From assembly GCA_023134135.1 (NCBI GenBank), contig JAGLVB010000003.1:98218-162217 (forward strand): a stretch of DNA of 64,000 nucleotides, written 5' to 3'. Source of the stretch: Candidatus Aenigmatarchaeota archaeon (lineage in GTDB: Archaea > Aenigmatarchaeota > Aenigmatarchaeia > QMZS01). Below, piece by piece: positions 1-64,000 of this stretch. Below the pieces are notes generated by a model. It saw nothing but the letters and a program-made list of their open reading frames with translations. It was not told the origin of the DNA and did not search any database. How positions within the stretch are numbered: the first letter of the stretch is position 1; every line of letters starts with the position of its first letter. The position numbers and the translations under genes are program-made.

Positions 1-2
1 AA

Positions 3-170
3 TACAGGAAAAGATTGCCGTTAAAAGAAGTTTATATTAATAGAATTATCGAACTTGGAAAAAGAAAGAAGATAGCTTTGTTGTGCTATGAAAAAGACCC
101 TGAGTTCTGTCATAGAGGACAGATAGCGAATGCGGTAAGACATAAAAAATATGGGGTGGTGGATTTATGA
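3..170 (+). CDS. DUF488-family protein, C-terminal part (5' end outside window)
   Basis: Frame is open from the window edge to TGA at 168-170. Translation ...KIALLCYEKDPEFCHRGQIANAV... carries the LLC-x-E...CHR signature I associate with DUF488. Confidence 0.55.
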   Translation, partial: YRKRLPLKEVYINRIIELGKRKKIALLCYEKDPEFCHRGQIANAVRHKKYGVVDL

Positions 171-222
171 TGCAAAATGAATCTTTTTGGCTAAAGGATA
201 TGATTGTATTGGGGTGGAGTAT

Positions 223-1806
223 ATGTGGTTTAAGAGAATGAAAACAATAAGGGATATAAATGCAGAAGATGTACAGGATTTATTTGACAGCGCTATTTAT
301 CTAAAGGGCGAAGAGTATTTTGAGGATGGTTGTGTAATGTCTATAGAGTTGATTGATGCAGGCACAATAACCGGTATTGTAAGCGGCAATCAAAATTACA
401 ATGTTTCTGTTTCAATTGATGCTGATGGAGATCTTGCCTGCAACTGTTCTTGTCCGTGCGACTTTAACTGCAAACATGCCGCCGCATTGTTGCTAAAGTG
501 GCTTTCAGTTAAAAAGAAATACAATAAAAAATCTGTTAAAGCATCTCCAAAACAATCAATAAACCAGATACTCAATGAAAAAAGTAAAGAAGAATTAATT
601 GAACTTTTAGAGACATTTATCAATAAACACTCTGAGTTAAAATCCTTGGTTAAAATAGAAAGAGAAGAAATAATTTCAGAAATAAAATTATTGTTTTCAA
701 AATACTGGGAGTGGAACGAAGTAGGCGATCTTATCTCCAAGCTGGAAATCATCTTTGAAGGCATTAGAAAAAATAAAAATTCGTGGGATAAAAACTTGCT
801 GAATGACATAGAAATCAGTTCCATGATTATGATTAACAATATTGAAAATGTTGATGATGAAGGTGATTTAGGTATATTCCTTGAAGACTGGTTTGAAACT
901 TTCGGGGAAATATTTTCAAAAACAAAACCAGATATTAAAGAGAAAAAAGAATTCATACAAAAGATTCTTGATTGGATAAATAAAGATGATTATGGTTTTG
1001 ATGATAGTTATGAAAGGGCGTTACTTGGAATGTGCAATACTGAAGAGGATATAATATTAATTAAGAAGTTTATGAATCAAAAAGAGTCTGAATATTATAA
1101 TAAAGATGATAGGGCCTCTTTTTATCTTGAATTATATGATAAAATTGGCATGGATGATAAATATGTAGAAGTTGCTGAACAATCAGGATTATCTCTTGCC
1201 CTCATTGATAAATTGATTTCACTTAACAGATTAAACGAAGCATTGAAGACCTGTGAAAAAAACAACAAAAAAGAATTTTCAGAGCAAATTGAAAATAAGA
1301 AAATAGAGATATTGAAAAAGTTAGGTAAAGGGAAGGAAATTAAAGAAACCCTATCAAATCTGTTAAAGAAAACAGGCGATTTCAGTTATTTTGTAAAATT
1401 AAAACAGGAATCATCAAAAAAAGAGTGGATAAAATACTTTAAAGAAGCCGTATCTGACGCAAAAAGTAAAAAGAGATTTATTCTTCTTTCAAGGATTTAT
1501 TATCATGAAGGTGACTTCAAAAAAGCCTATGAATATTCTAAAACCCTGACTGATTTAAATTATTTAGAATTATTGGCAAAAAAACTAAGCGCTAAATATC
1601 CTGAATTAGCTTGCAATTTATTCAGGAAAATGTGTTTTGATTGGATTGATTCAGGCTCTGGATGGCCTTACAGAAAAGCCGGCAATATGCTTGAAGCCAT
1701 TAAAAAATTAGATAAAAATGGAGAATTCTTCAAAGAAACAAAGGAAGAAATAATCAGGAAACATAAGAAAAAATGGTCTCTAATGAAAATCATAGAGAAT
1801 GTTTAA
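223..1806 (+). CDS. SWIM zinc-finger domain protein with long helical C-terminal region
   Basis: Track ORF 187..1806 starts on TTG; the first in-frame ATG is at 223 (another at 238). CNCSCPCDFNCKHAAALLL fits the CxCxnCxH SWIM signature. The rest is Lys/Glu-rich and helical. Confidence 0.65.
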   Translation: MWFKRMKTIRDINAEDVQDLFDSAIYLKGEEYFEDGCVMSIELIDAGTITGIVSGNQNYNVSVSIDADGDLACNCSCPCDFNCKHAAALLLKWLSVKKKYNKKSVKASPKQSINQILNEKSKEELIELLETFINKHSELKSLVKIEREEIISEIKLLFSKYWEWNEVGDLISKLEIIFEGIRKNKNSWDKNLLNDIEISSMIMINNIENVDDEGDLGIFLEDWFETFGEIFSKTKPDIKEKKEFIQKILDWINKDDYGFDDSYERALLGMCNTEEDIILIKKFMNQKESEYYNKDDRASFYLELYDKIGMDDKYVEVAEQSGLSLALIDKLISLNRLNEALKTCEKNNKKEFSEQIENKKIEILKKLGKGKEIKETLSNLLKKTGDFSYFVKLKQESSKKEWIKYFKEAVSDAKSKKRFILLSRIYYHEGDFKKAYEYSKTLTDLNYLELLAKKLSAKYPELACNLFRKMCFDWIDSGSGWPYRKAGNMLEAIKKLDKNGEFFKETKEEIIRKHKKKWSLMKIIENV

Positions 1807-1869
1807 AGAAATGGGCAAAGGAGCAGGCAGCTTATTTAAAAACAAATAAGCATAAGTGTTTTCATATAG

Positions 1870-3213
1870 ATGAAATTAATTATTATGGATACAAAACAAT
1901 TAAATTTAGTTCTTGAAGAAGGGGAAGGGCAGTATATAGAATTCAAGGAAAGGTTAGATAAGAAATTCGCAAAAGAGATTGTTGCGTTTACAAATGCTTC
2001 AGGCGGTCAGATATTTTTAGGAATAGGTGATGGTGGCAAAATCAAAGGGGTTGACATCACAAACAACCTTAAATCTAAAATTACAGACCTCGCAAAAAAC
2101 TGCGATCCTTTTATATCTTTGGAGATTGAATCTTATAAAAACCTGCTTATAATAACTGTTCCTGAAGGAGATAATAAACCTTATCAATGTTCAGATGGTT
2201 TCTTTATGAGAATAGGTCCTAATTCACAGAAACTTGACCGCAACCAGATACTTGAACTAAGTATAAAAGAAGGTAAAATTAGGTTTGATGAGCAGATATG
2301 CGTTGATTTTGATTGGAAAGATTTTGATGATGAAAAATTTGAATATTTCCTGAGACTTGCGGGAATTTCATATAATCTTGACAGGAAATATATTTTATCT
2401 AATTTAAAATTGCTTACAGACAAAGGCATGACAAATGCGGGTATGTTGTTTTTTGCAAAAAATCCATTCAAATATATATTCACTTCCAAGATAAGGTGCG
2501 TGACTTTCAGGGATGATGATAGAGTGGATATCCTTGATAAAAAAGAGGTTGATAAAGGAATCATTGGGAATATAGAATATGCCACCAATTATCTAAAAGA
2601 GCATGTTGATGTCAGGTTTGAGATAAAAGGAATTAAACGGATTGAACACCCTGAGTATCCGCAAGAGGCATACCGTGAGGCAATAGTAAATGCAGTAATA
2701 CACAGGGATTATTCTGAAACCGGGGAGGTTGCAGTTGAAAAACTCAGAAGCGGAATAGTTATCAACAACCCGGGCGGGTTGATTAGTTCATTGCCTAAAG
2801 AAAAATTTGGAAAAATAAGCAGACCAAGAAACAGGCTTCTTGCAAATATATTATCAAAAACAATGTTTATGGAAAAAGTAGGCACTGGTATCAGGAGAAT
2901 AAGGACTGACTGCAAAGAAAATAATAATTCTGTTGAACTCAGTTTTGACCAATATAATTTTTTTGTAAGTATTGGTTCTAATAAGAAGTACCCAGAAAAG
3001 TACCCAGAAAAGTACCCAGAAAAATTGAGCGATACTCAGTTAAAAATACTCAAGTTGATAAAACAAGATAATGCTCTGACAAGAGATAAAATGGCAAAAA
3101 AGCTGAATTTAAGTGAAAGTTCGATTAAGAAGAATCTTAAATTGTTAAAACAAAAAAATATTTTATATCGTATTGGCTCTGACCGAGCAGGATATTGGAA
3201 GATAAAAGATTAA
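1870..3213 (+). CDS. AlbA_2 (Schlafen-like) + HATPase_c_4 + C-terminal wHTH protein (family often annotated RecG-like helicase / putative transcriptional regulator)
   Basis: N-terminal EGEGQYIEFKERL box, central REAIVNAVIHRDY box, and a C-terminal wHTH (LSESSIKKNLKLLKQKNILYRIGS). Contains an in-frame KYPE x3 repeat. Confidence 0.7.
   Translation: MKLIIMDTKQLNLVLEEGEGQYIEFKERLDKKFAKEIVAFTNASGGQIFLGIGDGGKIKGVDITNNLKSKITDLAKNCDPFISLEIESYKNLLIITVPEGDNKPYQCSDGFFMRIGPNSQKLDRNQILELSIKEGKIRFDEQICVDFDWKDFDDEKFEYFLRLAGISYNLDRKYILSNLKLLTDKGMTNAGMLFFAKNPFKYIFTSKIRCVTFRDDDRVDILDKKEVDKGIIGNIEYATNYLKEHVDVRFEIKGIKRIEHPEYPQEAYREAIVNAVIHRDYSETGEVAVEKLRSGIVINNPGGLISSLPKEKFGKISRPRNRLLANILSKTMFMEKVGTGIRRIRTDCKENNNSVELSFDQYNFFVSIGSNKKYPEKYPEKYPEKLSDTQLKILKLIKQDNALTRDKMAKKLNLSESSIKKNLKLLKQKNILYRIGSDRAGYWKIKD
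2988..3023 (+). repeat. Perfect 12-bp tandem repeat x3 (gtacccagaaaa), in frame (KYPE x3)
   Basis: Read directly: gtacccagaaaa gtacccagaaaa gtacccagaaaa. Confidence 0.95.
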
Positions 3214-3263
3214 TAAAACAGAAATATTGAATGATACAACCTGTAAAGAAAATAGCAGGATGA

Positions 3264-3449
3264 CTACAAAAAGAGTATATTGAGTTGGTAGAAGTCTCGC
3301 AGAAGACAGCAAAAAGAGATTTATCTGATTTAAAAGACAAGAGAATTATCTTATATATAGGGTCGGCGAAGACAGGTTATTATATATTAAATGACCTTGT
3401 AAATGACCTTGTAAATGACCTTGTAAATGACCTTGTAAAAAGTGATTGA
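3264..3449 (+). pseudogene. Start-less remnant of a wHTH C-terminus resembling the tail of the upstream AlbA_2/HATPase_c_4 gene
   Basis: Frame opens after TGA at 3261-3263, has no ATG, and ends at TGA 3447-3449. Translation: LQKEYIELVEVSQKTAKRDLSDLKDKRIILYIGSAKTGYYILNDLVNDLVNDLVNDLVKSD. Its architecture parallels ...LLKQKNILYRIGSDRAGYWKIKD of the upstream gene. Confidence 0.5.
3390..3437 (+). repeat. Perfect 12-bp tandem repeat x4 (aatgaccttgta), NDLV x4 in the remnant frame
   Basis: Read directly. The minus-strand track ORF 3346..3531 (GHLQ x4) is its antisense shadow. Confidence 0.95.
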
Positions 3450-3547
3450 AAATGGGTTGTGTTTTGTTAGGAATCTGATAAATAAAAGGTTTAATGAAAT
3501 ATAAATAATTGAAATTATGGTAGAGAAACAATTAGAGGATAATAAAT

Positions 3548-6271
3548 ATGTTTGATAAAGAAAAAGCCAAAGAACAAGTAAAAATTCTTGTTGATAAATA
3601 CAACCGAGTTGCTGAAGCAGGCAAATTAAAGAGATATAAAGAAGAAGACACTAAAGCAGAATTTATTGAACCCTTATTTGAAGCATTGGGTTGGGATGTC
3701 AGAAATATAACCCATGATGACGAAGTTACAAGAGAAGATAAAGTATCTCGTGGAAGAGTGGATTATGCGTTTAGAATAGATGGAATTCCTAAATTATTTC
3801 TGGAAGCCAAAGCTATTAAAGAAGATTTAGAGAAAATTAAATTTGCTGAACAGGCAATTAACTATGCGTGGCATAAAGGAGCGACATGGGCGGTCTTGAC
3901 TGATTTTGAAGGTGTAATGGTTTTTAATGCAGAATGGAAATCTGTTAATCCCTTGCGAGATAGGCTTTTTTACATTAAATATGATGAATTTTTAGATAAA
4001 TTTGATCAACTTCTCCTATTGTCAAGAGAAAGTTTAGAAAAAGGATTACTTGATAAAGAAGCTGAAAAATGGGGTAAAAAAGCTAAAAAAATTCCAGTGG
4101 ATAAACAACTTCTTAGTGATTTGACTAAATTTAGAGAATTGCTTACAAAAAACATTTTGAAAAATAATCCTTCACGAAATTTATCTGGTGATGAATTGGA
4201 TGAAGTAGTCCAAAGAATTTTGGACAGGTTAATATTTATCAGAACTCTTGAAGATAAACAACTGGAAGCACCTGTCTTACAGGCTTTAATTAGAGAAGAT
4301 AAACACAAACGAGTTTATAAAAAACTCAGTTTATTGTTTAGTGAAATAAATGAGATTTACAATAGCAAATTATTTGCACATCATCTTTGTCAGGAATTAG
4401 TTATAGATGATGAAGTTTTAGAGAAAATAATTCATGGTTTGTTTAAAACATGCGATAACACAGTTCATTATGATTTTGGAGTTATTGATGCTGATGTCCT
4501 TGGTAATATTTACGAACAATATTTAGGACATATTCTTAAGAAAACGGATAAAAGAGCAAAACTTGCGGATGGAAAAACACACCGAAAAGAACAAGGAATT
4601 TATTATACTCCAACTTATGTAGTAGACTATATTGTTAAAAATACTGTTGGGGAACTGGCGAAAAGTAAAAAATTTGATTTGAAGAATATTAAGATTTTAG
4701 ACCCTGCATGCGGTTCAGGTTCTTTTTTGATGAAAGCATTTGATTATCTTGTTGCGTTGGATAAAAAAAGAAACAAAAACACAGACCAGACAAAACTTGA
4801 TTTGTCTGGCACTTCTGCAACCTATGGGAGAAAAATTGAGATATTGAAAAACAATATATTTGGGGTTGACTTAGACTCAAAAGCAACAGAAATTGCCCAA
4901 CTTAATTTGTTATTGAAAGCCGCTGAAAAAAAACACAGGTTGCCAACATTGCAGGAAAATATTAAAGTTGGGAATAGTTTAATTGATGATTCTGAAATTG
5001 CAGGAAATAAGGCTTTTAAGTGGAATGAAGAATTTGGAGAAATTATGGATGATAATGGGTTTGATGTTGTGATTGGAAATCCTCCTTATGTTTTTACAAG
5101 GGATGTTGAGTTCCTTGATGCTTTTAAAGAATATATTAAAAGCAATTATTTTAAAGGATATGATACCAGTTCAAAAAGTCATGCAAAACAAGCGGGTAAA
5201 GTAAATTTATATGCAGTATTTCTAATAAAAAGTATTTTATTGTTGAAAGAAAGAGGTCTTTTTGGATTTATAATACCTAATAATTTACTCAGAACCACCA
5301 CATATGATATTATTAGAAAATTCATATTAGATAACTGTAAGATTATTCAAATAGTGGATTTAGGTAGTGGTGTTTTTGAGGGAGTTACCGCTTCAACGAT
5401 AATACTTATTTTACAAAAAGAAGGCAGTGAAACTAAGAGAAATAAAAACAAAGTTATAATATATCCGGATATCAATAATTTATCAAACAAAAAAGAAATT
5501 GAACAAAAAGATTTCTTAGAGAATACAAGTTATACATTTAACATCACACTTGGTAAAAATGAAAGGACAATATTTGGTACAATAGAAAAAAATTCAATTT
5601 CATTGGGAAAAGAGACAAAATATATTATAGAAGGTATTGTTGGAAGTCGAAAAAAAGATGTTGTCGATTCACCGATTGATGATAAATGTAAAAAATTCTT
5701 AGTAGGTAAAGATATAGGTAGATATAAACTTGATTATAAGGATAAATATATTATTTACGATAGGGACAGATTACATCGGGCAAGACCCGAAGAAGTATTT
5801 ACATCTAATAAAATAATTATTCAAAGAATAAGTGGAGGGTGCATGCCATTAAGATGCGTTTTAGATAAGAAGAAATATTATACTTTTGCATCAACCAATC
5901 TTTTACTTTTAGGAGAAAACTCTAAATTTGATTTAATTTATGTAATGGCATTATTAAATTCAAAATTAATTAATTGGTATTATGTGAATAAATTTACTAA
6001 TAAATCAACCTTGACTGTAAATATTTCTAAAACCTTTTTGGAACAAATTCCAATTAAAAATATTTCAAAATTAGAGCAGAAAATAATTATTGAATTGGCA
6101 AACAAGATGCTCTCTATTAATGAAGATTTGATTAAACTGAAGAACAAAACAACAGATGAAAAAGCCAGATTAGAAAAAGAAGCTGAAAAAGTAGATAAAG
6201 AAATAGATAGAGAAGTTTATAAGATTTATGGTCTGACCAAAGACGAGATTAAGATTATTGAGGAAAAATGA
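3548..6271 (+). CDS. Type IIG restriction-modification enzyme (N-terminal PD-(D/E)xK nuclease fused to gamma-class N6-adenine DNA methyltransferase and specificity region)
   Basis: N-terminus EEDTKAEFIEPLFEALGWDV...GRVDYAF...LEAKA resembles an HsdR-N/Mrr-like nuclease core. DPACGSGSFL is SAM motif I and VIGNPPYV is motif IV. Long C-terminal TRD-like region; 907 aa in one polypeptide. Confidence 0.8.
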   Translation: MFDKEKAKEQVKILVDKYNRVAEAGKLKRYKEEDTKAEFIEPLFEALGWDVRNITHDDEVTREDKVSRGRVDYAFRIDGIPKLFLEAKAIKEDLEKIKFAEQAINYAWHKGATWAVLTDFEGVMVFNAEWKSVNPLRDRLFYIKYDEFLDKFDQLLLLSRESLEKGLLDKEAEKWGKKAKKIPVDKQLLSDLTKFRELLTKNILKNNPSRNLSGDELDEVVQRILDRLIFIRTLEDKQLEAPVLQALIREDKHKRVYKKLSLLFSEINEIYNSKLFAHHLCQELVIDDEVLEKIIHGLFKTCDNTVHYDFGVIDADVLGNIYEQYLGHILKKTDKRAKLADGKTHRKEQGIYYTPTYVVDYIVKNTVGELAKSKKFDLKNIKILDPACGSGSFLMKAFDYLVALDKKRNKNTDQTKLDLSGTSATYGRKIEILKNNIFGVDLDSKATEIAQLNLLLKAAEKKHRLPTLQENIKVGNSLIDDSEIAGNKAFKWNEEFGEIMDDNGFDVVIGNPPYVFTRDVEFLDAFKEYIKSNYFKGYDTSSKSHAKQAGKVNLYAVFLIKSILLLKERGLFGFIIPNNLLRTTTYDIIRKFILDNCKIIQIVDLGSGVFEGVTASTIILILQKEGSETKRNKNKVIIYPDINNLSNKKEIEQKDFLENTSYTFNITLGKNERTIFGTIEKNSISLGKETKYIIEGIVGSRKKDVVDSPIDDKCKKFLVGKDIGRYKLDYKDKYIIYDRDRLHRARPEEVFTSNKIIIQRISGGCMPLRCVLDKKKYYTFASTNLLLLGENSKFDLIYVMALLNSKLINWYYVNKFTNKSTLTVNISKTFLEQIPIKNISKLEQKIIIELANKMLSINEDLIKLKNKTTDEKARLEKEAEKVDKEIDREVYKIYGLTKDEIKIIEEK

Positions 6272-6363
6272 AATCGTTAAATTTAATTCGGGTAATTTGA
6301 CACAAAAGGATATAGAAGAATTTGAATAAGATCATTATATATAGATATAAAGGAGATTAATTA

Positions 6364-6630
6364 ATGAGATATCAAATAATATGTACTACGAGAAAAGAAA
6401 ATGATTCAATTGACAAATTAGGTTTTATTGAAGAAGGGAAATCTGAGGGTAAACCTACCCATATTGAGACTAAAGAAGCAATAAACCAAAGAATAAGATC
6501 GGGTGATAGTTTCTTTTTTACAGACGAAGCTGGAAAAGAAACTGAGGTAATTGCAGTCGAAGATGATTATGTTAAAACAAGTCCAGATAGTACAACGAAG
6601 AATAATTTGTTACATTTGAAAAAATGTTGA
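6364..6630 (+). CDS. DUF3892-like small protein
   Basis: 88 aa. The pattern ...INQRIRSGDSFFF...VKTSPDSTTKNNLLHL resembles the DUF3892 consensus as I recall it. Confidence 0.5.
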   Translation: MRYQIICTTRKENDSIDKLGFIEEGKSEGKPTHIETKEAINQRIRSGDSFFFTDEAGKETEVIAVEDDYVKTSPDSTTKNNLLHLKKC

Positions 6631-7118
6631 ATTTAGATTTTTTGTTTTTTAAATATTAATTAATATTCTTAACTGTATTACTTAAACTTTTTAATTGATT
6701 TGCTTTATTAGAAACTTCTGTAAGGTTTTAGCTGATTTGGCAGTAATTTTTAATAAATTGCAATTTTCTTCATTTAAACTTTTGCAAGATTCATCCACAA
6801 GTTGATTAATTTAATTGATATACCCCGGAGCAATAGTCTGAACGGTGTGTTTCTGTGTTTTATTAGTTCTTTGAGTTCCATTTAAATAGTTGGTTGAATT
6901 TTTAGGTAACTGGAATATTAGACCTGAGACTTGTTTTCAATTAATACCCTTTCTCAGAATGCAAAAAACTCTCAAAAATAGTGTTTGTTATATTAAAGAA
7001 AAAGGATTTAATTAGTGGTTTAATATCAGGCACATTGTTTATAAAGAATAAATCTTATTATTACGCTTTTCTGGGATATATTATTTAATAGAGGGAATAG
7101 TTATGTAGGTTATTTAAC

Positions 7119-7589
7119 ATGATTAAAAAAAGAGATTTTGAAAATTGGAGTAAAACTGAGTTGGTTAAAGAGATTAAAAAATCAGAGAAAAGAAAAAACC
7201 TATGGTGCTCTGTGAATAAACCTGAAAAAGAGTTTATGAACAAATATTTTGAACTTTGGCGAGATGAGAGAGGTTATACAATTTCGAGGTTAGGATTAAT
7301 ACTCAATAGTAATTCGATCCTGTTTTTAGGATATGTACTGATTAAGAATACTTGGTTGGGTGCTTATGTTGCTATTATTGGAATTGTAGCCAATATATTT
7401 TATTTTCTATTTTTTTGGGGGTTTGCAAAAAGAATGAAATATCTACAAAATAAAATTAAATCTCAAGAAGTTGGTGAATTTGCAAAGATATCAGTTAAAG
7501 GACGATGGGGATTCGTTCCGATGGTTATTATATTTGAATTAATATGGATTGGTTCGGTATTTTATACATTCTCAGGGGGTTTTATTTAA
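7119..7589 (+). CDS. Hypothetical membrane protein
   Basis: Three hydrophobic segments (ILFLGYVLI, AYVAIIGIVANIFYFLFFWGF, FVPMVIIFELIWIGSVFYTF). No family recognised. Confidence 0.5.
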   Translation: MIKKRDFENWSKTELVKEIKKSEKRKNLWCSVNKPEKEFMNKYFELWRDERGYTISRLGLILNSNSILFLGYVLIKNTWLGAYVAIIGIVANIFYFLFFWGFAKRMKYLQNKIKSQEVGEFAKISVKGRWGFVPMVIIFELIWIGSVFYTFSGGFI

Positions 7590-7624
7590 TGAATTAATAA
7601 AGCTATTATTTAAATACTCTAAAC

Positions 7625-7690
7625 TCACCTCAACAACAATTTAATTTCAACTAGTTTGTATTTCCATTTCTCAAGAATTTGTTGAGTTTT
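7625..7690 (-). pseudogene. Diverged duplicate of the 3' end of rps15 (last ~16 codons plus stop)
   Basis: The minus strand reads ...LEKWKYKLVEIKLLLR*. The intact rps15 ends PEKWKYKPAEVELLLR* at 10129. By my hand count about 41 of 52 nt are identical, including a 15-nt identical run tcacctcaacaacaa. Confidence 0.75.
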
Positions 7691-7774
7691 ATTTTAATAA
7701 TTGATTAGGTAAGTGGTTTTGTAGAAGTGCGTTAGGAGTATATCTTTTAAATCGTGCTTTTCCATATTGCTAAA

Positions 7775-8629
7775 TTAAACAGATAATGGATTATTCCCGT
7801 GGATTAATTTTTTACTGAAAAATAAAATTTCTTTTCCTTTTCTTGCCCTGTATGCTGAATGATTAAAAGAATATTTTTTCTTTCTTTTTATTGGAACCCA
7901 TTTATAAATATTTTCTATTTCTGGTGTGTTATCGTAAGAAACAATCCAATAAATGTTTTTTATTTTTTTTATTGCACTGGCCACTTCTTTGTGTTGATTA
8001 TCTTTATAGTGATTCATGTATAAAGTGGAACCCTTTAAATAATAAGGTGGATCAAAATAGAAAATAGTTTGTTTGTTATTTGATTCTTTTTGTATTTTTT
8101 TAACTAATTCCAAAGCATCAAGATTATAAAGGTTGATTTGTTTTTTATGTTTGGCTATTGCTTTAATTCTTCTTATTAGTTCTTTTTTATTAAAACGGCA
8201 ATCTATTTTATATTTTCCATTTTGCTTTAAGCCACCAATTACACCTGCATTTATAATTCCAGAAATGTTTGTTCTATTCAGGAAAAAAGTTGAAAACCCT
8301 AAATCTAAGAGTTCTGCATTTTTTTTATCTTTTTGGATATTTTTTGCTTTTTGCCAGTTTTCAATATTTATTTCGGTGCTTTTAATTAAATCACAAAGTT
8401 TTTTTGTATTTTTTAAAACAGAATGCCAAAAAGCAAAAACAGAACAATCATAATCGTTTATTGTAATTTTTTTAACTTTTTTTTCTAACAATAAATGTAA
8501 AGCTACTGAGGCACCTCCTGCATATGGTTCAACATAATGACTATTAATATTATTATCTAAACATATTTTTGCAATAAATTTTGATAATTTATTTTTTCCA
8601 CCAGGATATCTTAAAGGTGAATAGAACAT
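7775..8629 (-). CDS. dam: D12-class (Dam-like) N6-adenine DNA methyltransferase
   Basis: SPLRYPGGKNKL near the N-terminus, EPYAGGAS (SAM loop) and FYFDPPYY (motif IV). Confidence 0.85.
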   Translation of the reverse strand: MFYSPLRYPGGKNKLSKFIAKICLDNNINSHYVEPYAGGASVALHLLLEKKVKKITINDYDCSVFAFWHSVLKNTKKLCDLIKSTEINIENWQKAKNIQKDKKNAELLDLGFSTFFLNRTNISGIINAGVIGGLKQNGKYKIDCRFNKKELIRRIKAIAKHKKQINLYNLDALELVKKIQKESNNKQTIFYFDPPYYLKGSTLYMNHYKDNQHKEVASAIKKIKNIYWIVSYDNTPEIENIYKWVPIKRKKKYSFNHSAYRARKGKEILFFSKKLIHGNNPLSV

Positions 8630-8632
8630 AAT

Positions 8633-10033
8633 TTACTTTTTATATTGTAAAGAAGTCCATAGAATTTCAAAAAATTCTTCTAAATTGTCCCACTTTGCCT
8701 TTAATTCGCTGGAAGTTGGTTGAGTGGTGTGAGAATGTACATATTCATGGAAATTATCTATAGATAAATAACTTTGTTCTTTTGTAGATGAACCAACTTT
8801 CTTTATATTATTAAACAATTTTTTATCATAACCTTTTTCTATAAAATTGTTGACCACCCAAGTTATCTTTTTGCGTATGGTATCATTTGTTTTAAAATCC
8901 TGCCCTTTCATTTTTGCATAATAATCAAGAGAAATTTCCAAAAATACTCTAAATAAAACACCCACTGCATTTGGAACTGCTTTATTTGTATCATCAAGCA
9001 ATAAATCTTCCCTAAGTTCACGATAGATATTATTAATTTTCTTTTCATCAATGGAAATACGGAAAGTCCTTGGAATAAGATAATTTCTTGAGGTACTTTT
9101 AGGATTTATTTTAGTTTTCTTTTTTGACGGAATTACATCAACAATCGGTTCATCAAGGAGATTAATTGTTGTATTTTTTTTAATTTCAGAATCTACTTTA
9201 TTATAATCATCAGTTGTAATTGATTTTAAATATTCTTCCTTCTCTTCGTTTTTATTTAAAGAACGGGAATCAATTTTGTTTCCAGAAAAATCTTTTTTCT
9301 GTAAAACATTCAAAATTATAACTTTCAATTTCTTCTCGAATTCATTATCTTTAATTTCCAATTCTCCATTATCTCTTAAATTAAATCCAAATTTTTTCCA
9401 AGCAACAGAATTATCCAAGATACGCCAAAAAGTTGTCACATATCCGAGCCCTAATATTTGTTCTTTTAAGGTTTCAGGAAGATCTAGTTTTTTTATAATT
9501 TTTGCAATTGCAATTTTAAATTCCTCTTTTTTAGTCGCATTCCCTCTACGAATATTATAATTAGTTCGTTCTTGTTCCCCCCAACTTACTTCATTATTTC
9601 CATTTACATGTTTTCTCTCAATAAAACGAAATCCTTCTGCTTTACTATCTGTTACGAGGCAATCAAAAGAAAAACTATTATCGATACTTATATCTTGCTT
9701 TAACTTTAAAAATTTGCTTTTTAAAGTATCATTTGGTGCTAAATCAGGATTCTTTAATAATTTATAAACGGTTAAACGACGGTTTCCCTCCAACACTATA
9801 TTTTTTTCGCCAGTAGCATAAACAAGCAATTTCTCCAAATGTGGTAAATCAAAATCCTTAACAATCTCTTTTGCAAAAGATTCAATTTTAAAGTTTTTCT
9901 TCGTACAAAAATATTTAATTAATTCTTTCTCAGATTTACTGAAATATTTATCGGGAAAACGAGCATTTTCATCCCATAAGGATAACTGTTCTAAAGATAT
10001 TCTTGATTCTTGCCAATGATTATTTTGTGCCAT
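8633..10033 (-). CDS. ParB/Srx-fold N-terminal domain protein with uncharacterised C-terminal region
   Basis: ISLEQLSLWDENARF ... IVLEGNRRLTVYKLL matches the ParB N-terminal (ParBc) pattern with the GxRR box. The remaining ~330 aa were not recognised. A 3-nt gap separates it from the Dam gene. Confidence 0.55.
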   Translation of the reverse strand: MAQNNHWQESRISLEQLSLWDENARFPDKYFSKSEKELIKYFCTKKNFKIESFAKEIVKDFDLPHLEKLLVYATGEKNIVLEGNRRLTVYKLLKNPDLAPNDTLKSKFLKLKQDISIDNSFSFDCLVTDSKAEGFRFIERKHVNGNNEVSWGEQERTNYNIRRGNATKKEEFKIAIAKIIKKLDLPETLKEQILGLGYVTTFWRILDNSVAWKKFGFNLRDNGELEIKDNEFEKKLKVIILNVLQKKDFSGNKIDSRSLNKNEEKEEYLKSITTDDYNKVDSEIKKNTTINLLDEPIVDVIPSKKKTKINPKSTSRNYLIPRTFRISIDEKKINNIYRELREDLLLDDTNKAVPNAVGVLFRVFLEISLDYYAKMKGQDFKTNDTIRKKITWVVNNFIEKGYDKKLFNNIKKVGSSTKEQSYLSIDNFHEYVHSHTTQPTSSELKAKWDNLEEFFEILWTSLQYKK

Positions 10034-10128
10034 AGCTACATTATCGTTTAAAATCTTATATTTGCGTTATTATATTCTTTTTAGTAATTAAATAGAAAGA
10101 AAAACAAGGTTTTATCAAAAAACCAACA

Positions 10129-10584
10129 TCACCTCAACAACAACTCAACCTCAGCAGGCTTGTATTTCCACTTCTCAGGCAACAAATGCTCTTTCATGTA
10201 GTATTTTCCAAGTCTCCTGATTTTGGATTCTGTTAACTGCAATGACCTTTTGTTGTGATTATCTTTTTTATTATCAACCAGATGTTTTCTCAAGTGTATT
10301 GCTTTTTTAAACAAATTCATCAAATCCTCAGGATAATCCTCTTTAATATCATTTTCCTCAAGAATTGTCTGCAATTTCTTTCCTGTTGACAATTTAATTG
10401 AAGGCACTCCATAACTATCCCTTAAAATTAGCCCAATTTCAGGCTTTTTATGATCATCTTTCCTCAACTCAATAACTTTGGCAATAATCTCCTTTTTGCC
10501 CATTTCCTGCCATTCAGGGACCTTGTTTCTGACAACTTTGTCTGAACCGCTTTTCCCTTTTCTTCTAGCATACATTCGCGCCAT
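10129..10584 (-). CDS. rps15: 30S ribosomal protein uS15 (archaeal S15 / eukaryotic S13 type)
   Basis: MARMYARRKGKSGS... N-terminus and ...RRLGKYY...KWKYKP... C-terminus. The likely start is the ATG at 10584, not the track start at 10620. Confidence 0.9.
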   Translation of the reverse strand: MARMYARRKGKSGSDKVVRNKVPEWQEMGKKEIIAKVIELRKDDHKKPEIGLILRDSYGVPSIKLSTGKKLQTILEENDIKEDYPEDLMNLFKKAIHLRKHLVDNKKDNHNKRSLQLTESKIRRLGKYYMKEHLLPEKWKYKPAEVELLLR

Positions 10585-10646
10585 AAGAATACATAAAAAT
10601 AAATAATATTGAATACTCACTCTAAAAGATAGTTTCTTAGAATATT

Positions 10647-12902
10647 ATGCAATTTAAAAAGGAAGATTATCCAATTAAAACCCTTGAAAGCATAGGATTC
10701 ACGAGAAGTAAGTGCAAAGTGTGCGGAAAACACTTCTGGAGCAAGAATACAAGGGATTACTGCGATGATGATGAATGCAGGGTGAAATTAAACCTCCCGG
10801 CTTACGATTTTATAGGAAAACCCGTGGGAAAGAAGAAAACTTACTTAGAATGCTGGAAAACCTTCACAGAGACCTTTGAGAAGTTCAAACACACTGTAAT
10901 AGGAAGATATCCGATAATAGCGAGGTGGAGAGACGATGTTTTCTTTGTTGAGGCATCAATATATGATTTCCAGCCTTATTGCGTTTCAGGAGAGGTTGAA
11001 CCCCCGGCAAATCCATTATTAGTCCCCCAGTTTTGCTTAAGATTCAATGACCTTGAAAATGTTGGGGTAACAGGCAGGCATTATTCCGGGTTTATAATGG
11101 TTGGTCAGCATGTATTTAACAGACCAAATGATTTCATCTATTTCAAGGAAGAAGGATTATCTTACATTTACAATCTATTAACCGAAGGTTTTGGAATCCC
11201 GGATGAAGAAATTTACTTCCACGAAGATTCATGGGAAGGGGGAGGAAACGCAGGACCGTGCATAGAATTTTTTGTGAGAGGACTGGAACTTGGGAATCAG
11301 GTTTACATGCAGTACAAAAAAATCGGAGACAAACTTGTTGAACTTGAAACAAAAGTTATTGATATGGGGGCTGGACTTGAAAGATTCCCGTGGTTATTGA
11401 ACGGAACAGACACAAGTTATGAAATGGTTTTCCCCGAAGCATTAAAATTTCTTGAAAAGTTCAACATAACCAATGAAGAAAAAATAATACTTGCGGACCA
11501 CACAAGAACTTTATTGATTGCTCTGTCAGACAATGCATTGCCATCAAATGTTTCAGGCGGATACAACCTCAGGAAAGTTCTAAGGAGATGTTTTTCAATA
11601 ATAAGAAAAAACAATTTGGATTTAAATCTTGTTGAACTCATGAAAATTCATTCAACTGAATTTAAGATTTACCCTGAACTCAGGAAAGTAAACTTTGATT
11701 TTGTTGAGGATATTTTAAAGGAAGAGGAGAGAAAATACAAGGAAACAATAAAAGCCGCGATAAGAACAATAAAGAAAACAGAAAATTTTGATGAAGAAAC
11801 AATGAGGACTTTGTACCAATCCCAGGGAATAACCCCTGAGATAATCAAAGAAGTCAAACCTGAAATAAAAATTCCAGATAACTTTGAAGTTTCAAAAAAA
11901 CCAAAAAAGAAAGAACAAAAAAAAGTATTTGATGTTGATGGTCTGGAGGAAACAGAGAAATTATATTATGAAGGAAAAACCAGATGCTCAGCCAGGGTAT
12001 TAAAAGTAATTGATGCTGTAAAAAAAGAAAACCCAACACAAAAAGAATCTGATAAACCCGTAATTTTAGAAACTGATAAAACCAAAGAAAATGCAAATGT
12101 GGTTAGTGAAGAATATTTAAGAAATATCGCAAAGTCCTTAAATTACAACTGGATTATTTTGGACAAAACCGTGTTCTACCCAAAGAGCGGGGGACAGGAT
12201 TTTGATTTAGGTGTTATTGGGGAGTGCGAGGTATTGGAGGTTATCAAGCAGGGAAATATAATCCTGCATCTGGTTAAAGGAAAATTTAAATATGATGATG
12301 CTGTGGAACTTGTTGTGGATGAGGCTAGAAGAAAACAATTGGTTCAACACCACACCTCAGCCCATATCATCAACGGGGCTGCGAGAAAAGTTTTGGGAGA
12401 ACATGTGCAGCAGGCAGGGGCCGAAAAGAAGATTGACAAAGCCCATTTGGATATGTTTCATTTCAAAAAAATTTCTGATGAGGAACTCGCAAAGATTGAG
12501 GAACTCGCAAACACCTGTATTAAGGAAAACCATGAAGTTTCCGTCAACTGGTTAAACCGAACTGAGGCAGAGCAGAAATACGGTTTTGAGATTTATCAGG
12601 GGGGAGCAGTCCCGGGAAAGGAAATAAGGATTGTAAATATAAAAGACTGGGATGTAGAGGCTTGCGGTGGATTGCATTTAAACAACACAGGAGAAGCAGA
12701 TATAATTGTAATAACCGGAATAAAAAAATTACAGGATTCTGTTGTAAGAATTGAATTCCTTGCGGGAAAAGTCGCAAGAGATTACCTTGAAAAAATGGAA
12801 GAATTTTCAAAACAATGCGCGGAAATTCTTGATTGCGATGGAGAACAGGTTTTTGACAGGGCGAAAGAATTGTTTGAAGAATGGAAGAGAAAAAGAAAAT
12901 AA
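10647..12902 (+). CDS. alaS: Alanyl-tRNA synthetase (archaeal type, short C-terminus)
   Basis: N-terminal Zn-ribbon-like CKVCGKHFWS...CDDDEC. Editing-domain motifs HHTSAHIINGA and WDVEACGGLHL. At 751 aa the protein ends soon after the editing domain. Confidence 0.85.
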   Translation: MQFKKEDYPIKTLESIGFTRSKCKVCGKHFWSKNTRDYCDDDECRVKLNLPAYDFIGKPVGKKKTYLECWKTFTETFEKFKHTVIGRYPIIARWRDDVFFVEASIYDFQPYCVSGEVEPPANPLLVPQFCLRFNDLENVGVTGRHYSGFIMVGQHVFNRPNDFIYFKEEGLSYIYNLLTEGFGIPDEEIYFHEDSWEGGGNAGPCIEFFVRGLELGNQVYMQYKKIGDKLVELETKVIDMGAGLERFPWLLNGTDTSYEMVFPEALKFLEKFNITNEEKIILADHTRTLLIALSDNALPSNVSGGYNLRKVLRRCFSIIRKNNLDLNLVELMKIHSTEFKIYPELRKVNFDFVEDILKEEERKYKETIKAAIRTIKKTENFDEETMRTLYQSQGITPEIIKEVKPEIKIPDNFEVSKKPKKKEQKKVFDVDGLEETEKLYYEGKTRCSARVLKVIDAVKKENPTQKESDKPVILETDKTKENANVVSEEYLRNIAKSLNYNWIILDKTVFYPKSGGQDFDLGVIGECEVLEVIKQGNIILHLVKGKFKYDDAVELVVDEARRKQLVQHHTSAHIINGAARKVLGEHVQQAGAEKKIDKAHLDMFHFKKISDEELAKIEELANTCIKENHEVSVNWLNRTEAEQKYGFEIYQGGAVPGKEIRIVNIKDWDVEACGGLHLNNTGEADIIVITGIKKLQDSVVRIEFLAGKVARDYLEKMEEFSKQCAEILDCDGEQVFDRAKELFEEWKRKRK

Positions 12903-12911
12903 TTAAATCCC

Positions 12912-13568
12912 TCACCAATGATATTTCTTCAACTCTTTCTCAAGTTCCCGATAATTAGGAAGTATTTTTTCAACCCCAAGTTTAAAATCTTTTGAATGAT
13001 TGAAATGTTTTAGATGAACCAATTCATGAGCCACAACATAATCAATAAGCGGGATTGGAAGACAGATTAATTTGGAATTAAAGAAAATCCTTCCATCTCT
13101 TTTACAGTGCCCAAAGCTTCTTAGGTTTTTTATTGAAACTGATTTTGGATACAATCCAAAAATACTGGAAAATTCTTCGGCTTTGACCGAGACATATTCA
13201 AGGGTTTCATCTGCGAGAAATTCAAGCAGAATATTCTCGGTTTTTCTTTTCCCAAATTTATATATTTCAATTGAATTATCAAATATTTTTATGCCTGAAT
13301 TTTTATCCCTTACTATATTCACACCATATTTTTCTCCTTTGTAATAAACCGAATCCTCTTCAAAAAGTTTCACTGATTTCCCAAGTTCCCCAACTTTTCT
13401 TTTAAGCCAGTTTTGCTTCTCTTTCAAAATAGTTTCTGCAGATACACTGTTATTCTCGGGCAGGGTAATCTCAAGGCAGTAATTTGGGTTTAATTTAAGG
13501 TATGCGTGTCGGGTTTTTTTATATTTTATTTTGCAGTTTACCTCTTTATTTCCTATTTTCAGGAGCAT
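12912..13568 (-). CDS. DUF45/YgjP-like (M48-related) zinc metallohydrolase
   Basis: C-terminal HELVHLKHFNHSKDF contains an HExxH motif in the usual DUF45 context. Confidence 0.65.
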   Translation of the reverse strand: MLLKIGNKEVNCKIKYKKTRHAYLKLNPNYCLEITLPENNSVSAETILKEKQNWLKRKVGELGKSVKLFEEDSVYYKGEKYGVNIVRDKNSGIKIFDNSIEIYKFGKRKTENILLEFLADETLEYVSVKAEEFSSIFGLYPKSVSIKNLRSFGHCKRDGRIFFNSKLICLPIPLIDYVVAHELVHLKHFNHSKDFKLGVEKILPNYRELEKELKKYHW

Positions 13569-13592
13569 AATATTGTTAATTTTAAGGCACTA

Positions 13593-13805
13593 TTAGTCAG
13601 TATTGGGCTCTGTAACTTCATATTTTTTAATTATCATTTCTTCCAATTCTTCAGGATTATCATCTAAATACTTTTTGTGTTCTTCACACCAGGTATATCC
13701 ATATCTCATATATTCTGCAGGTTCTCCGCATAAGATGCAGTTATATGAGTTCCCATTCTTAATTCTGAATTCTTCATAGAACCCCCCACTTTCTTCATCA
13801 TCCAT
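13593..13805 (-). CDS. Small acidic Cys/His-cluster protein (hypothetical)
   Basis: 70 aa with CILCGEPAEY...WCEEH. Confidence 0.4.
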   Translation of the reverse strand: MDDEESGGFYEEFRIKNGNSYNCILCGEPAEYMRYGYTWCEEHKKYLDDNPEELEEMIIKKYEVTEPNTD

Positions 13806-13916
13806 AAATATGAAATTATGATTTTAAGTAATCCCTAATTTTAGGGAAATTTTCGCAGAATGTATTTTTATTAATAAAAGTATAAATAGTTTTAAATACT
13901 ATTATATTGTGGTGAA

Positions 13917-14435
13917 ATGATTGAAAAGACTTTATATGGTGTACCTGTTATTTCAGAAGAATTAATGGGAAAAAATGATATTATTGAGAATGACCGATAT
14001 ACTGATGCTTATTTAGAACAGATTAACGAATTATATCATTTAGATAATATTTTAGGTTCACGAAAAAGCGGAATTGCTAATGGTGAATGGGCTGATTTAG
14101 ATTATTTTACGAGGAGTTCTCCGCTTAGAAATTCAGAAGGTGAAGATATCCTTAATGCGATTTTATATCATAGCGCAAATGCAGGTCTTTGGCAGCCTAA
14201 AATAATTGATGTAGATAAATTAACAGATCCACGCATAAAAACAGCAGAAGAATATTTAGAGCAGGTAAAAACAATAAGTCCTGATTATGGAAGAGGTATG
14301 ATATCTAAAGGTAACATATACGGCATTAGCGTCGCTAAAAAAGGCGGGTTTGTTGAATTAAATTCTTTAGATAATAAAGTAATTGTTCTCCCAACACAGT
14401 CATTTGTTGAATATTGTATTTCAAGGAACGAGTGA
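13917..14435 (+). CDS. Hypothetical protein
   Basis: 172-aa ORF with an ATG start. No family recognised. Confidence 0.4.
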   Translation: MIEKTLYGVPVISEELMGKNDIIENDRYTDAYLEQINELYHLDNILGSRKSGIANGEWADLDYFTRSSPLRNSEGEDILNAILYHSANAGLWQPKIIDVDKLTDPRIKTAEEYLEQVKTISPDYGRGMISKGNIYGISVAKKGGFVELNSLDNKVIVLPTQSFVEYCISRNE

Positions 14436-14562
14436 TTTGTAAATATAACCTACAATTTAATCAAAGAATTCTCTGTAGCTTTACTATGAGATTAGAGAAT
14501 CATTTCTTTAAAATCGTAAATATATTGTTGAATTCCAAAAATAGTTTAATTTATTAAATATT

Positions 14563-15996
14563 ATGCAGGAGATAATGATTGGTCTGGAAGTCCATGTGCA
14601 ATTAAACACAGAAACTAAACTATTCTGTCCCTGTTCAACTAAGCAGGCAGAGCCAAATGAGAATGTATGCGGTGTATGCCTCGGATTTCCCGGAACAAAG
14701 CCAGTATTAAACGAGAAAGCAATAGAATTAGCATTAAAAATTGCGTATGCTTTGGAATTGGAAATTAACAAGGAATTTATGTTTTCAAGGAAGACTTATT
14801 TTTACCCGGATTTGGCAAAGAATTTCCAGATAACCCAATATGAAATCCCTGTTGCCCAGAACGGTAAGTTAAAAGTCGGGGACAGGGAGATAAGGATTAG
14901 AAGAGTTCATCTTGAGGAAGATCCCGCAAGAATAGTGAGAAAAGATGATTGCGCTTTAATGGATTATAATCGAAGCGGAATTCCATTAGTGGAAATTGTC
15001 ACAGAACCTGATTTGAAAAGCCCGAGAGAAGCAAGATTATTTGTGCAAAAACTCCAGCAGATTTTGCAGTTTATTTATGTATCTGATTTGGATAAAGAGG
15101 GAAACATGAGGATTGACGCAAATATTTCCACAATCAGGTACGAAGAAAAATATGATTACAAGGGTGGATTAAAAACAGAAAAAAAATATGGAGAAAGAGT
15201 TGAGATAAAAAATGTTTCCGGCGCAAAGGAAGTTGAGAAAGCTTTAGGCTATGAAGCCTTAAGACAGAAAAATACCCCCGAAGTAAAAATGGAAACAAGG
15301 CTGTGGAATGAGAAAACAAAAACAACAAGCAGCGCGAGAGAAAAAGAAGGAGAGGCGGATTATGGTTATATTTTTGAGCCTGATTTGCCAAAGTTCGAAC
15401 TTTCAGATGAATTATTAAAAAAGATACAATCAAAATTGCCTGAGTTGCCGGGGAAGAAAAAACACAGGTTTTTGAAGTATGGTTTGTCTGAGGAACTTAT
15501 AGATACTTTGTTGACAGAACCGGAATTGACTCATTATTTTGAGTATATGTGCGAGACTCATAATGAAAAAGCTTCTGCGGTGTTGCTTGCAAAATATTTG
15601 AAGAAGACTTTGAATTACCACAACCTTAAACTAAAAGATGTCCCTGTGGATGTCAGGAAATTAAGAAGAATTCTGGATTTGTTGCAACAATATTTGATTA
15701 GCGATGAAATTGCAGAGATTCTTGTCAGGGAGATGGTTAAGGATTATATAGAGGGAAAAAGGGTAAGAAATCCTGAAAAGATTCTGATTGATTTGAATTA
15801 TGAAAAACCTTTGGAAGATGAACAACTGGCAAGAATCGTGAGAATTGTTGTGAGAGAACACAAGAGAGCAGTGAAAGATTATCTTGATGGGGAATTAAAA
15901 TCAATGGATTATTTAATCGGGCAGGTGATGAGAAAAACAAGAAGGGGAGCTGATGTAAAAAAAATCAGAGAATTGTTGAAGAGAGAATTTGATTGA
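14563..15996 (+). CDS. gatB: Asp/Glu-tRNA amidotransferase subunit B
   Basis: IGLEVHVQLNTETKLFCPCS N-terminus, a GatB-sized protein (477 aa), and a C-terminal YqeY-like tail (DYLIGQVMRKTRRGADVKKIRELL). Confidence 0.85.
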   Translation: MQEIMIGLEVHVQLNTETKLFCPCSTKQAEPNENVCGVCLGFPGTKPVLNEKAIELALKIAYALELEINKEFMFSRKTYFYPDLAKNFQITQYEIPVAQNGKLKVGDREIRIRRVHLEEDPARIVRKDDCALMDYNRSGIPLVEIVTEPDLKSPREARLFVQKLQQILQFIYVSDLDKEGNMRIDANISTIRYEEKYDYKGGLKTEKKYGERVEIKNVSGAKEVEKALGYEALRQKNTPEVKMETRLWNEKTKTTSSAREKEGEADYGYIFEPDLPKFELSDELLKKIQSKLPELPGKKKHRFLKYGLSEELIDTLLTEPELTHYFEYMCETHNEKASAVLLAKYLKKTLNYHNLKLKDVPVDVRKLRRILDLLQQYLISDEIAEILVREMVKDYIEGKRVRNPEKILIDLNYEKPLEDEQLARIVRIVVREHKRAVKDYLDGELKSMDYLIGQVMRKTRRGADVKKIRELLKREFD

Positions 15997-15997
15997 A

Positions 15998-16182
15998 ATG
16001 GAAGAGAATGATTTAGTTATTATTTCGGTCGGGGTTTAAGGCTTAATACTCCTTTTGACCCGATTGCGGCAAAGAAAGCAGAAGAATTGGGACTTAAAGT
16101 TGTGGTATTAAATGGAAAAAATCTGAGTAATTTTAAGAATTATCTAAATGGAAATGAATTTGTTGGAACAGTAATAGATTAA
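15998..16182 (+). pseudogene. pyrH: UMP kinase (pyrH) remnant: first 13 codons and last ~45 codons only, in different frames
   Basis: ATG at 15998 gives MEENDLVIISVGV*. A second frame reads ...TPFDPIAAKKAEELGLKVVVLNGKNLSNFKNYLNGNEFVGTVID* (stop 16180-16182), which is typical of the archaeal PyrH C-terminus. The central ~170 codons are absent. Confidence 0.6.
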
Positions 16183-16202
16183 ATAAACTCTTGAATTGAA
16201 GA

Positions 16203-16379
16203 TTAGTAGGCACCTATTGCTTTATAAGGAGGTCTATTACCTGATAACTCATCCAGCATATTAACGACTGGAGGTTTACGATATTTTGTTAATTCTCCTG
16301 TTGATTCATCAGGCAGTCCATTACCACTTATGTCATCTTTTTTATTTAATCCAGGATAACCATGATCCATTATTCCCAT
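16203..16379 (-). CDS. Small hypothetical protein (58 aa, below the track cutoff)
   Basis: Hand-translated: MGIMDHGYPGLNKKDDISGNGLPDESTGELTKYRKPPVVNMLDELSGNRPPYKAIGAY*. Confidence 0.25.
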   Translation of the reverse strand: MGIMDHGYPGLNKKDDISGNGLPDESTGELTKYRKPPVVNMLDELSGNRPPYKAIGAY

Positions 16380-16484
16380 AATAATATGTTTAAGTATATA
16401 TAAATAAGACTCGTTTGTACTGTTTAAGTAATAAAACGCTGTTTTCTTTCTTTTTGCGAAGCAATGAGACCCTCAAATTAAGAT

Positions 16485-16823
16485 TCAATCTATATAATCA
16501 GAAAATCCCCTCGACATGCTTTTTTTCTTTACTTTTTCTCCTTTCAATAATTTAATTTTCCCGAATTTGTGTTCATATTTATCAATATTTTCTTTTAACA
16601 AATTAAGAAATATTTTTGCCTGTTTTGGTTCAAGAATGATTGAATTGTGTTTAATGTTATAACTTATCATTTGTTCATTCTGAATCATATCCACTTTAGG
16701 AATTACCTGCGCAAAGTCCAGAACAAACTCTGTGGGATTATTGAAGACAGCAAGATTATTTGCGTAAAAGCTGTCTTTATTCTGATCTATATTTACCTGC
16801 ACCTTTTTTTTAGTTTCTGCCAT
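16485..16823 (-). CDS. DUF3467-like protein
   Basis: FYANNLAVFNNPTEFVLDFAQV matches the DUF3467 core as I recall it. Confidence 0.5.
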   Translation of the reverse strand: MAETKKKVQVNIDQNKDSFYANNLAVFNNPTEFVLDFAQVIPKVDMIQNEQMISYNIKHNSIILEPKQAKIFLNLLKENIDKYEHKFGKIKLLKGEKVKKKSMSRGFSDYID

Positions 16824-16840
16824 AATTAACTAAGAAGACT

Positions 16841-17290
16841 TTAATAACTTTCCTGTTGTTGCCCCGGAGGTTGACCCTGATTTTTTGAGGTATAATAATA
16901 TTTACTTAGGGAAGCAAGTTTCATTTTTCTTTCCAGTTTTTTTAGTTTATCAAGAAGTTCCTGATTTGTTTCTTCAAGTTTCCTGTTTCCGTCTTTTATT
17001 TTTGACCATTCTTCTGGTTCTTCACTGGTTTCAGAAACTTCGATGCTATCCATAAATTCCTTGAATTTTGTTGTAAGCGCTCCAAGATGATTGGATAAAC
17101 CGCTTATGTTTGTAATAAGTTCTGCATTAGTGTTAATAAGATGGTCAACTGTTCTCTGGTTTTCTTTCATCATTTCAGCGAGGTCTTTTAGAACAGAATT
17201 ATATCCCGGGGAGCCATGCTCAATTCTTTCAAGTCTTTGTTCAATTTTTCTTAAAGGCGTAATCGGAACAACTTCATACTCTTCCACCAT
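16841..17290 (-). CDS. Coiled-coil hypothetical protein
   Basis: Likely start is MVEEYEVVPI at 17290; the track start at 17392 adds an implausible hydrophobic leader. Heptad-rich sequence. Confidence 0.45.
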   Translation of the reverse strand: MVEEYEVVPITPLRKIEQRLERIEHGSPGYNSVLKDLAEMMKENQRTVDHLINTNAELITNISGLSNHLGALTTKFKEFMDSIEVSETSEEPEEWSKIKDGNRKLEETNQELLDKLKKLERKMKLASLSKYYYTSKNQGQPPGQQQESY

Positions 17291-17341
17291 ATATATACTT
17301 AATATATATCTATAATAACCTTTTATTAATTTTACAATATT

Positions 17342-17749
17342 ATGGTTAATCAGGAGGAATTGCAGAAAAAAGCGCAGGAAATATATATGCACATCGAAAT
17401 GCTAAATAAGGAATTTGAGCAGATTTCAATGCAATATGATGTAATAAATTCCAAGATTGAGGAATCAGCAAAACTCAGAAAAGATGTGAATGGTTTGATT
17501 GCGGGCGAGGGTTTCTCGCGAATGGGTTCCGGAGTTTTGGTTCCCTCAACAATCACAGAGGACAATTCTTTTTTGGTTAATGTGGGGAAAAAACTTTTTG
17601 TGAAAATGAATAAAGTTGAAGTTGATAAACACATTGAGGAAAAAATAAAAGGCATGGAATCTGTTTTGCCTAAAGTGTTGAGCCGGAAGAAGGAGTTGCA
17701 GGATAATATTCAAAAACACATGCTGGAGTTGCAGACTTTGCAACAGTAA
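17342..17749 (+). CDS. pfdA: Prefoldin alpha subunit
   Basis: 135 aa with coiled-coil ends. The central segment GSGVLVPSTITEDNSFLVNVGKKLFVKMNKVEV fits the alpha-type double beta-hairpin. Confidence 0.65.
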   Translation: MVNQEELQKKAQEIYMHIEMLNKEFEQISMQYDVINSKIEESAKLRKDVNGLIAGEGFSRMGSGVLVPSTITEDNSFLVNVGKKLFVKMNKVEVDKHIEEKIKGMESVLPKVLSRKKELQDNIQKHMLELQTLQQ

Positions 17750-17802
17750 ATTCTATTGAATAATGGTTGATAAGTACTTTAAATAAATAAACAAATTAGG
17801 TT

Positions 17803-18687
17803 ATGGCGAAGACCTTAGAAAAACATCTTGAAAATGTTGACAGCGAACTCGCATCTTTAATTCTTAAATTAAGCGCTGTTGCAAAAGTAATAAGCGATGA
17901 ACTTCCTTATCGAAGAGGCAAAGCGGATACTGAAAATGTGTTTGGTGAAGTCCAGCTTGTTGCTGATAAATGGGCTGACCAGTATATTACCAATGAACTG
18001 AGAGAATCCGGGATGGTAAAAACCTTGGTATCAGAAGAGCAGCCTGAAATAGTAAAATTAAATGAAACCGGAACCTTTAATATTACTTTAGATCCTCTTG
18101 ATGGTTCTTCAAATATTGAGAGCAATAATTCCGTGGGAATTATAATTGGAATTTATAAAAAAGATTTGCCGGCGCAGGGAAAAGATATGGTTGCGGCAAT
18201 ATATATTTTATACGGGTCTGTAATATCTTTGGTTTATGCAGTCCCAAATAATGTTAGTGAATTTATAAACACAAAAAGAGGATTTGTTTTAAAGGCTGAA
18301 AATATAAAAATTTCAGAACCCGGAATTTTGTATGGTGTTGGCGGACTTAAGAAAGAATGGTTGCCGAAATTTAAAACTTATATAGAATCTCTTGAAAAAG
18401 ATGGACAGAAATTAAGATATGGAGGTTCTTTTGTTGGAGATATAAATCAGATACTTCATTATGGGGGAATCTTTGCTTATCCAGAATTAGTTACAAAACC
18501 AAACGGAAAGTTAAGATTATTGGTTGAAAGCAATACAATGGCTTATGTAATTAAACAGGCTGGAGGAGCTTCTTCAAATGGAAAATGTTCAATTCTTGAG
18601 ATTAAACCTGAGAGTATAACTCAGAGAGTTCCAACTTATATTGGGAACAAAGAACTTATTGAGAAACTTGAAACTGCGCTTAAATAA
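17803..18687 (+). CDS. fbp: Class I fructose-1,6-bisphosphatase
   Basis: LDPLDGSSNIESNNSVG and GKLRLLVESNTMAYVIKQAGGASSNG motifs. Confidence 0.8.
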   Translation: MAKTLEKHLENVDSELASLILKLSAVAKVISDELPYRRGKADTENVFGEVQLVADKWADQYITNELRESGMVKTLVSEEQPEIVKLNETGTFNITLDPLDGSSNIESNNSVGIIIGIYKKDLPAQGKDMVAAIYILYGSVISLVYAVPNNVSEFINTKRGFVLKAENIKISEPGILYGVGGLKKEWLPKFKTYIESLEKDGQKLRYGGSFVGDINQILHYGGIFAYPELVTKPNGKLRLLVESNTMAYVIKQAGGASSNGKCSILEIKPESITQRVPTYIGNKELIEKLETALK

Positions 18688-18746
18688 ATTTAATTTTGAA
18701 AGAAGTTATAAATAAATATTTGTAGTTCATTAGCTTGATAATTTTT

Positions 18747-20423
18747 TTACATTTTCTCAGGAACTTCAATCCCCAATAAATCCAAACAAATCTCTAAAAG
18801 GTCTCTTGTCTTTTCAATAAGTTTCAATCTGAATGTTTCTTCATAACTCCCGATAACTTTGCAGTTTTCGTAGAATTTTGAAAATGCGGTTGCAAGTTCA
18901 AAGGTGTAGTTGCACAAAAGATTTGGTTTCAACTGTCTGGCAGCCCTGTCCAAAACTTCTTCAAACTCAAGGAACTTTCGCATCAGTTTTTTTTCATGTT
19001 CATTCACCTGAGTTATCTTTTCATCTTTTTTAATCTTGCACACTTTTGTCTCTGCATTTCTCAGGATTGAATTGCATCTCACCGCCATATATTGGATATA
19101 AGGTCCTGTGTTCCCTTCAAATTTAATTGCTTTATCTGGATTAAAATCAACGTTTTTATTTCTTTCAACTTTTAGAATATCATATTTTAAAGCCCCTAAT
19201 CCAATTTTTTCAGTTATTTTCAGTATCTGTTCCCCATCCAAATTTGGATTTCTTTTTCTCACTTCCTTGCACGCTTTTTCATTTATCTCTTCAATCAGAT
19301 CATCAATTAAAATAAATTCTCCTGAACGCGAACTCATCTTTGAACCTTTCAGGGTTATCAGACCATAGTTTACATGTTCGCAGTTTTTTGTCCATTTGCA
19401 TCCAAGCAGTTCAAGTATTTTAAATAATTGTCTGAAGTGATTATTCTGGTCTGCGCCAACAACCCAAATTGATTTGTCAAGTTTGTATTTTTCAAATTTA
19501 TGGATTGTCAGTGAAATATCAGAAGTAAGATAAACTCCGGTGCCGTCAGAACGGATTATAATTGTATTTGGGATGGTTGAATCTTCTTTTTCAAGGTTAA
19601 TCACCACAGCTCTTTCATGAGGGAAAGCATATCCTTGTTTCAGAAGTTTCTGCGAGAGTTTTTTCCCTTCATCCTTGAAATCGCTTTCGTAAAAATAAAT
19701 GTCAAATTTAATTTTTGAATTTTTGTAGGTTTCTTCAAATCCTTCTGTTGCCATCTTTACAACTTCTTTCCATTCCTTCCTATATTTTCCTGTATTGTTT
19801 TCGAGTTCGCACAAAATCTTTTGAGCTATTTTGTTAAATTCTTCCTGTTCTTTTTTATCTCCTTCAGCATGAAGCTTTGCGTATATCTCTGCGAGTTCAT
19901 GGTCGATTTTTTTATTTTTCTTAAGCCCGTATTTGTCAACCGCAAGAACTGTTTTCGCAACCTGCTTCCCAAGGTCATTGTAATAGTTTGCTTTTACAAC
20001 ATCATTTCCGCAGTACTTTAAAATTCTTGAAAGAGAATCTCCAATAAAGGTTGATCTTGAGTTTCCAATATGCATTGCTTTGCAGGGATTTGGGTTTGAG
20101 AATTCCACCATTATATTTTCTTTTTTCCCGGATGAAACTTTATAATTCTTAAGTATTTTTGGAATTAATTTTTCATAGTTGAAGTGGAAATTAATATAAC
20201 CGTTTTTATTTTCAATTTTTTTAAATTCAGGAATTAATTTTATTTTCTTTATTGCTTTTAGGCTTAATTCCATGGGATTTATCCCCTTTTTCTTCGCTTC
20301 AATAAAACAGATATTGCAGGAAATATCCCCAAATTTCCCAAGGAACTGGAAGTTTTCTTCTTTAATGTCGGGGAATTCAGTTTTTAATTCCTTTGTCAGT
20401 TTTTTAATTATTTTCTGTATCAT
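18747..20423 (-). CDS. argS: Arginyl-tRNA synthetase
   Basis: Class I HIGH variant (AMHIGNSRS), KMSSRSG (KMSKS-like), and a C-terminal DALR-type anticodon-binding region. Confidence 0.9.
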   Translation of the reverse strand: MIQKIIKKLTKELKTEFPDIKEENFQFLGKFGDISCNICFIEAKKKGINPMELSLKAIKKIKLIPEFKKIENKNGYINFHFNYEKLIPKILKNYKVSSGKKENIMVEFSNPNPCKAMHIGNSRSTFIGDSLSRILKYCGNDVVKANYYNDLGKQVAKTVLAVDKYGLKKNKKIDHELAEIYAKLHAEGDKKEQEEFNKIAQKILCELENNTGKYRKEWKEVVKMATEGFEETYKNSKIKFDIYFYESDFKDEGKKLSQKLLKQGYAFPHERAVVINLEKEDSTIPNTIIIRSDGTGVYLTSDISLTIHKFEKYKLDKSIWVVGADQNNHFRQLFKILELLGCKWTKNCEHVNYGLITLKGSKMSSRSGEFILIDDLIEEINEKACKEVRKRNPNLDGEQILKITEKIGLGALKYDILKVERNKNVDFNPDKAIKFEGNTGPYIQYMAVRCNSILRNAETKVCKIKKDEKITQVNEHEKKLMRKFLEFEEVLDRAARQLKPNLLCNYTFELATAFSKFYENCKVIGSYEETFRLKLIEKTRDLLEICLDLLGIEVPEKM

Positions 20424-20450
20424 AACTTAATTTAGAAATTATGAATACTA

Positions 20451-20798
20451 TTATTCTTTATCTTTTCTCTGAATATAATTTGCAGCATCCAGTGCCCCTA
20501 TTATAACCCAAGGTGCAAAATAAATATTGGTTACAAGAGTTATGCCTGCAATTATACCTCCAATATGAGCCATACGTTCAGATATATTTAAATCATTTGG
20601 GTAAAATATGGCTTTATTTGTTTTAGAGCAAAGAGATAGAGAGTTACTTTCATGCGGTTTTTCATATATTGATTCAATTAAACCCGGAATAGGGCTAAGT
20701 GAAGTAATAACACCCCTTTCAAAGTTTCTTAAATATCTGTTGTTTGTATTATCTATTCTCTCGACAACCCTATCATAATATTCATCTATATTTACCAT
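20451..20798 (-). CDS. Small protein, tandem paralog B (C-terminal hydrophobic segment)
   Basis: MVNIDEYYDRVVERID... and ...GALDAANYIQRKDKE. Paralogous to the upstream gene. Confidence 0.5.
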   Translation of the reverse strand: MVNIDEYYDRVVERIDNTNNRYLRNFERGVITSLSPIPGLIESIYEKPHESNSLSLCSKTNKAIFYPNDLNISERMAHIGGIIAGITLVTNIYFAPWVIIGALDAANYIQRKDKE

Positions 20799-21166
20799 TA
20801 TTCTTTACCTCTTCTTTGAATATAATTTGCAGTATCAAGTGCCCCCATCGCATACCAGAGACCAAAAATTCCGCAAACTGAGCCAATTGCATGACCCATA
20901 CCCATGGATAAAAACTCATCTGGCTGATTGAGCAACTTATTTTCATATTCTTTAACATTTTCCCATGTTTTGTATCCAAGAGTTATTGGATTATTTTTAT
21001 ATTTATTTGGGGGGAAATTTGTGACTAAATCTTTAACTATTTCTACACCAAATGGAAGAAAGTCAATTCCCTGAACAAAACCTGCTTTAAAACCTTTTTT
21101 GTATTTACCTTTAGTCTGGTCTATATTCTCAATAATCTTATTATAATACTTATCTATATTTACCAT
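20798..21166 (-). CDS. Small protein, tandem paralog A
   Basis: MVNIDKYYNKIIENID... and ...GALDTANYIQRRGKE. Its stop overlaps the next start (TAATG). Confidence 0.5.
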   Translation of the reverse strand: MVNIDKYYNKIIENIDQTKGKYKKGFKAGFVQGIDFLPFGVEIVKDLVTNFPPNKYKNNPITLGYKTWENVKEYENKLLNQPDEFLSMGMGHAIGSVCGIFGLWYAMGALDTANYIQRRGKE

Positions 21167-21260
21167 TAATAAATGGCAATTAAAGTTTTAAATAACTTTC
21201 CTGACAAGAATCTGATTAATTAATCTCTATTTTTATCATATTATCCTAATAACATAATTT

Positions 21261-21512
21261 ATGAACAAAGCGTTATTTTATGATTTTGTGTGGATGGGAA
21301 TTGCCATTGTTGGTGGCATTGTTATATCAATATCATTTGCCCTTTACTTTGATAATTCCCCCTTTCTAAGAGCTTTGTTGAAATTTCTTGGAGTTCTCTC
21401 AGAAGTTCTTGGCAATGTTTTTTCAAATCCTCTTTCCATAGTTCTGATATTTATCTGTTTATTGGTAATTTTCTTTTTGATGAGTTTTGAGAAATCCATA
21501 GAACCTGATTGA
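21261..21512 (+). CDS. Small membrane protein
   Basis: 83 aa with three hydrophobic helices. Confidence 0.4.
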   Translation: MNKALFYDFVWMGIAIVGGIVISISFALYFDNSPFLRALLKFLGVLSEVLGNVFSNPLSIVLIFICLLVIFFLMSFEKSIEPD

Positions 21513-21554
21513 TAAATAAATCTAATAACCATAAGAAATTTTTTAACAAGAATC

Positions 21555-21932
21555 TTATTTTGTTTCTTCGCCAATGCTCAGTTCAAGTTTACCTCTTTCA
21601 TTCAACCTTGAGTGCAGTTCTATTTCATCAAACCGCGTTATAATTATTGTGAAATCTTCAGAAACAAGTTTTTCTATTCTCCGCGTTTTTCCATCTGAGT
21701 AACAGTAAAGTTCTATGTGAGGTTTTCCCTGCAGGTCGGAGATTGTCCCGTGAAGAGTTGCGTCTTCAATATCAATCAACCCTTCTTTGTATTCAATATA
21801 CCTGAGTTTTCCATATCCTTCAAGAACCCCAGATTTAATCCCATAGGTTTCTATTAAATTCATCAGGTCCTCAAGAGTTTCATTTCTTGAGAGTTTAAGA
21901 AATATAATATTGCCTTCTTTTGCTGATATCAT
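21555..21932 (-). CDS. PPC/DUF296-like domain protein (tentative)
   Basis: IFLKLSRNETLEDLMNLIETYGIKSGVLEGYGKL... follows the DUF296 pattern as I recall it. The match is weak. Confidence 0.35.
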   Translation of the reverse strand: MISAKEGNIIFLKLSRNETLEDLMNLIETYGIKSGVLEGYGKLRYIEYKEGLIDIEDATLHGTISDLQGKPHIELYCYSDGKTRRIEKLVSEDFTIIITRFDEIELHSRLNERGKLELSIGEETK

Positions 21933-21998
21933 AATATAATTCGTATTTTCTATATATTCAGAGATATTTAAATATCATAAAATTTTCCTAATTAAATA

Positions 21999-23495
21999 AT
22001 GGGTCTTGATGAAACTTTAGCGAAGAGGGGATTTTTGTTCAGGAGTTCTGAGATTTACGGAGGTGTCTCAGGTTTCTATGATTATGGTCATCTCGGAACT
22101 TTGATGAAAAGAAAATTTGAGAATTTATGGAGAGACTATTTTTTGGGTTTAGGGGAGAATTTTTATGAAATTGAGACAACAGACATAATGCCGGAAAATG
22201 TTTTTGTTGCTTCAGGGCACATAGAAAATTTTATGGATTCCCTCACAGGATGCAAAAAGTGCAAATCTGATTTCAGGGCAGACCATCTTGTTGAGGATAA
22301 AACCGGCGAGACTGCGGAGCATCTTGACAACAAACAGCTTACAGAAAAAATAAAAGAGTTGGGAATAACCTGTCCTAATTGCGGGGGTGAACTTGATGAG
22401 GTTGATTTTCTTAATTTAATGTTTCCTTTGAAAATAGGTTCAAAAGACAAGGGAGCTCTCAGACCGGAAACTGCGCAGGGTTGTTATGTTGCGTTCAAGA
22501 GAATGTTTTCCGCAACAAGGGAGAAACTGCCTTTGGGTCTTGCGATTATAGGAAAGGCTTTTAGGAATGAGATTTCACCAAGACAGGGAACTTTCAGATT
22601 GAGGGAATTTACCCAGTCAGAACTTCAGATTTTTTTTGACTCAGATAAGATAAATGAATGCGAAAATTTTGATGAGGTTAAGGATTATAAATTAAGACTT
22701 AAATTTACAGATAAAAAAGATATAGAAGAGATAAGTTGCGGCGATTTATTGGATAAACTTCCAAAAATGTATTTATATTATCTTGCAAAAGTTCAGCAAT
22801 TTTATCTTGATGTCCTTTGCATTCCACCTGAGAAATTTAGGTTTAAGGAATTGAATGAAAAGGAAAAAGCATTCTACAATAAATATCATTTTGATGTTGA
22901 GGTTTTTTCAGAAAAGTTTAATGGATTCAAAGAGATGGGCGGAGTTCATTACAGGACAGACCACGATTTGTTAGGTCACGAAAAAGTTTCCGGGGAAAAT
23001 CTTCATGTCACAATTGAAGGGAAGAAATTTATCCCTCATGTTTTTGAATTATCTTTCGGGGTTGACAGGAATGTTTATTCATTGCTCGAAATTTCTTACA
23101 AAGATAATGTTTTGAATTTAGATCCAAAAGTTTCTCCTTTCACTTTAGGAATTTTCCCTCTTGTGAAAAAAGACGGTCTTGGGGAAAAAGGGTTTGAATT
23201 GTACAAAAACCTGAAGAAGGACTTTGATTGCTTTTTTGATAATTCGGGTAGTGTTGGGAAGAGATATGCGAGGGCAGATGAAGCAGGAATTCCTTATGGG
23301 ATTACTCTGGATTATGACACAATGAATGATGAGACAGTTACAATAAGAGACCGGGATTCCACAGAACAGGTCAGGGTTAAAATCGAGGATTTGGGTGAAA
23401 TTGTGGGAAAACTTGCAAATAGGGACCTTAAATTCAAGGAAATCGGCGAATTGGTTGAAACAAGGAAGAAAGAGGTGGGTTATAGGACAAGTTAA
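21999..23495 (+). CDS. glyS: Glycyl-tRNA synthetase (archaeal/eukaryotic alpha2 type)
   Basis: RGFLFRSSEIYGGVSGFYDYGHLG N-terminus, class II motifs (FRNEISPR, ...FGVDR) and a C-terminal anticodon-binding domain. Confidence 0.9.
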   Translation: MGLDETLAKRGFLFRSSEIYGGVSGFYDYGHLGTLMKRKFENLWRDYFLGLGENFYEIETTDIMPENVFVASGHIENFMDSLTGCKKCKSDFRADHLVEDKTGETAEHLDNKQLTEKIKELGITCPNCGGELDEVDFLNLMFPLKIGSKDKGALRPETAQGCYVAFKRMFSATREKLPLGLAIIGKAFRNEISPRQGTFRLREFTQSELQIFFDSDKINECENFDEVKDYKLRLKFTDKKDIEEISCGDLLDKLPKMYLYYLAKVQQFYLDVLCIPPEKFRFKELNEKEKAFYNKYHFDVEVFSEKFNGFKEMGGVHYRTDHDLLGHEKVSGENLHVTIEGKKFIPHVFELSFGVDRNVYSLLEISYKDNVLNLDPKVSPFTLGIFPLVKKDGLGEKGFELYKNLKKDFDCFFDNSGSVGKRYARADEAGIPYGITLDYDTMNDETVTIRDRDSTEQVRVKIEDLGEIVGKLANRDLKFKEIGELVETRKKEVGYRTS

Positions 23496-23521
23496 GTATT
23501 TTTATAATTAATAAGATAATT

Positions 23522-23677
23522 ATGGCGAAAGATAAAAGGAGAATGCCCCAATCAACAGCGGGATTAATTAATTATTCTGAGGAGATTGAGGATGGAATTA
23601 ACCTGAAACCAGAGATTATTTTGGGAATAGGTTTTGGAATATGCCTTCTTGTGCTTGTTTTGAGATTTGTGGTTTAG
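23522..23677 (+). CDS. secG: Preprotein translocase subunit Sec61-beta (archaeal SecG)
   Basis: Hand-translated 51 aa: MAKDKRRMPQSTAGLINYSEEIEDGINLKPEIILGIGFGICLLVLVLRFVV*. It has the basic N-terminus, the S-x-AGL-x-Y motif and a single C-terminal TM helix. Below the track cutoff. Confidence 0.7.
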   Translation: MAKDKRRMPQSTAGLINYSEEIEDGINLKPEIILGIGFGICLLVLVLRFVV

Positions 23678-24444
23678 ATATTTAAAAGCCTGTTAATCTT
23701 AATTCTATCTTCTTCAACAGTCCCGATTGCTCTTAATTTATCTTCAATAAATATTGCAACTCTTTCCCCCCGAATAAAATCTTTTTTATCTTCCATCTGA
23801 ATAGGAACCCCATTTTCAACTTTACTTCCTTCTTCTTTGGAAACAGAAATCGTTTTTATTTTCAGCCTTTCAATTATTTTTTCGTTTGGAATAATATATT
23901 TTTCTTTACTTATTTTCAGGTCATCATAACTAACAACTTCTTCTTCCCGGAATCCGGCAACTCCGATTCTTCTTAGATATCCCATATGAGCCCCGCAACC
24001 AAGTTCCACTCCAATATCATGGAATAGTTTTCTGATGTAGGTTCCATGTTCGCAGTCAATAAACATAGTAACATTATTCCCTTCGATTTTTTGTATTTCA
24101 AGCCGATGGATTGTTCTTTTCCGTTCAACTCTTTTCACCCTTGATTTTACAGGAGGCAGTTGCGTGATTTCTCCTTTGAATTTGTTCACGCCTTCTTTTA
24201 GTTTTTCCACTTCCACTTCCTTATGCAAATGCATTATCCCAACATAAATTTTGTCAAGTTTTTCAAAGAGAGGTGCAAGTTTTCTTGTTTCCCCGAGAAG
24301 AATCAATAAAACCCCCGTTACTTTAGGGTCCAAGGTACCTGTATGTCCGGCTTTCTTAAGCCCAAATATTCTCCCAACTCCTTCAACACAGTCAAAGCTG
24401 GTAGGTCCTGAAGGTTTGTCCAAAATTATAAGTCCTGAGGTCAT
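23674..24444 (-). CDS. truB: TruB-family pseudouridine synthase (Cbf5-like, with C-terminal PUA-like region)
   Basis: LDKPSGPTSFD and GHTGTLDPKVTGVLLILLG (catalytic Asp motif). Confidence 0.85.
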   Translation of the reverse strand: MTSGLIILDKPSGPTSFDCVEGVGRIFGLKKAGHTGTLDPKVTGVLLILLGETRKLAPLFEKLDKIYVGIMHLHKEVEVEKLKEGVNKFKGEITQLPPVKSRVKRVERKRTIHRLEIQKIEGNNVTMFIDCEHGTYIRKLFHDIGVELGCGAHMGYLRRIGVAGFREEEVVSYDDLKISKEKYIIPNEKIIERLKIKTISVSKEEGSKVENGVPIQMEDKKDFIRGERVAIFIEDKLRAIGTVEEDRIKINRLLNI

Positions 24445-24836
24445 AAAATATCACCGGTAATATCTTTTTGTTTGTGGAAATCCAAAACCATTTTTGCTAT
24501 ATCATACTCACATTCTCCTCTCCAGTTTAAATACAAGCCGGGAATCATACCAATAGCAAATGCAGGATGATAGCAGGCGCCTGCAAAAGAACAAAGAGCT
24601 ATTGGATAAGATATTCTGATTTCCAGATTACCTCTTTTCTTTATTTTATCCAATTTATCCAAATCAGTTTCTTCTAAGATTTTATCAGCATAATGATCAT
24701 AAATCCCATCAAGTATTTTAGACAAACCGGTTTTTTTACAGATTTCTCCCCGAACAGCATGAAATGTAGCAGTATATTTATCCTATTTATATTCTTCCAT
24801 TAAGTCATTTCTCAATTCTTTTATTTCACTTAACAT
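24441..24836 (-). pseudogene. Hypothetical gene interrupted by a single in-frame TAG (24783-24785)
   Basis: ATG at 24836 gives MLSEIKELRNDLMEEYK, then TAG, then DKYTATFHAVRGEICKKTGLSKILDG... in the same frame. The downstream 94-aa track ORF has no ATG (TTG only). Confidence 0.45.
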
Positions 24837-24838
24837 GT

Positions 24839-25942
24839 TTATTGTGATTTATATAAAATAAAATCTTTGTTAGGTTCTATTGTATAAAGAGAAAAGGCTT
24901 CAGGATTATTTTTACCATAACCCCCTCTGTTTAACCCATTTTTGCCATACCCTAAGTTGTCTAAGTCATTACCATAACTAATTTTTGATAGAACCTCATA
25001 GTTCGTAACTCCTTTCTGCGGGTTATTATAATTTTCAAGAAACCGCTGTATTTTTTCTATTTTTTTGAGACTAAATTTCTTATTGTATTTTGCATTAGAA
25101 TGAGTTGGATCTATTTTCAAAACTTTGTTGAAATATTTTAATGCTTGTTTATGAAATCCGTTTTCACCTAAAGTAGTGCCACAATTATATAAAATATCTG
25201 CGATAATATTTTCTTTAGGTGATGTATCTGGAAGCTTGCCATATTTTTCTAAGTAATATTCGTCAGGCATAACCTTATCAAAGTCTATATTTTCATAACC
25301 TTCATTTGACTTTTTTCTTATAATTTCATGTCCAAATAAAGTTATTTTATTATACAATCTTCCAATATTACAATTCTTAAATAATTCCTGATCTAACATT
25401 TCTGCTAATGATAAAAACAAAGAGGTGGTGCCAACACAGTTAATATTATTTGATTCTAAAACCCCTGTTAGATATGAAGTGGAATTTTTCGTTTCTGTGT
25501 TAAATTTCTTTTTACAATTTTCAGAGATATCTTTTGTGAATACACCTTTGTTACCTTCTTCTCTAACCCGCTGGATTATTTCTTTTTCTATATCATCAGT
25601 TAATTCACATCCATTATTTTTGTATTGTTGACGATATTCTTCCATTTTATTATCTATAAACAACTCCACTTGTTTTTCTCTCTCTTTCTGTACCCATAAA
25701 TCCGTTTTATTGCTTATAAATTTTTTAATAACTTCTTCTGCATCTTTTCTTATGTCCATTTTTTCTTGTAAATTGGTTTTAATTTCCTGTAATTTTTCGT
25801 AATAGTAATGCGGTTCTTCCAATTCTCTATCCCCAATTTCCTGTTCGCTCATCCAGGAGGCATACAACATTCTTTCTGTCAGAGATAACCCGGAAGTCAT
25901 TTGATTTTGAAGATGTCCTTCTTGATTATTTTCTTTAACCAT
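24839..25942 (-). CDS. TPR-repeat-containing hypothetical protein
   Basis: ALKYFNKVLKIDPTHSNAKYNK is TPR-like. The remainder was not recognised. Confidence 0.45.
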   Translation of the reverse strand: MVKENNQEGHLQNQMTSGLSLTERMLYASWMSEQEIGDRELEEPHYYYEKLQEIKTNLQEKMDIRKDAEEVIKKFISNKTDLWVQKEREKQVELFIDNKMEEYRQQYKNNGCELTDDIEKEIIQRVREEGNKGVFTKDISENCKKKFNTETKNSTSYLTGVLESNNINCVGTTSLFLSLAEMLDQELFKNCNIGRLYNKITLFGHEIIRKKSNEGYENIDFDKVMPDEYYLEKYGKLPDTSPKENIIADILYNCGTTLGENGFHKQALKYFNKVLKIDPTHSNAKYNKKFSLKKIEKIQRFLENYNNPQKGVTNYEVLSKISYGNDLDNLGYGKNGLNRGGYGKNNPEAFSLYTIEPNKDFILYKSQ

Positions 25943-26011
25943 TAAATAATAGTAATATAATCATATATAAAGACTTTGGTTGTAGAATATATATTTTAGA
26001 AACTATAAATA

Positions 26012-26443
26012 TTAAGGAGTTTCCTTTTTTATTTCCAATATAAATTGATTCCAGATTTTTGGAATGCTTTTTGCAAGTTGGGTTAAGGAAGATTCCTCAA
26101 GCATAAACCCATATCCATGAATGAAAAAATGCCTAAAAGCAAGATATTCTCTGAGTTTATCTGCTAAATCCTCAGATATAATTTTATGTTTCACTGAAGT
26201 TTCCAGTATTTTTTTATGCCACATATCCGATTTTTGAATCTCTATATTTTTTGATTTTAAAATTTGTTTTAGCATATTTTCAATTCCATTGTAAATATTA
26301 TGCATGAATGTGGCTGTTGCGGATAATTCAATAACAGACTTTTTCTTTTTTTTCATGACTTGTTTCAAATTTTCAAGCACTATATTTACATTTTCTTTTT
26401 CTGCATCAATTTTCTCTAATAAATTACCCATATATCTTTTCAC
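26012..26443 (-). CDS. hepT: HepT-like (DUF86/HEPN) RNase toxin
   Basis: AFRHFFIHGY matches Rx4HxY. It overlaps the upstream nucleotidyltransferase gene. Confidence 0.7.
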   Translation of the reverse strand: MKRYMGNLLEKIDAEKENVNIVLENLKQVMKKKKKSVIELSATATFMHNIYNGIENMLKQILKSKNIEIQKSDMWHKKILETSVKHKIISEDLADKLREYLAFRHFFIHGYGFMLEESSLTQLAKSIPKIWNQFILEIKKETP

Positions 26444-26693
26444 CTTCTTTTTCCACTAATTCGTTAAATTTGGATTTTTTTGAGATATCCACAAGGTCAA
26501 CATTTTTTGGCAGATTTTTTATTAATTCAGCGTAGAATTTAAAGAATAATTTTGGTTTAATTCCTTTTATTCCAATATCAATATCATTATATTTTTTGTT
26601 TTTTTCAATAGAAGAGCCAAATAAGTAAAGAGAAGAAACTCTGTACTTTTTTGCGCATTTCAAAATAATCTTTTTCTCATTGGGTTTTATCAT
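26424..26693 (-). CDS. mntA: MntA-like minimal nucleotidyltransferase antitoxin
   Basis: LYLFGSSIEKNKKYNDIDIGI fits the GS...DxD NTase motif. 89 aa, with a 20-nt overlap with hepT. Confidence 0.7.
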   Translation of the reverse strand: MIKPNEKKIILKCAKKYRVSSLYLFGSSIEKNKKYNDIDIGIKGIKPKLFFKFYAELIKNLPKNVDLVDISKKSKFNELVEKEGEKIYG

Positions 26694-26720
26694 AATTTAT
26701 ATAAAGATTAAGGTAATCTA

Positions 26721-27248
26721 CTAATTTTTAACTCCTAAAATCTTATGAAATTCTTTTTTTAGTTCTTCTTTTAATTTAGGTATTTCATTATATAATTTTT
26801 TATTTGCATCCACCCGCCATTGCTGTTTCTGCTGAGGACTTGCTGCATTATTTAAATCGTTAGTTGGGGTTGCATTCCAGATTTCTCTAAAAGTGGCATT
26901 TATTCTATATAAGGATCCACTTATTTTTTTGTTGAAATATATTTCATTTTTTGCATAGAAATCAATAAATCTATTACAGCTTTTTCTAGTTTCCTCGGCT
27001 TTTTCATCTTTATTTATAATAGAACCTGAAACTAAATCTTTCATTTGTTTTTCAAGCTCCACTAATTTTGCATATAATTCTGCAATAATCTTTGCTCTAT
27101 TTTCATGCAACTTAGAAAAACGGATTCTATCTTGTGTAAACTTTTCTTCAATTAAAGATCGAATAAGATATCCAAGTAATGTAAATATTAATGGAATTGC
27201 AATAGTTAAGATTATTTCTAAGACAGTATTCCAATCCATAAATAACAA
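26721..27248 (-). CDS. N-terminally membrane-anchored hypothetical protein
   Basis: One N-terminal TM helix (VLEIILTIAIPLIFTLLGYLI) followed by a helical region. Confidence 0.4.
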   Translation of the reverse strand: MLFMDWNTVLEIILTIAIPLIFTLLGYLIRSLIEEKFTQDRIRFSKLHENRAKIIAELYAKLVELEKQMKDLVSGSIINKDEKAEETRKSCNRFIDFYAKNEIYFNKKISGSLYRINATFREIWNATPTNDLNNAASPQQKQQWRVDANKKLYNEIPKLKEELKKEFHKILGVKN

Positions 27249-27257
27249 TATTATATT

Positions 27258-28151
27258 CTAAGGAGTCTTCCGAATAATCTCGTAGTAAGTCACATCTCCT
27301 TCATCATCAACAACAGCCCATAACATCTTTGCTCTAATATTGTGCGCTAATCTAACCGCTCTGGATAATTCTGGGAAAGAACATGTGTAATTTTCGGGTA
27401 TTGCGTGAACAATCCATTTTGTGTGTTCTCTCACTGATTTTGGACCTCTCTTTAATTTTACCCCTCTTGCGTAAACCCTGAAGTGAGTGCCGAACTTGAA
27501 CCCGGTTCTCACAAGAAGACCCCGACCTCTGAGTTCTTCATATACTGTAAATTTCCATGGGAATTCTTTGTCCTGCAAGCAGGCATATTCATAAAATTCC
27601 TCAACATTTAATTCTTTTTTATTTTCATAGATTTTCAGTTTATTTCTTTTTGCAAGCACAAGAGCTTCTTCAAGGGAGAGTTCATTTTTATCATCTTTGA
27701 TTTTTCCAAAGCATCCATAATCATAAATTTCTTCTCCATCAGTTTTGTCAAATATGTAAATTTTATTTTCAAGAAGAGTTCCTTTGTAGGTTTTCTTTGG
27801 TTCTCTTTTAAATTTGTTGGATTCTTCTGAAGAACTTTCCTGAGCCTCTTCATTTTCCGGGAAAATCTCTTCGCAGCTCAAAGGTTTAATCTCTTCTACT
27901 TCTTCTGTTTTCTTGGATTTCTTTTTTACTTTATCCGTTTTAGGTTCATTAGTTTTTTTTGATATTCTTTTTTCTTTGGAAACTTTTTTTGTTTTGGCGG
28001 AGGATTCTTTTTTAACTTTAACCGCAGTTTTTTTGGTTACTTTCTTTTTTGCTTTCTTTTCAATCTGAGCATCATCCAAAAATTCCTTTTCCTCAATTAT
28101 CTTGGTTTTCTTTTTGCTGACTGTCTTTTTGGTTTCTGTTTTCTTTCTCAT
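27258..28151 (-). CDS. endA: tRNA-splicing endonuclease (single alpha-type unit) with a ~110-aa Lys-rich N-terminal extension
   Basis: The C-terminal catalytic region FRVYARG...HTKWIVHAI...RLAHNIRAKMLWAVV carries Tyr/His/Lys triad positions. The N-terminus is KKTxKK-type low complexity. Confidence 0.75.
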   Translation of the reverse strand: MRKKTETKKTVSKKKTKIIEEKEFLDDAQIEKKAKKKVTKKTAVKVKKESSAKTKKVSKEKRISKKTNEPKTDKVKKKSKKTEEVEEIKPLSCEEIFPENEEAQESSSEESNKFKREPKKTYKGTLLENKIYIFDKTDGEEIYDYGCFGKIKDDKNELSLEEALVLAKRNKLKIYENKKELNVEEFYEYACLQDKEFPWKFTVYEELRGRGLLVRTGFKFGTHFRVYARGVKLKRGPKSVREHTKWIVHAIPENYTCSFPELSRAVRLAHNIRAKMLWAVVDDEGDVTYYEIIRKTP

Positions 28152-28672
28152 AAATCCACACCTTTAAGAGTGTTGTTAATTTTACACTCTTTGCAAAAAT
28201 CCATCACCTCAAAATCAATATCCTTTGCACAGGTAATCTTGTGCATTAAACATCTTGGGTGCTGGCAGTCTTCAAGTCCTTTTATTCTTCCTGTGGAATA
28301 AATCACTTCTTTTACCAGACGGTCAATCAATAAATTAAAATTTGGTTTTTCCTGATAATATTCAGGTTTAATCCTGTATGTTGAAATTAAAGCAGGTCCG
28401 TCATATTCAACTGTTGAAAAAGTATAACTTAATTTGTCTGTGTATAAATCCGCATCTGTAATCGCAATAATAGTTCCTTTCAGGTTCCTGAGGGTGTCTA
28501 TAATCACATCAGCGTTATATTGTTTCCTATACACATTTAGCGAGGTTTTTGGAAGTTCGGTTTTAGCGTAAACTCTCACAAGAAAGTTCCTATCTTTCAG
28601 CCTTAGTTTTAGCGCCTCAATTGTTTTTTCATCAATATCCCCCATAGGAACAATATCCAGTTCTATCCTCAT
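28148..28672 (-). CDS. Archaemetzincin-like protein with HExxH replaced (probable pseudo-protease)
   Basis: YSTGRIKGLEDCQHPRCLM...FCKEC aligns to HExxHxxGx3Cx4CxM...CxxC. All four Cys, the Gly and the Met are kept, but HExxH reads YSTGR. Confidence 0.6.
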   Translation of the reverse strand: MRIELDIVPMGDIDEKTIEALKLRLKDRNFLVRVYAKTELPKTSLNVYRKQYNADVIIDTLRNLKGTIIAITDADLYTDKLSYTFSTVEYDGPALISTYRIKPEYYQEKPNFNLLIDRLVKEVIYSTGRIKGLEDCQHPRCLMHKITCAKDIDFEVMDFCKECKINNTLKGVDL

Positions 28673-28780
28673 AAATCTATAGAATATTTAAATAATTAAG
28701 CAATATTAGGGGTTTATCTTGGTTATACGCAATCCATCTTGAAGAATAACTTCATATAAATTTAATAATCTACTTTAAAT

Positions 28781-29356
28781 ATGAGTGCTAAAAAATGCAT
28801 AATAATTCATGGATGTCCTTCCAAAGCAGAAAAACTAATGAATTCAAAAACAAGAACTTATGATAAACACTGGATGCCATGGATTAAAAAAGAATTAATA
28901 GCAAAAAATATCGAGACAGAAACCCCTCTCATACCTTCTCCCTGGGAACCAAATTATGAAAAATTCAGGAGAGTATTTGAAAGCTATGATATTGATGAAA
29001 ATACGATTTTAATAGGTCACAGTTGCGGTTGTGCTTTTTTAGTTCGTTGGCTCGGGGAAACAAAGAGAAAGATTTCCAAACTTATTCTTGTTGCGCCCTG
29101 GAAAATCAATAGCAGAGGTGGTAAATTTAGAGAAACATTTTATAATTATCAAATTGACGAAACAATTAAAGATAGAATAAACAAAATTGTAATGTTTACT
29201 GCTGATAATGAAGAAGATGATGGAAAAGAGAGTTTGAAAATTTTTCATAAAGCTCTTGAAGGTGAAATTATTGAGCTTAAAGGGCGAGGGCATTATACTA
29301 TTGGCGATATGGGAACTGAGGTATTTCCTGAATTATTAAAAGAGATTTTAGAATAA
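28781..29356 (+). CDS. YdeN/RBBP9-type alpha/beta serine hydrolase
   Basis: About 190 aa with IIIHGCPS, LIGHSCGCAF (GxSxG) and a late GHY. Confidence 0.6.
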   Translation: MSAKKCIIIHGCPSKAEKLMNSKTRTYDKHWMPWIKKELIAKNIETETPLIPSPWEPNYEKFRRVFESYDIDENTILIGHSCGCAFLVRWLGETKRKISKLILVAPWKINSRGGKFRETFYNYQIDETIKDRINKIVMFTADNEEDDGKESLKIFHKALEGEIIELKGRGHYTIGDMGTEVFPELLKEILE

Positions 29357-29364
29357 GAATTTTT

Positions 29365-29412
29365 CTTTTTTGGGTGCAGACCTTTAAATTAACTGAACAA
29401 ATAAAGGGTTGC
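29365..29412 (-). repeat. Hairpin module copy 1 (tRNA-Leu 3' trailer)
   Basis: Minus strand: GCAACCCTTT-N-AAAGGTCTGCACCCAAAAAAG, starting 2 nt after the tRNA discriminator base. Confidence 0.8.
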
Positions 29413-29414
29413 AA

Positions 29415-29603
29415 TGCAGGAGGACGGAATTTCATTCACCCAAATAATTGCCTTTTTTGGGGTGCAGACCTTTTTCAATAATTGCATTGAAAAGGGTTGC
29501 TTCGAACCGTCGAACTCACTAAGAGACTGGATCTTGAGTCCAGCGCCTTTTTCTGTAACAAAGTCAAACTGACTTTTATCTGACCAGACTTGGCTACTCC
29601 TGC
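29415..29603 (-). tRNA. tRNA-Leu(CAA) with two non-canonical introns (D-loop ~30 nt; T-loop ~72 nt near position 58-60)
   Basis: Minus strand: GCAGGAG-TA-GCCAAGTCTGGTCA[insert]AGGCG-CTGGA-CTCAAGA-TCCAG-TCTCTTAGTGAGTTC-GACGG-TTCGAA[insert]T-CCGTC-CTCCTGC-A. The 7/7 acceptor stem, 5-bp anticodon stem and 5-bp T stem are all Watson-Crick. It also has U33, G37 and a class II variable arm. No 37/38 intron and no encoded CCA. Confidence 0.7.
29452..29500 (-). repeat. Hairpin module copy 2 (5' part of the tRNA-Leu T-loop intron)
   Basis: Minus strand: GCAACCCTTT-N-AAAGGTCTGCACCCCAAAAAAG, starting immediately after T-loop TTCGAA. The ends match copy 1; the interior differs but still forms a hairpin. 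Confidence 0.8.
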
Positions 29604-29704
29604 ATAATATTGTTACTATTTTTTATTTGCCTTTAATCTGGAATTAGATAAAGTTATCTATATTTGTGTTTTAAAAAAAATAAGTAAAAATTAAAAAAAC
29701 TGAA

Positions 29705-29881
29705 TTACAGGTCGTAACTTCTCAATGTTTTTCTTCCGTTTGCTTTTGATCTGTTTACTGCTTTTGTGATTGCTTCTTCGACCATTTTTGAAAGACCTTC
29801 TGAGAAATCGCTGCCTACGTTTACATCTGACTGTTTAGCGAATTCCTTTATTTTTGATTGAACTACTAACATTTCACTCAT
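29705..29881 (-). CDS. Small histone-fold-like DNA-binding protein (tentative)
   Basis: From the ATG at 29881: MSEMLVVQSKIKEFAKQSDVNVGSDFSEGLSKMVEEAITKAVNRSKANGRKTLRSYDL. The pattern resembles archaeal histone/DUF1931 (...RVs.dA...l...A...A...GRKT....D.) but is shorter. Confidence 0.4.
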   Translation of the reverse strand: MSEMLVVQSKIKEFAKQSDVNVGSDFSEGLSKMVEEAITKAVNRSKANGRKTLRSYDL

Positions 29882-30075
29882 AATAATACCTGTATTGGTA
29901 TATATAGGCATTTTACGGGGTTTTTTTGGAGATTTTGCGATTCTCCGGCGAATTTAAGGGATACAGACGATTTTAAATATTTAACCCAGTTACTTTGAAA
30001 CCCAGAATAAAGGCTTTTTAGCTAATATTTCAGGAGAGATGAAATTGTAATTATTACAGAAATTAAACTAATGTT

Positions 30076-31059
30076 ATGGAGAACTCTGTTAAGAAGAATA
30101 TGCAAATATCAGCCCGTGTTTGTGTCAGAACCTGCATGAAAGTAAAACCTGATGAGAATGTGTTGATTGTAAATGAAAACAATAATAATATTGTTGATGC
30201 TTTTAAAGAAGCATGTGAGGGAGCCGGAGCCACAGCGAGAATTAAAAATGTAAAACTTGAAAGAGATAGGGAAGAACCTCCGGAAGAAATAACAATTGAA
30301 TTAATGAATTCCAATGTTGTTCTTTTGGCGACCCAACATTCTTTGACTCATACAACCGCGGTTATAAATGCGCAAAAAAGCGGGGTGAGAATTGCTTCGC
30401 TTCCGGGAATTACAGAAGAAATGTTTTGCAGAGCAGTGCCTGTTGATTATGTTAAGATGCATGAACTTGGAGAGAAAGTAAAAAGAATACTTGAGAAAAA
30501 TGAGTTCCTAAGAGTAAAAACAGACAAGGGAACTAATGTTGAGTTGGAGATAAAAGGGAGAACAATTATAATAGATTCTGGAATTATTGATAAACATAAT
30601 TTGGTAAATCTTCCTGATGGTGAGGTTGAGGTTGCTCCTCTGGAAACTAAAACAAATGGGAAAATTGTTGTGGATGGTTGCGGTTCTCCGGTTTGCGAAA
30701 CAAAATTCGGGAGAGTGGGAAAAATAAAGCAAGACATAATTTTATCAGTAGAAAATGGTCGGGTTGTGAATATTGAAGGCGGGGAACAGGCAGAAATCCT
30801 GAAAAATATCCTGGAAGATATGAATGACCCCGGGGCTTATGTAATCGCGGAATTTGCAGTGGGAATAAATCCCAAGGCAAAGATAACAGATAAAATCCTT
30901 GAATCAGAGAAAGTTTTGGGTACTGTGCATTTTGCTCTTGGAGAAAACCGGAGCATGGGAGGAATAAATGAAAGTAAAGTCCACTGGGATTTTGTCCTGA
31001 AAGACCCGAAGATATATTCAAAAGACGGGGAATTAATTATAGATTGTTCTAGATTATGA
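30076..31059 (+). CDS. M29/aminopeptidase T-like protein (tentative)
   Basis: 327 aa. The N-terminal ARVCVRTCMKVKPDENVLIV and overall layout resemble thermophilic aminopeptidase family members. Recalled similarity only. Confidence 0.45.
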   Translation: MENSVKKNMQISARVCVRTCMKVKPDENVLIVNENNNNIVDAFKEACEGAGATARIKNVKLERDREEPPEEITIELMNSNVVLLATQHSLTHTTAVINAQKSGVRIASLPGITEEMFCRAVPVDYVKMHELGEKVKRILEKNEFLRVKTDKGTNVELEIKGRTIIIDSGIIDKHNLVNLPDGEVEVAPLETKTNGKIVVDGCGSPVCETKFGRVGKIKQDIILSVENGRVVNIEGGEQAEILKNILEDMNDPGAYVIAEFAVGINPKAKITDKILESEKVLGTVHFALGENRSMGGINESKVHWDFVLKDPKIYSKDGELIIDCSRL

Positions 31060-31105
31060 AATTAGAGAATTTAATAGGAACCAATTTATATAAACAGATA
31101 TAATT

Positions 31106-32383
31106 ATGACTTGGGATACCGGATATGGGGATTTAAAGGGAACAAAAAATTACTCAACAAAAAAGCAGATTTTGAGAGAGGATATTATAAAAATCATAAA
31201 AAAAGTTCTTGAAAAATACGGGTTCAATCCAATAGAAACCCCAATACTCCAGCTTTATTCTCTGCTGTCTTCAAAGTACGGAGGAGGCGAGGAAATTTTA
31301 AAGGAATGTTATCAACTTAAAGACCAGGGAAAAAGAAGTCTTGGTTTGAGATATGAACTCACAATAACTCTTGCGGGTTTTCTAAAAGAAAACCAAAATT
31401 TAAAGATACCTTTCAAGAGATATGAAATCGGGAAAGTTTTCAGGGACGGACCAATAAAACAATCAAGGGTAAGGGAATTTACGCAGATTGATTTTGATGT
31501 TGCGGGAGTAAAATCAGAACTTGGTGAACTTGAAATTCTTTCAATCTTTGAGGAAGTTTTCAAAAAATTAAATTTTGATATTGAGATACAACTGAACAAC
31601 AGGAAGATTCTTATTGGGATGCTTGAATATGCGGGAATAAAGGATAACCAAAATTCAGTTATTCTTTCAATAGACAAACTTGAAAAAATAGGGAAGGAAG
31701 GAGTTGGAAAAGAGCTCACGGAGAAAGGTCTGAAAGAAGAACAGATAGAAAAGATTTTTGAGGTTCTTGAAATAAAAGGAACTAATGAAGAAATACTTTC
31801 AAAATTAGGAGAATTATTGAAAACAGAAACTGGTAAAGAAGGAGTTGAAGAATTGGGAAAACTCTTTGAATTAATTGAAGTTTATAATCTTGAAAAAGTA
31901 ATATTAGTTCCTTCTCTTGCAAGAGGTCTGAATTATTACACCGGAACAATTTATGAAGTATTCTCAAAGGAAAAAACAAGTTCTTCTTTGGGGGCGGGAG
32001 GGAGATTTGATGAATTGCTTTCAAAATCACTTGGAAGAGACCTACCTTCTGTTGGGGGTTCATTCGGTCTTGATGCAATTTCTTCTGTTATTGAATCAGA
32101 TAAAAAATCAAACACTCAGGTTTATTTGATTCCTGTTGGAATTCCCGATGAAAAATTTCTCCCAGTTGTGAAAAAACTAAGGGAAAAATTAAATGTTGAT
32201 TTTGATTTATCCGGAAGGGGGATAAGCAAAAATCTTGAGTTTGCAAATGCTAACAATATTCCTTTTTGCGCAATTCTCGGAGAAAAGGAGATGAAAGAAG
32301 GAAAAGTCAAATTAAAAAACATGAACACAAGGGAAGAAAACCTTTTAAGTATTGATGAAATTGTTAAGATAATTCAAGGGTAG
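31106..32383 (+). CDS. hisS: Histidyl-tRNA synthetase
   Basis: LRYELTITLAGF, FRDGPIKQSRVREFTQIDFDVAG, ARGLNYYTG and GGRFDEL class IIa motifs, plus a C-terminal anticodon-binding domain. Confidence 0.9.
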   Translation: MTWDTGYGDLKGTKNYSTKKQILREDIIKIIKKVLEKYGFNPIETPILQLYSLLSSKYGGGEEILKECYQLKDQGKRSLGLRYELTITLAGFLKENQNLKIPFKRYEIGKVFRDGPIKQSRVREFTQIDFDVAGVKSELGELEILSIFEEVFKKLNFDIEIQLNNRKILIGMLEYAGIKDNQNSVILSIDKLEKIGKEGVGKELTEKGLKEEQIEKIFEVLEIKGTNEEILSKLGELLKTETGKEGVEELGKLFELIEVYNLEKVILVPSLARGLNYYTGTIYEVFSKEKTSSSLGAGGRFDELLSKSLGRDLPSVGGSFGLDAISSVIESDKKSNTQVYLIPVGIPDEKFLPVVKKLREKLNVDFDLSGRGISKNLEFANANNIPFCAILGEKEMKEGKVKLKNMNTREENLLSIDEIVKIIQG

Positions 32384-32408
32384 TATATATTTAAAGTTTT
32401 TTAGATTT

Positions 32409-32837
32409 ATGGAAGTAATTGATTTTTTTGATAGTGTTTCACACAAAATTCTTAGTGATGGATATTTTCACCCGGAAATTCCCAAATACCTTAAGGATTT
32501 GGAGAGAAATGTAATTTCGGGTTATATTGGAAAATCCCATGGCGAAGTGAAAATCAATCCAGCATTTTTTAGAGCTAACAAAGAATTATCTTTAGAAATA
32601 TTTCCTCAATTAGTTGAGAATATAAGAAATATGCGTGAACTAAATTTTAAAATAGAAACTGGAGATTATGTTCTGAGAATTCCAGGATATAGTCGCGCAG
32701 GGGGAGCAAGTATTTATAAAGGGGAAAAACCTGCATATTTTGCTTCCGGAAATTATGGTTATTTGGGTAATAATGCTAAAACTTCTTATGATGCAGGACA
32801 AAAATTTGTTAAATTAGTTGACGCAGAAAATTGTTAA
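32409..32837 (+). CDS. Hypothetical protein
   Basis: 142-aa ORF. No family recognised. Confidence 0.4.
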   Translation: MEVIDFFDSVSHKILSDGYFHPEIPKYLKDLERNVISGYIGKSHGEVKINPAFFRANKELSLEIFPQLVENIRNMRELNFKIETGDYVLRIPGYSRAGGASIYKGEKPAYFASGNYGYLGNNAKTSYDAGQKFVKLVDAENC

Positions 32838-32918
32838 CTTTTTGAACTGGTGAATTTTTCTTTTATTAATTAACGAACCAACAAAAAATCTTATTTATTA
32901 AAATAAATAAATTAGGGA

Positions 32919-34013
32919 ATGGTATCCCCAATAAATTTGGAAAGTGTTAATATAACCAATCATATGGAGAAATTAAAGCCGGAAATAGATAAGATTATTG
33001 AGAAATATCTTCCAACTAAAGTAACTCAGGAATGGCTTGAATTTACATTCGGGAAACCAAGATATAAATATAACCTTGAAGCCTCGCAAAAGGCGATTAT
33101 TGACCCAATAAGAGATTTTCTTGACAGGGGAGGAAAAAGATGGAGACCTGTGTTATTTTTATTGATTGCTGAATCTGTTGGAGGTGATATTGAAAAACTA
33201 AAGGAGTTTGTGGTTATCCCTGAAATTATCCATAATGGAACAATAATGATTGATGATGTTGAGGATATGGGGGAATTGAGGAGAGGAAAGCCCTGCACCC
33301 ATAAGATTTACGGCGAAGATATTGCGATTAATGCGGGAAATTTCATGTATTATGACCCATTACTTGCTTTCGCAAAAAACCGTAATCTGTTTGAGCCCGA
33401 GGTTCTTGTAAGGGCTTATGAGGTTTATGTTCAGGAGATGCTTAATTTAAGTTTTGGTCAGGCATCTGATATTTATTGGCATAAGGGAAATGTTAAGATT
33501 GAAGAGGAAGAATACATGCAGATGTGCGCTTACAAAACAGGATGTCTTTCAAGATTGTCCGCAAAACTGGCTGTAATTTTGTCAGGTGGGGATGATAAAT
33601 TGGCAACAAGAATCGGAGAAGTGGCTGAGACAATAGGCGTTGCTTTTCAGATACAGGATGATATTTTGGATATTGATTTAAAGGGAGAAGACCGGGAAAA
33701 ATTCGGTAAAATTTTCGGGAATGATATTAAGGAAGGAAAGAGAACCCTAATGGTTATCCATACATTAGAAAATGCAAACGAAGAGGATAAAAAAAGACTA
33801 ACAGAAATTTTAGACAAACACACCGATGATATGGAAGAAAGAGAGGAAGCGATTTCAATTATCCGGAAATATGGAGCAATTGAATACTCACAAAAGAAGG
33901 CAAAGGAAATTGTTGAAAATACCTGGAAAGAAGTAGAACCTTTGCTGGAGGAAAACAAGGCTAAAGATTTGCTAAAAGAATTTGTTTATTATCTGATTGA
34001 GAGAGATGTTTGA
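32919..34013 (+). CDS. Polyprenyl (geranylgeranyl) diphosphate synthase
   Basis: The first Asp-rich motif is IMIDDVEDMGELRRGKP and the second is FQIQDDILD. Confidence 0.85.
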   Translation: MVSPINLESVNITNHMEKLKPEIDKIIEKYLPTKVTQEWLEFTFGKPRYKYNLEASQKAIIDPIRDFLDRGGKRWRPVLFLLIAESVGGDIEKLKEFVVIPEIIHNGTIMIDDVEDMGELRRGKPCTHKIYGEDIAINAGNFMYYDPLLAFAKNRNLFEPEVLVRAYEVYVQEMLNLSFGQASDIYWHKGNVKIEEEEYMQMCAYKTGCLSRLSAKLAVILSGGDDKLATRIGEVAETIGVAFQIQDDILDIDLKGEDREKFGKIFGNDIKEGKRTLMVIHTLENANEEDKKRLTEILDKHTDDMEEREEAISIIRKYGAIEYSQKKAKEIVENTWKEVEPLLEENKAKDLLKEFVYYLIERDV

Positions 34014-34014
34014 T

Positions 34015-34447
34015 TTATAATTTGGAAATTGCATCTTTCAGCCAATTTGGACAATCCAAATTTTCCAGTTCTTTTCTTTCAATCCATTTATAATTAAGAT
34101 GTTTATCACTCAGAATAACATTATCTGAGTTGGATTCGCACAAATAAGTCTTTCCATCTAAGTGGATCCCCTTTTCTTTTAAATCTAAAGACCATTCATT
34201 TAACAATTCTTGAATTTTAATTTCAAGTCCAACTTCTTCTTTAATTTCCCTTTTTAGAGCTTCGTCATCAGTTTCTCCGAATTCTTTTCTTCCCCCCGGA
34301 ACTTCGTATTTTCCTCCAATAAAACATTCATTTTGTAAAGCAAAATGATGCACCGTTTTTCAAAGAAAAACAAGTGTTTTCTTTTTCTAATATAAGGTAT
34401 TTATTTTTGTAAAGAATTAATCCTTTCACAGCCTTATAATCGTTCAT
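34015..34447 (-). pseudogene. NUDIX hydrolase split by a 1-nt frameshift in an A5 run (about 34356-34360)
   Basis: ATG at 34447 gives MNDYKAVKGLILYKNKYLILEKENTCFSLKNG..., with a stop at 34328. The Nudix box GGKYEVPGGRKEFGETDDEALKREIKEEVGL is in the adjacent frame (track ORF 34015..34353, GTG). Removing one A restores a single ORF. Confidence 0.6.
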
Positions 34448-34472
34448 AAATTATTTAGTTATTTGATTATTA

Positions 34473-35033
34473 ATGAGTAACTCTACAGAATATGGGTTTA
34501 TGGTGACTGAACTTAGAAAATATATAAAACTTTTAGATATTGCAGCTAAAGGATTGCCAACACTTCAGGAATCAACAGAGAAATTTACCCCTGAGAGATT
34601 ATATAAACAAAATTATGATTTTTTAGATCCATTTAAAAATATGTTTGGGGTATTGGGGGCGAAAGTAGTTAAAGAAGAACTTGTGGGTGATGCAAGATAT
34701 TTAGAAATTGACCTTTCAGAAAGTGAATATGTAAATAATGGGAGGAGAATTTCCAATAATCCTGATGCACTTACCTCAGAGATATGGTTTGGTTATGATC
34801 TAGCTCCTAAGAATGAGGAAGAAGATTCTGATTATTTTTTTGATGGGGTTTATGATATTGATGGGAATTCTAAAATGAGATTAGGTTTAGGCGGTCTTTA
34901 TTATCATGATTTAACTGAAAAGGAAGATGAGAGAATTGCAATTAGTATTGGAGATAAGTGTTATGAAGGTAGATTTATATTTCCTGCGAAAGACTGGAGA
35001 ATGATTGTGGACGAATTGTTTGAATCAAAATAA
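34473..35033 (+). CDS. Hypothetical protein
   Basis: 186-aa ORF. No family recognised. Confidence 0.4.
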   Translation: MSNSTEYGFMVTELRKYIKLLDIAAKGLPTLQESTEKFTPERLYKQNYDFLDPFKNMFGVLGAKVVKEELVGDARYLEIDLSESEYVNNGRRISNNPDALTSEIWFGYDLAPKNEEEDSDYFFDGVYDIDGNSKMRLGLGGLYYHDLTEKEDERIAISIGDKCYEGRFIFPAKDWRMIVDELFESK

Positions 35034-35067
35034 TTCTATTTTTTAAGTTGGTGATATTTTACAATTT

Positions 35068-35658
35068 TTATAAATGGCGACCAGAACTATGATAAATTCC
35101 TCTATGAGGTTTTCCTTCTTTAAAATAACCCTTTCCATCTTTGAACTCTACTCTTACCGCATACTTGGATGTTAAGCTGTTTGGGAGGGGTATATTTATC
35201 CCAGATTCAATAAGCCCCTCATTGGCTGAAAGAGTGATATATGCAAATTTAGAGCCTTCCAGAGGAACCAAACCCGTAATTTTTTCATCAACATGGATAG
35301 GTCTATAATTTTCCATAATCTCAAGTATTGTCTTTTTATCAGAAGGGTGCTGAGCTTGATAATATCTGATAGCATTATTTAGATTATCCAATATATTTTC
35401 AGGTGTTTCCGCTGCATTTATTAAAGTTTCACGGAAATCTTCGTAAGAACCCTTAAATGGATGAATCGCATCATAAATTTCACCCAAATGCAAAAAAACT
35501 TCTTCGAATGGATTATCTATAGTAATTATACCTTCTTTATCACGCTGAAAATCAGAAAAAGAATTTTTGTTACAGGTTCCGTAGACAGGTTCACAAAGTT
35601 TAGTCATACCATCATTAAATCGTATCTGTTCTTCTGAGGACAATTCTTTAAATACCAT
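35068..35658 (-). CDS. Hypothetical protein
   Basis: 196-aa ORF. No family recognised. Confidence 0.4.
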   Translation of the reverse strand: MVFKELSSEEQIRFNDGMTKLCEPVYGTCNKNSFSDFQRDKEGIITIDNPFEEVFLHLGEIYDAIHPFKGSYEDFRETLINAAETPENILDNLNNAIRYYQAQHPSDKKTILEIMENYRPIHVDEKITGLVPLEGSKFAYITLSANEGLIESGINIPLPNSLTSKYAVRVEFKDGKGYFKEGKPHRGIYHSSGRHL

Positions 35659-35719
35659 AAAAGTAATTTAATTAAAATTATTTATGCATTATAATTTATC
35701 TATTAATAAGTAAATTGTT

Positions 35720-37156
35720 TTATCCCTTAACAACCCCCATAGGAACAACCCTTACAACTTTCTTGGAAATTCCCGCCAGGTCAACGGATTTTATCACTTC
35801 ATCAATATCTTTGTAAGCGTTCGGGGATTCCTCCGCGAGAACTTTGGGGGATGTTGCTTTTGCGATAATTCCTTCTTTCATCAAGTCTTCTTTTACTGTG
35901 TTTCCCCGGAAATTTCTTATTGCTTTCCCCCGGCTCATCACTCTCCCGGCTCCGTGACAACTTGAGTAAAAAGTATCCTTTGCGTTTTCGCCCCCAACTA
36001 AAATATAACTTGCAGTTCCCATTGAGCCCGCAATTAATACAGGCTGACCAACTTTCATATAGGTTTTGGGAAGCAGTTCATGTCCCGCAGGAAGACTTCT
36101 TGTTGCTCCTTTCCTGTGAACATACAATTTTCTTTTCTCCCCATTGACTTCATGTTCTTCAAGTTTGCAGATATTGTGGCACACATCATACATTAATTTC
36201 ATATCAAGTTCATCTCTCGTTCTCCCGAAAATTCTTTCAAAGCTTTCTCTTACCCAGTCTGTCATCACAGTCCTGTTGCAGAAAGCATAATTGACCGCTC
36301 CTTTCATTGCCTCAAAGTAATCCTGACCTTCCTGCGAGTTTGTCGGGGCGCATACTAACTGAGGGTCGGGAAGTTTAATATTGTATTTCTTTGATGCTGC
36401 TTCATGAATTTTTAAGTAGTCTGTGGCAATCTGGTGCCCAAGACCTCTTGAACCGCAATGGAGCATTATTACCACCTGATCTTTTTTAGTTATCCCAAAA
36501 ACTTCAGCAGTCTTTGAATCAAAAATATCATCAACTTTCTGGATTTCAAGGAAGTGATTTCCTGAACCTAAAGTTCCTAATTGTGGAAGACCTCTTTTCT
36601 TTGCCAGTTCGGAAATTTTATCTGTGTTTGCTCCTTTGATGCAACCATATTCTTCCATGTGCTCCAAATCTTCTTTTTCAGCGTAATTGTTTTTAAGAGC
36701 CCATTTTGCCCCGTTGTTTAAAACCTCTTCAAGTTCATCATTGGAAATTCTTAATTTTCCTTTTGACCCAACTCCGGTTGGAACATTTTTAAACAAAAGG
36801 TCGATTAATTCTCTTAATTTTGGTTTTACTTCATTATAAGTCAGATTTGTTTTAATCACCCTGATTCCGCAGTTTATGTCAAAACCTGTGCATCCGCAGG
36901 AGATTATCCCTTCTTCTGAATCAAATGCCCCCACAGCGCCCATTGGCAATCCATAACCCCAGTGAATATCAGGCATCCCGCACACAGGTTCAACAACTCC
37001 GGGGAGACAGGCAACATTTGTGAGCTGTTTAATTGCTTCATCTTCAATCTGATTCCTGACTTTCTCAGTAGCGATTATTTTCGCATTTACTCTCATCCCT
37101 TCTCTTTCTTCTTTTGAAATTGAGTATTCAAATTCAGAGACTTTCTTGACTTTCAT
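35720..37156 (-). CDS. rtcB: RNA-splicing ligase RtcB
   Basis: GSGNHFLEIQ, HCGSRGLGHQ and SSCHGAGR motifs; 478 aa. Confidence 0.92.
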   Translation of the reverse strand: MKVKKVSEFEYSISKEEREGMRVNAKIIATEKVRNQIEDEAIKQLTNVACLPGVVEPVCGMPDIHWGYGLPMGAVGAFDSEEGIISCGCTGFDINCGIRVIKTNLTYNEVKPKLRELIDLLFKNVPTGVGSKGKLRISNDELEEVLNNGAKWALKNNYAEKEDLEHMEEYGCIKGANTDKISELAKKRGLPQLGTLGSGNHFLEIQKVDDIFDSKTAEVFGITKKDQVVIMLHCGSRGLGHQIATDYLKIHEAASKKYNIKLPDPQLVCAPTNSQEGQDYFEAMKGAVNYAFCNRTVMTDWVRESFERIFGRTRDELDMKLMYDVCHNICKLEEHEVNGEKRKLYVHRKGATRSLPAGHELLPKTYMKVGQPVLIAGSMGTASYILVGGENAKDTFYSSCHGAGRVMSRGKAIRNFRGNTVKEDLMKEGIIAKATSPKVLAEESPNAYKDIDEVIKSVDLAGISKKVVRVVPMGVVKG

Positions 37157-37219
37157 AAGAGATAATGTTTTAAAATATTAGTCAATTATTTGTATTAATA
37201 TATATCCGTATATTTAGTT

Positions 37220-37780
37220 ATGGCATATGATTGTGGATTTATAGCAAGTCCGAGCGTATGCAGAATATTATACGAATTCGCGTTTCCATGGATATTCTGT
37301 TTCGCAATATTTTTCGGTTTGCTATTAAGAGCAAAGATATTCGGAGTGGACGAAAACGGAGCAGCAACAAGGACAGCGAGAGGAGTAGCAGGAATAATCG
37401 GTCTTGTGGCAGGATTTTTAATAGTAATGTCATTTGGACCAGCAATGGGAGCTTTCATATCAGGAATCACAGGAACAACTGTGATGTACTTGACAGTAAT
37501 AATGGGTTTGATATTAATAATTACAATAGTAAAACCTGACTGGATAATTGGCACTGGAGAAGAAAAAGATGGCAAAAAAGATACAGGATTTAGTGGATGG
37601 CGAGCATGGGCATTAATAATAGGTCTTGTAATATTAGCCTGGCTAATTATCAATGGATATGTTGGTGGAATAAACTGGTTCTATTTTGGATTTACACAGG
37701 ATTTAATTGCTTTGATAATAATTTTCATAGTAATTGGAGCAATAATGTGGTTCATCAATTCCACTGAGAAAAACGAATAA
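37220..37780 (+). CDS. Polytopic membrane protein, tandem paralog 1
   Basis: MAYDCGFIASPSVCRILYEFAFPWIFCFAIFFGLLLRAKIFG... with several TM segments. Confidence 0.55.
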   Translation: MAYDCGFIASPSVCRILYEFAFPWIFCFAIFFGLLLRAKIFGVDENGAATRTARGVAGIIGLVAGFLIVMSFGPAMGAFISGITGTTVMYLTVIMGLILIITIVKPDWIIGTGEEKDGKKDTGFSGWRAWALIIGLVILAWLIINGYVGGINWFYFGFTQDLIALIIIFIVIGAIMWFINSTEKNE

Positions 37781-37874
37781 TTTATTTTTTTATTATAATT
37801 TTTTTAGTAAAGTGGTCTTGCTGAGGATTAAAAAGAGATTATGGGATGTTATAAATACTAAAACTATTTAAATT

Positions 37875-38420
37875 ATGGTATATGATTGTGGATTTATAGC
37901 AAGTCCGAGCGTATGCAGAATATTATACGAATTCGCGTTTCCATGGATATTCTGTTTCGCAATATTTTTCGGTTTGCTATTAAGAGCAAAGATATTCGGA
38001 CCAAGTGAAGATAAAACAGCAAGAGGTGTTTCAGGGATAATAGGGCTGGTAGCAGGATTTTTAATAGTGATGGCATATGGATCAACAATGGGAGCTTTTT
38101 TGGCAGGAATCACAGCAGGAACTGTAATGTATTTAACCGTAATAATGGGTTTAATCTTAGTAATTACAATAGTAAAGCCTGAATGGATAGAAAAATTTGA
38201 AGGAAAGTCTGCATGGGCATTAATAATAGGTCTTGTAGTAATCACATGGATGATTATCAACGGAGTTGTAGGCGGAATGAACTGGTTCTATTTTGGACTC
38301 ACGCAGGACTTAATTGCTTTGATAATAATCTTCATAGTGATTGGAGCGATGATGTGGTTCATTAACAATACTGAAACTAAACCCACCCCACCAGCAGGAA
38401 AAAAACAAGGTGAAGTCTAA
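37875..38420 (+). CDS. Polytopic membrane protein, tandem paralog 2
   Basis: MVYDCGFIASPSVCRILYEFAFPW... A 121-nt tract is identical to paralog 1 (37225-37345 = 37880-38000). Confidence 0.55.
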   Translation: MVYDCGFIASPSVCRILYEFAFPWIFCFAIFFGLLLRAKIFGPSEDKTARGVSGIIGLVAGFLIVMAYGSTMGAFLAGITAGTVMYLTVIMGLILVITIVKPEWIEKFEGKSAWALIIGLVVITWMIINGVVGGMNWFYFGLTQDLIALIIIFIVIGAMMWFINNTETKPTPPAGKKQGEV

Positions 38421-38736
38421 TAAATTATTTTTAATTTTTCTTAATTATAATTTTTGCAGAGAGATTGCCGGATTTTTTCTGAAACTAGCGAGTATTGAAA
38501 TTTAACTATTTTTGGATAAAAGTTATTAAATAATTTTTGGTGATTGGGTACTTTTCGGAATAAATTGACGAAATATCTCAACAAGCAATGGATAAAGATC
38601 CTCGTTTTTATGATTAAATCTAAACTCTATTTCTTTAACATAAGGGAGATAATTTGTTTTCTTGCTTCCTATATTATTTTATTGATTAAATAATTAAACC
38701 TTATATTTTCACAGTTCAGGTATAATTATAGAGCAG

Positions 38737-39093
38737 ATGATAAAGAATATTAAACTCAGGGCGGGAAATTGTAAATTTAAGGCATTGCACCTTAAAAACC
38801 CCTTTGAACTGATGTTGGGGCTTATGTTCAGGAAAAGAGGGAACGCTCTCATAGAATTTCCCTGGGAAGGAAAACCCGGGATATGGATGCTGTTTATGAG
38901 ATATTCTTTAAACCTTGTATTTTTGGACAAAAACCTGAGAGTGATTGATATCCTGAAAAATATTCCCCCTCTTTTTTTTAGCCCAAAAACATGGAAAACC
39001 TATTACCCAAAAAATAAGTACAAATACGTTCTTGAACTAGATGTAAGGGAGAAAATTGAAATAAAGCAAAACTCCAGACTGGAATTTATCTAA
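38737..39093 (+). CDS. DUF192 domain protein
   Basis: ELMLGLMFRK...IWMLFMRYSLNLVFLD fits the DUF192 GLM-x-R ... M pattern. Confidence 0.55.
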   Translation: MIKNIKLRAGNCKFKALHLKNPFELMLGLMFRKRGNALIEFPWEGKPGIWMLFMRYSLNLVFLDKNLRVIDILKNIPPLFFSPKTWKTYYPKNKYKYVLELDVREKIEIKQNSRLEFI

Positions 39094-39578
39094 AACGGCA
39101 ATTCTTTCCATTTATATTGCTTCGTGAAAATAAATGTCTGCCAGTCTTTGATTATCTTTGAAAATTTTGTCTTAATTTCGTGCGAAAGAGAATCAAATTC
39201 TTCTGTATTTTTTGTCCAGAAACCTATTTTCAGGTCATAGTTTCCTGTAATTTTTTCCACGGAAGTTATGTTTTTATGTTCAATCAAATAATCCAAAAAT
39301 TCCCCCCATTCTCTTTCTGAATAATTCCACAGAGAAACCATAATCACCGCGCAAATATTATAACCTAATTTTTTCTTATTTATTCTTACAATAAATTTTT
39401 CAATAATTCCCGCTTTTGTTAATTTATTCAGTTTGTACCTGACGGTTTCATGAGATAGTTTTACTCTGTCAGCCAGTTCGGTAATGGGAATCCTCCCTTT
39501 TTCCTCTAAAATTTTGATTATTTCTATATCTTTGTTATTAATTTTTGGCATTTCAAGGTTTTTTTGCAGTTTTCTCAT
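39090..39578 (-). CDS. Lrp/AsnC-family transcriptional regulator
   Basis: N-terminal HTH (IPITELADRVKLSHETVRYKLNKLTKAGII) plus a RAM-like C-terminal domain. Confidence 0.75.
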   Translation of the reverse strand: MRKLQKNLEMPKINNKDIEIIKILEEKGRIPITELADRVKLSHETVRYKLNKLTKAGIIEKFIVRINKKKLGYNICAVIMVSLWNYSEREWGEFLDYLIEHKNITSVEKITGNYDLKIGFWTKNTEEFDSLSHEIKTKFSKIIKDWQTFIFTKQYKWKELPF

Positions 39579-39633
39579 AATATTTATTAATATTTAAGAG
39601 ATACTTATTTGAGTTTGGTAATTATATGATAAT

Positions 39634-39900
39634 ATGGATAGTGAAAGAAGTAAGTTGGAAGAGATATACCAGATAAAGGAAATATATTATAGCAGCATGG
39701 ATGGGTACACCCCGCCAACAGAAAAAATTCTGGAAACCTGCACAAATAAGACAAAAGCGGACGATTATTTGCAGAAATTAATAGATGAAAATGAAGCTAA
39801 AAAAGAAGCCTTGGAAGAAGCAGGATTGAAAGGATATTATAACAAGTTTGAGAATTATCAATATCGTATGGATATTATAAAGGTTAATCATGATGATTAA
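39634..39900 (+). CDS. Hypothetical protein
   Basis: 88-aa ORF. Confidence 0.35.
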   Translation: MDSERSKLEEIYQIKEIYYSSMDGYTPPTEKILETCTNKTKADDYLQKLIDENEAKKEALEEAGLKGYYNKFENYQYRMDIIKVNHDD

Positions 39901-40234
39901 AAAGATTAGTAAATCTGAGGTAAAACCAATTGAAAGCAGTTGCGGACTATTGAGAGAATTATATAAATCCAAAGATTTAAGTATTTCTCACAACATTGTT
40001 TCAGAAAAACCCAGAAAACATCTCCACAAAAAAATGGAGGAAATCTATTACATAGAAAAAGGCAGGGGAAAGGCAGAAATTGATGGGGAGTTGATTGATG
40101 TTAAAAAAGGAGATATTGTATTAATTCCAAAGAATACTTGGCATTGCTTAAAGAAAATCGGAAGAGAACCTTTAGAAGTATTGGTAATTAATAGTCCAAA
40201 ATATAACCCAATAGATGTTATTCTGGAAGAATAA
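39890..40234 (+). CDS. Cupin-domain protein
   Basis: PRKHLHKKMEEIYYIEKGRGKAEIDGE...GDIVLIPKNTWH contains the two cupin motifs. Confidence 0.65.
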   Translation: MMIKKISKSEVKPIESSCGLLRELYKSKDLSISHNIVSEKPRKHLHKKMEEIYYIEKGRGKAEIDGELIDVKKGDIVLIPKNTWHCLKKIGREPLEVLVINSPKYNPIDVILEE

Positions 40235-40243
40235 ATCTTAAAT

Positions 40244-40522
40244 TTATCTCCTCGTAATTTTAATTTCCTTCTTTTTTGTCAGTGTTTTCAACAAATCTTT
40301 TAATTTATCTTCAGGAAGGGGTTCTGTGAGTTGTCCCTGTTGCTGAACCTGAATTAAATAAAGTTCAACCTGTTCCGCAAGTTGAGGGTTTGCAATTCTC
40401 ACATTGGCTAATCTTTCTCTTGCCTCTTTTGTTAAACATTCACCAAGGAGTTTTCTTTTCATCTCCTCGACCATTTTTAATTGTTCCTGTTGCATTTTCA
40501 TTTGGTCTAATTGCGCTACCAT
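40244..40522 (-). CDS. PDCD5/TFAR19-like DNA-binding protein
   Basis: LTKEARERLANVRIANPQLAEQVELYLIQVQQQGQL is typical of the archaeal PDCD5 family. Confidence 0.7.
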   Translation of the reverse strand: MVAQLDQMKMQQEQLKMVEEMKRKLLGECLTKEARERLANVRIANPQLAEQVELYLIQVQQQGQLTEPLPEDKLKDLLKTLTKKKEIKITRR

Positions 40523-40630
40523 AAATTATTAGATAAATTAAAAAGAGAATAATTGAGATTTATGCAAATTCTTCTACCACCCTCGGTGGTAGAGTGAGTA
40601 TAATAACTATTATTGAGTAAATATATTTAG

Positions 40631-41158
40631 GTGATGAAAATGATAAATGAGTATGAACCAACAAAAAAAGAGATATATAGTGAAATATATAGAGGTATGA
40701 AGAGATATACTAAAAACAAGATTGAGACTATATGCGATGATACCAAAAATAAGTTTGGGACTGTATATAATAAACTCGAAAATGTTGGTATCCCATATCT
40801 TGCTGGTGCGTTAAGCGTGCCAATAACCGGTTGCATATTTCCTTCTTTTATAAAACATGTATATATTGACAGAAACACACAGGAAGGTATTGATGAAGAA
40901 TTAAATCTCTATGAAAAAATAGGTGTTTGTGGTGGTTTGATAACAGGAACAGGTATTACTATTCTCGGTATTGATTTAGCAATGGAATATCCAGAACTTT
41001 TTTTAATTCCATTAACAACAAATATAATTTCCGGTGCTTATGAGTTTAATGAAAAATACCAGAAAATCAAACAGAATTTAATCGAGCAACATGAACCACA
41101 AGAAGTTTCAGATAAGGAACTTGCCAAGTATGGAGGAATAGCAGGTGATGAAAAATGA
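40631..41158 (+). CDS. Hypothetical membrane-associated protein
   Basis: 175-aa ORF with two hydrophobic segments. Confidence 0.4.
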   Translation: MMKMINEYEPTKKEIYSEIYRGMKRYTKNKIETICDDTKNKFGTVYNKLENVGIPYLAGALSVPITGCIFPSFIKHVYIDRNTQEGIDEELNLYEKIGVCGGLITGTGITILGIDLAMEYPELFLIPLTTNIISGAYEFNEKYQKIKQNLIEQHEPQEVSDKELAKYGGIAGDEK

Positions 41159-41481
41159 TAGGAGATAAAAGGTACGAAGAATTAAGAGAAGAATTAGAAG
41201 ATATTGTTGACCAGATTAAAATAGGTGATGGCATTCTAGTTGAACACCTTGAACAAATTGCAGATAGACAGTATACTGGAAATGAATATCACCCCATTTT
41301 CGGTAAATTTAGAGGGGAATTGGATTTCTATGAATTTTCACTCCATGTATTTGATAAGCAAGTGAATCAGGTTGAGGCAGTTTTAGATAAAGCAGAACTC
41401 AAACCTGTTGAGATAATGTACTTAAATGAAAAAATTGTTGAATATAGAAAAATTATCCAAGATAAAATCTATAAAGATTAA
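41155..41481 (+). CDS. Hypothetical protein (translationally coupled to the upstream ORF, ATGA overlap)
   Basis: 108-aa ORF. Confidence 0.4.
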   Translation: MIGDKRYEELREELEDIVDQIKIGDGILVEHLEQIADRQYTGNEYHPIFGKFRGELDFYEFSLHVFDKQVNQVEAVLDKAELKPVEIMYLNEKIVEYRKIIQDKIYKD

Positions 41482-41505
41482 ACTATCAAAATAATAATTT
41501 TTACC

Positions 41506-42234
41506 TCAAACACATTTACTTTTTTTCCACCAGTAATTAAATTGCCCTGAGACGAATTGTATAAGTTCAGGATGTTTTATAAAAATAATTGCAACATCTT
41601 CAACATAACCTGCTGTTGAGATTAAGCCTAATTTATTATCAACCACACCAGCCCTGAATGGTTCAAAATCTTTTTGTGAAATCAATCGCACTTCAGTGCC
41701 TGCATTCTTTAACATTTCCGCGTTTCTTTTCATTTTGTCGCTTACAATAAACCGTATTTTTACCCCGCGTTTTATTGCCTGTTTAATTGCAGGTCTTTTT
41801 TTAGACATTGCTATGCCTTCAAAAGCAAACCCGTCAACAAATTTCTCAGAATTTTCAATACAGTTTTCCAATGCTTTAATGCATTCTTTTTTGCCTTTAA
41901 CGAGCCAAAGGTCAAGTTCTTTTTTTGGTTTGATAGGTTTAAATTTTTTACTTAATTTCTCAAGTTCATTTGCTTCATTTAATTTTTCATTAGATAAATT
42001 TTTTAGAACCTGCTGAATTGATACAGCAAGATATCTTTTTGGTTTTCCCGGCTCTATTTTAACAAATCCTTTTCTTATAAGTGAATCCAAAACTTCATAT
42101 ATCTTTGAAGAAGGAACTTTTGATAATTTTGAGATTTTTACAGCAGTTAGAATATCATAACAGCAAAGAGCAGAATATGTTTTGATTTCATATTTGTTCA
42201 AACCAATCTTTTGCAAAACTTCATTTAATTCCAT
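41506..42234 (-). CDS. TrmB-family transcriptional regulator
   Basis: N-terminal LNKYEIKTYSALCCYDILTAVKISKLSKVPSSKIYEVLDSLIRKGFV wHTH. Confidence 0.7.
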   Translation of the reverse strand: MELNEVLQKIGLNKYEIKTYSALCCYDILTAVKISKLSKVPSSKIYEVLDSLIRKGFVKIEPGKPKRYLAVSIQQVLKNLSNEKLNEANELEKLSKKFKPIKPKKELDLWLVKGKKECIKALENCIENSEKFVDGFAFEGIAMSKKRPAIKQAIKRGVKIRFIVSDKMKRNAEMLKNAGTEVRLISQKDFEPFRAGVVDNKLGLISTAGYVEDVAIIFIKHPELIQFVSGQFNYWWKKSKCV

Positions 42235-42333
42235 AAATATATAAACAAAAAGGAACCTAAAGTTTTTGAAATACTTATTTTAAATTTAAGTTGACAGGAA
42301 CTGCTTGTATAAATATTTATTACAAATTTAATA

Positions 42334-42516
42334 ATGTTTAAATTAGATAAAGATAAATGTTTAAGATGTGGAGGCTGTGTGGGAATCTGCCCTGTTGATG
42401 CTCTTGAATTAACAGAAACAGGAATTGTCTGCAATGAAGAAAAATGCATTAAATGCAGGAATTGCGAATCTTTTTGCCCTATTGGGGCTATAAAAATCAA
42501 GAAAGAGGAAAAATAA
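42334..42516 (+). CDS. 2x[4Fe-4S] ferredoxin
   Basis: CLRCGGCVGICP and CIKCRNCESFCP. Confidence 0.85.
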   Translation: MFKLDKDKCLRCGGCVGICPVDALELTETGIVCNEEKCIKCRNCESFCPIGAIKIKKEEK

Positions 42517-42521
42517 GTTTA

Positions 42522-43130
42522 TTATTGAATTCTGACTTGTTCATAAGGTATTCCTTCTTCCCGCAACTTATCAAAATATTCATTTGCATAATTGATGTTT
42601 TCGTCAGATGGTTTTTTAGTCCAGGCAATACCGTAGGTACGACTGTGGAGATAATTAATATTTTCTTCAGAGAGTTTTTTAGTCCGAATAATACGTTTAG
42701 CACGAGCATAATTTGAATTAATGTCATGTTCTGATTCAAACAAGATATAAGTATCTGAATCATAATTAAAAACAGGGTTGATTGTATATAGAGCTTTTTC
42801 TATTTTCCCCCGAAGATTTGAAGGTGCCAGATCTCTTTTATTTGGTGGTGTGTACATTGAAAGGTGCGCTATTGGAGGTTCTTCCAATATAGATATTTTT
42901 GCTCCTCTATTATATAATTCTTCCAAACCCTTTTTGTATTTTTCCTGCTGGGGCATTCCTCCAAACAGATAAATTTCCACATTTCCTTCCTCTAACAATT
43001 CCGTTAGTTTTTTATAGAATTTACCCTCTGGGTTCCAAGCTCTATATTCAAAGGACTGGCTCATTATATTGAATTTTGAACCTTCTCTGGCGTTCTCAAA
43101 AAAATGCAACATAGTTTCAGCTAAACCCAT
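42522..43130 (-). CDS. Hypothetical protein, paralog 1 (internal TKK-x-S-x-ENINY duplication)
   Basis: Shares ...EGS-F-I-S..F...W.....FYKK-TELLE......GGMP....Y...LE-LY-RGAKISIL--PP... and the C-terminal ...RIQ with 43203..43661. Confidence 0.45.
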   Translation of the reverse strand: MGLAETMLHFFENAREGSKFNIMSQSFEYRAWNPEGKFYKKLTELLEEGNVEIYLFGGMPQQEKYKKGLEELYNRGAKISILEEPPIAHLSMYTPPNKRDLAPSNLRGKIEKALYTINPVFNYDSDTYILFESEHDINSNYARAKRIIRTKKLSEENINYLHSRTYGIAWTKKPSDENINYANEYFDKLREEGIPYEQVRIQ

Positions 43131-43202
43131 AAATTAAATTGTTAAGTTTAAGTAAGTTATATTATTACAAAATAATTGTTTATAAGAAAATTTAGAAGGG
43201 TT

Positions 43203-43661
43203 TTATTCCTGAATTCTGACCATTTCATAAGGTCTTCCTTTTTCCCAGAGCTTGTCAAATTTATCATTTGCAATTATTATATTGAAATTATCTGGGTTGT
43301 AATTGAAAAATCTCCCTTTTGCTGCATCACTTTTATGTTTCTCTTCAACATATATAAAATCATTATATTTTGGAGAATTATATATAAAATGATGTTGGGT
43401 TGGCGGTTTTTTCAATATAGATATTTTTGCCCCTCTTTTATATAAATTTTCAAGATTGGCAATATATGGTTCTTTTAAAGGCATACCCCCTAAAAGTATG
43501 AAGTCCGCAGTTTCATTTTCCAGCAATTCAGTAATTTTTTTATAAAATTCACTTTTTTCATCCCATAAATTATGTCCAAACCTGTAACTTATTATCTTGA
43601 ATTCTGAGCCTTCTTCAGCTCTTTCAAGAACAGGCAATAAATAGTCTATGATTTTCTTCAT
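43203..43661 (-). CDS. Hypothetical protein, paralog 2
   Basis: See paralog 1. The 3' ends are also similar at the DNA level. Confidence 0.45.
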   Translation of the reverse strand: MKKIIDYLLPVLERAEEGSEFKIISYRFGHNLWDEKSEFYKKITELLENETADFILLGGMPLKEPYIANLENLYKRGAKISILKKPPTQHHFIYNSPKYNDFIYVEEKHKSDAAKGRFFNYNPDNFNIIIANDKFDKLWEKGRPYEMVRIQE

Positions 43662-43689
43662 AATATAAATTTCAAAAAGTTTAAGTGTT

Positions 43690-44865
43690 ATGAGGGATGT
43701 GATTATAGTGGGGGCTGGACCAGGAGGTTCTGCAACAGCAAAACATCTGGCTGAGAAAGGCTATAATGTTGCGCTTTATGAAAAGAGGCAGGAGATAGGC
43801 GCCCCCAAGAGATGCGCCGAAGGTTTTTCTTTAACCGGTATAAAAGAATTTAATCTAAATCCGCCTGAAAATTGCATAAGGCAGAAAATAAATGGTTCGA
43901 GGGTCTATACTCCAAACGGTAATTTTGTTGAGGTTGATTATGAAGTTGATGGAGGTTGTATTTTGGAAAGGAAGGTTTTCGATAAATGGCTTGCTGAGGA
44001 AGCAGTAAGGAAAGGGGCAAAGGTTCAGGCAAAAACAACTATTACAGGTTTATTAAAGGAAAACGGGAAAGTGGTTGGAGTTAAAGGAGAATTTGTTGGC
44101 GAAAAATTTGAAGAAAGGTGCAAGGTATTGATTGCTTCAGATGGAATTGAAAGCAAGATTTCAAGAATGGCCGGTCTGAATACAACCTGCAGTCCAAAAC
44201 TTGTGGACTCAGGGGTTCAGTTTGAAATGGCGGGGATAGATATAGAAGACCCAAAGAAGATATATTTATATCTTGGAAATAAAATTGCGCCAAGAGGATA
44301 TTGCTGGGTTTTTCCAAAAGGGAAAGATGTTGCAAATGTCGGGATAGGCATTCTTGGGAAACATGATATTCCAGCAATTAAATATCTTGAAAGATTTGTT
44401 GAGAGCAGGGAAGAATTAAAAAAAGGTTCTATTCTTGAAGTGAATTCAGGGGGGATTCCTGTTGGGGGTTTACTGCAGAAAATGTGTTTGGATAATTTTC
44501 TTGTTGTTGGCGATGCCGCCCATCAGGTAAATCCAATTCATGGCGGAGGTATATATGAAGCTCAGTTTGCAGGAAGAATTGCAGCGGAAGTGGTTGATGA
44601 AGCGCTTAAGAAGGCAGATACTTCTGAAAAACAATTAGACAAATATAATAAAGAATGGTGGGAGAAGAGAGGAAATTATTTGAGGGAGGTTGAACTGCTA
44701 AGGGAAGTTTTTGAAAAACTTTCAGACGAGGATTTCAATTTTCTTTCCAAGAATCTTAAAGGAGAAAATTTGGTGGATTTTTGCGGTGGTAATAATCTGA
44801 TGATTCTTGGGAAATTGTTGATGAAGAGACCTCATTTGATAAAGTTTGCAAAAGCTTTGTTTTAA
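43690..44865 (+). CDS. Geranylgeranyl reductase family (digeranylgeranylglycerophospholipid reductase)
   Basis: VIIVGAGPGGSATAKHLAEKG (FAD GxGxxG), RCAEG and GDAAHQVNPIHGGGI. Confidence 0.85.
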   Translation: MRDVIIVGAGPGGSATAKHLAEKGYNVALYEKRQEIGAPKRCAEGFSLTGIKEFNLNPPENCIRQKINGSRVYTPNGNFVEVDYEVDGGCILERKVFDKWLAEEAVRKGAKVQAKTTITGLLKENGKVVGVKGEFVGEKFEERCKVLIASDGIESKISRMAGLNTTCSPKLVDSGVQFEMAGIDIEDPKKIYLYLGNKIAPRGYCWVFPKGKDVANVGIGILGKHDIPAIKYLERFVESREELKKGSILEVNSGGIPVGGLLQKMCLDNFLVVGDAAHQVNPIHGGGIYEAQFAGRIAAEVVDEALKKADTSEKQLDKYNKEWWEKRGNYLREVELLREVFEKLSDEDFNFLSKNLKGENLVDFCGGNNLMILGKLLMKRPHLIKFAKALF

Positions 44866-44880
44866 AATTATAATTTAAAT

Positions 44881-46608
44881 TCACTTTTTTAAAATTTCCC
44901 CTTTCCCATAAGGCACCACTTTCAGGAATTCATCCAGATTAATTTGTTTAATTTTCTCAACATCTTCTTTTTTTGCTTTTTCAAAGATTTTTAATTTGAT
45001 TAATTCTCCGAGTTCTTTTCCTTCTTTCCCCCCTGGAATCAAACCAACAAAATATTTTGCGTGTTTCTTGATTGATTCAAAAGGACCTTTTACAATTTCA
45101 AAATTATCATTAATACCAATATAAATGATTAATTCATTTCTCAGGAAATTCTTTTTACCGTAAATCATGAAAGATCCTTTTTTCACATGACCTTTACCGG
45201 TTTTTGAAACCTGATCCGGAGTCACCCAATAGACATCCGCGATTCCCAGTTTTGAAATCCAGAACCTTGAGTAGCACCCCACAAACTGCGCAGCTTCTTT
45301 GATTGCCTGTTCTGTGATTTTTTTTCCTTCGTTTCTGATGATTCCAAACGGAGAACCTATGATATGCGCGTGCAGGATAATATCATTTTTCTTGCAGTAT
45401 TTCTTGACCAGTTTCTCATTTGTGTCCGTGTCTTTTCCCGCGACAACAAGGAAATTGTCTGAGGTATGAAAATACCTGAAGTGTTCATACCATTGCAATT
45501 TAATATTTTGTTTTTTTGAAAATTTGCTTTCCTTAAGCTCAATTGGTTTTTCAATCAATAGTTCAATCCTTCTTATTTTCTCTCTCGCTTTCTTTGATTT
45601 TTTGTACAATTTATTTGTTTCTTCTTTCAAGTCAATGTTTATATTCAATTCTATTTTGTTCCCCTCAAGTTCAATAATTACAACGCCTTTTTTTTCAAGG
45701 ACATCTTTTATCGGAGTTATTATTTTTTTATTTTCTTTGTAAATCTTTATAGCATTTTCTACTTCTGATTTATGTTCAAAGAACAGGTCTGCCTGTTCCT
45801 TAAATTTTACAATTTCTCTTTTGTATTTTTCAAGAGTTTTTTTCTGGTTTTCCCGAATAAGTTCTGTTTTTGTTTTTCTTTCTTCTGAAAAAACTTCTTT
45901 GATTGCCAGAGAAAAACTTTCTTTTTTTTCAGACCTTAAGTTTTTCAAAGTATCCAATTCAAAAGGAGAAACAAAATATTCACTCGTCCTTTGGACGGTG
46001 CATCGTTGCTTCGCAACGAATGTAACATCATCTTTAAAATAAATCCGCGGGGAAATTTTTTTGTTTAATAATTCTTTCAGATTTTTATTTTTCAAGATTT
46101 CTTCAGTGTATATTTTTCCAATGTGAATTTTTTTCAGCAATTCTTCATCTTTTGTTTCAAGATAATTTTCAATATTTTCGCTTTCTATTTCAATGTATTT
46201 TTCTCCAACCCTGATTTTCCGGTCTTTGAATTCCCTCTGGAAAAGACACCCTGCTATTTTTCCTTCCTGACAAAGGATTATATTCCCTCTTCCAATGAAC
46301 TCAAGAATTACCTGATAATCAGAAAAATCCAGAACAAGGATTTTGTTGAATTTATCCTGTTCAATCTTAATTAATGTTTTCCCTTTTAGCCTTTCTGATA
46401 GGAAATTAATAAATCCTTTGGTTTCTTTTTCTTTGGGTTTTTCCGGGTCAAGATAACAAAAGTTTTTTCCCGCGACAAGGGAAAATATTCCTTTTTTTGG
46501 CTTGAATTCAAAAACAATGTTTTCTGATTTATAAATTCTCTTTAATTTGCATCTTTCAAGAATTCTTAGTTCTTTTACCAAATAATGAAAATCCAAAGGA
46601 GTTAACAT
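44881..46608 (-). CDS. NFACT-family protein (Rqc2/FbpA homolog, DUF814)
   Basis: The N-terminal NFACT-N-like region (LTPLDFHYLVKEL...), central coiled coil and C-terminal DIILHAHIIGSPFGIIR... fit the DUF814 pattern. Confidence 0.7.
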   Translation of the reverse strand: MLTPLDFHYLVKELRILERCKLKRIYKSENIVFEFKPKKGIFSLVAGKNFCYLDPEKPKEKETKGFINFLSERLKGKTLIKIEQDKFNKILVLDFSDYQVILEFIGRGNIILCQEGKIAGCLFQREFKDRKIRVGEKYIEIESENIENYLETKDEELLKKIHIGKIYTEEILKNKNLKELLNKKISPRIYFKDDVTFVAKQRCTVQRTSEYFVSPFELDTLKNLRSEKKESFSLAIKEVFSEERKTKTELIRENQKKTLEKYKREIVKFKEQADLFFEHKSEVENAIKIYKENKKIITPIKDVLEKKGVVIIELEGNKIELNINIDLKEETNKLYKKSKKAREKIRRIELLIEKPIELKESKFSKKQNIKLQWYEHFRYFHTSDNFLVVAGKDTDTNEKLVKKYCKKNDIILHAHIIGSPFGIIRNEGKKITEQAIKEAAQFVGCYSRFWISKLGIADVYWVTPDQVSKTGKGHVKKGSFMIYGKKNFLRNELIIYIGINDNFEIVKGPFESIKKHAKYFVGLIPGGKEGKELGELIKLKIFEKAKKEDVEKIKQINLDEFLKVVPYGKGEILKK

Positions 46609-46622
46609 AAAATTAGATGTAA

Positions 46623-47165
46623 TTATTTTTGATATTGCGCAGGGCTGTTTATAAGATTAAAAAGATATGCCGTAGTTTCACTGTCAGGTACATATAATAC
46701 AAAATCCGCGTCTGTATAAATAGTTGATTCAAGAGAAGCAAGATCATTAATATAATTAATAGTGTTATCATCAGTATATTTTGTTTCACTTAATCTATCT
46801 GGCTTATTATTGAGCAATATCGACTTTATAACCTCCATTGAATTTCTTAACTGGGATTCAGACAGGAATATCCTATAATTATCAAATTGGTGTCTCAAAT
46901 CTTGTTCAATCAATTGTTTATTTAAATTATTATATCTTAAATCAGATGGATCAAAACCATCATACGGAGTTTCTTTTAATGCTTCTCTTTCGGATTTCAA
47001 TTTATTTTTTACACTGTCAAGAACTCTCTGTAAATTAATAATTTTTTCACCTATAAAATTATAATTTTCGTCAAGTTGTCTTTCATCTTCTATTTCCCGA
47101 TAAGGTTCAACTATTACCCCAGGTTCTCCGCCAAAGGTACCTAAATCAAAACTTCTCTTTAACAT
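46623..47165 (-). CDS. Hypothetical protein
   Basis: 180-aa ORF. Confidence 0.4.
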   Translation of the reverse strand: MLKRSFDLGTFGGEPGVIVEPYREIEDERQLDENYNFIGEKIINLQRVLDSVKNKLKSEREALKETPYDGFDPSDLRYNNLNKQLIEQDLRHQFDNYRIFLSESQLRNSMEVIKSILLNNKPDRLSETKYTDDNTINYINDLASLESTIYTDADFVLYVPDSETTAYLFNLINSPAQYQK

Positions 47166-47225
47166 TTATGAAATAGTGATAAAATTTTAAATAGATTGTA
47201 AATCAAAAATATTTGAAAATTTCAA

Positions 47226-47441
47226 TTATTCCTTTTTCTCAATAGTTGAGAAACAAGTTCCGCAATAATACACTGTTTTCCCCTCAAGTTTCCTTTCTCC
47301 AAGAAATACCCCAGGACCGCATTTTTGGCAAAATTCCCGGTTTCTGACGATTTTGTCCCCTTCAATTTTGTATTTCTCGTATTTTTTTGATACTCTGTGT
47401 TTGCTCTTTGATTTTGCTCTCTTCCCTTTTTTGTCTGCCAT
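47226..47441 (-). CDS. rps27ae: 30S ribosomal protein S27ae (eS31)
   Basis: Basic N-terminus plus a CQKCGPG...YYCGTC zinc ribbon; 71 aa. Confidence 0.85.
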   Translation of the reverse strand: MADKKGKRAKSKSKHRVSKKYEKYKIEGDKIVRNREFCQKCGPGVFLGERKLEGKTVYYCGTCFSTIEKKE

Positions 47442-47517
47442 AATCTACACTAAAAATAAGAAATAAAAGCACCCAAGCCATAAATTTTGGATTAATTATA
47501 CATAAATAAGTTTAATT

Positions 47518-49101
47518 ATGAAGGGTCTGAGTATTGCTTATATGATGATGGGTGCCACTATATTAATAGCGGGTCTATATGTGATTTTGATGGGTTCTGT
47601 AGGGGAGACTCCTATTTATTATCATACTCTTCCTGAAATACAGTTTTCTGAATTGCTTACTTCTTTCCTGCATGCTGAGACAAACCTGCAAAGAGTTGTG
47701 GAAGAGGATTCTAACAGGCTTTTTGAGAATATGCAGGAGACCCCTATATTATGGAATAATTCCTGGAATTCTTATGGGGATTTCATGGGGCTTTTTGAAG
47801 AGAGATTTGGAGATGCAGTAAGTGATTATTTTGCTTCTGTTTATATTTTAGAGAGCGCAAATGTGAATTCTTCAATACTGGATGCTTCTGGAGAAGGCAG
47901 CAATCTGTATTATAATCCCGGAACTGGATCTGGAACTGAAACCCTGATCTGGGAATATATTTATAAAATTCAGTTAACGAGCAAGATGTTTGGCGCAGAA
48001 ATAGCAAATGAGATTAATACAGTAAGAAGCGGGGAAATTGAGTTTGAGTTTTTAAATCTGGAAGAGGTTTATGCTTGTGCACATGATTTTTTTAATGCGG
48101 GTCTGGTGTACAAGTTTCAGGAGTGCAGTTCTTCAGAGCTTACTAATGGGCTGGTGAATAAGTTTTTAAGCAACCTACCTACCTCCTGCGACGGATTTGA
48201 TGTTTCAGTAAAAGCTCCTGTTTTTTGCGGAGTATATAATTGCAAGTGCGATAGCATGGAACCTGTTAAGAGAACTTTGGTTCTTGGCAAAGAAGGAAAA
48301 GGAAGTATGGCTTTTACCTCAGAATTTAGTGATTTTGAATGCGGCGAACCTGAGAACACCTGCAAAACAGGAATGGATTGTCCTGATGATGATTGCGTTA
48401 ATGGATTTTGCGGCAAGTGTTATGCGAATAAATTAGCTTGTTCGTCAGATGACACTCCGTTTTCTTCAGGTTTACGAGAATGTTCTAAAGTAATAGGAGG
48501 AGTGAATAAATATGAATGCTTGCAGAGCCTTAAGTCAGGAGTTGATTTTAAAATATATTTGAAGGTGGATGAAGATTTATTTGAGCATTCAGGTCTTGAA
48601 CCAATAATATTAAACTGCGGGAAACAACCAAAAACTTTAATACTGGAAGGAATTTCGGATTATTTTTTTGAATTTAATGGAGTTAATGTTGGCGCAGGAG
48701 AACTGGATTTATGCGATGCTTCAAAAGTTCCAAGAGTGAGCGGCAGATTAACAATTTATGATAATTCCGGGAGCGCTGTTCGTTCAATAGGCGATATATA
48801 TATTAGTTTTGCAATATCAGATGCAATAAATGATTTGAATGGGGAGAGTTTTGTTTATTATTTTAATTCTATGGATTGCGCTGAATTTAAAACAAACACA
48901 AGAGATTTAATTTCAAAAAAGATAGAGGATACAGGGATTGAAGGATATACCTGGAGTATTTATCTGCCTGATTGCAACACCAACCCGGCGACATGGTATG
49001 GTGAACAATATGATATATTCACTATCTATTTTGTTGAAGAGGAATCCGGTGAAGCCGCCGCAACAGCAAGTTATATTATAGAGTATAAAGCAGAGGTATA
49101 A
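47518..49101 (+). CDS. Large Cys-rich extracellular/surface protein with N-terminal hydrophobic anchor
   Basis: N-terminal IAYMMMGATILIAGLYVILMG. Many Cys are clustered between residues ~190-330 (e.g. CKTGMDCPDDDCVNGFCGKC). Confidence 0.5.
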   Translation: MKGLSIAYMMMGATILIAGLYVILMGSVGETPIYYHTLPEIQFSELLTSFLHAETNLQRVVEEDSNRLFENMQETPILWNNSWNSYGDFMGLFEERFGDAVSDYFASVYILESANVNSSILDASGEGSNLYYNPGTGSGTETLIWEYIYKIQLTSKMFGAEIANEINTVRSGEIEFEFLNLEEVYACAHDFFNAGLVYKFQECSSSELTNGLVNKFLSNLPTSCDGFDVSVKAPVFCGVYNCKCDSMEPVKRTLVLGKEGKGSMAFTSEFSDFECGEPENTCKTGMDCPDDDCVNGFCGKCYANKLACSSDDTPFSSGLRECSKVIGGVNKYECLQSLKSGVDFKIYLKVDEDLFEHSGLEPIILNCGKQPKTLILEGISDYFFEFNGVNVGAGELDLCDASKVPRVSGRLTIYDNSGSAVRSIGDIYISFAISDAINDLNGESFVYYFNSMDCAEFKTNTRDLISKKIEDTGIEGYTWSIYLPDCNTNPATWYGEQYDIFTIYFVEEESGEAAATASYIIEYKAEV

Positions 49102-49103
49102 TT

Positions 49104-49256
49104 ATGGAGTTGCCAACACAAAAGATTATAGGAATAATTCTTTTTCTGATAGTGCTTTTCCTGATTATTTACGGGGTAATTTATAGCGGCATACTCCCAG
49201 GTTTTGGAAATATCTCAAATATTCTTGGAGAATGGTTTGGTAAATTATTCAGTTAG
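49104..49256 (+). CDS. Small single-pass membrane protein (50 aa, below track cutoff)
   Basis: Hand-translated: MELPTQKIIGIILFLIVLFLIIYGVIYSGILPGFGNISNILGEWFGKLFS*. It starts 2 nt after the upstream stop. Confidence 0.35.
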   Translation: MELPTQKIIGIILFLIVLFLIIYGVIYSGILPGFGNISNILGEWFGKLFS

Positions 49257-49263
49257 GTTTAAA

Positions 49264-49794
49264 TTAATATCTAATCACATTTACATTTTCATAATTATCT
49301 CTCAGGTATTTAATCAACTCTTCATCGCTTAATCCCCCATCAGTATGGAAATTAATTTTATTCCCATTAGGTTCGGGCAAGTGGTTTTTAATAATATCCA
49401 CTTTTGTATAATCTTTCAATATCTCCCCTGTAAATTTACCCCCTACAATTTCAGGTACTATTGTTGAATAAACACCTTCGCAATTGCGGAGTTCAGGAGG
49501 AATTAATTCTTTTACAAAAGGATTGTCTGAAATTATATATACCTGATTTTTGTTTTTCAAATATTCAATTAATTCTTTTCTGTATTTTAGATTTTCTTTT
49601 ACCAGGGATAAATATTTTTCCACCCCGCCATTATTTTTCATATATTTCATATATTTGAATATGACTGTTTTTGGGTCTCCTTCAAGAGATATTCCAGGTA
49701 AATTTCTATACACTTCAAAACTATTTGTAGTAATAGTCCCGTCACAATCAGTAATGTTAGTAATGGACATTAAACAAGTATTATTAAAGAACAT
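49264..49794 (-). CDS. HAD-superfamily hydrolase-like protein
   Basis: ITDCDGTIT fits the DxDGT motif I. The start may be the second ATG (MSITNI..., 49770). Confidence 0.5.
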   Translation of the reverse strand: MFFNNTCLMSITNITDCDGTITTNSFEVYRNLPGISLEGDPKTVIFKYMKYMKNNGGVEKYLSLVKENLKYRKELIEYLKNKNQVYIISDNPFVKELIPPELRNCEGVYSTIVPEIVGGKFTGEILKDYTKVDIIKNHLPEPNGNKINFHTDGGLSDEELIKYLRDNYENVNVIRY

Positions 49795-49807
49795 ATTATT
49801 GTCGAAC

Positions 49808-52099
49808 TCAGTTTCGACGATTGCTTTTCTCTAATTTTGCCACCCTGAGCTTTGTTTCAAGGAAAACATCGGGATTTACTGAAATAGTGTCTATTTTATT
49901 CTCAAGCAGGAATTTTGTGTATTCCGGGTATTTTGAAGGAGCCTGACCGCAAATTCCAACAGGCTTTTTGTTTTTATGTGCGATTTTTATTAGTTCCCTG
50001 ATTAATTTTTTTACTGATTCATTTCTTTCATCAAAATTCAGGGTTGAATTATCCCTGTCCATTCCAAGAGTTAACTGGGTTAAATCATTTGAACCAATCG
50101 AGAACCCGTCAAATAATTTTGAGAATTCTTCTGCAAGAAGAATATTGGATGGAATTTCCGCCATCACATAAACTTTCATCTTATTGCCTGCTTTTTTCAA
50201 TTTTGATTCAGTCAATATTTTCAAAACCTCTTTTGCTTCTTCAATTGTTCTGCAGAAAGGAACCATAACATCAACATTGGTTAATTTCATCTCTTCCCTG
50301 ACTTTTCTAAGTGCTTTGCATTCGAGAAGGAAAGCCGGTTTGAAACTAGGATCTATGTATCTTGATGCGCCCCTGAAACCAAGCATTGGATTATTTTCAA
50401 CAGGCTCATATTTCTTGCCGCCTTTCAGGTTCCTGTATTCATTTGTTTTGAAGTCGGATAATCTTACAATTATCTGGTTTGGGTAAACTGCCGCCGCCAG
50501 CATCCCTATTCCTTCGGCTAATTTATCTGTATAAAATTCCTGCTGTTTTGTTTCTATTGCGTAAAGCGGGTGCATGTTTATCCAGTCATTTATTATATAT
50601 TCTATTCTTGCAAGACCAATCCCGTCAGGTTGGAAATGAGTAAGGTCAAATGCTTCTTCAGGGGTTCCAAGAATAAACATAACTTTTGTTTTTGTTTTTG
50701 GAATTTTGTCAACCCTGATTTTTTTAATCTCATAATCAAGTCTTCCATTCCATATAATTCCTCTTGAACTCGCGCAGTCTATTGTAATTATCTGCCCGTT
50801 TTTTAATCTGCTCATTGCGCCTTTCGCTCCCACAATACACGGAACTCCAAGTTCTCTTGATACAATTGACGCGTGGCTTGTGCTCCCTCCCTGTTCAGTG
50901 ATTATTCCTGAAGCGATTTTCATTATTGGCTCCCAGTCTGGGTTGGTTTGTTTTGCAACCAGCACTTCGCCTTTTTTGAATTTTTCTATCTGGTTTATGT
51001 TTTTTATGATGTGAATCTTCCCTGAACCAATTTTCCTTCCAACCGCAATACCTTCAAGCAGTTTTTTGCTTTGTTTTAATAAAATATATTTTTCAATTTC
51101 ATTTTTCTTTGCGTGGATTGTTTCAGGTCTTGCCTGCACAATATACAGTTTTTTATCCTGACCGTCTTTTGCAAATTCAATATCCATTGGTTTTTTGTAG
51201 TGTTCTTCAATTTTAATCGCATACCCCGCAAGTTCTTCAAGTTCATTATCAGTTAGGAAATATTTGTTCCTGTCTTTTAATTCAACTTTATCCTGTTTTG
51301 TTCCTGTTTTAGAATATACTAATTTAATTTTTTTATCCCTGTGTTCCTTTTTAATTATTTTTCCGGTTGGCTTGAATACATAAAATGAATCAGGGTTTAC
51401 AATTCCTTTTACAATATATTCCCCTAATCCATAACTTCCTTCTATGCACACAACATTCCTGAATCCTGTGTTTGGGTCAAGGGTGAACATCACTCCCGAA
51501 CCGGCAAGGTCGCTTCTAACCATTTTCTGGATTCCTATAGATAATTTTACTGAAAATTGGTCAAACCCTTTATCTTTCCTGTAAGAGATAGCCCGGTCTG
51601 TAAACAATGAAGAATAGCATAGTAGGACTGATTTTAACAGTTCTTTATAACCCTTTACATTTAGATAGGATTCCTGCTGTCCGGCAAAACTCGCATCAGG
51701 AAGGTCTTCTGCTGTTGCGGAACTTCTTACTGCAACTCCAATCTTTTTTCCGTATTCTTTGCAGAGTTTTTTATAACTTTTTAAAATATCAATTTCAAGT
51801 TTCTCGGGGATTTTTGATTTAAGAATTAAATCTCTTATTTGTTTTCCTTTTATTCTAAGATTTTTTATATTGTGGGTGTCTAAATCGGAAAGAATGTGCT
51901 TTATTTTGTTGTCAAGTTTATTTTCTTTGATAAAATAATCATAAGCTCCTGATGTAAGTGCAAAACCATTCGGGACTCTTATGCCTTTTGTTTTTAACTG
52001 GGAATACATTTCTCCAAGTGAAGCGTTTTTTCCGCCTACTTTAGGAATATCTTTGTATCGGATTTTAGAAAAGAAAAGCACTGATTCCATAATATGCAT
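49808..52099 (-). CDS. ppsA: Phosphoenolpyruvate synthase
   Basis: VGGKNASLGEMY, GGSTSHASIVSRELGVPCIVG (phospho-His region) and C-terminal ...FSIGSNDLTQL; 763 aa. Confidence 0.92.
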   Translation of the reverse strand: MHIMESVLFFSKIRYKDIPKVGGKNASLGEMYSQLKTKGIRVPNGFALTSGAYDYFIKENKLDNKIKHILSDLDTHNIKNLRIKGKQIRDLILKSKIPEKLEIDILKSYKKLCKEYGKKIGVAVRSSATAEDLPDASFAGQQESYLNVKGYKELLKSVLLCYSSLFTDRAISYRKDKGFDQFSVKLSIGIQKMVRSDLAGSGVMFTLDPNTGFRNVVCIEGSYGLGEYIVKGIVNPDSFYVFKPTGKIIKKEHRDKKIKLVYSKTGTKQDKVELKDRNKYFLTDNELEELAGYAIKIEEHYKKPMDIEFAKDGQDKKLYIVQARPETIHAKKNEIEKYILLKQSKKLLEGIAVGRKIGSGKIHIIKNINQIEKFKKGEVLVAKQTNPDWEPIMKIASGIITEQGGSTSHASIVSRELGVPCIVGAKGAMSRLKNGQIITIDCASSRGIIWNGRLDYEIKKIRVDKIPKTKTKVMFILGTPEEAFDLTHFQPDGIGLARIEYIINDWINMHPLYAIETKQQEFYTDKLAEGIGMLAAAVYPNQIIVRLSDFKTNEYRNLKGGKKYEPVENNPMLGFRGASRYIDPSFKPAFLLECKALRKVREEMKLTNVDVMVPFCRTIEEAKEVLKILTESKLKKAGNKMKVYVMAEIPSNILLAEEFSKLFDGFSIGSNDLTQLTLGMDRDNSTLNFDERNESVKKLIRELIKIAHKNKKPVGICGQAPSKYPEYTKFLLENKIDTISVNPDVFLETKLRVAKLEKSNRRN

Positions 52100-52103
52100 T
52101 TGT

Positions 52104-53192
52104 TTATTTAATTAACTTATCCAGTCTTTTGAACCCATTTCTAAAGTCGTTGATATCAAATATCTGGATGTCCTTAAGGTCAGGATATTTCTCAAGATTT
52201 TTGCAGAATGGTCTTCTATATCCTGTTGAGAAAATAAATTTTTTTGTTTTTATTCCATATATTTTTTCAACAAGCGATGCTTTGCCATAAAATTTTACCA
52301 AGTGGTCTTCTGTTATGTTGTGGCTATTTTTGCATTCTATTAATACGAGTTCATCATTTTTTATCATTAGAGTTCCGTCAAGTTCCAAGTATCCGTCCAA
52401 TTTATAATTTCCTTTATTTTCCTTTTGTTTTTCAGGATTGACTAATACAATGGGATTTTTTGTGACTTTTTCTGAACCAAATTTTGAATTAACATAGTCT
52501 TCAAAAAAAGTATGGTATTGGAGACATGATAAAAAGTTCTGCAGGTTAGGGTGTTTGATTTCTCTCTTCTCCAAGTAGAGATAAGTTTTTTTGTCTGTGG
52601 CATATTTATCAAAATCGATTATTTTTAAAATTTTTATCATTGGTTTTATCAGGTGTTTGTCAAATTCAAATTTTCCTGAAATATATTTTTCTATTGAAAT
52701 TTTATAGTATTTTGAAATTGAACTGTAGCAATTTAAATCAGGATTCTCATTTGCGTTTGTTTTGTCGTGATTTGAAATAAACCCAAATAGTTTTATTTTG
52801 CGAAGGTCGCGGTATTCTTCCTGATGATGGTCAAATATAATTGACCTCAAGGTTCTCAATTCATCGCAGCCTTTTTTTTCTTTTAACACCCATAAATAAA
52901 ATTGAGGTTCGCGGAGAATATTTAATAAATAATTCTGGAGGTCAACGCACAGAAGGTTGCGCAGTTCCGGAGAGTTGTTCATTTCTTTGATGATGTTTTC
53001 ATTTAATTCTTCCGGGAGTCTTATTCTTTCATGGCTTAACAAATGATTTGGAAGTGAATTGTAATCATTTTTTACCAAAAATAATTTTTTGTCATTTGTT
53101 AATTTCATTTCTTTTATTGGTTCCCTCAGTTCATCGCTCAAATTATTTATTTTGTTTTCTAAATGCTGGTAATTATCAGAACCTCCACCCAT
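52104..53192 (-). CDS. Hypothetical protein with C-terminal PD-(D/E)xK-like nuclease motif
   Basis: LDGYLELDGTLMIKNDELVLIECKNS has the D...ExK arrangement. The N-terminal ~270 aa were not recognised. A 3-nt gap separates it from the upstream Panacea-like gene. Confidence 0.45.
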   Translation of the reverse strand: MGGGSDNYQHLENKINNLSDELREPIKEMKLTNDKKLFLVKNDYNSLPNHLLSHERIRLPEELNENIIKEMNNSPELRNLLCVDLQNYLLNILREPQFYLWVLKEKKGCDELRTLRSIIFDHHQEEYRDLRKIKLFGFISNHDKTNANENPDLNCYSSISKYYKISIEKYISGKFEFDKHLIKPMIKILKIIDFDKYATDKKTYLYLEKREIKHPNLQNFLSCLQYHTFFEDYVNSKFGSEKVTKNPIVLVNPEKQKENKGNYKLDGYLELDGTLMIKNDELVLIECKNSHNITEDHLVKFYGKASLVEKIYGIKTKKFIFSTGYRRPFCKNLEKYPDLKDIQIFDINDFRNGFKRLDKLIK

Positions 53193-53195
53193 AGC

Positions 53196-53630
53196 TCACA
53201 TATACTTGGAGTATACATATCTGATAATATCGTTCATGGGTTTTTTGTTCCATTTCTTTACTGTTCCATTTATGACTTTCGAATCTGCTTCAAAATTATT
53301 CTTATTATCTTTCACGAACTTTTCCCCTTTTTTTGTTAATTGAAACAGGAATCTTTTGCCTGAGAATTCATTGTCTGTTGCAAACTCTTCTTTCTCAATG
53401 GTTAGGAATCCTTCTTTCTCCAGAGCATCTATATCTTTTGTAAGTTCAAAAGAGTAAGGACCATAATTGTATTTTATGAACTCAAATTCTTTGCTCAGTT
53501 TGTTTTCTTTTTGCGCGAGGAACATCATCTTCTGAAACTTGGTTTTCCCCTCAATCTTTTTCGCGTGTTTTAAAAACAGGAGAATCTGAGCAAGACCTTT
53601 TTTATTTCTGGCATTAGAAAGAGTTTCCAT
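53196..53630 (-). CDS. SocA/Panacea (DUF4065) or YwgA-like domain protein
   Basis: GKTKFQKMMFLAQKE...FIKYNYGPYSFELTKDIDALEKEGFL parallels the KLQKLLY...W-x-GP...Y pattern of DUF4065/YwgA. Confidence 0.5.
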   Translation of the reverse strand: METLSNARNKKGLAQILLFLKHAKKIEGKTKFQKMMFLAQKENKLSKEFEFIKYNYGPYSFELTKDIDALEKEGFLTIEKEEFATDNEFSGKRFLFQLTKKGEKFVKDNKNNFEADSKVINGTVKKWNKKPMNDIIRYVYSKYM

Positions 53631-53760
53631 AACTATAAGGTGTTTATAAGGTATTTATAGGTTATTTTGGATTTTTGTTGGTTTCATGGATAAAATAGAA
53701 AACTTAAACTAAAAAAATAGAGATGGAATAAACAGTTCTGAAATTTCTTGTTAAATTTAA

Positions 53761-53970
53761 TTATTCTCTGCCAAAAATACCCAGATTTAAATCCAAATTT
53801 CGTATATCTTCAAGACTAATAATTAAAGAATTACTTTCTTTTTTACATAAATAATACAATGATTTATCAGGAGTGATTATATTATGTTTATTTAAACTGG
53901 ATGACAAATAAATAGATAAGTCTGTAAAATCAAATTCTCCAAATTTAGGCAATTTTATTAAAGAATTCAA
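53761..53970 (-). CDS. Hypothetical small protein
   Basis: 69-aa ORF. Confidence 0.3.
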   Translation of the reverse strand: MNSLIKLPKFGEFDFTDLSIYLSSSLNKHNIITPDKSLYYLCKKESNSLIISLEDIRNLDLNLGIFGRE

Positions 53971-54164
53971 GTCAAAAAATAAAGATATTAAATTTTAGTT
54001 AATTTGGTTGGGGTTGAAATGGAATTAGAAGAAAAAACACAAAAAAAGTTGATTCTCAAATACCCCGTCACTCTGTGGCGGGGAACTTTATTTTCTTTTA
54101 GAAAATGATGCATCGTTTTCGGAGAAAACGCATGAACGGCACCCATTTTTGCATCGCAAAATGA

Positions 54165-54284
54165 ATGTTGCAAAAAGAAGGTTTTGGTGTTGACATTGAC
54201 CTTATTTGGGATATAGTAAAAAAGAATTTGCCAAATTTGAAGAAAACACTCGTCGTTCCGACGGTGCATTTATCCTCTGGATAA
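54165..54284 (+). pseudogene. Remnant of a HepT/DUF86 toxin C-terminus
   Basis: A 39-codon frame reads MLQKEGFGVDIDLIWDIVKKNLPNLKKTLVVPTVHLSSG*. VDxxxIWDIVKKNLPxLKKxL is the typical DUF86 C-terminal helix. There is no Rx4HxY region upstream. Confidence 0.5.
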
Positions 54285-54447
54285 TGCCCCTTTTTTCGAA
54301 GAAAAAAGAAGGCATCATTTCATTCATTCGAAAAAGCGAATGATGCATCTTTTTCCTTTCGAAAAAGAATGTTTCTTAAAAAATGAATGAGATTAAAAAG
54401 ATTTTGGAAGAAGAGATTTAAGTATCTCTTTAAAAAAGGATTTTATT

Positions 54448-54621
54448 ATGATTGAGATGATTATTAACAAGATTATTGGAATTTTGTTAATACTTTTTGG
54501 GTTGTTCATGGTTCTTAAATTCCCGCAACCCAGCGAGTATCAGCCAAAAGGGTTTTCTCTCCTTGGAATTTTGGTTGGTATTATTTCTCTTGGTGTTGGG
54601 GTATATTTGCTCTTTTCCTGA
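54448..54621 (+). CDS. Small two-TM membrane protein (57 aa, below track cutoff)
   Basis: Hand-translated: MIEMIINKIIGILLILFGLFMVLKFPQPSEYQPKGFSLLGILVGIISLGVGVYLLFS*. Confidence 0.35.
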   Translation: MIEMIINKIIGILLILFGLFMVLKFPQPSEYQPKGFSLLGILVGIISLGVGVYLLFS

Positions 54622-54666
54622 ACTTTCTGTAATTAATTATATTTATTAAAGGATAGTAACTAATAT

Positions 54667-55071
54667 ATGGTAAATCATAGAGAGACTTTGGATAAACCCA
54701 TTCCCAGTTTAGAAGATATGATTGAATTTGCTTTTCTATTGCTTCTGCCGGTTTCTCTGGTAATTTCATGGATTGTTGATTTTAGCGCAGTGTTGATATG
54801 TTTTTTTCTGATTGCTTCTTCATTAGGTTTGCTCTTTTTTGCTTGTGTTGTTGTGGATTCAGAATACAATAAAGAGAAATATAGAATGGAATATTCTCTT
54901 TCAAATGGCATTTTTACATTCCTGACCCTTGTACTGGTAATCCCTTCAATAGTAATTACTTATCTGTTAAAAACTGAATTTCTTTTCCTACCAGTGTATG
55001 CTATTTTGTTAATTGGATTTTTTGGATTTCTTTGTAATAGGTGGATTAAGGGATTGGCGAATATTGGTTGA
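54667..55071 (+). CDS. Hypothetical four-TM membrane protein
   Basis: 134-aa ORF. An attC-like element starts 8 nt after its stop. Confidence 0.45.
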   Translation: MVNHRETLDKPIPSLEDMIEFAFLLLLPVSLVISWIVDFSAVLICFFLIASSLGLLFFACVVVDSEYNKEKYRMEYSLSNGIFTFLTLVLVIPSIVITYLLKTEFLFLPVYAILLIGFFGFLCNRWIKGLANIG

Positions 55072-55078
55072 TTGTGGG

Positions 55079-55161
55079 ATTTAACATATGCAGATATGCG
55101 AAGTTTGCGAAGCAAATTTGGATGGAGCCTGTAAGGCGGAGTCTCTTAATCGCTGTTATGT
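55079..55161. repeat. attC-like element 1 (ATTTAAC ... GTTATGT); left half of sub-family 2, right half of sub-family 1
   Basis: ATTTAAC-ATATGCAGATATGCGAAG-[TTTGC GAA GCAAA]-TTTGGATGGAG-[CCT GTA AGG]-CGGAGTCTCTTAATCGCT-GTTATGT. Confidence 0.6.
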
Positions 55162-55252
55162 CTGGGTGAGCGAAGCGAAAGTCTGCAAGACGTCCCCAAG
55201 AATTTTCGTAGAAAATTCGCAGTGTTTCTTCGGGTGCCGTTAATCACTAATA

Positions 55253-55260
55253 TTTATATA
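55253..55260 (+). promoter_or_regulatory. TATA-box-like TTTATATA, ending 22 nt upstream of the ATG at 55283
   Basis: The sequence and spacing fit an archaeal promoter with a short or absent leader. AT-rich background lowers specificity. Confidence 0.3.
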
Positions 55261-55282
55261 ATACAAAATAGTTAACTAAATT

Positions 55283-55927
55283 ATGAGTAATGATAAGGAA
55301 ATGTTTGAAAAAATATATGAAAAAGTAGCAGTCTGGACAGAATCCGAGCCACCTAAAGAATTGGTAAATTTAATTGAAAGTGGAAAAATTAAACCATGCA
55401 AAGTTCTTGATGTTGGATGTGGTGAAGGATTCTATGCTATTTATTTGGCTTCAAAAGGTTTTGATGTAACAGGAATAGATATATCAGAAAATGCTATAAA
55501 ACTTGCAAAAGGAAATGCGGTGAAACAAAGTGTAAAAATAAAATTTATGCCTTTTGATGTAGATGATTTAGATAAAATAAATGATAAATTTGATTTTGTA
55601 TTTGAATGGGCAATTTTGCATCATATAATGTCCGAACAAAGACAAAAATATGTAAAGAATATTAAAAGGATTTTGAATGTAGAAGGAAAATATTTATCAA
55701 TCTGTTTTAATAATCAAAATCCTGATTTCGGAGCGAAGGGCAAGAATTTAAGAATAATTCCAGAAGGTGCAAAAATGCCTGTAGGAACAAGATTATATTA
55801 TTCATCTTTTGAAGAGATGAAACAGTTATTTGAACCGCATTTTCGTGTAATTGAAGCCAAATTGATTACCATGACTGCGGGTAAAAAAGAACATATTGGT
55901 AACTATTTCTTTATGGAAAAGATGTAA
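55283..55927 (+). CDS. Class I SAM-dependent methyltransferase (small-molecule type)
   Basis: VLDVGCGEGFYAIYLASKGFDVTGIDIS (motif I and post-I); 214 aa. Confidence 0.75.
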   Translation: MSNDKEMFEKIYEKVAVWTESEPPKELVNLIESGKIKPCKVLDVGCGEGFYAIYLASKGFDVTGIDISENAIKLAKGNAVKQSVKIKFMPFDVDDLDKINDKFDFVFEWAILHHIMSEQRQKYVKNIKRILNVEGKYLSICFNNQNPDFGAKGKNLRIIPEGAKMPVGTRLYYSSFEEMKQLFEPHFRVIEAKLITMTAGKKEHIGNYFFMEKM

Positions 55928-55946
55928 AGGCACCAGAGGAAATTAA

Positions 55947-56036
55947 ACATAACATCGGGATTTAGAGAAGTCGGGCGTAGCCCGATTTGGATGGAGAAAT
56001 CTGCAAGACTTCGGAATCTCTTAATCGCTGTTATAT
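55947..56036. repeat. attC-like element 2 (ACATAAC ... GTTATAT)
   Basis: ACATAAC-ATCGGGATTTAGAGAAG-[TCGGGC GTA GCCCGA]-TTTGGATGGAG-[AAATCT GCA AGACTT]-CGGAATCTCTTAATCGCT-GTTATAT. The outer arms GATTTAGAGA/TCTCTTAATC pair at 9 of 10 positions. Confidence 0.65.
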
Positions 56037-56161
56037 TTTCCCGTCAGGGATTGATTTTTAGTGCAACGACGCTGAAAGCAAAAAATCAAAGTCGTATTTA
56101 AGTTTCCCAATAGAAGCGAGGTTTTTCCGAGTGTAACCTCAAAAGCTCTCTCATTGCCAAT

Positions 56162-57025
56162 CTAATCTGCATCAACGGGTACAGTAGATTTATCTTTTCT
56201 TAATAATAATCCCGCAACAAGAATTAAAGTTCCTCCAATAATCATGTTTAATGTGATTACTTCTTTGAAGAAGACAACACTAAAGATTAATGCTGCTGGA
56301 ACTTCCCAATATGTGAATAATGAATAATGGCTCATTTTTAATTTTTTCAACGCAAAAAAGAATAATAAGAATGCAATTATACCAACTAAAAATCCATATA
56401 ATGATGCAACACCTGTTTGAGTAATTGTTGGTATTGGTTTATTGATAAAAATGAATGGTAAAAAAACAATTGCACCTACAAGATTTTGATAAAATATTGT
56501 TTCTGTCTTGGTGTATTTTTTTAATCCTTTTTTGAAGATAACTACTGTAATTGAAAAAATTATTGCGGAAAGTAGCATGGCTGCCATTCCAATAAAGTCT
56601 TTATTTCCAAAACTAATTTCTTTATTCATATACATGACAGTAATTCCTAAAAAAGCCATACCAATAAGTAATGCAGTTCTTTTTGATACTTTTTCTTTCA
56701 AAAAAATTGCACCGAAGATTGAAGCAAAAATTGGCCATGTAAATAGAATTATTACTGCATTACCAATTGAGGTGTATAGATATGCAACGAAATAAAGAAA
56801 CATCATGGCAGCATTTAATCCAGAAGCAATTAACATGATTTTGTAATTTCCCTGAAATAATTTTATCTTCTTCCATTCAAAATAACCTAATAAAATTATT
56901 ACAGGAATGAACACTCTAAAGAATGTGATTGAAGTTGATGGGAGATTGAGGAGTTTAATAAAAACGCCACTTGATCCACTAATTGTTGCGGCAAAGATTA
57001 TTGCGAGATAAGGATTCAGCTTCAT
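56162..57025 (-). CDS. EamA/DMT-superfamily transporter
   Basis: 287 aa, about 10 TM helices, with the two-EamA-repeat architecture. Confidence 0.7.
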   Translation of the reverse strand: MKLNPYLAIIFAATISGSSGVFIKLLNLPSTSITFFRVFIPVIILLGYFEWKKIKLFQGNYKIMLIASGLNAAMMFLYFVAYLYTSIGNAVIILFTWPIFASIFGAIFLKEKVSKRTALLIGMAFLGITVMYMNKEISFGNKDFIGMAAMLLSAIIFSITVVIFKKGLKKYTKTETIFYQNLVGAIVFLPFIFINKPIPTITQTGVASLYGFLVGIIAFLLFFFALKKLKMSHYSLFTYWEVPAALIFSVVFFKEVITLNMIIGGTLILVAGLLLRKDKSTVPVDAD

Positions 57026-57106
57026 AATGATTACAATTGCGGGATTATTATATATAGTTTTCTAGTAGCCAGTATAAAGAGAGAGCCGTTCAGAAACTTA
57101 AATACG

Positions 57107-57211
57107 ATTGCACATTGCTATTAAAAGAAGTTCGGTTTTGAGGCAACCCACAAAACCGAATTTGGATGGAGAAGTCTGCAAGACTTCGGAACTTCTTAAT
57201 CGCTGTTAGTT
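57107..57211. repeat. attC-like element 3 (left box degenerate: ATTGCAC ... GTTAGTT)
   Basis: ATTGCA-CATTGCTATTAAAAGAAG-[TTCGGTTTTG AGGCAACCCA CAAAACCGAA]-TTTGGATGGAG-[AAGTCT GCA AGACTT]-CGGAACTTCTTAATCGCT-GTTAGTT. Compared with AATTGCAACTAACAT of elements 4 and 5, the ACTAA of the left box is missing. Confidence 0.55.
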
Positions 57212-57344
57212 GCGTCGGAGTGAAACGAGGACCAAGGGTTAGTGCAACGGTCGGCGAAGCCGAAACCCGAAGAGTTATTTTCAAGGGCGTTCTATTAAAT
57301 GAGCGAATGCGATACATTAAGAACAAGAATTAAAAGGCGAATTT

Positions 57345-57908
57345 TTATTCCAATTTCATATAAGAATATTTTCCTAAAGTAAATTTATTATCAGTAATTA
57401 ATTGTTCAACTTGTTGTTTATGATTTTCATATGAATTTTGAATTATTAAATCAATACATACTAATGGATTTTCATTTTCAGATTCAACAGTTCTAACAAA
57501 AATATTTGAAGCATTAGTTGGTTCTCCTATTTGATAAGCTAAATCTTTGATTTGTTCTAATTGATATGGTGGTTTTATTCTAATTCCAATATAATTACCC
57601 TTCAAGTCACCCTTTTTAACTATTTCAAGTGCATCTTCGGACTCAATAGATACATCACATCCTCTTAATTTTTCTTCAAGGTCAACCTGCTTTCTAAAAA
57701 GATTAACAATATCTTTTGAAGAATATTTATCATCAACATTTCCATCAATAAAAACACCAGATTCTAAAATATTTTTATTATATCGAAATAATGATCTGAA
57801 AAATCCTAATTCAACATTATCTAAATGAAAATTCGTAAAACTACTATTTACCTCATCAAAAGTTTTCCCTTCAAAATAAACAAATCCTCTAATTTTTTGC
57901 ATAATCAT
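57345..57908 (-). CDS. Hypothetical protein
   Basis: 187-aa ORF. No family recognised. Confidence 0.4.
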   Translation of the reverse strand: MIMQKIRGFVYFEGKTFDEVNSSFTNFHLDNVELGFFRSLFRYNKNILESGVFIDGNVDDKYSSKDIVNLFRKQVDLEEKLRGCDVSIESEDALEIVKKGDLKGNYIGIRIKPPYQLEQIKDLAYQIGEPTNASNIFVRTVESENENPLVCIDLIIQNSYENHKQQVEQLITDNKFTLGKYSYMKLE

Positions 57909-57984
57909 ATATAATTAATAGATTAATATAAAACTTTCGAAAAAATTCGCCTTCTTTACTTTTTTAGTCCTTGAAAATAATTGC

Positions 57985-58083
57985 AACTAACATATGCAGA
58001 TATGCGAAGTTTTTGCGAGTATCAATTGTTCCAAAGCAAAAATTTGGACGGAGCGAAGCGGAGTCGTATATTTGCTGTTATGT
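57985..58083. repeat. attC-like element 4 (AACTAAC ... GTTATGT), sub-family 2
   Basis: AACTAAC-ATATGCAGATATGCGAAG-[TTTTTGC ...19 nt... GCAAAAA]-TTTGGACGGAG-[C GAA G]-CGGAGTCGTATATTTGCT-GTTATGT. The arms GCAGATATGCGA/TCGTATATTTGC pair with two G:T positions. Confidence 0.6.
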
Positions 58084-58140
58084 TCTCATCCAAAGGATGA
58101 CGAGGAGCGAAGCGACGAAGAGTAAAATTTCCATTTCCTG

Positions 58141-58190
58141 ATATATTCTGCGAAGCAGACAATATGTCCGCAGGACGGGGGGAGTTCTTT
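58141..58190. repeat. 50-bp module copy A (ATATATTCTGCGAAGCAGAC..TGTCCGCAGGACGGGGGGAGTTCTTT)
   Basis: Differs at 3 positions from 63333-63382. Contains the CTGC-GAA-GCAG and GTCC-GCA-GGAC mini-hairpins. Confidence 0.85.
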
Positions 58191-58207
58191 TTATGAGATT
58201 AATAAGA

Positions 58208-58432
58208 TCAAAATATTACTTCTTTAAGAATATCTGCATGAAATCCACCGTTGGATAGAAAATAAGGCGGGTCTGCAAAAATCATATTAACTGAATTTGC
58301 AGGTAGTGAATTAAGAACCTTTAGACAGTCGTCATGGAATAACTGTATGTTTTCTGAGTTGAAGTATGGTTTAACCATATATCTATTTGTTTGGAATTGG
58401 TTAATAAAAAGTTTGTTGTTTAATCTCGGCAA
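58208..58432 (-). pseudogene. Truncated beta-class N6A/N4C DNA methyltransferase (N-terminal ~70 aa only)
   Basis: ...IQLFHDDCLKVLNSLPANSVNMIFADPPYFLSNGGF, then 10 unrelated codons and a stop. The TRD and SAM-binding motifs expected downstream are absent. The truncation abuts the repeat module at 58141-58197. Confidence 0.7.
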
Positions 58433-58437
58433 AACAA

Positions 58438-59508
58438 TTATTTACCAATTATTATAACTTCTCGATATCCTTTTCCATTATTTCTATTAAGTTTATATGA
58501 ATATGGTATGGATTTTGTTATCACTGTTTTTTTGTATTTTTTCATTAATTTGACAATTGTTTGTATAGTTGGCTTTCCTTTATTTCCGTAAGATACAACT
58601 ATTGTGGAATCGGAGAATTTACGAAAAAGATTATCAAAATTACTTATTAAATTACAATCCCATGTATTTTTTTTGAAAATGAATGGTTTATTTACTCTTG
58701 AATTATCAATATTATGTTCCCATGTATTGTAATTCATAATACCTTCTAAAAAATGATACATCTCTGCATAGTTTTGAGGATGACAAGAATCTTTCCTACA
58801 ATAAGGCGGATCAAAATATACTAGATCAAATTTATCATTGATATTGAATATGTCTGTATTAAGTACCATATTGTTTTTTCCATTGTCAAAAACAAACTTT
58901 GAATATTCTTTATTGAATTTAATAAAATGATCCTTGAATGGTTTATCCCATGTTTTTTTATTGCCAAAACTTCTCTTAACATTGCTCGTTCTAAGATTCA
59001 AATTTTTTCTATGAAATAGATTAAATGGTCTTTTTGAAAGACAAGATTGAAACAAATTGTGATATGCTAACGCTTTTTTGTATCTTAGTGTTTTACCGTT
59101 ATATAACAAAGACAAATCTTCAATATTTTTTATCATTTTATCTAATAAGATATTTTCTTCATCAAGAAAATAAATACCATTATACATTTTACTTATTAGT
59201 TTTGGATATGATTCTGTTTTTCTTTCATTAAAAATAAATTCGATGTCTTTCACATTAAGTTTTACATTTTTATTCTCAATTAAAGCTATTCCCGTCTGAC
59301 TATTTGATTTAAGTATATCATTAAATGAGACTTCTTTACCCATACTTTTAAAAAGAAAACCAATACTACCTGAACCCCCAAAAGCATCTAAAACAGTTTC
59401 AAATTCAAGAGTTACAAGGATATTTTTTAACCAAGACACCATTCTTCTTTTGCTTCCTTGATATCTTGTTGAAGGAGCATCAAATCTTTCATTATCTTTT
59501 TTCTTCAT
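58438..59508 (-). CDS. D12-class N6-adenine DNA methyltransferase
   Basis: STRYQGSKRR, LDAFGGSGS (SAM loop) and VYFDPPYC (motif IV); 356 aa. Confidence 0.8.
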   Translation of the reverse strand: MKKKDNERFDAPSTRYQGSKRRMVSWLKNILVTLEFETVLDAFGGSGSIGFLFKSMGKEVSFNDILKSNSQTGIALIENKNVKLNVKDIEFIFNERKTESYPKLISKMYNGIYFLDEENILLDKMIKNIEDLSLLYNGKTLRYKKALAYHNLFQSCLSKRPFNLFHRKNLNLRTSNVKRSFGNKKTWDKPFKDHFIKFNKEYSKFVFDNGKNNMVLNTDIFNINDKFDLVYFDPPYCRKDSCHPQNYAEMYHFLEGIMNYNTWEHNIDNSRVNKPFIFKKNTWDCNLISNFDNLFRKFSDSTIVVSYGNKGKPTIQTIVKLMKKYKKTVITKSIPYSYKLNRNNGKGYREVIIIGK

Positions 59509-59509
59509 A

Positions 59510-60292
59510 TTAAATTACACTTTGTATTTTTTGAATATAATCTAGGTCAACAATTGCTTTATTTAAGATAGAATCTTGCTCCGAAGATGTCATCTTTTTG
59601 AAAATATCAGGAAAAGCTAAAATTAATGATATCATAATATAACACTGCAAATCATTACAGTTTTTTATCCATTCCTGAAATTTCGCTTCATCATACTTTG
59701 GAGAATAACGACCTGTCGAAGTTTGGAAATGATCCGCACTAGTATGAATGGATTTTGAAAGTTGAGCATATAATCTTTTTAATAGATCTCCTGTTTTCCT
59801 TCCTGAGTAAATTTTTTTATTGGCATTACATTGCTGATCAAATGTGTCTATTTTACTAAGTTGTTTAAAATAAGTGAAGTCAGAACCCCAAACATATTTT
59901 TGTTTTACATTGATATACCATTCATTGTCGTTAAGCCACCAGTCATATTCTATTTTGTGGTCGATAAAGTAGATCATTCTTAGAGCGGATTCCATTTGAG
60001 ATCGTAAACACATATTGGCATATTTATAGAGTCCCAATAACGCAAAATGCAATCCATTTATTCCATCAGCGAAAATTTCAGGCATTATTTTTTCAGCAAT
60101 TTTATCTCCATGAAATTTGTTTTTCCATTTTCCATATAAATTCAGTATTTCTAATACTTTCTCTATGTTATTGTCTTGATCTATTATAGACTTTTCCCAA
60201 TTTTGTTTTCTCCATATCTTTTGTGCATTATGCACAGTTTTTATCAATGTAGGTAAATTGTTGATTTGAAATCTAACCATTATTATCACCAT
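59510..60292 (-). CDS. Unknown helical protein with HEPN-like Rx6H motif
   Basis: LRSQMESALRMIYFIDH contains RMIYFIDH, which fits the Rx4-6H spacing. Also LSKSIHTS. No family recognised. Its start (60292 or 60280) overlaps the upstream gene. Confidence 0.4.
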   Translation of the reverse strand: MVIIMVRFQINNLPTLIKTVHNAQKIWRKQNWEKSIIDQDNNIEKVLEILNLYGKWKNKFHGDKIAEKIMPEIFADGINGLHFALLGLYKYANMCLRSQMESALRMIYFIDHKIEYDWWLNDNEWYINVKQKYVWGSDFTYFKQLSKIDTFDQQCNANKKIYSGRKTGDLLKRLYAQLSKSIHTSADHFQTSTGRYSPKYDEAKFQEWIKNCNDLQCYIMISLILAFPDIFKKMTSSEQDSILNKAIVDLDYIQKIQSVI

Positions 60293-61016
60293 TTATAAAG
60301 AAAGAAACAGAACAAAGTGAGTTATTGCTATCAATTGTTAAAATATGGTCTTCAATCTCCGCATTTACATTATACTTTTGAGCAAGTTGCTGAAAAAATT
60401 CTTTTAAAGTTAAGATTTTATCTGCAATAGAATTAATATTATTACTCTTGGATAAATTTAAACCATGCCATGATGATACCAGGAATTGATCTGAGTTATT
60501 CTTTATTGTTGTTGTATTGACAGCCGTTTGTTCTAAGAGTGTTGTATACATGACTATAAAACTACTGTTTCCGAATCTTTTTTGCTCACTAAAAATTTTT
60601 TCAATACTTTTAAGTTCTTTTTCTATTCGTCCATTTAATATTTCAATTTCTTGTGAAGAAAAATCAATGTTTAAAATGTGAAACGGGAGACGATCAAAGA
60701 TTTTATGTTGACCACAATTTAAGATAGTCTCTTCAAATTCAATTTCATCAATTACTTCGTTTACTTTTCCTTCAGCATCTAAACTTAAAGCCTCAATTGA
60801 ATTTTTACACCAAGCAAGTATATGGATTTTTGAAGAAATACATTCTTCATTAAGAATTCTTATTTCATCCATGTTTCTAGAGTTGGTTAAAGTTAAAACC
60901 TTTAAGTTCTTGTTTTTTATTTTTCTCGGATTTATTACATGACCTATATCTTTGAATTTATTTTTCCAGAAATTATTGGCAATGTCGGTTTTTAACCGTA
61001 ATATAGTTTCTTCCAT
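60273..61016 (-). CDS. Unknown protein (faint Rossmann/MTase-like motif order without a Gly-rich loop)
   Basis: LKVLTLTNSRNMDEIRIL ... LPFHILNIDFSSQ loosely recalls the motif I/IV positions of Trm1/TcmP-like folds. This is very tentative. Confidence 0.3.
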   Translation of the reverse strand: MEETILRLKTDIANNFWKNKFKDIGHVINPRKIKNKNLKVLTLTNSRNMDEIRILNEECISSKIHILAWCKNSIEALSLDAEGKVNEVIDEIEFEETILNCGQHKIFDRLPFHILNIDFSSQEIEILNGRIEKELKSIEKIFSEQKRFGNSSFIVMYTTLLEQTAVNTTTIKNNSDQFLVSSWHGLNLSKSNNINSIADKILTLKEFFQQLAQKYNVNAEIEDHILTIDSNNSLCSVSFFINGDNNG

Positions 61017-61025
61017 GATATTTAC

Positions 61026-62711
61026 CTAGAACATCTTTTCGAATAATCTGTATATTTTTTGCATTGCAGAAATAGATATTTTTTCTTCTTTTGCAATGAA
61101 TTGAAAACCAATCACAAATTCCATAATAATCGTATTGTCCAAGGCAATATTGAAAATTGGATGGTTTTTATTGAATACAACTGTTTTTTTCTGTATATCT
61201 AATTTACAGATAGGATCAATTTTCGTTGTTATATTCCATTGATCATATTTAACAGAAAATTCTTTGTTATTGACTCTGATTTTTTCAAAAAGTGATGGAT
61301 GTTCCTCATGAATAATTACTTTTTTTTGTTCTTTGTCTATTTCTATGGGATTCTCATCTATATTTCTTATTGACCTTTTTTTCTCAATAGTGAATCCTTT
61401 TTTGCTTGCTATATCGCTAATTTTCTTTGAGAGGGTTACTATTTCTTTCTTATCTTTCCTTACTATCGGTGCTTTCGGGATTCTTAAATTAGTTTTATCA
61501 AATTTAATGATTCCTACTGATTTTAAATCTTGAATGATTTTTTCTTGATTTGGTAGTTTTTCTAACGTTTCATATATTGCTTTATCTTCTTTTGCAGTGT
61601 TTTGAAACTCATGATCCCATTTTGTTAATTTGTCTCTAAAGAACTCATATATTTTTGATACTTCTTCAGTATAATAGAAACCATCCCTATCAAGCATTAA
61701 ATCATTATTTAATCCTTCAACAATATGAATTTCTCCCGTAAAATAATTTAATTTACCTAACATACGACCTTTCAATTTGATAACATCAAAATCTGTAGGT
61801 AAACCTATTCCTACATCGTTTAATCTAATTTGAAATCCTCTTGCTTCCTGTGGTCTGATAGAAGTAAAAGGAGACAAAATTGTGTATTTCAATATAATGT
61901 TTCCAAACTTTTGTTCTCCTTTTTCTATTATTTCTGATCTTTTATTATTGGCTCCTTCAGGCACATTCCTAAATAATTCTTCTCCGTCAAACCACACTCT
62001 TAAAGGAATCCTATTTTTTAGATAGAAAAAATCTTTTAATTCTTTATAAGATTCAGGGAATTGTAACGGTAAATATTGTGATAGCTCCCATTTCGTCTTT
62101 TCAAGCCAACCAAATCGTTCAATTGAACCACAACCCTCTTTTTCATATTCTTTCATTTGTGTAATTGTGCGATCTTCTATATTTTCAAGAAGTACAATTG
62201 TTTCTCCTTGTTTTTTTGGCAATAAGCTCGGACATATTTTATAATCTATATTTTCAATATTGTTATTTAACACCCAAGAATTATCTTGATAATATTCACT
62301 TACTTTAATAATTACTTCAATAGCATTTTCTTCTCCTGCTTTTTTACTTACAATTCGAATTGTTTTACAATAGGGAAATACCGCCAAGAAACCAACTCCA
62401 AACTGCCCTATTCTTTTTCTACCCAAACCAATTGAAGCACCTGTCCGGGGGGTGGTTTTACCAATTGTTAAAAGTTTATTTTCAATATCTATTTTATCCA
62501 TCCCTTTTCCATTATCTTTAATAATGAGTTTCTTCGATTTGAAATCTAAATTTATCTTTATCTCTGTAGCTTCAGCATCATAAGCGTTAGAAACAAGTTC
62601 TTTTATTGCTCGCGAAAAATTCTTATAAAGACCAATACTTAAATGACTCACTACTTTTGAATCCACTTTTATAGAAAGTTTGCCTTTTTCAATGATTTTT
62701 TGATTAATCAT
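61026..62711 (-). CDS. GHKL-superfamily (MORC/MutL-like, HATPase_c_3) ATPase
   Basis: N box ELVSNAYDAEATEIKI, G1 box IKDNGKGM and G2 box GQFGVGF. A long C-terminal region may hold an S5-like transducer. The likely start is ATG 62711 (the track uses GTG 62720). Confidence 0.8.
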   Translation of the reverse strand: MINQKIIEKGKLSIKVDSKVVSHLSIGLYKNFSRAIKELVSNAYDAEATEIKINLDFKSKKLIIKDNGKGMDKIDIENKLLTIGKTTPRTGASIGLGRKRIGQFGVGFLAVFPYCKTIRIVSKKAGEENAIEVIIKVSEYYQDNSWVLNNNIENIDYKICPSLLPKKQGETIVLLENIEDRTITQMKEYEKEGCGSIERFGWLEKTKWELSQYLPLQFPESYKELKDFFYLKNRIPLRVWFDGEELFRNVPEGANNKRSEIIEKGEQKFGNIILKYTILSPFTSIRPQEARGFQIRLNDVGIGLPTDFDVIKLKGRMLGKLNYFTGEIHIVEGLNNDLMLDRDGFYYTEEVSKIYEFFRDKLTKWDHEFQNTAKEDKAIYETLEKLPNQEKIIQDLKSVGIIKFDKTNLRIPKAPIVRKDKKEIVTLSKKISDIASKKGFTIEKKRSIRNIDENPIEIDKEQKKVIIHEEHPSLFEKIRVNNKEFSVKYDQWNITTKIDPICKLDIQKKTVVFNKNHPIFNIALDNTIIMEFVIGFQFIAKEEKISISAMQKIYRLFEKMF

Positions 62712-62847
62712 TTTGCTCACCCTTTAATTGTTCTTCCATCATAATTTCAAATTGTCTTGATATAAGCCACCCTTTTCTTTTACAATAACTTCTATAGTCA
62801 TTATACAACTTGGTTTTAACTCTTAAAGTTATATTTTTTGATTCCAT
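62704..62847 (-). CDS. Ribbon-helix-helix (CopG/Arc-like) DNA-binding protein, 47 aa
   Basis: Hand-translated: MESKNITLRVKTKLYNDYRSYCKRKGWLISRQFEIMMEEQLKGEQND*. It has a beta-strand (ITLRV) followed by two helices. Its stop overlaps the ATPase start (ATGATTAA). Below the track cutoff. Confidence 0.6.
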   Translation of the reverse strand: MESKNITLRVKTKLYNDYRSYCKRKGWLISRQFEIMMEEQLKGEQND

Positions 62848-62866
62848 AATTATCACCATAATTCAA

Positions 62867-62887
62867 ATATACACAAATGTATATAAA
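62867..62887 (-). promoter_or_regulatory. TATA-like box (TTTATATA, 62880-62887 on minus) overlapped by the perfect palindrome ATATACA-caaa-TGTATAT (62867-62884)
   Basis: Read directly. The box ends 32 nt upstream of the RHH ATG (62847). The palindrome is a candidate RHH operator. Confidence 0.4.
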
Positions 62888-62976
62888 TATTGCTATTTTA
62901 GAGTTTTTATCTATAGACATATCCTTTTCAAAGAAAAAGACGATTTGTCCGTAGGAACTCCCTTAATAATATAGAA

Positions 62977-63019
62977 AAATTTGGGAGAGCGAAAGCGAAC
63001 CTCTTAACCTTGGTTATAT
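62977..63019. repeat. attC-like half-site (right half only, ends GTTATAT)
   Basis: AAATTTGGGAGAG-[C GAAA G]-CGAACCTCTTAACCTTG-GTTATAT parallels the right halves of elements 1-5. No matching left arm was seen. Confidence 0.45.
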
Positions 63020-63149
63020 AAAGTGCGAAGCATTTCCTTGTTGTTTCGGGTGGTCGGTTAAGAGAAGTTTTTCTATCGAGCGAAGCGAGACAATCTGTGC
63101 GTAGCACTGGAATTCCCCCTTTTTTTTAGGAAAACTTAAACACAATTGC

Positions 63150-63244
63150 AACTAACATCGGGCATTAAGAGAAGTTTTTTGCGTAGCAAAAAATTTGGGT
63201 GGAGAAGTCTGCAAGACTTCGTAACCTCTTAATGTTTGTTATGT
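63150..63244. repeat. attC-like element 5 (AACTAAC ... GTTATGT)
   Basis: AACTAAC-ATCGGGCATTAAGAGAAG-[TTTTTTGC GTA GCAAAAAA]-TTTGGGTGGAG-[AAGTCT GCA AGACTT]-CGTAACCTCTTAATGTTT-GTTATGT. The outer arms CATTAAGAG/CTCTTAATG pair perfectly. Confidence 0.65.
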
Positions 63245-63332
63245 CTGTCGGAGCGAAGCGGAGACCAAGGGATAGCCGCAGGCGGTTTTTGCGAAGCAAA
63301 AAATCCCGCAGAGTTAAGTTTAAGTTTTCCGT

Positions 63333-63382
63333 ATATATTCTGCGAAGCAGACTATCTGTCCGTAGGACGGGGGGAGTTCTTT
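63333..63382. repeat. 50-bp module copy B
   Basis: ATATATTCTGCGAAGCAGACTATCTGTCCGTAGGACGGGGGGAGTTCTTT. See copy A. Confidence 0.85.
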
Positions 63383-63470
63383 ACACCAAAGCCGAAGGCT
63401 CATATTACTTAAATTATGGGAGTTCTTGGTTAAAAATAGGACAATTTATAAATATTTAAGTAGTTTTAAT

Positions 63471-64000
63471 ATGACTATGGAAGGAAACATAGAATTGTAT
63501 AAAGAACTTTTAGGGTTTTGTGAAGAAATTAGAGAAAAACAAAAGTTTAAATTTGATTCTAACCTGAATTTTTCCAATTTTAATGAAAAATGTTATATTG
63601 AGATGTATTTAAAGAATAAAGTGTCAACTAGACCTCTAGTGTTTAAAAAAGGCTCACTTCCCGAGTTAAAGGATGTTTGTTCTAAGTGTGCAATGTTTCA
63701 TACTTCAAAAAGGAATGAGATGATTAAAGGTTTCGATATACAATTTGGTCATTGGTTTGAAAAAGCATTTAGAGATTTTTTGTTAAATAAAGGTATCAAA
63801 ACGGAGAAAAAAGGATTTCCTTTTCCAGATATTGAAGTTATTAAGAACGGTGTTCCCGTTGCATATTTTGAACTAAAGTATATTAGATCTCCTTTTGTTT
63901 ATGCCAATAACCAACTAAAGATGGAGAGATGGTGTTATGAATGCTCGCTGACTTTGGATGTTGGAGATAAATTATCTAAGCAAAGAACGAAGATAGAAGA
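63471..64000 (+). CDS. PD-(D/E)xK restriction-endonuclease-like protein, 3' end outside window
   Basis: ATG at 63471; I saw no stop before the window end. ...KKGFPFPDIEVIKNGVPVAYFELKYI... is a classical PD-x(n)-ExK arrangement. Not in the ORF track because the frame is open-ended. Confidence 0.5.
   Translation, partial: MTMEGNIELYKELLGFCEEIREKQKFKFDSNLNFSNFNEKCYIEMYLKNKVSTRPLVFKKGSLPELKDVCSKCAMFHTSKRNEMIKGFDIQFGHWFEKAFRDFLLNKGIKTEKKGFPFPDIEVIKNGVPVAYFELKYIRSPFVYANNQLKMERWCYECSLTLDVGDKLSKQRTKIE

What the first reader, a model, noticed from the sequence alone, without database searches (positions are those of the whole stretch)
55079..63400. Compensatory covariation and GNA-triloop mini-hairpins indicate selection on folded single-stranded nucleic acid
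Within the elements a hairpin sits at a fixed position between ..GAAG and TTTGG(A/G)(T/C)GGAG. Its stem sequence differs in every copy but always pairs: TTTGC/GCAAA, TCGGGC/GCCCGA, TTCGGTTTTG/CAAAACCGAA, TTTTTGC/GCAAAAA and TTTTTTGC/GCAAAAAA. A second hairpin after GGAG varies likewise: CCT-GTA-AGG, AAGTCT-GCA-AGACTT and C-GAA-G. The outer arms also co-vary (CATTAAGAG/CTCTTAATG versus AAGAAGTTC/GAACTTCTT). Loops are overwhelmingly GNA triplets closed by C:G or T:A. The same mini-hairpins are scattered through the flanking modules: GCGAAGC many times, CTGC-GAA-GCAG, GTCC-GCA/GTA-GGAC, GTGC-GTA-GCAC, CGGC-GAA-GCCG and AATTTTC-GTA-GAAAATT. d(GCGAAGC)-type GNA triloops are known as unusually stable DNA hairpins. 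That favours a role as folded ssDNA, such as recombination substrates, over protein-coding or plain duplex binding sites. A structured RNA is the alternative.
Basis: partly seen in the sequence, partly recalled or inferred. Interest (0 to 1): 0.6.

Follow-up and report, generated by a model that had tools for sequence, protein, structure and literature searches.

The report
Folded recombination sites between archaeal gene cassettes
The repeated hairpin elements are most likely fold-back DNA recombination sites that separate mobile gene cassettes in a tiny (DPANN) archaeon; they imitate the chromosome's dif site and in related genomes sit next to a XerA recombinase, not an integron integrase, an arrangement I could not find described.

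Summary
Five ~85-105-nt elements (55079-63244, all + strand) share one fold: an outer R stem (TAACA/TGTTA), a 2-nt bulge, an L stem and a three-way junction with two variable hairpins. On 86 distinct copies from public genomes, 93% of cells pair and 21 pairs change on both sides (0/500 shuffles).

Context identifies them. The family forms co-oriented arrays (0 of 114 adjacent pairs inverted, median gap 812 bp) carrying very diverse accessory genes. A recombinase gene lies at one fixed end, on one fixed strand, in 9 arrays. Searching from the recombinase found 7 more. It is XerA-type and lacks the integron-integrase extra domain. The left arm (consensus ATTGCATATAA) matches the Pyrococcus abyssi dif arm at 10/11 positions, and dif-like sites sit beside the recombinase gene.

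Best reading (0.68): attC-like sites of an integron-like platform run by XerA, mechanistically close to CTX-phage integration. In this genome the array runs to the contig end and no recombinase is seen. Recombination itself is inferred.

The parts
55079..55161 (+). Copy c1. This is the distal, decayed site. Its left arm is of the c4 type (TAACATATGCAGATATGCGAAG) and its right arm of the c2 type (CTCTTAATCGCTGTTA), so the outer arms do not pair. Both internal hairpins are intact.
   Evidence: The model scores it 61.9 bits. The fold shows no outer stem on either strand.
55942..56036 (+). Copy c2. It has a dif-like left arm ATTAAACATAA (55942-55952), then |CATCGGG, an L stem with one T·T mismatch, hairpin 1 TCGGGC-GTA-GCCCGA, the core TTTGGATGGAG, hairpin 2, and the right arm ending TGTTA at 56029-56033.
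   Evidence: The model scores it 92.4 bits. It folds as a three-way junction on both strands, z -2.6 and -4.0.
57107..57211 (+). Copy c3. Hairpin 1 (TTCGGTTTTG...CAAAACCGAA) is the commonest module of the family. The left box reads ATTGCACAT-TGCT, so the TAAC cleavage box has been lost. This copy is probably inactive.
   Evidence: The model scores it 75.8 bits, with mismatches in the R stem. The identical hairpin-1 module occurs in 25 copies from other genomes.
57980..58083 (+). Copy c4, a second arm type. It has the left arm ATTGCAACTAA|C. The L stem GCAGATATGCGA/TCGTATATTTGC pairs with two G·T wobbles on the + strand. Hairpin 1 has a long loop and hairpin 2 is reduced to C-GAA-G.
   Evidence: The model scores it 57.7 bits. 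The + strand folds at -10.4 kcal/mol and the - strand at -7.0. A perfect-pairing relative of this arm type lies at L184 837-917.
63146..63244 (+). Copy c5. It has the left arm ATTGCAACTAA|C, a spacer, the L stem CATTAAGAG/CTCTTAATG, hairpin 1 TTTTTTGC-GTA-GCAAAAAA, the core TTTGGGTGGAG, hairpin 2 AAGTCT-GCA-AGACTT, and TGTTA at 63235-63239.
   Evidence: The model scores it 91.7 bits. The fold z-scores are -4.7 and -4.6.
55162..55250 (+). Flanking hairpin modules after c1: GAGCGAAGCG, GTCT-GCA-AGAC and GAATTTTC-GTA-GAAAATTC.
   Evidence: The GNA hairpins are listed. The same kind of module follows elements in other genomes.
56037..56100 (+). Module 2 after c2: CCC-GTCA-GGG, then ATTGATTTTT-AGTGCAACG-(hairpin)-AAAAAATCAA-AGT. 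It may be a second, smaller site type whose own arm is ATTGATTTTTA.
   Evidence: The AGTGCAACG module is conserved after elements in dozens of loci. In the cassette shared by L033 and L034, homology starts exactly at AGTGCAACG.
57212..57330 (+). Modules after c3: GTCGGAG-TGAAA-CGAGGAC, then GGGTT-AGTGCAACG-TCGGC-GAA-GCCGA-AACCC-GAAGAGTTA and a further module.
   Evidence: Near-identical sequence follows an element in L065, a Nanoarchaeota MAG.
58084..58200 (+). Modules after c4. They include TCTGC-GAA-GCAGA and GTCC-GCA-GGAC, followed by GGGGGGAGTTCTTT.
   Evidence: A 57-nt stretch is 91% identical to 63326-63382. The GNA hairpins are listed.
62930..63145 (+). A composite module that precedes c5. 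It contains an element-like piece (TTTGGGAGAG-CGAAAG-CGAACCTCTTAACCTTGGTTAT, about 62978-63016) that the model does not detect, and several GNA hairpins.
   Evidence: The model gives no hit at E up to 1. The whole ~190-nt composite recurs before the next copy on the contig, at L184 about 930-1110.
63245..63400 (+). Modules after c5. They comprise GTCGGAG-CGAAG-CGGAGAC, a module-2 variant (GGGAT-AGCCGCAGG...ATCCC), and the hairpins TTTTTGC-GAA-GCAAAAA, TCTGC-GAA-GCAGA, GTCC-GTA-GGAC and AGCC-GAA-GGCT.
   Evidence: Shown.
55283..55927 (+). Cassette gene: a SAM-dependent methyltransferase of 214 aa.
   Evidence: Pfam Methyltransf_25 at 1.5e-21 and TehB at 3.7e-17.
56162..57025 (-). Cassette gene: an EamA-family transporter of 287 aa.
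   Evidence: Pfam EamA at 2.2e-34.
57345..57908 (-). Cassette gene: a 187-aa protein of unknown function.
   Evidence: No Pfam match.
58208..62859 (-). A multi-gene cassette. It holds a Dam-type (D12 class) DNA methyltransferase, two proteins of unknown function, a GHKL/HATPase_c_3 ATPase and small ORFs. It is probably a defence-type operon.
   Evidence: Pfam MethyltransfD12 at 1.1e-12 and HATPase_c_3 at 3.1e-23.

Best explanation
The elements are DNA recombination sites that work as folded single strands. They are the attC equivalents of an integron-like gene-cassette platform whose recombinase is a XerA-type tyrosine recombinase, not an integron integrase.

The window's + strand is the strand that folds. 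An 11-nt dif-type arm (consensus ATTGCATATAA) and the following bases pair with the far end (…TGTTA). This rebuilds a duplex that resembles a dif site: the R stem as one binding arm, a central region with a 2-nt bulge, and the L stem as the second arm. The tip is held by a three-way junction with two GNA-capped hairpins.

The inferred reaction is as follows. XerA binds this dif mimic and exchanges one strand at ATTGnnnnTAA|C with a double-stranded dif-like site next to its own gene, which is the attI equivalent. Replication then resolves the product. This is how integron attC x attI recombination and CTX-phage integration by XerCD work.

Cassettes stack up co-oriented, with the newest next to the recombinase. 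In this genome that end lies to the right, beyond the contig end. The hairpin modules behind each element travel with it. At least one of them, the AGTGCAACG module, looks like a second, smaller site.

What is shown: the fold, the strand bias, the array architecture, the recombinase type and its fixed position, the dif-like sequences, and one cassette shared between arrays. What is inferred: binding, the cleavage point, the single-strand mechanism, and whether the XerA is a dedicated enzyme or the cell's chromosome-dimer resolvase.
For: Fold: 93.2% of cells are paired, 21 pairs show double changes and 0/500 shuffles reach the observed values. RNAalifold recovers the junction independently. A 2-bp junction helix covaries (AT 62 and GC 15; TA 53 and CG 24), also within one hairpin-2 class.

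Strand and DNA signature: GNA to TNC is 379:19 around the elements, against 83:88 in window 1-54000. G·T counts 48 and A·C 52.

Arrays: 212 copies in 98 sources. In 50 loci with two or more copies, 0 of 114 adjacent pairs are inverted. The median gap is 812 bp.

Cargo: 112 Pfam families in 105 ORFs, none present more than 4 times.

Recombinase: 9 loci carry a 257-325-aa tyrosine recombinase, always beyond the same end of the array and on the same strand. By the six-frame motif scan, 8 of 40 arrays with enough flank have it on that side and 0 of 39 on the other side. Starting from the recombinase, 7 of the 11 closest metagenomic relatives have elements upstream on the same strand and none downstream. 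None of 69 more distant Xer loci has any.

Recombinase type: XerA NF040815 scores 178-246 bits. The IntI model TIGR02249 matches only in two pieces that skip the IntI-specific domain, and stays below its cutoff. The closest solved structure is P. abyssi XerA 4A8E.

dif likeness: the left-arm consensus ATTGCATATAA matches 10/11 of the P. abyssi dif arm ATTGGATATAA (PMC2958812). 44.5% of copies match at 9/11 or better, against 1.6% of background 11-mers. Positions 1-3 are conserved although unpaired. 11-6-11 imperfect repeats lie 50-220 nt upstream of the recombinase genes.

Mobility: a ~650-bp cassette is 88% identical in L033 and L034, with unrelated neighbours. Its homology ends at ATTGAATATAA|CAT. 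Metagenome depth peaks on elements in four samples, while the cargo is seen in one sample only.

This genome: the array continues past the window, with two more copies up to the contig end.
Against: No recombinase or dif-like head is seen on this genome's contig.

Only 16 of the arrays examined show the recombinase.

Only one cleanly shared cassette was found. Its upstream homology starts inside module 2, not at an element, and neither flanking element travelled with it.

The linkage test for the crossover side is weak: body to right flank 0/2000, body to left arm 64/2000.

The 2-nt bulge sits on the same arm as the inferred cleavage site. This is the opposite of the extrahelical bases in canonical attC.

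Gene orientation is mixed (67:43), unlike classical promoter-driven integrons.

The strong sequence conservation of the element core and modules across phyla is not needed by this model. It could mean that the elements are themselves selfish.

Some host labels (Gammaproteobacteria, Bacteroidales and others) may be binning errors.
Confidence: 0.68

Rival explanations
1. This is a classical integron cassette array. It would be either a CALIN or the distal part of a complete integron. The elements would be ordinary attC sites recombined by an integron integrase (IntI) encoded elsewhere.
For: The architecture matches attC: TAAC/GTTA R boxes, a spacer, L boxes and a variable tip, in co-oriented arrays with cassette-size spacing. 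Integrons and CALINs are reported in Aenigmatarchaeota, Nanoarchaeota and Halobacteriota MAGs (PMC9668308). The adjacent recombinases score 160-211 bits on the IntI model.
Against: All 9 adjacent recombinases lack the IntI-specific domain. The model matches in two pieces, below its cutoff of 265, and they score higher as XerA. The experimentally tested archaeal attCs of that paper are canonical, and none contains the TTTGGRYGGAG core. The conserved ATTG...TAA arm resembles dif, not the RYYYAAC consensus. The bulge position and the mixed gene orientation also differ.
Confidence: 0.07
2. The elements are genes or parts of a structured non-coding RNA, or a transcript-level signal such as a terminator or stabiliser. 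On this reading selection acts on the RNA fold.
For: A conserved multi-helix fold with covariation and conserved unpaired junction sequence is what RNA families look like. The strand bias of the loops would also fit a transcript of the + strand. No transcriptome was available to exclude it.
Against: There is no Rfam match even at E up to 1. G·T is not favoured over A·C. Loops are GNA triloops, not GNRA or UNCG tetraloops. The elements have no fixed orientation relative to neighbouring genes. An RNA reading explains neither the fixed recombinase end, nor the dif-like arm, nor the arrays.
Confidence: 0.07
3. The elements are selfish miniature mobile elements, like MITEs, REPs or ORF-less mini-cassettes. 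They would spread on their own into intergenic DNA, possibly by using the host Xer system. The genes between them would then mostly be ordinary neighbours, not captured cassettes.
For: Sequence identity is very high across phyla. A ~315-nt unit of element plus modules is 91-98% identical in Woesearchaeota, Nanoarchaeota and other MAGs. Depth peaks on the elements in several metagenomes. Hybrid copies such as c1, and hybrid modules, show frequent exchange among copies.
Against: Copies are clustered, not dispersed. There are none in the first 55 kb of the window, and up to 6 per 8 kb elsewhere. Orientation is uniform in every array. The genes between copies are diverse accessory genes, and at least one gene block is shared between arrays with different neighbours. 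No transposase family is among the 25 families listed for the ORFs in the gaps (only these top families are visible).
Confidence: 0.13

Closest known systems
Integrons: attC sites, IntI integrase and attI (bacterial; reported in Archaea by Ghaly et al. 2022, PMC9668308)
   Same: Both have imperfect palindromes with ...AAC/GTT... outer boxes, an inner paired box and a variable tip that fold as single strands. Both form co-oriented arrays of mostly single-gene cassettes carrying diverse accessory and defence genes. In both, a tyrosine recombinase gene and an insertion site sit at one end of the array, and one strand is favoured for folding.
   Different: The recombinase here lacks the IntI-specific extra domain and is XerA-type. 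The outer arm is an 11-nt dif-type arm. The tip is a conserved three-way junction with an invariant TTTGG..GGAG core, not a free variable structure. The bulge lies next to the inferred cleavage site on the same arm. About 40% of cassette genes run against the array direction. Chains of conserved hairpin modules follow each site.
CTX-phage and other IMEX elements that integrate at dif by XerCD
   Same: In both, a folded single strand rebuilds a dif-like duplex with an imperfect central region. The Xer recombinase exchanges one strand pair with a double-stranded dif site, and elements accumulate in tandem next to that site.
   Different: The units here are gene cassettes of 0.4-5 kb without phage or replication genes. 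There are many per array. The enzyme is a single archaeal-type XerA, and its gene is adjacent to the array. It is unknown whether the dif-like site is the chromosomal dimer-resolution site.
pdif modules of Acinetobacter plasmids (PMC6449649, PMC13141974)
   Same: Both are accessory-gene modules bounded by Xer-type recognition sites and shuffled between replicons.
   Different: pdif sites are ordinary 28-bp double-stranded XerC/XerD sites in alternating orientation. The sites here are ~100-nt fold-back structures, all in one orientation.
Archaeal Xer/dif system (P. abyssi XerA and dif; PMC2958812, PDB 4A8E)
   Same: The recombinase family is the same (238 bits to 4A8E). The binding-arm sequence is the same type: ATTGGATATAA against the consensus ATTGCATATAA. 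The sites next to the recombinase have the 11-6-11 layout.
   Different: In Thermococcales, dif is a single site that is not next to xerA and serves chromosome-dimer resolution. Here, dozens of dif-like half-sites are embedded in hairpins between cassettes.

Membership tests
Integron (attC / IntI / attI) | attC: an imperfect palindrome with paired R''/R' (…AAC / GTT…) and L''/L' boxes that folds as a single strand | tested here: met
   The R stem TAACA/TGTTA is 96.7% paired and the L stem 92.4% paired, with 8 pairs changing on both sides.
Integron (attC / IntI / attI) | Clusters of co-oriented attC sites less than 4 kb apart that delimit cassettes | tested here: met
   0 of 114 adjacent pairs are inverted and the median gap is 812 bp. 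In the window there are 5 copies within 8.2 kb, all on the + strand.
Integron (attC / IntI / attI) | The integrase is an IntI, a tyrosine recombinase with the IntI-specific additional domain | tested here: not met
   All 9 array-adjacent recombinases match TIGR02249 in two pieces that skip profile positions of about 176-235. They score 160-211 bits, below the cutoff of 265, and score best as XerA NF040815. IntI4 (2A3V) is matched in two stretches and XerA (4A8E) in one.
Integron (attC / IntI / attI) | Extrahelical bases on the arm opposite the cleaved R box set strand choice | tested here: inconclusive
   A 2-nt bulge (TC) exists, but it lies on the 5' arm of the folding strand, next to the inferred cleavage point. 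The cleavage point itself is inferred from one breakpoint and the dif analogy.
Integron (attC / IntI / attI) | Cassette genes are mostly co-oriented with the array and promoterless | tested here: not met
   The longest ORF per gap gives 67 in one direction and 43 in the other.
Integron (attC / IntI / attI) | The integrase gene is adjacent to this particular array | tested here: not met
   There is no tyrosine-recombinase motif in the 64-kb window, and no recombinase gene is called in the 4.76 kb up to the contig end.
IMEX / CTX-type Xer-dependent integration | The element carries a sequence that reconstitutes a dif-like Xer site, for CTX by folding of a single strand | tested here: met
   The left-arm consensus ATTGCATATAA matches 10/11 of the P. 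abyssi dif arm. 44.5% of copies match at 9/11 or better, against 1.6% of background. This is sequence evidence only; binding is not testable here.
IMEX / CTX-type Xer-dependent integration | Integration at the host chromosome's dif site by the host's own Xer recombinase | not testable with these tools
   dif-like 11-6-11 sites lie beside the XerA-type gene in related loci. Whether this is the dimer-resolution site, and the only Xer of the genome, needs whole genomes.
Acinetobacter-type pdif modules | Modules are bounded by 28-bp double-stranded XerC/D sites in alternating orientation | tested here: not met
   The sites here are ~100-nt fold-back elements, all in one orientation.
Known RNA families (Rfam 15) | A match to a curated covariance model | tested here: not met
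   There are 0 matches at gathering score in 64 kb. At E up to 1 in the array there is only a chance miRNA hit inside a gene.
REP/RAYT or IS200/IS605-type hairpin elements | Association with an HUH (Y1) transposase, with dispersed copies | tested here: inconclusive
   Copies are clustered, not dispersed. No transposase family is among the 25 most frequent Pfam families of 105 array ORFs, but the full list of 112 families was not shown.

The most novel reading that the evidence does not exclude
This is a previously undescribed class of cassette-capture platform, an integron analogue built on the chromosome-dimer resolvase family (XerA) and on fold-back mimics of dif. It is shared with near-identical site sequences among DPANN archaea (Woese-, Pace-, Nano-, Aenigm-, Nanohalo-archaeota), ANME/Methanosarcinales, Thermoplasmatales and some CPR bacteria. 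If so, it would be a route of gene exchange between tiny symbionts, their hosts and neighbours, across phyla and possibly across domains.
Probability: 0.55. Interest if true: 0.82.

Novelty: new variant of a known kind. Interest (0 to 1): 0.7.

Why it matters
Integrons are the textbook system for capturing genes as folded single-stranded cassettes, and their special integrase is thought to define them. A second system with the same logic, but using an ordinary Xer-type recombinase and dif mimics, would have three consequences.

1. It would show that cassette capture evolved, or persists, outside the IntI lineage. It would link integrons mechanistically to Xer-exploiting phages.

2. It would give a concrete mechanism for the patchy, highly variable accessory gene content of DPANN archaea and CPR bacteria, and for gene sharing with ANME and methanogen neighbours in sediments.

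3. Current integron finders, which require IntI or canonical attC, would undercount such platforms.

The sites are short, well defined and testable in vitro with one protein.

Tried and rejected
I could not look for xerA, dif or further arrays in this genome.
- Contig look-up by the GHKL protein and by the 260-aa protein: not on record. The Dam-type methylase worked.
- Matching against Ghaly et al.'s tables: none of my contig prefixes and none of the core motifs occur there. Their tested attCs are canonical.
- G·T versus A·C as a strand test: no bias, so it is uninformative on strand. The GNA/TNC loop test replaced it.
- Laying metagenome contigs to catch excision joints: the joints listed came mostly from other organisms' copies of the repeat and had short sides, so they are not usable as crossover evidence.
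- Other shared blocks were uninformative about site boundaries. L058/L082 share one methylase gene in two operons. L080/L094 show a gene replacement inside an operon. L035/L087 share only a gene plus family-conserved parts.
- Viral contigs: no copy found.
- Rfam at permissive threshold: nothing.
- Literature searches for a Xer-based cassette platform in archaea, DPANN or CPR: none found.
- A dsDNA protein-binding palindrome or symmetric cruciform is rejected. Stems vary in sequence and length while still pairing, and the loops are strongly strand-asymmetric.

Full report
**What is in the window.**
Between 55079 and 63244 lie five copies of an element of about 85-105 nt, all on the + strand. 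The layout, read 5' to 3', is:
- a box ATTGnnnnTAA|C;
- the R stem TAACA, pairing with TGTTA at the far end;
- a 2-nt bulge;
- the L stem (consensus GCGATTAAGAG, pairing with CTCTTAATCGC);
- AAG;
- hairpin 1;
- the core TTTGGRYGGAG;
- hairpin 2;
- CGRAA;
- then the right arm.

Two copies are damaged. In c1 the left arm is of the c4 type and the right arm of the c2 type, so the outer stem cannot form. c3 has lost TAAC. Between the copies lie:
- a SAM methyltransferase (+);
- an EamA transporter (-);
- a 187-aa protein of unknown function (-);
- an operon of five or six genes with a Dam-type methylase and a GHKL ATPase (-).

No integrase lies upstream. No tyrosine-recombinase motif occurs anywhere in the 64 kb.

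**Is it more than chance?**
Five copies cannot establish covariation, so I looked for relatives. A pattern made of the core and right arm found 103 stretches in one genome per species, where about 8 were expected by chance. Most come from Woese-, Pace-, Nano-, Aenigm- and Nanohalo-archaeota, ANME/Methanosarcinales and Thermoplasmatales. A few come from CPR bacteria and other bacterial MAGs, some of which may be binning errors.

The family is conserved in sequence as well as in structure. The two hairpins behave as swappable modules: 57 hairpin-1 variants were seen, nearly all of them perfect hairpins.

On a MAFFT alignment of 86 distinct copies, the structure I wrote down has 92.0% of cells paired. 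The shuffle mean is 81.8% (0/500 reach the observed value) and the slid controls give 31-45%. RNAalifold, given no structure, returns the same R stem, L stem, hairpin 1 (extended by AAG pairing with TTT) and hairpin 2.

The core's variable RY dinucleotide covaries with the RY just before the right arm: AT 62 and GC 15 for one pair, TA 53 and CG 24 for the other. This holds within a single hairpin-2 class, so a 2-bp helix closes the junction. The refined structure scores 93.2% paired, with 21 pairs and 270 cells changed on both sides, and 0/500 on every measure.

**DNA or RNA, and which strand?**
- G·T (48) is no commoner than A·C (52) in the helices, so the G·U tolerance typical of RNA families is absent.
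- Loops are overwhelmingly triloops GAA, GCA and GTA, closed by C:G (203) or T:A (166). GNRA and UNCG tetraloops are rare. From established knowledge, d(C-GNA-G) mini-hairpins are unusually stable in DNA.
- The loops are strongly strand-specific. Elements plus 250 nt downstream give 379 GNA to 19 TNC. The flanking modules alone give 267 to 66, and the elements alone 229 to 3. The control, window 1-54000, gives 83 to 88.

So the window's + strand is the one selected to fold. Rfam has no match. The only public runs holding the stretch are DNA metagenomes from cold seeps and similar sediments, so transcription could not be examined.

**Context: arrays of cassettes.**
A covariance model (R1) finds 212 copies in 98 sources. 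Fifty loci have two or more copies. None of the 114 adjacent pairs is inverted, and the median gap is 812 bp with an interquartile range of 614-1335.

The longest ORF fills about two thirds of a gap. It lies on the opposite strand to the element in 67 gaps and on the same strand in 43. The ORFs are extremely diverse: 112 Pfam families in 105 ORFs, none in more than four. They include methyltransferases, GNAT acetyltransferases, isochorismatases, MFS transporters, a C5 DNA methylase and regulators. The window has no copy in its first 55 kb, so the copies are clustered, not dispersed.

In four cold-seep metagenomes, depth peaks on the elements and modules. The cargo genes are covered only in the source sample. 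No copy occurs in 2.9 million viral contigs.

**The recombinase.**
Nine of the 103 loci encode a tyrosine recombinase of 257-325 aa. In all nine it lies beyond the last element in element orientation, and on the element's strand. The six-frame motif scan finds it in 8 of 40 arrays with at least 2.5 kb of flank on that side. It finds none in 39 arrays with comparable flank on the other side, and none inside an array.

I tested the link from the other direction with 80 metagenomic loci encoding relatives of these proteins. Seven of the 11 closest relatives (41-76% identity) have family elements upstream on the gene's strand, and none has them downstream. None of the 69 more distant Xer-like loci has any element.

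The proteins score best as archaeal XerA (NF040815, 178-246 bits, with four above the cutoff). They match the integron-integrase model only in two pieces that skip the IntI-specific domain, and they stay below its cutoff. The closest solved structure is P. abyssi XerA (4A8E, 238 bits, one stretch). Vibrio IntI4 matches in two stretches. The defining integron feature is therefore tested and not met.

**The dif likeness.**
The 11 nt that end in TAA before each element have the consensus ATTGCATATAA. The P. abyssi dif site is ATTGGATATAA-TCGGCC-TTATATCTAAA (PMC2958812), which gives a 10/11 match. Of the copies, 44.5% match that arm at 9 or more positions, against 1.6% of background 11-mers ending in TAA. 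Positions 1-3 (ATT) are 85-89% conserved although they lie outside the paired stem, which indicates protein recognition and not pairing.

The same box lies 50-220 nt upstream of the recombinase start codon in eight of the nine loci, without a full element behind it. In several it forms an 11-6-11 imperfect inverted repeat. L032 has ATTTCACTTAA-CTACTA-TTAAGCGAGAT (9/11 between arms) and L097 has ATTGAATATAA-CGCCTA-TTACACCCAAT (8/11).

Seen from the recombinase, the layout is that of an integron: recombinase gene divergent, an insertion site, then cassettes each ending in a fold-back site. In that frame the window's - strand is the top strand and the folding + strand is the bottom strand.

**Mobility and the crossover.**
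One complete gap of about 650 bp, holding a reverse-strand gene, is 88% identical in arrays of two different MAGs (L033 and L034) whose neighbouring genes are unrelated. Homology ends at …ATTGAATATAA|CAT, the arm/central-region boundary where Xer enzymes cut. At the other end it starts at AGTGCAACG inside the second module.

That module (ATTGAATTTT-AGTGCAACG-hairpin-AAAATTCAA-AGT) has its own dif-like arm. In both genomes it is a hybrid whose halves do not pair. It may therefore be a second, smaller site.

A linkage test agrees only weakly. Element bodies are linked to the right flank (0/2000 shuffles) more than to the left arm (64/2000). Other shared blocks were uninformative. The cleavage point and the single-strand mechanism are inferences from one breakpoint and from the analogy with integrons and CTX phage.

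**This genome.**
The source contig is L184 (GCA_030631635.1, DAOVKR010000001.1, 167 kb). Window coordinate = 68761 minus L184 coordinate. The contig ends 4.76 kb after the window. Two more copies lie there, at L184 837-917 (64 bits, a perfect-pairing relative of c4) and at L184 112-199 (41 bits). So the array has at least seven copies and runs to the contig end on the side where the model places the recombinase. No recombinase is visible.

Earlier unchecked notes call the organism an Aenigmarchaeota (DPANN) archaeon. The geranylgeranyl reductase and NFACT genes in the window fit an archaeon.

**Comparison with what is known.**
The system works like an integron and like CTX-type Xer exploitation. 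It is not a member of the integron family as defined by IntI. It is not like Acinetobacter pdif modules, which use plain 28-bp sites in alternating orientation. Ghaly et al. 2022 report canonical attCs and six IntIs in Archaea. Their tested attCs and tables contain none of this family's motifs. Searches for a Xer-based cassette platform in archaea, DPANN or CPR found nothing.

Two earlier agents of this scan, working on other genomes, reached the same kind of reading. I treat that as a lead. Each element of it used here was tested again here.

**Verdict.**
The most likely identity is the attC-equivalent site of a XerA-run, integron-like cassette platform (confidence 0.68). That is a new variant of a known kind.

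The main open points are:
- the missing recombinase in this genome;
- the exact crossover;
- the role of the conserved junction core and of the hairpin-module chains;
- whether the XerA is dedicated to the platform or is the housekeeping enzyme.

Noticed in passing
L184 1-5300 (window-equivalent 63461-68760): The cassette beyond the window end holds a 257-aa ORF with a PD-(D/E)xK-like motif (FPFPDIEV...ELKY, read by eye), a TGT-family protein of 482 aa (PF01702) and two N6/N4 DNA methyltransferases. A tRNA-guanine-transglycosylase paralogue beside methylases and a nuclease suggests a DNA-modification or restriction system, possibly of the 7-deazaguanine (DpdA-like) kind.
   Followed up: partly
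window 58208-62859 (- strand): The largest cassette is an operon with a small ORF, a GHKL/HATPase_c_3 ATPase (564 aa), two proteins of unknown function (247 and 260 aa) and a D12-class adenine methylase (356 aa). It is a candidate defence system carried as a single cassette. Another reader flagged it separately.
   Followed up: partly
L023 2324-2636, L058 3398-3712, L070 852-1147, L071 1602-1837, L080 1864-2177, L083 346-659, L094 3965-4291: A ~315-nt unit consisting of the element plus the modules TATTCGTCTGAC…AGTGCAACG… is 91-98% identical in MAGs labelled Woesearchaeota, Nanoarchaeota and Deferribacterales. That is far more conserved than the genes around it. It suggests very recent spread, or strong constraint on the whole unit.
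   Followed up: partly
L019 (oriented) about 1200-1400; L089 about 4490-4560: Other kinds of fold-back site with the same ATTGnnnnTAAC start lie next to the recombinase genes. L019 has a long GC-rich palindrome (TAAC-GCGCGCGGAT…ATCCGCGCGC-GTTA). L089 has a minimal hairpin (TAACAC-TCTTTATGC…GCATAAA-TGG-GTGTTA). The platform therefore seems to accept several site families.
   Followed up: no
alignment A1, columns 29 and 106: The G of AAG and the first T of TTTGG form an invariant G·T pair in 86 of 86 copies. It would be a C·A mismatch on the other strand. This is another hint that the + strand folds, or else these two bases are recognised and not paired.
   Followed up: no
locus list (L012, L016, L022, L024, L027, L047, L055, L062, L063, L068): Near-identical elements occur on long contigs of ANME-2, Methanoperedenaceae/GoM-Arc1 and other Methanosarcinales, the kinds of archaea that live beside DPANN cells in seep sediments. 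Cassette exchange between symbionts and possible hosts would be worth testing.
   Followed up: no
window 62930-63145 and L184 about 930-1110: A ~190-nt composite precedes two successive elements almost unchanged. It contains a mini element-like piece (TTTGGGAGAG-CGAAAG-CGAACCTCTTAACC..GGTTAT) that the model does not score.
   Followed up: partly
L035 (contig labelled Gammaproteobacteria, 157 kb): A single element with its modules and one reverse-strand gene sits alone in a long contig. The gene is 74% identical at the DNA level to a cassette gene in the L087 array. This could be a solitary insertion outside any array, or a binning artefact.
   Followed up: partly

Follow-up and report, generated by a model that had tools for sequence, protein, structure and literature searches.

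The minus-strand gene block described here is built around a four-gene core, encoding a GHKL ATPase, two proteins designated unk1 and unk2, and a D12-class N6-adenine DNA methylase, whose order is identical in ~40 independent loci. The hosts of these loci belong to different phyla and include DPANN, other archaea and bacterial MAGs, and the flanks are unrelated from locus to locus. It was encountered in a stretch of 64,000 nucleotides (hereafter, the window) from a Candidatus Aenigmarchaeota MAG, a DPANN archaeon. The recurrence of an unchanged core in so many loci implies that the block most likely represents a form of ATP-dependent restriction-modification (R-M) not yet described, and on balance we favor its interpretation as a restriction-like defence module that depends on ATP and is coupled to methylation. 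The module is compact, horizontally mobile and R-M-like, with defence as its presumed phenotype. An earlier note, made from the sequence alone, had proposed an undescribed defence system matching none of the named ones. The gene set indeed corresponds to no PADLOC system, with PADLOC models matching only as generic methylase and N-terminal GHKL, and no description of it was found in the literature searched. However, the theme of GHKL/paraMORC ATPases in R-M operons was already described in 2008 (Iyer, Abhiman and Aravind; PMC2292703), and therefore the novelty is one of variant rather than kind.

In the window, the block consists of six minus-strand open reading frames, all found where they had first been placed. 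These encode a ribbon-helix-helix (RHH)-like controller (62704-62859, 51 aa as an open reading frame, with a likely start, MESKN, at 62847 giving 47 aa), the ATPase (61026-62720, 564 aa, refined to 61026..62711 with an ATG at 62711, 561 aa), unk1 (60273-61016, 247 aa), unk2 (59510-60292, 260 aa, refined to 59510..60280 by a start at the fifth codon, 256 aa), the D12-class (Dam-type) methylase (58438-59508, 356 aa) and a truncated beta-class N6/N4 DNA methylase (58208-58432, 74 aa), the refined starts being based on homologues. The RHH stop lies within ATGATTAA at the ATPase ATG, 9 nt separate the ATPase from unk1, unk1 and unk2 overlap by 8 nt (20 nt with the upstream ATG), and gaps of 1 and 5 nt precede and follow the D12 methylase, respectively. 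This packing is as the earlier note had reported, and supports its claim of a co-oriented operon. The motifs it cited are likewise all present, namely ELVSNAYDAEA, DNGKGM and GQFGVGF in the ATPase, RMIYFIDH in unk2, and RYQGSKRR, FGGSGS and DPPY in the D12 methylase, and the 74-aa fragment also carries FADPPY. Given that long open reading frames are improbable at 29% GC and that every gene has conserved homologues, the block is far beyond chance.

The comparison of gene neighborhoods that the note had suggested divides this block into a conserved core and two accessories, as the RHH gene and the truncated methylase are restricted to subclades; it is the four-gene core, rather than the proposed six-gene unit, that is maintained across archaeal and bacterial loci. 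None of the ~40 loci departs from the gene order ATPase-unk1-unk2, and the intergenic gaps range from -32 to +18 nt with a sole exception of 88 nt (L010). Wherever the contig continues far enough, this trio is adjoined by a DNA methylase, which in most cases is of the D12 class but is inverted in four loci (L010, L018, L019 and L062) and swapped in L020/21, counted as one locus, for an unrelated N6_N4 methylase. Such inversion and replacement indicate an R-M-like modularity, of the kind that independent R and M units would show. The assignment of the window enzyme to the D12 class is confirmed by its match to PF02086 (Pfam, E=1e-12), alongside a match to the PADLOC model MTase_II (E=2e-47), and all 12 loci compared retain FGG as motif I and DPPY as motif IV.

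The ATPase is paraMORC-like, with an N-terminal HATPase_c_3 domain (PF13589 in Pfam, E=3e-23) that confirms its original assignment to the GHKL family. Beyond this domain lie a conserved middle region and an unassigned C-terminal region of ~165 aa. The ExxxN, DxGxG and GxxGxG motifs are invariant in 13 loci, and solved structures cover only residues ~20-131 (Hsp90/HtpG). Its top NCBIfam match is to the BbrUII/HgiDII restriction enzymes (NF050001, E=3e-27), although for the N-terminal 170 aa only, scoring 95.6 bits where the cutoff is 550 and spanning model positions 2-171 of 659. BbrUII and HgiDII illustrate how a GHKL domain may belong to a true type II restriction enzyme with a partner methylase, but they are single polypeptides, and the ATPase C-terminus, unk1 and unk2 match no remainder of that model. 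Because these enzymes have the GHKL domain nearest to that of the ATPase and GHKL ATPase-nuclease fusions are well documented (PMC2292703; PMC12137116), the nuclease might instead form part of the ATPase C-terminus, as it does in BbrUII/HgiDII, paraMORC3 and VcSduA, with unk1 and unk2 as specificity or regulatory subunits. A small number of polar positions in the C-terminal 165 aa are indeed invariant (R413, E479, Y492, C505, N517 and H520). We consider this unlikely, if still deserving of some weight, as the BbrUII/HgiDII match ends at ATPase residue 185, conservation along the protein is lowest at its C-terminal end, and a denser invariant cluster of catalytic type is found in unk2. In addition, C-terminal pieces of the ATPase had no Pfam match, and the C-terminus of four diverse homologues matched no PD-(D/E)xK, HNH, DUF4263 or other nuclease profile. 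Searches of the ATPase, unk1 and unk2 against Pfam, NCBIfam, PADLOC and PDB profiles likewise recovered no recognisable nuclease domain, consistent with the initial observation that a recognisable DNA endonuclease is absent.

The same ATPase places the module closest to previously described GHKL systems. With the MORC/paraMORC R-M operons (PMC2292703) it shares an N-terminal GHKL ATPase with intact motifs and a conserved middle region, a DNA methylase in the operon, and a sporadic, laterally mobile occurrence in bacteria and archaea. However, those operons are built around SFII helicases and restriction-fold, HNH or Vsr nucleases, mostly with cytosine methylases, whereas the module lacks a helicase or known nuclease and the ATPase is invariably accompanied by the methylase-fold protein that lacks a SAM loop and the DUF5677-like protein, along with an adenine methylase. 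In the GHKL-Shedu protein VcSduA and paraMORC3 (PMC12137116), a GHKL ATPase controls a nuclease, and the anti-phage role of VcSduA has been experimentally validated, but VcSduA contains a C-terminal DUF4263 PD-(D/E)xK domain, not detectable in the module, and needs no methylase.

For unk1, the AlphaFold2 model (pLDDT 91.2, pTM 0.91) displays the canonical b1-aA...b6-b7 order, and a Foldseek search with it returned SAM methyltransferases as top matches, with a best E-value of 5e-5 and, for the top 50, probabilities of 0.98-1.0, TM ~0.4 and identities of 6-12%. We are confident in the predicted class-I methyltransferase fold, which bears out the faint Rossmann-like character first ascribed to this protein and from which the glycine-rich SAM loop is missing. 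The motif I position reads LTNSRN and strand b2 ends in AWC. The invariant residues comprise N116-x-D118-F119, which stands at the motif IV position, together with S121, Q122, R130, E132, E134, E139 and Q145, and the protein weakly matches the PP_RS20740 family. We propose that unk1 may be a reader of DNA modification state or a target recognition factor.

The unk2 family comprises 173 representatives and overlaps with DUF5677 (PF18928), a Pfam domain of no known function. This model is matched by 29 of 113 unk2 relatives; one of them (P0065), found by the unk2 profile at 8.5e-12, exceeds the curated threshold (31.5 versus 27.1 bits), and the window protein itself is not significant against it. 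Among the 113 members, R97 and H183 are universal (113 each), and E72 (108), D76 (106), E101 (108), H112 (97) and E115 (95) are kept in most. The protein is predicted to be all-helical, but the structure model is of low confidence (pLDDT 50) and a fold search with it was empty, so that a catalytic role is suggested by the conserved polar residues only. Relatives of unk2 recur beside other NTPases, both ParA-like and ORC/CDC6-like, a setting in which a partner acting as effector or sensor would be expected, and from its sequence we regard unk2 as a DUF5677 relative and candidate effector. Against a role in defence, in tests of phage defence in Enterococcus a DUF5677 gene was among nine candidates but not among the five reported to be protective (PMC12632615).

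The RMIYFIDH motif of unk2 had been read as a HEPN Rx4-6H motif, in which case unk2 would be an RNase replacing the DNA endonuclease, with abortive infection by RNA cleavage, regulation by the GHKL ATPase and marking of self by the methylase. An all-helical protein with an absolutely conserved Arg and His would suit this explanation, as would the fusion of Ymh-family HEPN domains to paraMORC ATPases in R-M neighborhoods and the linkage of at least 16 HEPN clades to R-M systems (Anantharaman et al. 2013, PMC3710099), and HEPN families are very divergent and often missed by profile searches. The motif itself does not hold up, however, as its arginine, R105, is retained in just 39 of the 113 members, with N, S, K, G or L elsewhere, and the universal R97 and H183 are 86 residues apart with neither in an Rx4-6H context. 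Furthermore, HEPN RNases do not depend on metal (PMC3710099), whereas the conserved acidic residues E72, D76, E101 and E115 of unk2 point to a metal site. Searches against the HEPN families of Pfam, NCBIfam and PADLOC and against solved HEPN structures gave no match even at E<=1-10, leaving DUF5677 as the sole family link. An identity as a HEPN RNase is thus unsupported and, in our estimation, improbable. The paraMORC-Ymh fusions (PMC3710099) do resemble the module in combining a GHKL ATPase with an all-helical putative effector in an R-M context, but unk2 is a separate gene product with no detectable Ymh/HEPN similarity.

The taxonomic spread of the module is patchy, encompassing DPANN, Bathyarchaeota, Methanoperedens, Nitrososphaerota and MAGs labelled Pseudomonadota and Dehalococcoidia, and its GC content is often below that of the host (0.36 versus 0.49 for the host locus in L017), which together with the unrelated flanks argues for horizontal mobility. 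Against this, the module was not found in the plasmids and viral contigs searched; on plasmids, related ATP-binding genes adjoin C5-cytosine methylases. Its neighbors are repeatedly other R-M or defence genes, including N6_N4 methylase and ResIII pairs in L001 and L007, in L004 GmrSD together with two methylases, and in L002 additional methylases. The two helicases of L001 and L007 are not homologous to each other, and a helicase abuts the module in only 2 of the ~40 loci. In E. coli mismatch repair, Dam-type methylation serves as the strand-discrimination mark, and the combination of a MutL-like ATPase with a Dam methylase could accordingly denote methyl-directed DNA repair or an epigenetic or chromatin role rather than defence. 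MutL/MORC-type GHKL ATPases do serve methyl-directed repair and chromatin compaction (PMC2292703), but a MutS or MutH partner is absent, the block resides within a variable cassette region, and the patchiness, mobility, low GC, methylase exchange or inversion and R-M and GmrSD neighbors are more in keeping with a selfish or defence element than with a housekeeping function, making such a role very improbable.

For the favored restriction-like module, host adenines would be marked by the Dam-type D12 methylase, while the ATPase, unk1 and unk2, encoded as an invariable trio, would form an ATP-dependent restriction complex. The paraMORC-like ATPase may act as an ATP-driven dimerising clamp or looping engine, unk1, as a putative reader, would probe target adenines and report the unmethylated state, and unk2 would supply the effector activity, most likely as a metal-dependent nuclease judging from its Glu/Asp/Arg/Glu/His/Glu/His cluster. 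The individual roles assigned here to unk1 and unk2 are tentative. Such a mechanism would be analogous to type III (and type I) R-M in being multi-subunit and NTP-dependent, with a methyltransferase-fold recognition subunit and adenine-methylated self. Those systems, however, use an SF2 helicase motor, whereas the module has a GHKL ATPase and no PD-(D/E)xK nuclease, and its methylase-fold partner is apparently cofactor-defective and separate from the active methylase.

Expression may be subject to an additional layer of control in a DPANN subclade, to which the RHH gene is confined; elsewhere, HTH or CcdA-like genes, or nothing, are found, the positional equivalent being of CcdA-like RHH type in L018 and of HTH_3 type in L016. 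The RHH-like protein, 66-91% identical in L002, L004 and L009, has a strand-helix-helix pattern, and that of the window had no Pfam match. In L004, a paralogue with 42% identity is the first gene of another operon, one with two methylases, and gives weak matches to NCBIfam PRK13702 (replication regulatory protein RepA) and PRK11675 (LexA regulated protein), both of which we take to be of CopG/RHH type. Approximately 20-40 nt upstream of the RHH start is a conserved, putative minus-strand promoter/operator element (62862..62897), in which a TATA-like box, TTTATATA (62880-62887), is overlapped by the 7-bp inverted repeat ATATACA-N4-TGTATAT (62867-62884). The same ~34-nt non-coding element also precedes the small gene in L009 and L002 (Woesearchaeota), and is kept although the small-gene proteins there are only 60-66% identical. 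In R-M systems, C proteins time expression; the palindrome over the TATA box probably acts as an operator, on which the small RHH protein would time expression by repression.

The other accessory, the 74-aa truncated methylase, is a remnant outside the conserved core. It matches only the first ~45 positions of several methylase models, corresponding to the N-terminus of beta-class N6/N4 methylases, and ends shortly past DPPY, beside a repeat module. In L009, the same gene begins after the D12 methylase with 91% identity as far as the contig end, and a full-length homologue, 57% identical, lies 4 kb away in L002. Beyond the window and its closest relative, the truncated form is absent. As first noted, repeat modules flank the block on both sides in the same orientation (no strand assigned), with direct-repeat families D6 and D11 on the low-coordinate side (57970-58190) and D3, D6 and D11 on the high-coordinate side (63135-63382), and the end segment at 63326-63382 is 91% identical to 58134-58190.

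Six minus-strand ORFs are packed into positions 58208-62859 of the window (GC ~30%), encoding a small RHH-like protein, a GHKL ATPase, two proteins referred to here as Unk1 (247 aa, 60273-61016) and Unk2 (256 aa, from a 260-aa ORF at 59510-60292), a D12 methylase, and a truncated methylase. An earlier note on this DNA, made from the sequence by itself, had proposed these as a six-gene candidate defence operon, and the ORFs were found at the coordinates it gave, together with all of the motifs it quoted. The tight packing it described is borne out by the junctions: the TAA stop of the small gene lies within ATGATTAA, at the ATG of the ATPase gene, and the genes that follow are separated by a 9-nt gap, an 8-nt overlap (20 nt from the upstream ATG), and gaps of 1 nt and 5 nt. 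Comparison with homologues places the likely real starts at MESKN for the small protein (47 aa), at MINQK for the ATPase (561 aa), and at the fifth codon of the 260-aa ORF (256 aa). Neither Rfam families nor tRNA genes were detected in the window. All six genes are thus present and packed, but the core is a set of four, ATPase-Unk1-Unk2-D12 methylase, to which the small gene and the truncated methylase are peripheral.

Close homologues of Unk2 were found solely in DPANN-type contigs, and in all of their neighbourhoods an ATPase gene is followed by genes for proteins of ~245 aa and ~260 aa and then by a D12 methylase gene. A more distant clade, recovered with the Unk1 profile, retains the same gene set, its third gene being clearly homologous to Unk2. 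Scanning genomes brought in loci of an Aenigmatarchaeota MAG, of Bathyarchaeota, Methanoperedens, and Nitrososphaerota, and of MAGs labelled Pseudomonadota and Dehalococcoidia; another 29 contigs came from scanning metagenomes. All loci were searched with HMMs built from our own alignments, and in every one of them the ATPase, Unk1, and Unk2 genes (the trio) are adjacent and in the same order. Gene order is therefore clearly conserved beyond the window, a point on which the earlier note had let its proposal hang. In all loci extending far enough, a DNA methylase adjoins the trio, the operon association that characterizes MORC/paraMORC ATPases. It is usually of the D12 type, inverted in four loci (L010, L018, L019, and L062), and in the Nitrososphaerota loci an unrelated N6_N4 methylase occupies its position.

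The 356-aa protein of the window is a D12 N6-adenine methylase (PF02086, 48.7 bits vs. a cutoff of 22), and its FGG (motif I) and DPPY (motif IV) are invariant in 12 loci. The 74-aa ORF that follows corresponds to the N-terminus of a beta-class N6/N4 methylase and stops just after DPPY. It breaks off beside a repeat module in the window, occurs also at the contig end of one homologous locus (L009), adjoins the conserved genes nowhere else, and is a subclade-specific remnant.

The genes flanking the conserved module are different at every locus, and its GC content is below that of the host locus in several cases (e.g., 0.36 vs. 0.49 in L017). It often neighbours other R-M or defence genes, including a methylase and ResIII in L001 and L007, GmrSD with a pair of methylases in L004, and additional methylases in L002. 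The ResIII helicases of L001 and L007 share no significant similarity to one another, so the methylase-ResIII adjacency reflects island clustering and not a larger operon, and the idea of a conserved six-gene operon that begins further upstream, with a methylase and a ResIII helicase, was rejected for this reason. Plasmids yielded no match to Unk2 and matches to the ATPase through its GHKL domain only, and viral contigs lack Unk1.

Versions of the small gene with 66-91% identity occur in L002, L004, and L009. Most other loci lack it, and its place there is held by an HTH_3 gene (L016), by a CcdA-like RHH gene (L018), or by nothing. Its product in the window shows a strand-helix-helix pattern in sequence and no significant match to an RHH profile in Pfam or NCBIfam; the positional equivalent in L018 matches CcdA (22.9 bits vs. 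a cutoff of 22.4). In L004, a separate operon (1575-3352, minus strand), beside the GmrSD gene and the GHKL module, opens with a 49-aa paralogue of 42% identity that precedes two N6_N4 DNA methylases. This paralogue weakly matches NCBIfam PRK13702 (replication regulatory protein RepA, E=2e-4) and PRK11675 (LexA regulated protein, E=9e-3), both of which we take to be of the CopG/RHH type. A non-coding stretch of ~34 nt upstream of the small gene, common to the window, L009, and a Woesearchaeota locus, contains a TATA-like TTTATATA and a 7-bp inverted repeat, ATATACA-N4-TGTATAT, and would be a promoter and overlapping operator serving a controller that regulates itself in the manner of C proteins.

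The ATPase carries a HATPase_c_3 GHKL domain (PF13589, E=3e-23) in which Bergerat-fold motifs I-III (ExxxN, DxGxG, and GxxGxG) are invariant in 13 loci, and it narrowly passes the model for the N-terminal ATP-binding domain of sacsin. The NCBIfam family that it matches best is that of the BbrUII/HgiDII restriction enzymes, over their first ~170 residues (NF050001, 95.6 bits vs. a cutoff of 550, confined to model positions 2-171 of 659), and by this comparison it does not appear to be a full-length member of that family. A split BbrUII/HgiDII enzyme was also rejected, as Unk1, Unk2, and the ATPase C-terminus fail to match the same model. A PDB profile search with the ATPase detected the GHKL domain only. 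The ~200 residues after the GHKL motifs are well conserved and had no match in Pfam or PDB sequence searches; by analogy with MutL and MORC, they should be the S5 transducer. The main rival to the reading we favour below places a nuclease in the ATPase C-terminus. The module's operon contains no known restriction nuclease or helicase, and the last ~165 residues of the ATPase are its least conserved part, for which searches with four diverse homologues gave no match to profiles or to the PDB. As a separate observation, the module in L015, a MAG labelled Pseudomonadota, is followed by a gene (10284-14717, plus strand) whose 1477-aa product has both a sacsin-type GHKL domain (SACS) and a NOV_C domain, a second GHKL-type protein in that neighbourhood.

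For Unk1, profile searches of Pfam, NCBIfam, and PADLOC returned no significant match other than a weak one to PP_RS20740, which the literature found mentions only as a 'hypothetical protein', in work on furfural tolerance; PADLOC had no match at all, and a PDB profile search returned nothing. The Rossmann-like character that the earlier note had faintly discerned is strengthened by an AlphaFold2 model from 11 sequences (pLDDT 91.2, pTM 0.91), in which the predicted structure is a Rossmann-like seven-strand fold with a b6-b7 hairpin and the canonical strand/helix order of class-I methyltransferases. Nearly all of the top 50 Foldseek matches in the PDB are SAM methyltransferases or enzymes closely related in fold (spermidine synthase), with probabilities of 0.98-1.0, the best of them at a TM of ~0.4 and 6-12% identity. 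The b1 loop reads LTNSRN in place of the glycine-rich SAM loop (motif I), and strand b2 closes with AWC where an acidic residue is usual; since neither feature is that of an active methyltransferase, Unk1 is not filed as one, and its sequence and model are taken to indicate a methyltransferase fold only. At the end of strand 4 is an invariant N116-x-D118-F119, spaced like the N/D-P-P-F/Y of motif IV in amino-methyltransferases; S121, Q122, R130, E132, E134, E139, and Q145, which come after it, are also invariant. We propose that Unk1 may serve in DNA-base probing or target recognition.

The AlphaFold2 model of Unk2 (11 sequences) is all-helical but unreliable (mean pLDDT 50.3), and Foldseek with this low-confidence model gave nothing better than E=1.2. 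The window protein has no significant match in Pfam, NCBIfam, or PADLOC. An exhaustive profile search yielded 173 representative relatives, and Pfam DUF5677 (PF18928) is matched by 29 of the 113 that are full length. The relative P0065, linked to Unk2 at 8.5e-12, scores 31.5 bits against PF18928 (cutoff 27.1), and close homologues of Unk2 reach E=0.009-0.34; as the window protein itself does not match, its membership in DUF5677 is by transitivity only. No PADLOC model recurs across the 113 relatives, a PDB profile search gave only spurious matches to Soc and 2qgm, and a longer relative, P0168, sought as a fusion clue, holds no informative domain. DUF5677 has no assigned function: it appears in two papers, without function, and one DUF5677 gene tested in Enterococcus was not among the genes reported as protective.

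R97 and H183, 86 residues apart, are kept in all 113 members, followed by E72 and E101 (108 each), Y175 (107), D76 (106), H112 (97), and E115 (95), and the four carboxylates, two histidines, and one arginine among these suggest a metal-dependent site. An RNase III-like signature in the E-x3-D motif was considered and dropped, as the second acidic motif and the spacing do not fit that family and there was no profile match. The earlier note had read Unk2 as a possible HEPN-like RNase from the Rx6H in RMIYFIDH, which motif conservation and profile searches do not support. The arginine of R105-x6-H112 is kept in 23 of 30 close members and in only 39 of the 113, so Rx6H is a local feature and not a family signature. 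Among the 113, no HEPN profile of Pfam, NCBIfam, or PADLOC was matched, apart from one Csx1/Csm6 match (E=0.003) in a single member, and PDB profile searches at E<=10 gave no match between Unk2 and solved HEPN structures. The HEPN assignment is thus out at the level of motif and profile, and a HEPN RNase is the less likely effector, even with paraMORC-Ymh(HEPN) fusions on record (Anantharaman et al. 2013, PMC3710099).

Distant relatives of Unk2 are not tied to the GHKL module and occur in two other conserved arrangements. In one, genes for a ParA/MinD-like ATPase (AAA_31, ~285 aa), an unknown protein (~175-198 aa), and a DUF5677-like protein (~240 aa) follow one another in this order (L025, L026, L030, L032, L034, L036, L037, L038, and L040; ~6.4-8.6 kb in most) in Acidobacteriota, Verrucomicrobiota, Bradyrhizobium, and Neobacillus, and may form another uncharacterised conflict module. 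In the other, the DUF5677-like gene is directly followed by one for an ORC/CDC6-like AAA ATPase of ~590 aa in two Bacillota genomes (L024, 7899-10384; L035, 7836-10261). From its place beside both types of ATPase, this type of protein recurs as an NTPase partner.

The earlier note had found no named system to which the block belongs, and we agree: the PADLOC v2 system-specific models for BREX, DISARM, Mza, MADS, Shedu, and others were not matched. What PADLOC v2 did match was a generic MTase_II, REase_II and TmtA through the N-terminal GHKL part of the ATPase only, and, weakly and partially, mad2; the NCBIfam MzaB match of the ATPase (35.8 bits vs. a cutoff of 850) is likewise confined to the GHKL part. 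Iyer et al. (2008, PMC2292703) established GHKL ATPases of the MORC and paraMORC types as components of R-M operons, where their typical companions are SFII helicases and nucleases of the restriction-fold, HNH, or Vsr kind, and VcSduA is a validated GHKL-Shedu nuclease (PMC12137116). The literature searched, including PMC2292703, PMC3710099, and PMC12137116, contains no description of the present gene set, and the BREX-diversity and archaeal-immunity papers make no mention of GHKL or MORC. The theme of GHKL ATPases in R-M is already established; this set of components is not described.

The best-supported reading is that the block is a mobile R-M-like defence module. Going beyond gene content, conservation, motifs, and the fold of Unk1, we infer that the methylase would mark self DNA and be open to exchange, and that the invariable trio would form an ATP-dependent restriction complex with a nuclease that cannot yet be recognised; we favour Unk2 for the effector role and Unk1 for reading the modification state. 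A repair or epigenetic module, which a methylase beside a GHKL ATPase might also suggest, is less likely for genes so often found among other R-M and defence genes. A more specific version of the defence reading, which we regard as rather improbable in its entirety, is a new class of ATP-dependent restriction in which a catalytically dead, methyltransferase-fold Unk1 would flip target adenines and sense absent N6-methylation, the GHKL clamp would transduce this, and Unk2 would have an all-helical, metal-dependent nuclease fold not recognised before, which would also act as effector in the bacterial ParA-linked and ORC/CDC6-linked modules. If the favoured reading is confirmed, the module would be a compact four-gene restriction system with a MutL/MORC-type GHKL motor and without a known nuclease or helicase, would provide the first function for DUF5677, with at least 173 representative clusters, and would show the reuse as a sensor of a methyltransferase fold without a cofactor site. 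It would also be relevant to DPANN archaea, whose reported defence repertoires are poor (PMC12988326), and would offer a prokaryotic model for the response of MORC-type ATPases to marks of DNA methylation, which is an open question for eukaryotic MORCs as well (PMC2292703).

The surroundings of the block in the window have features of their own. Composite repeat modules of ~200-300 nt (55030-55282, 55928-56161, 57085-57345, 57930-58205, and 62925-63400) separate the six-gene block and several single genes, namely those for a SAM methyltransferase (55283-55927) and an EamA transporter (56162-57025) and an unknown gene (57345-57908). These repeat modules share common start and end segments, contain numerous small hairpins in which units of the GCGAAGC type occur (tgcgaagca, gagcgaagcg, and gtccgtaggac), and have no match in Rfam; the region looks like a cassette array. 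An ORF at 63471-64000 (plus strand, >176 aa) that runs off the window end has no Pfam or NCBIfam match and contains a PD-(D/E)xK-like pattern (FPFPDIEV...AYFELKY); it may be a restriction endonuclease belonging to the next cassette. Upstream of the cassette region, a 144-aa protein (53196-53630, minus strand) shows weak similarity to the C-terminal portion of the antitoxin DarG (NCBIfam, E=1e-6, falling far short of the cutoff) and may be toxin-antitoxin-related. At 37213-38374, a tandem duplication with a unit of ~640-655 nt, its copies 83-98% identical, carries two paralogous ORFs of ~181-186 aa.
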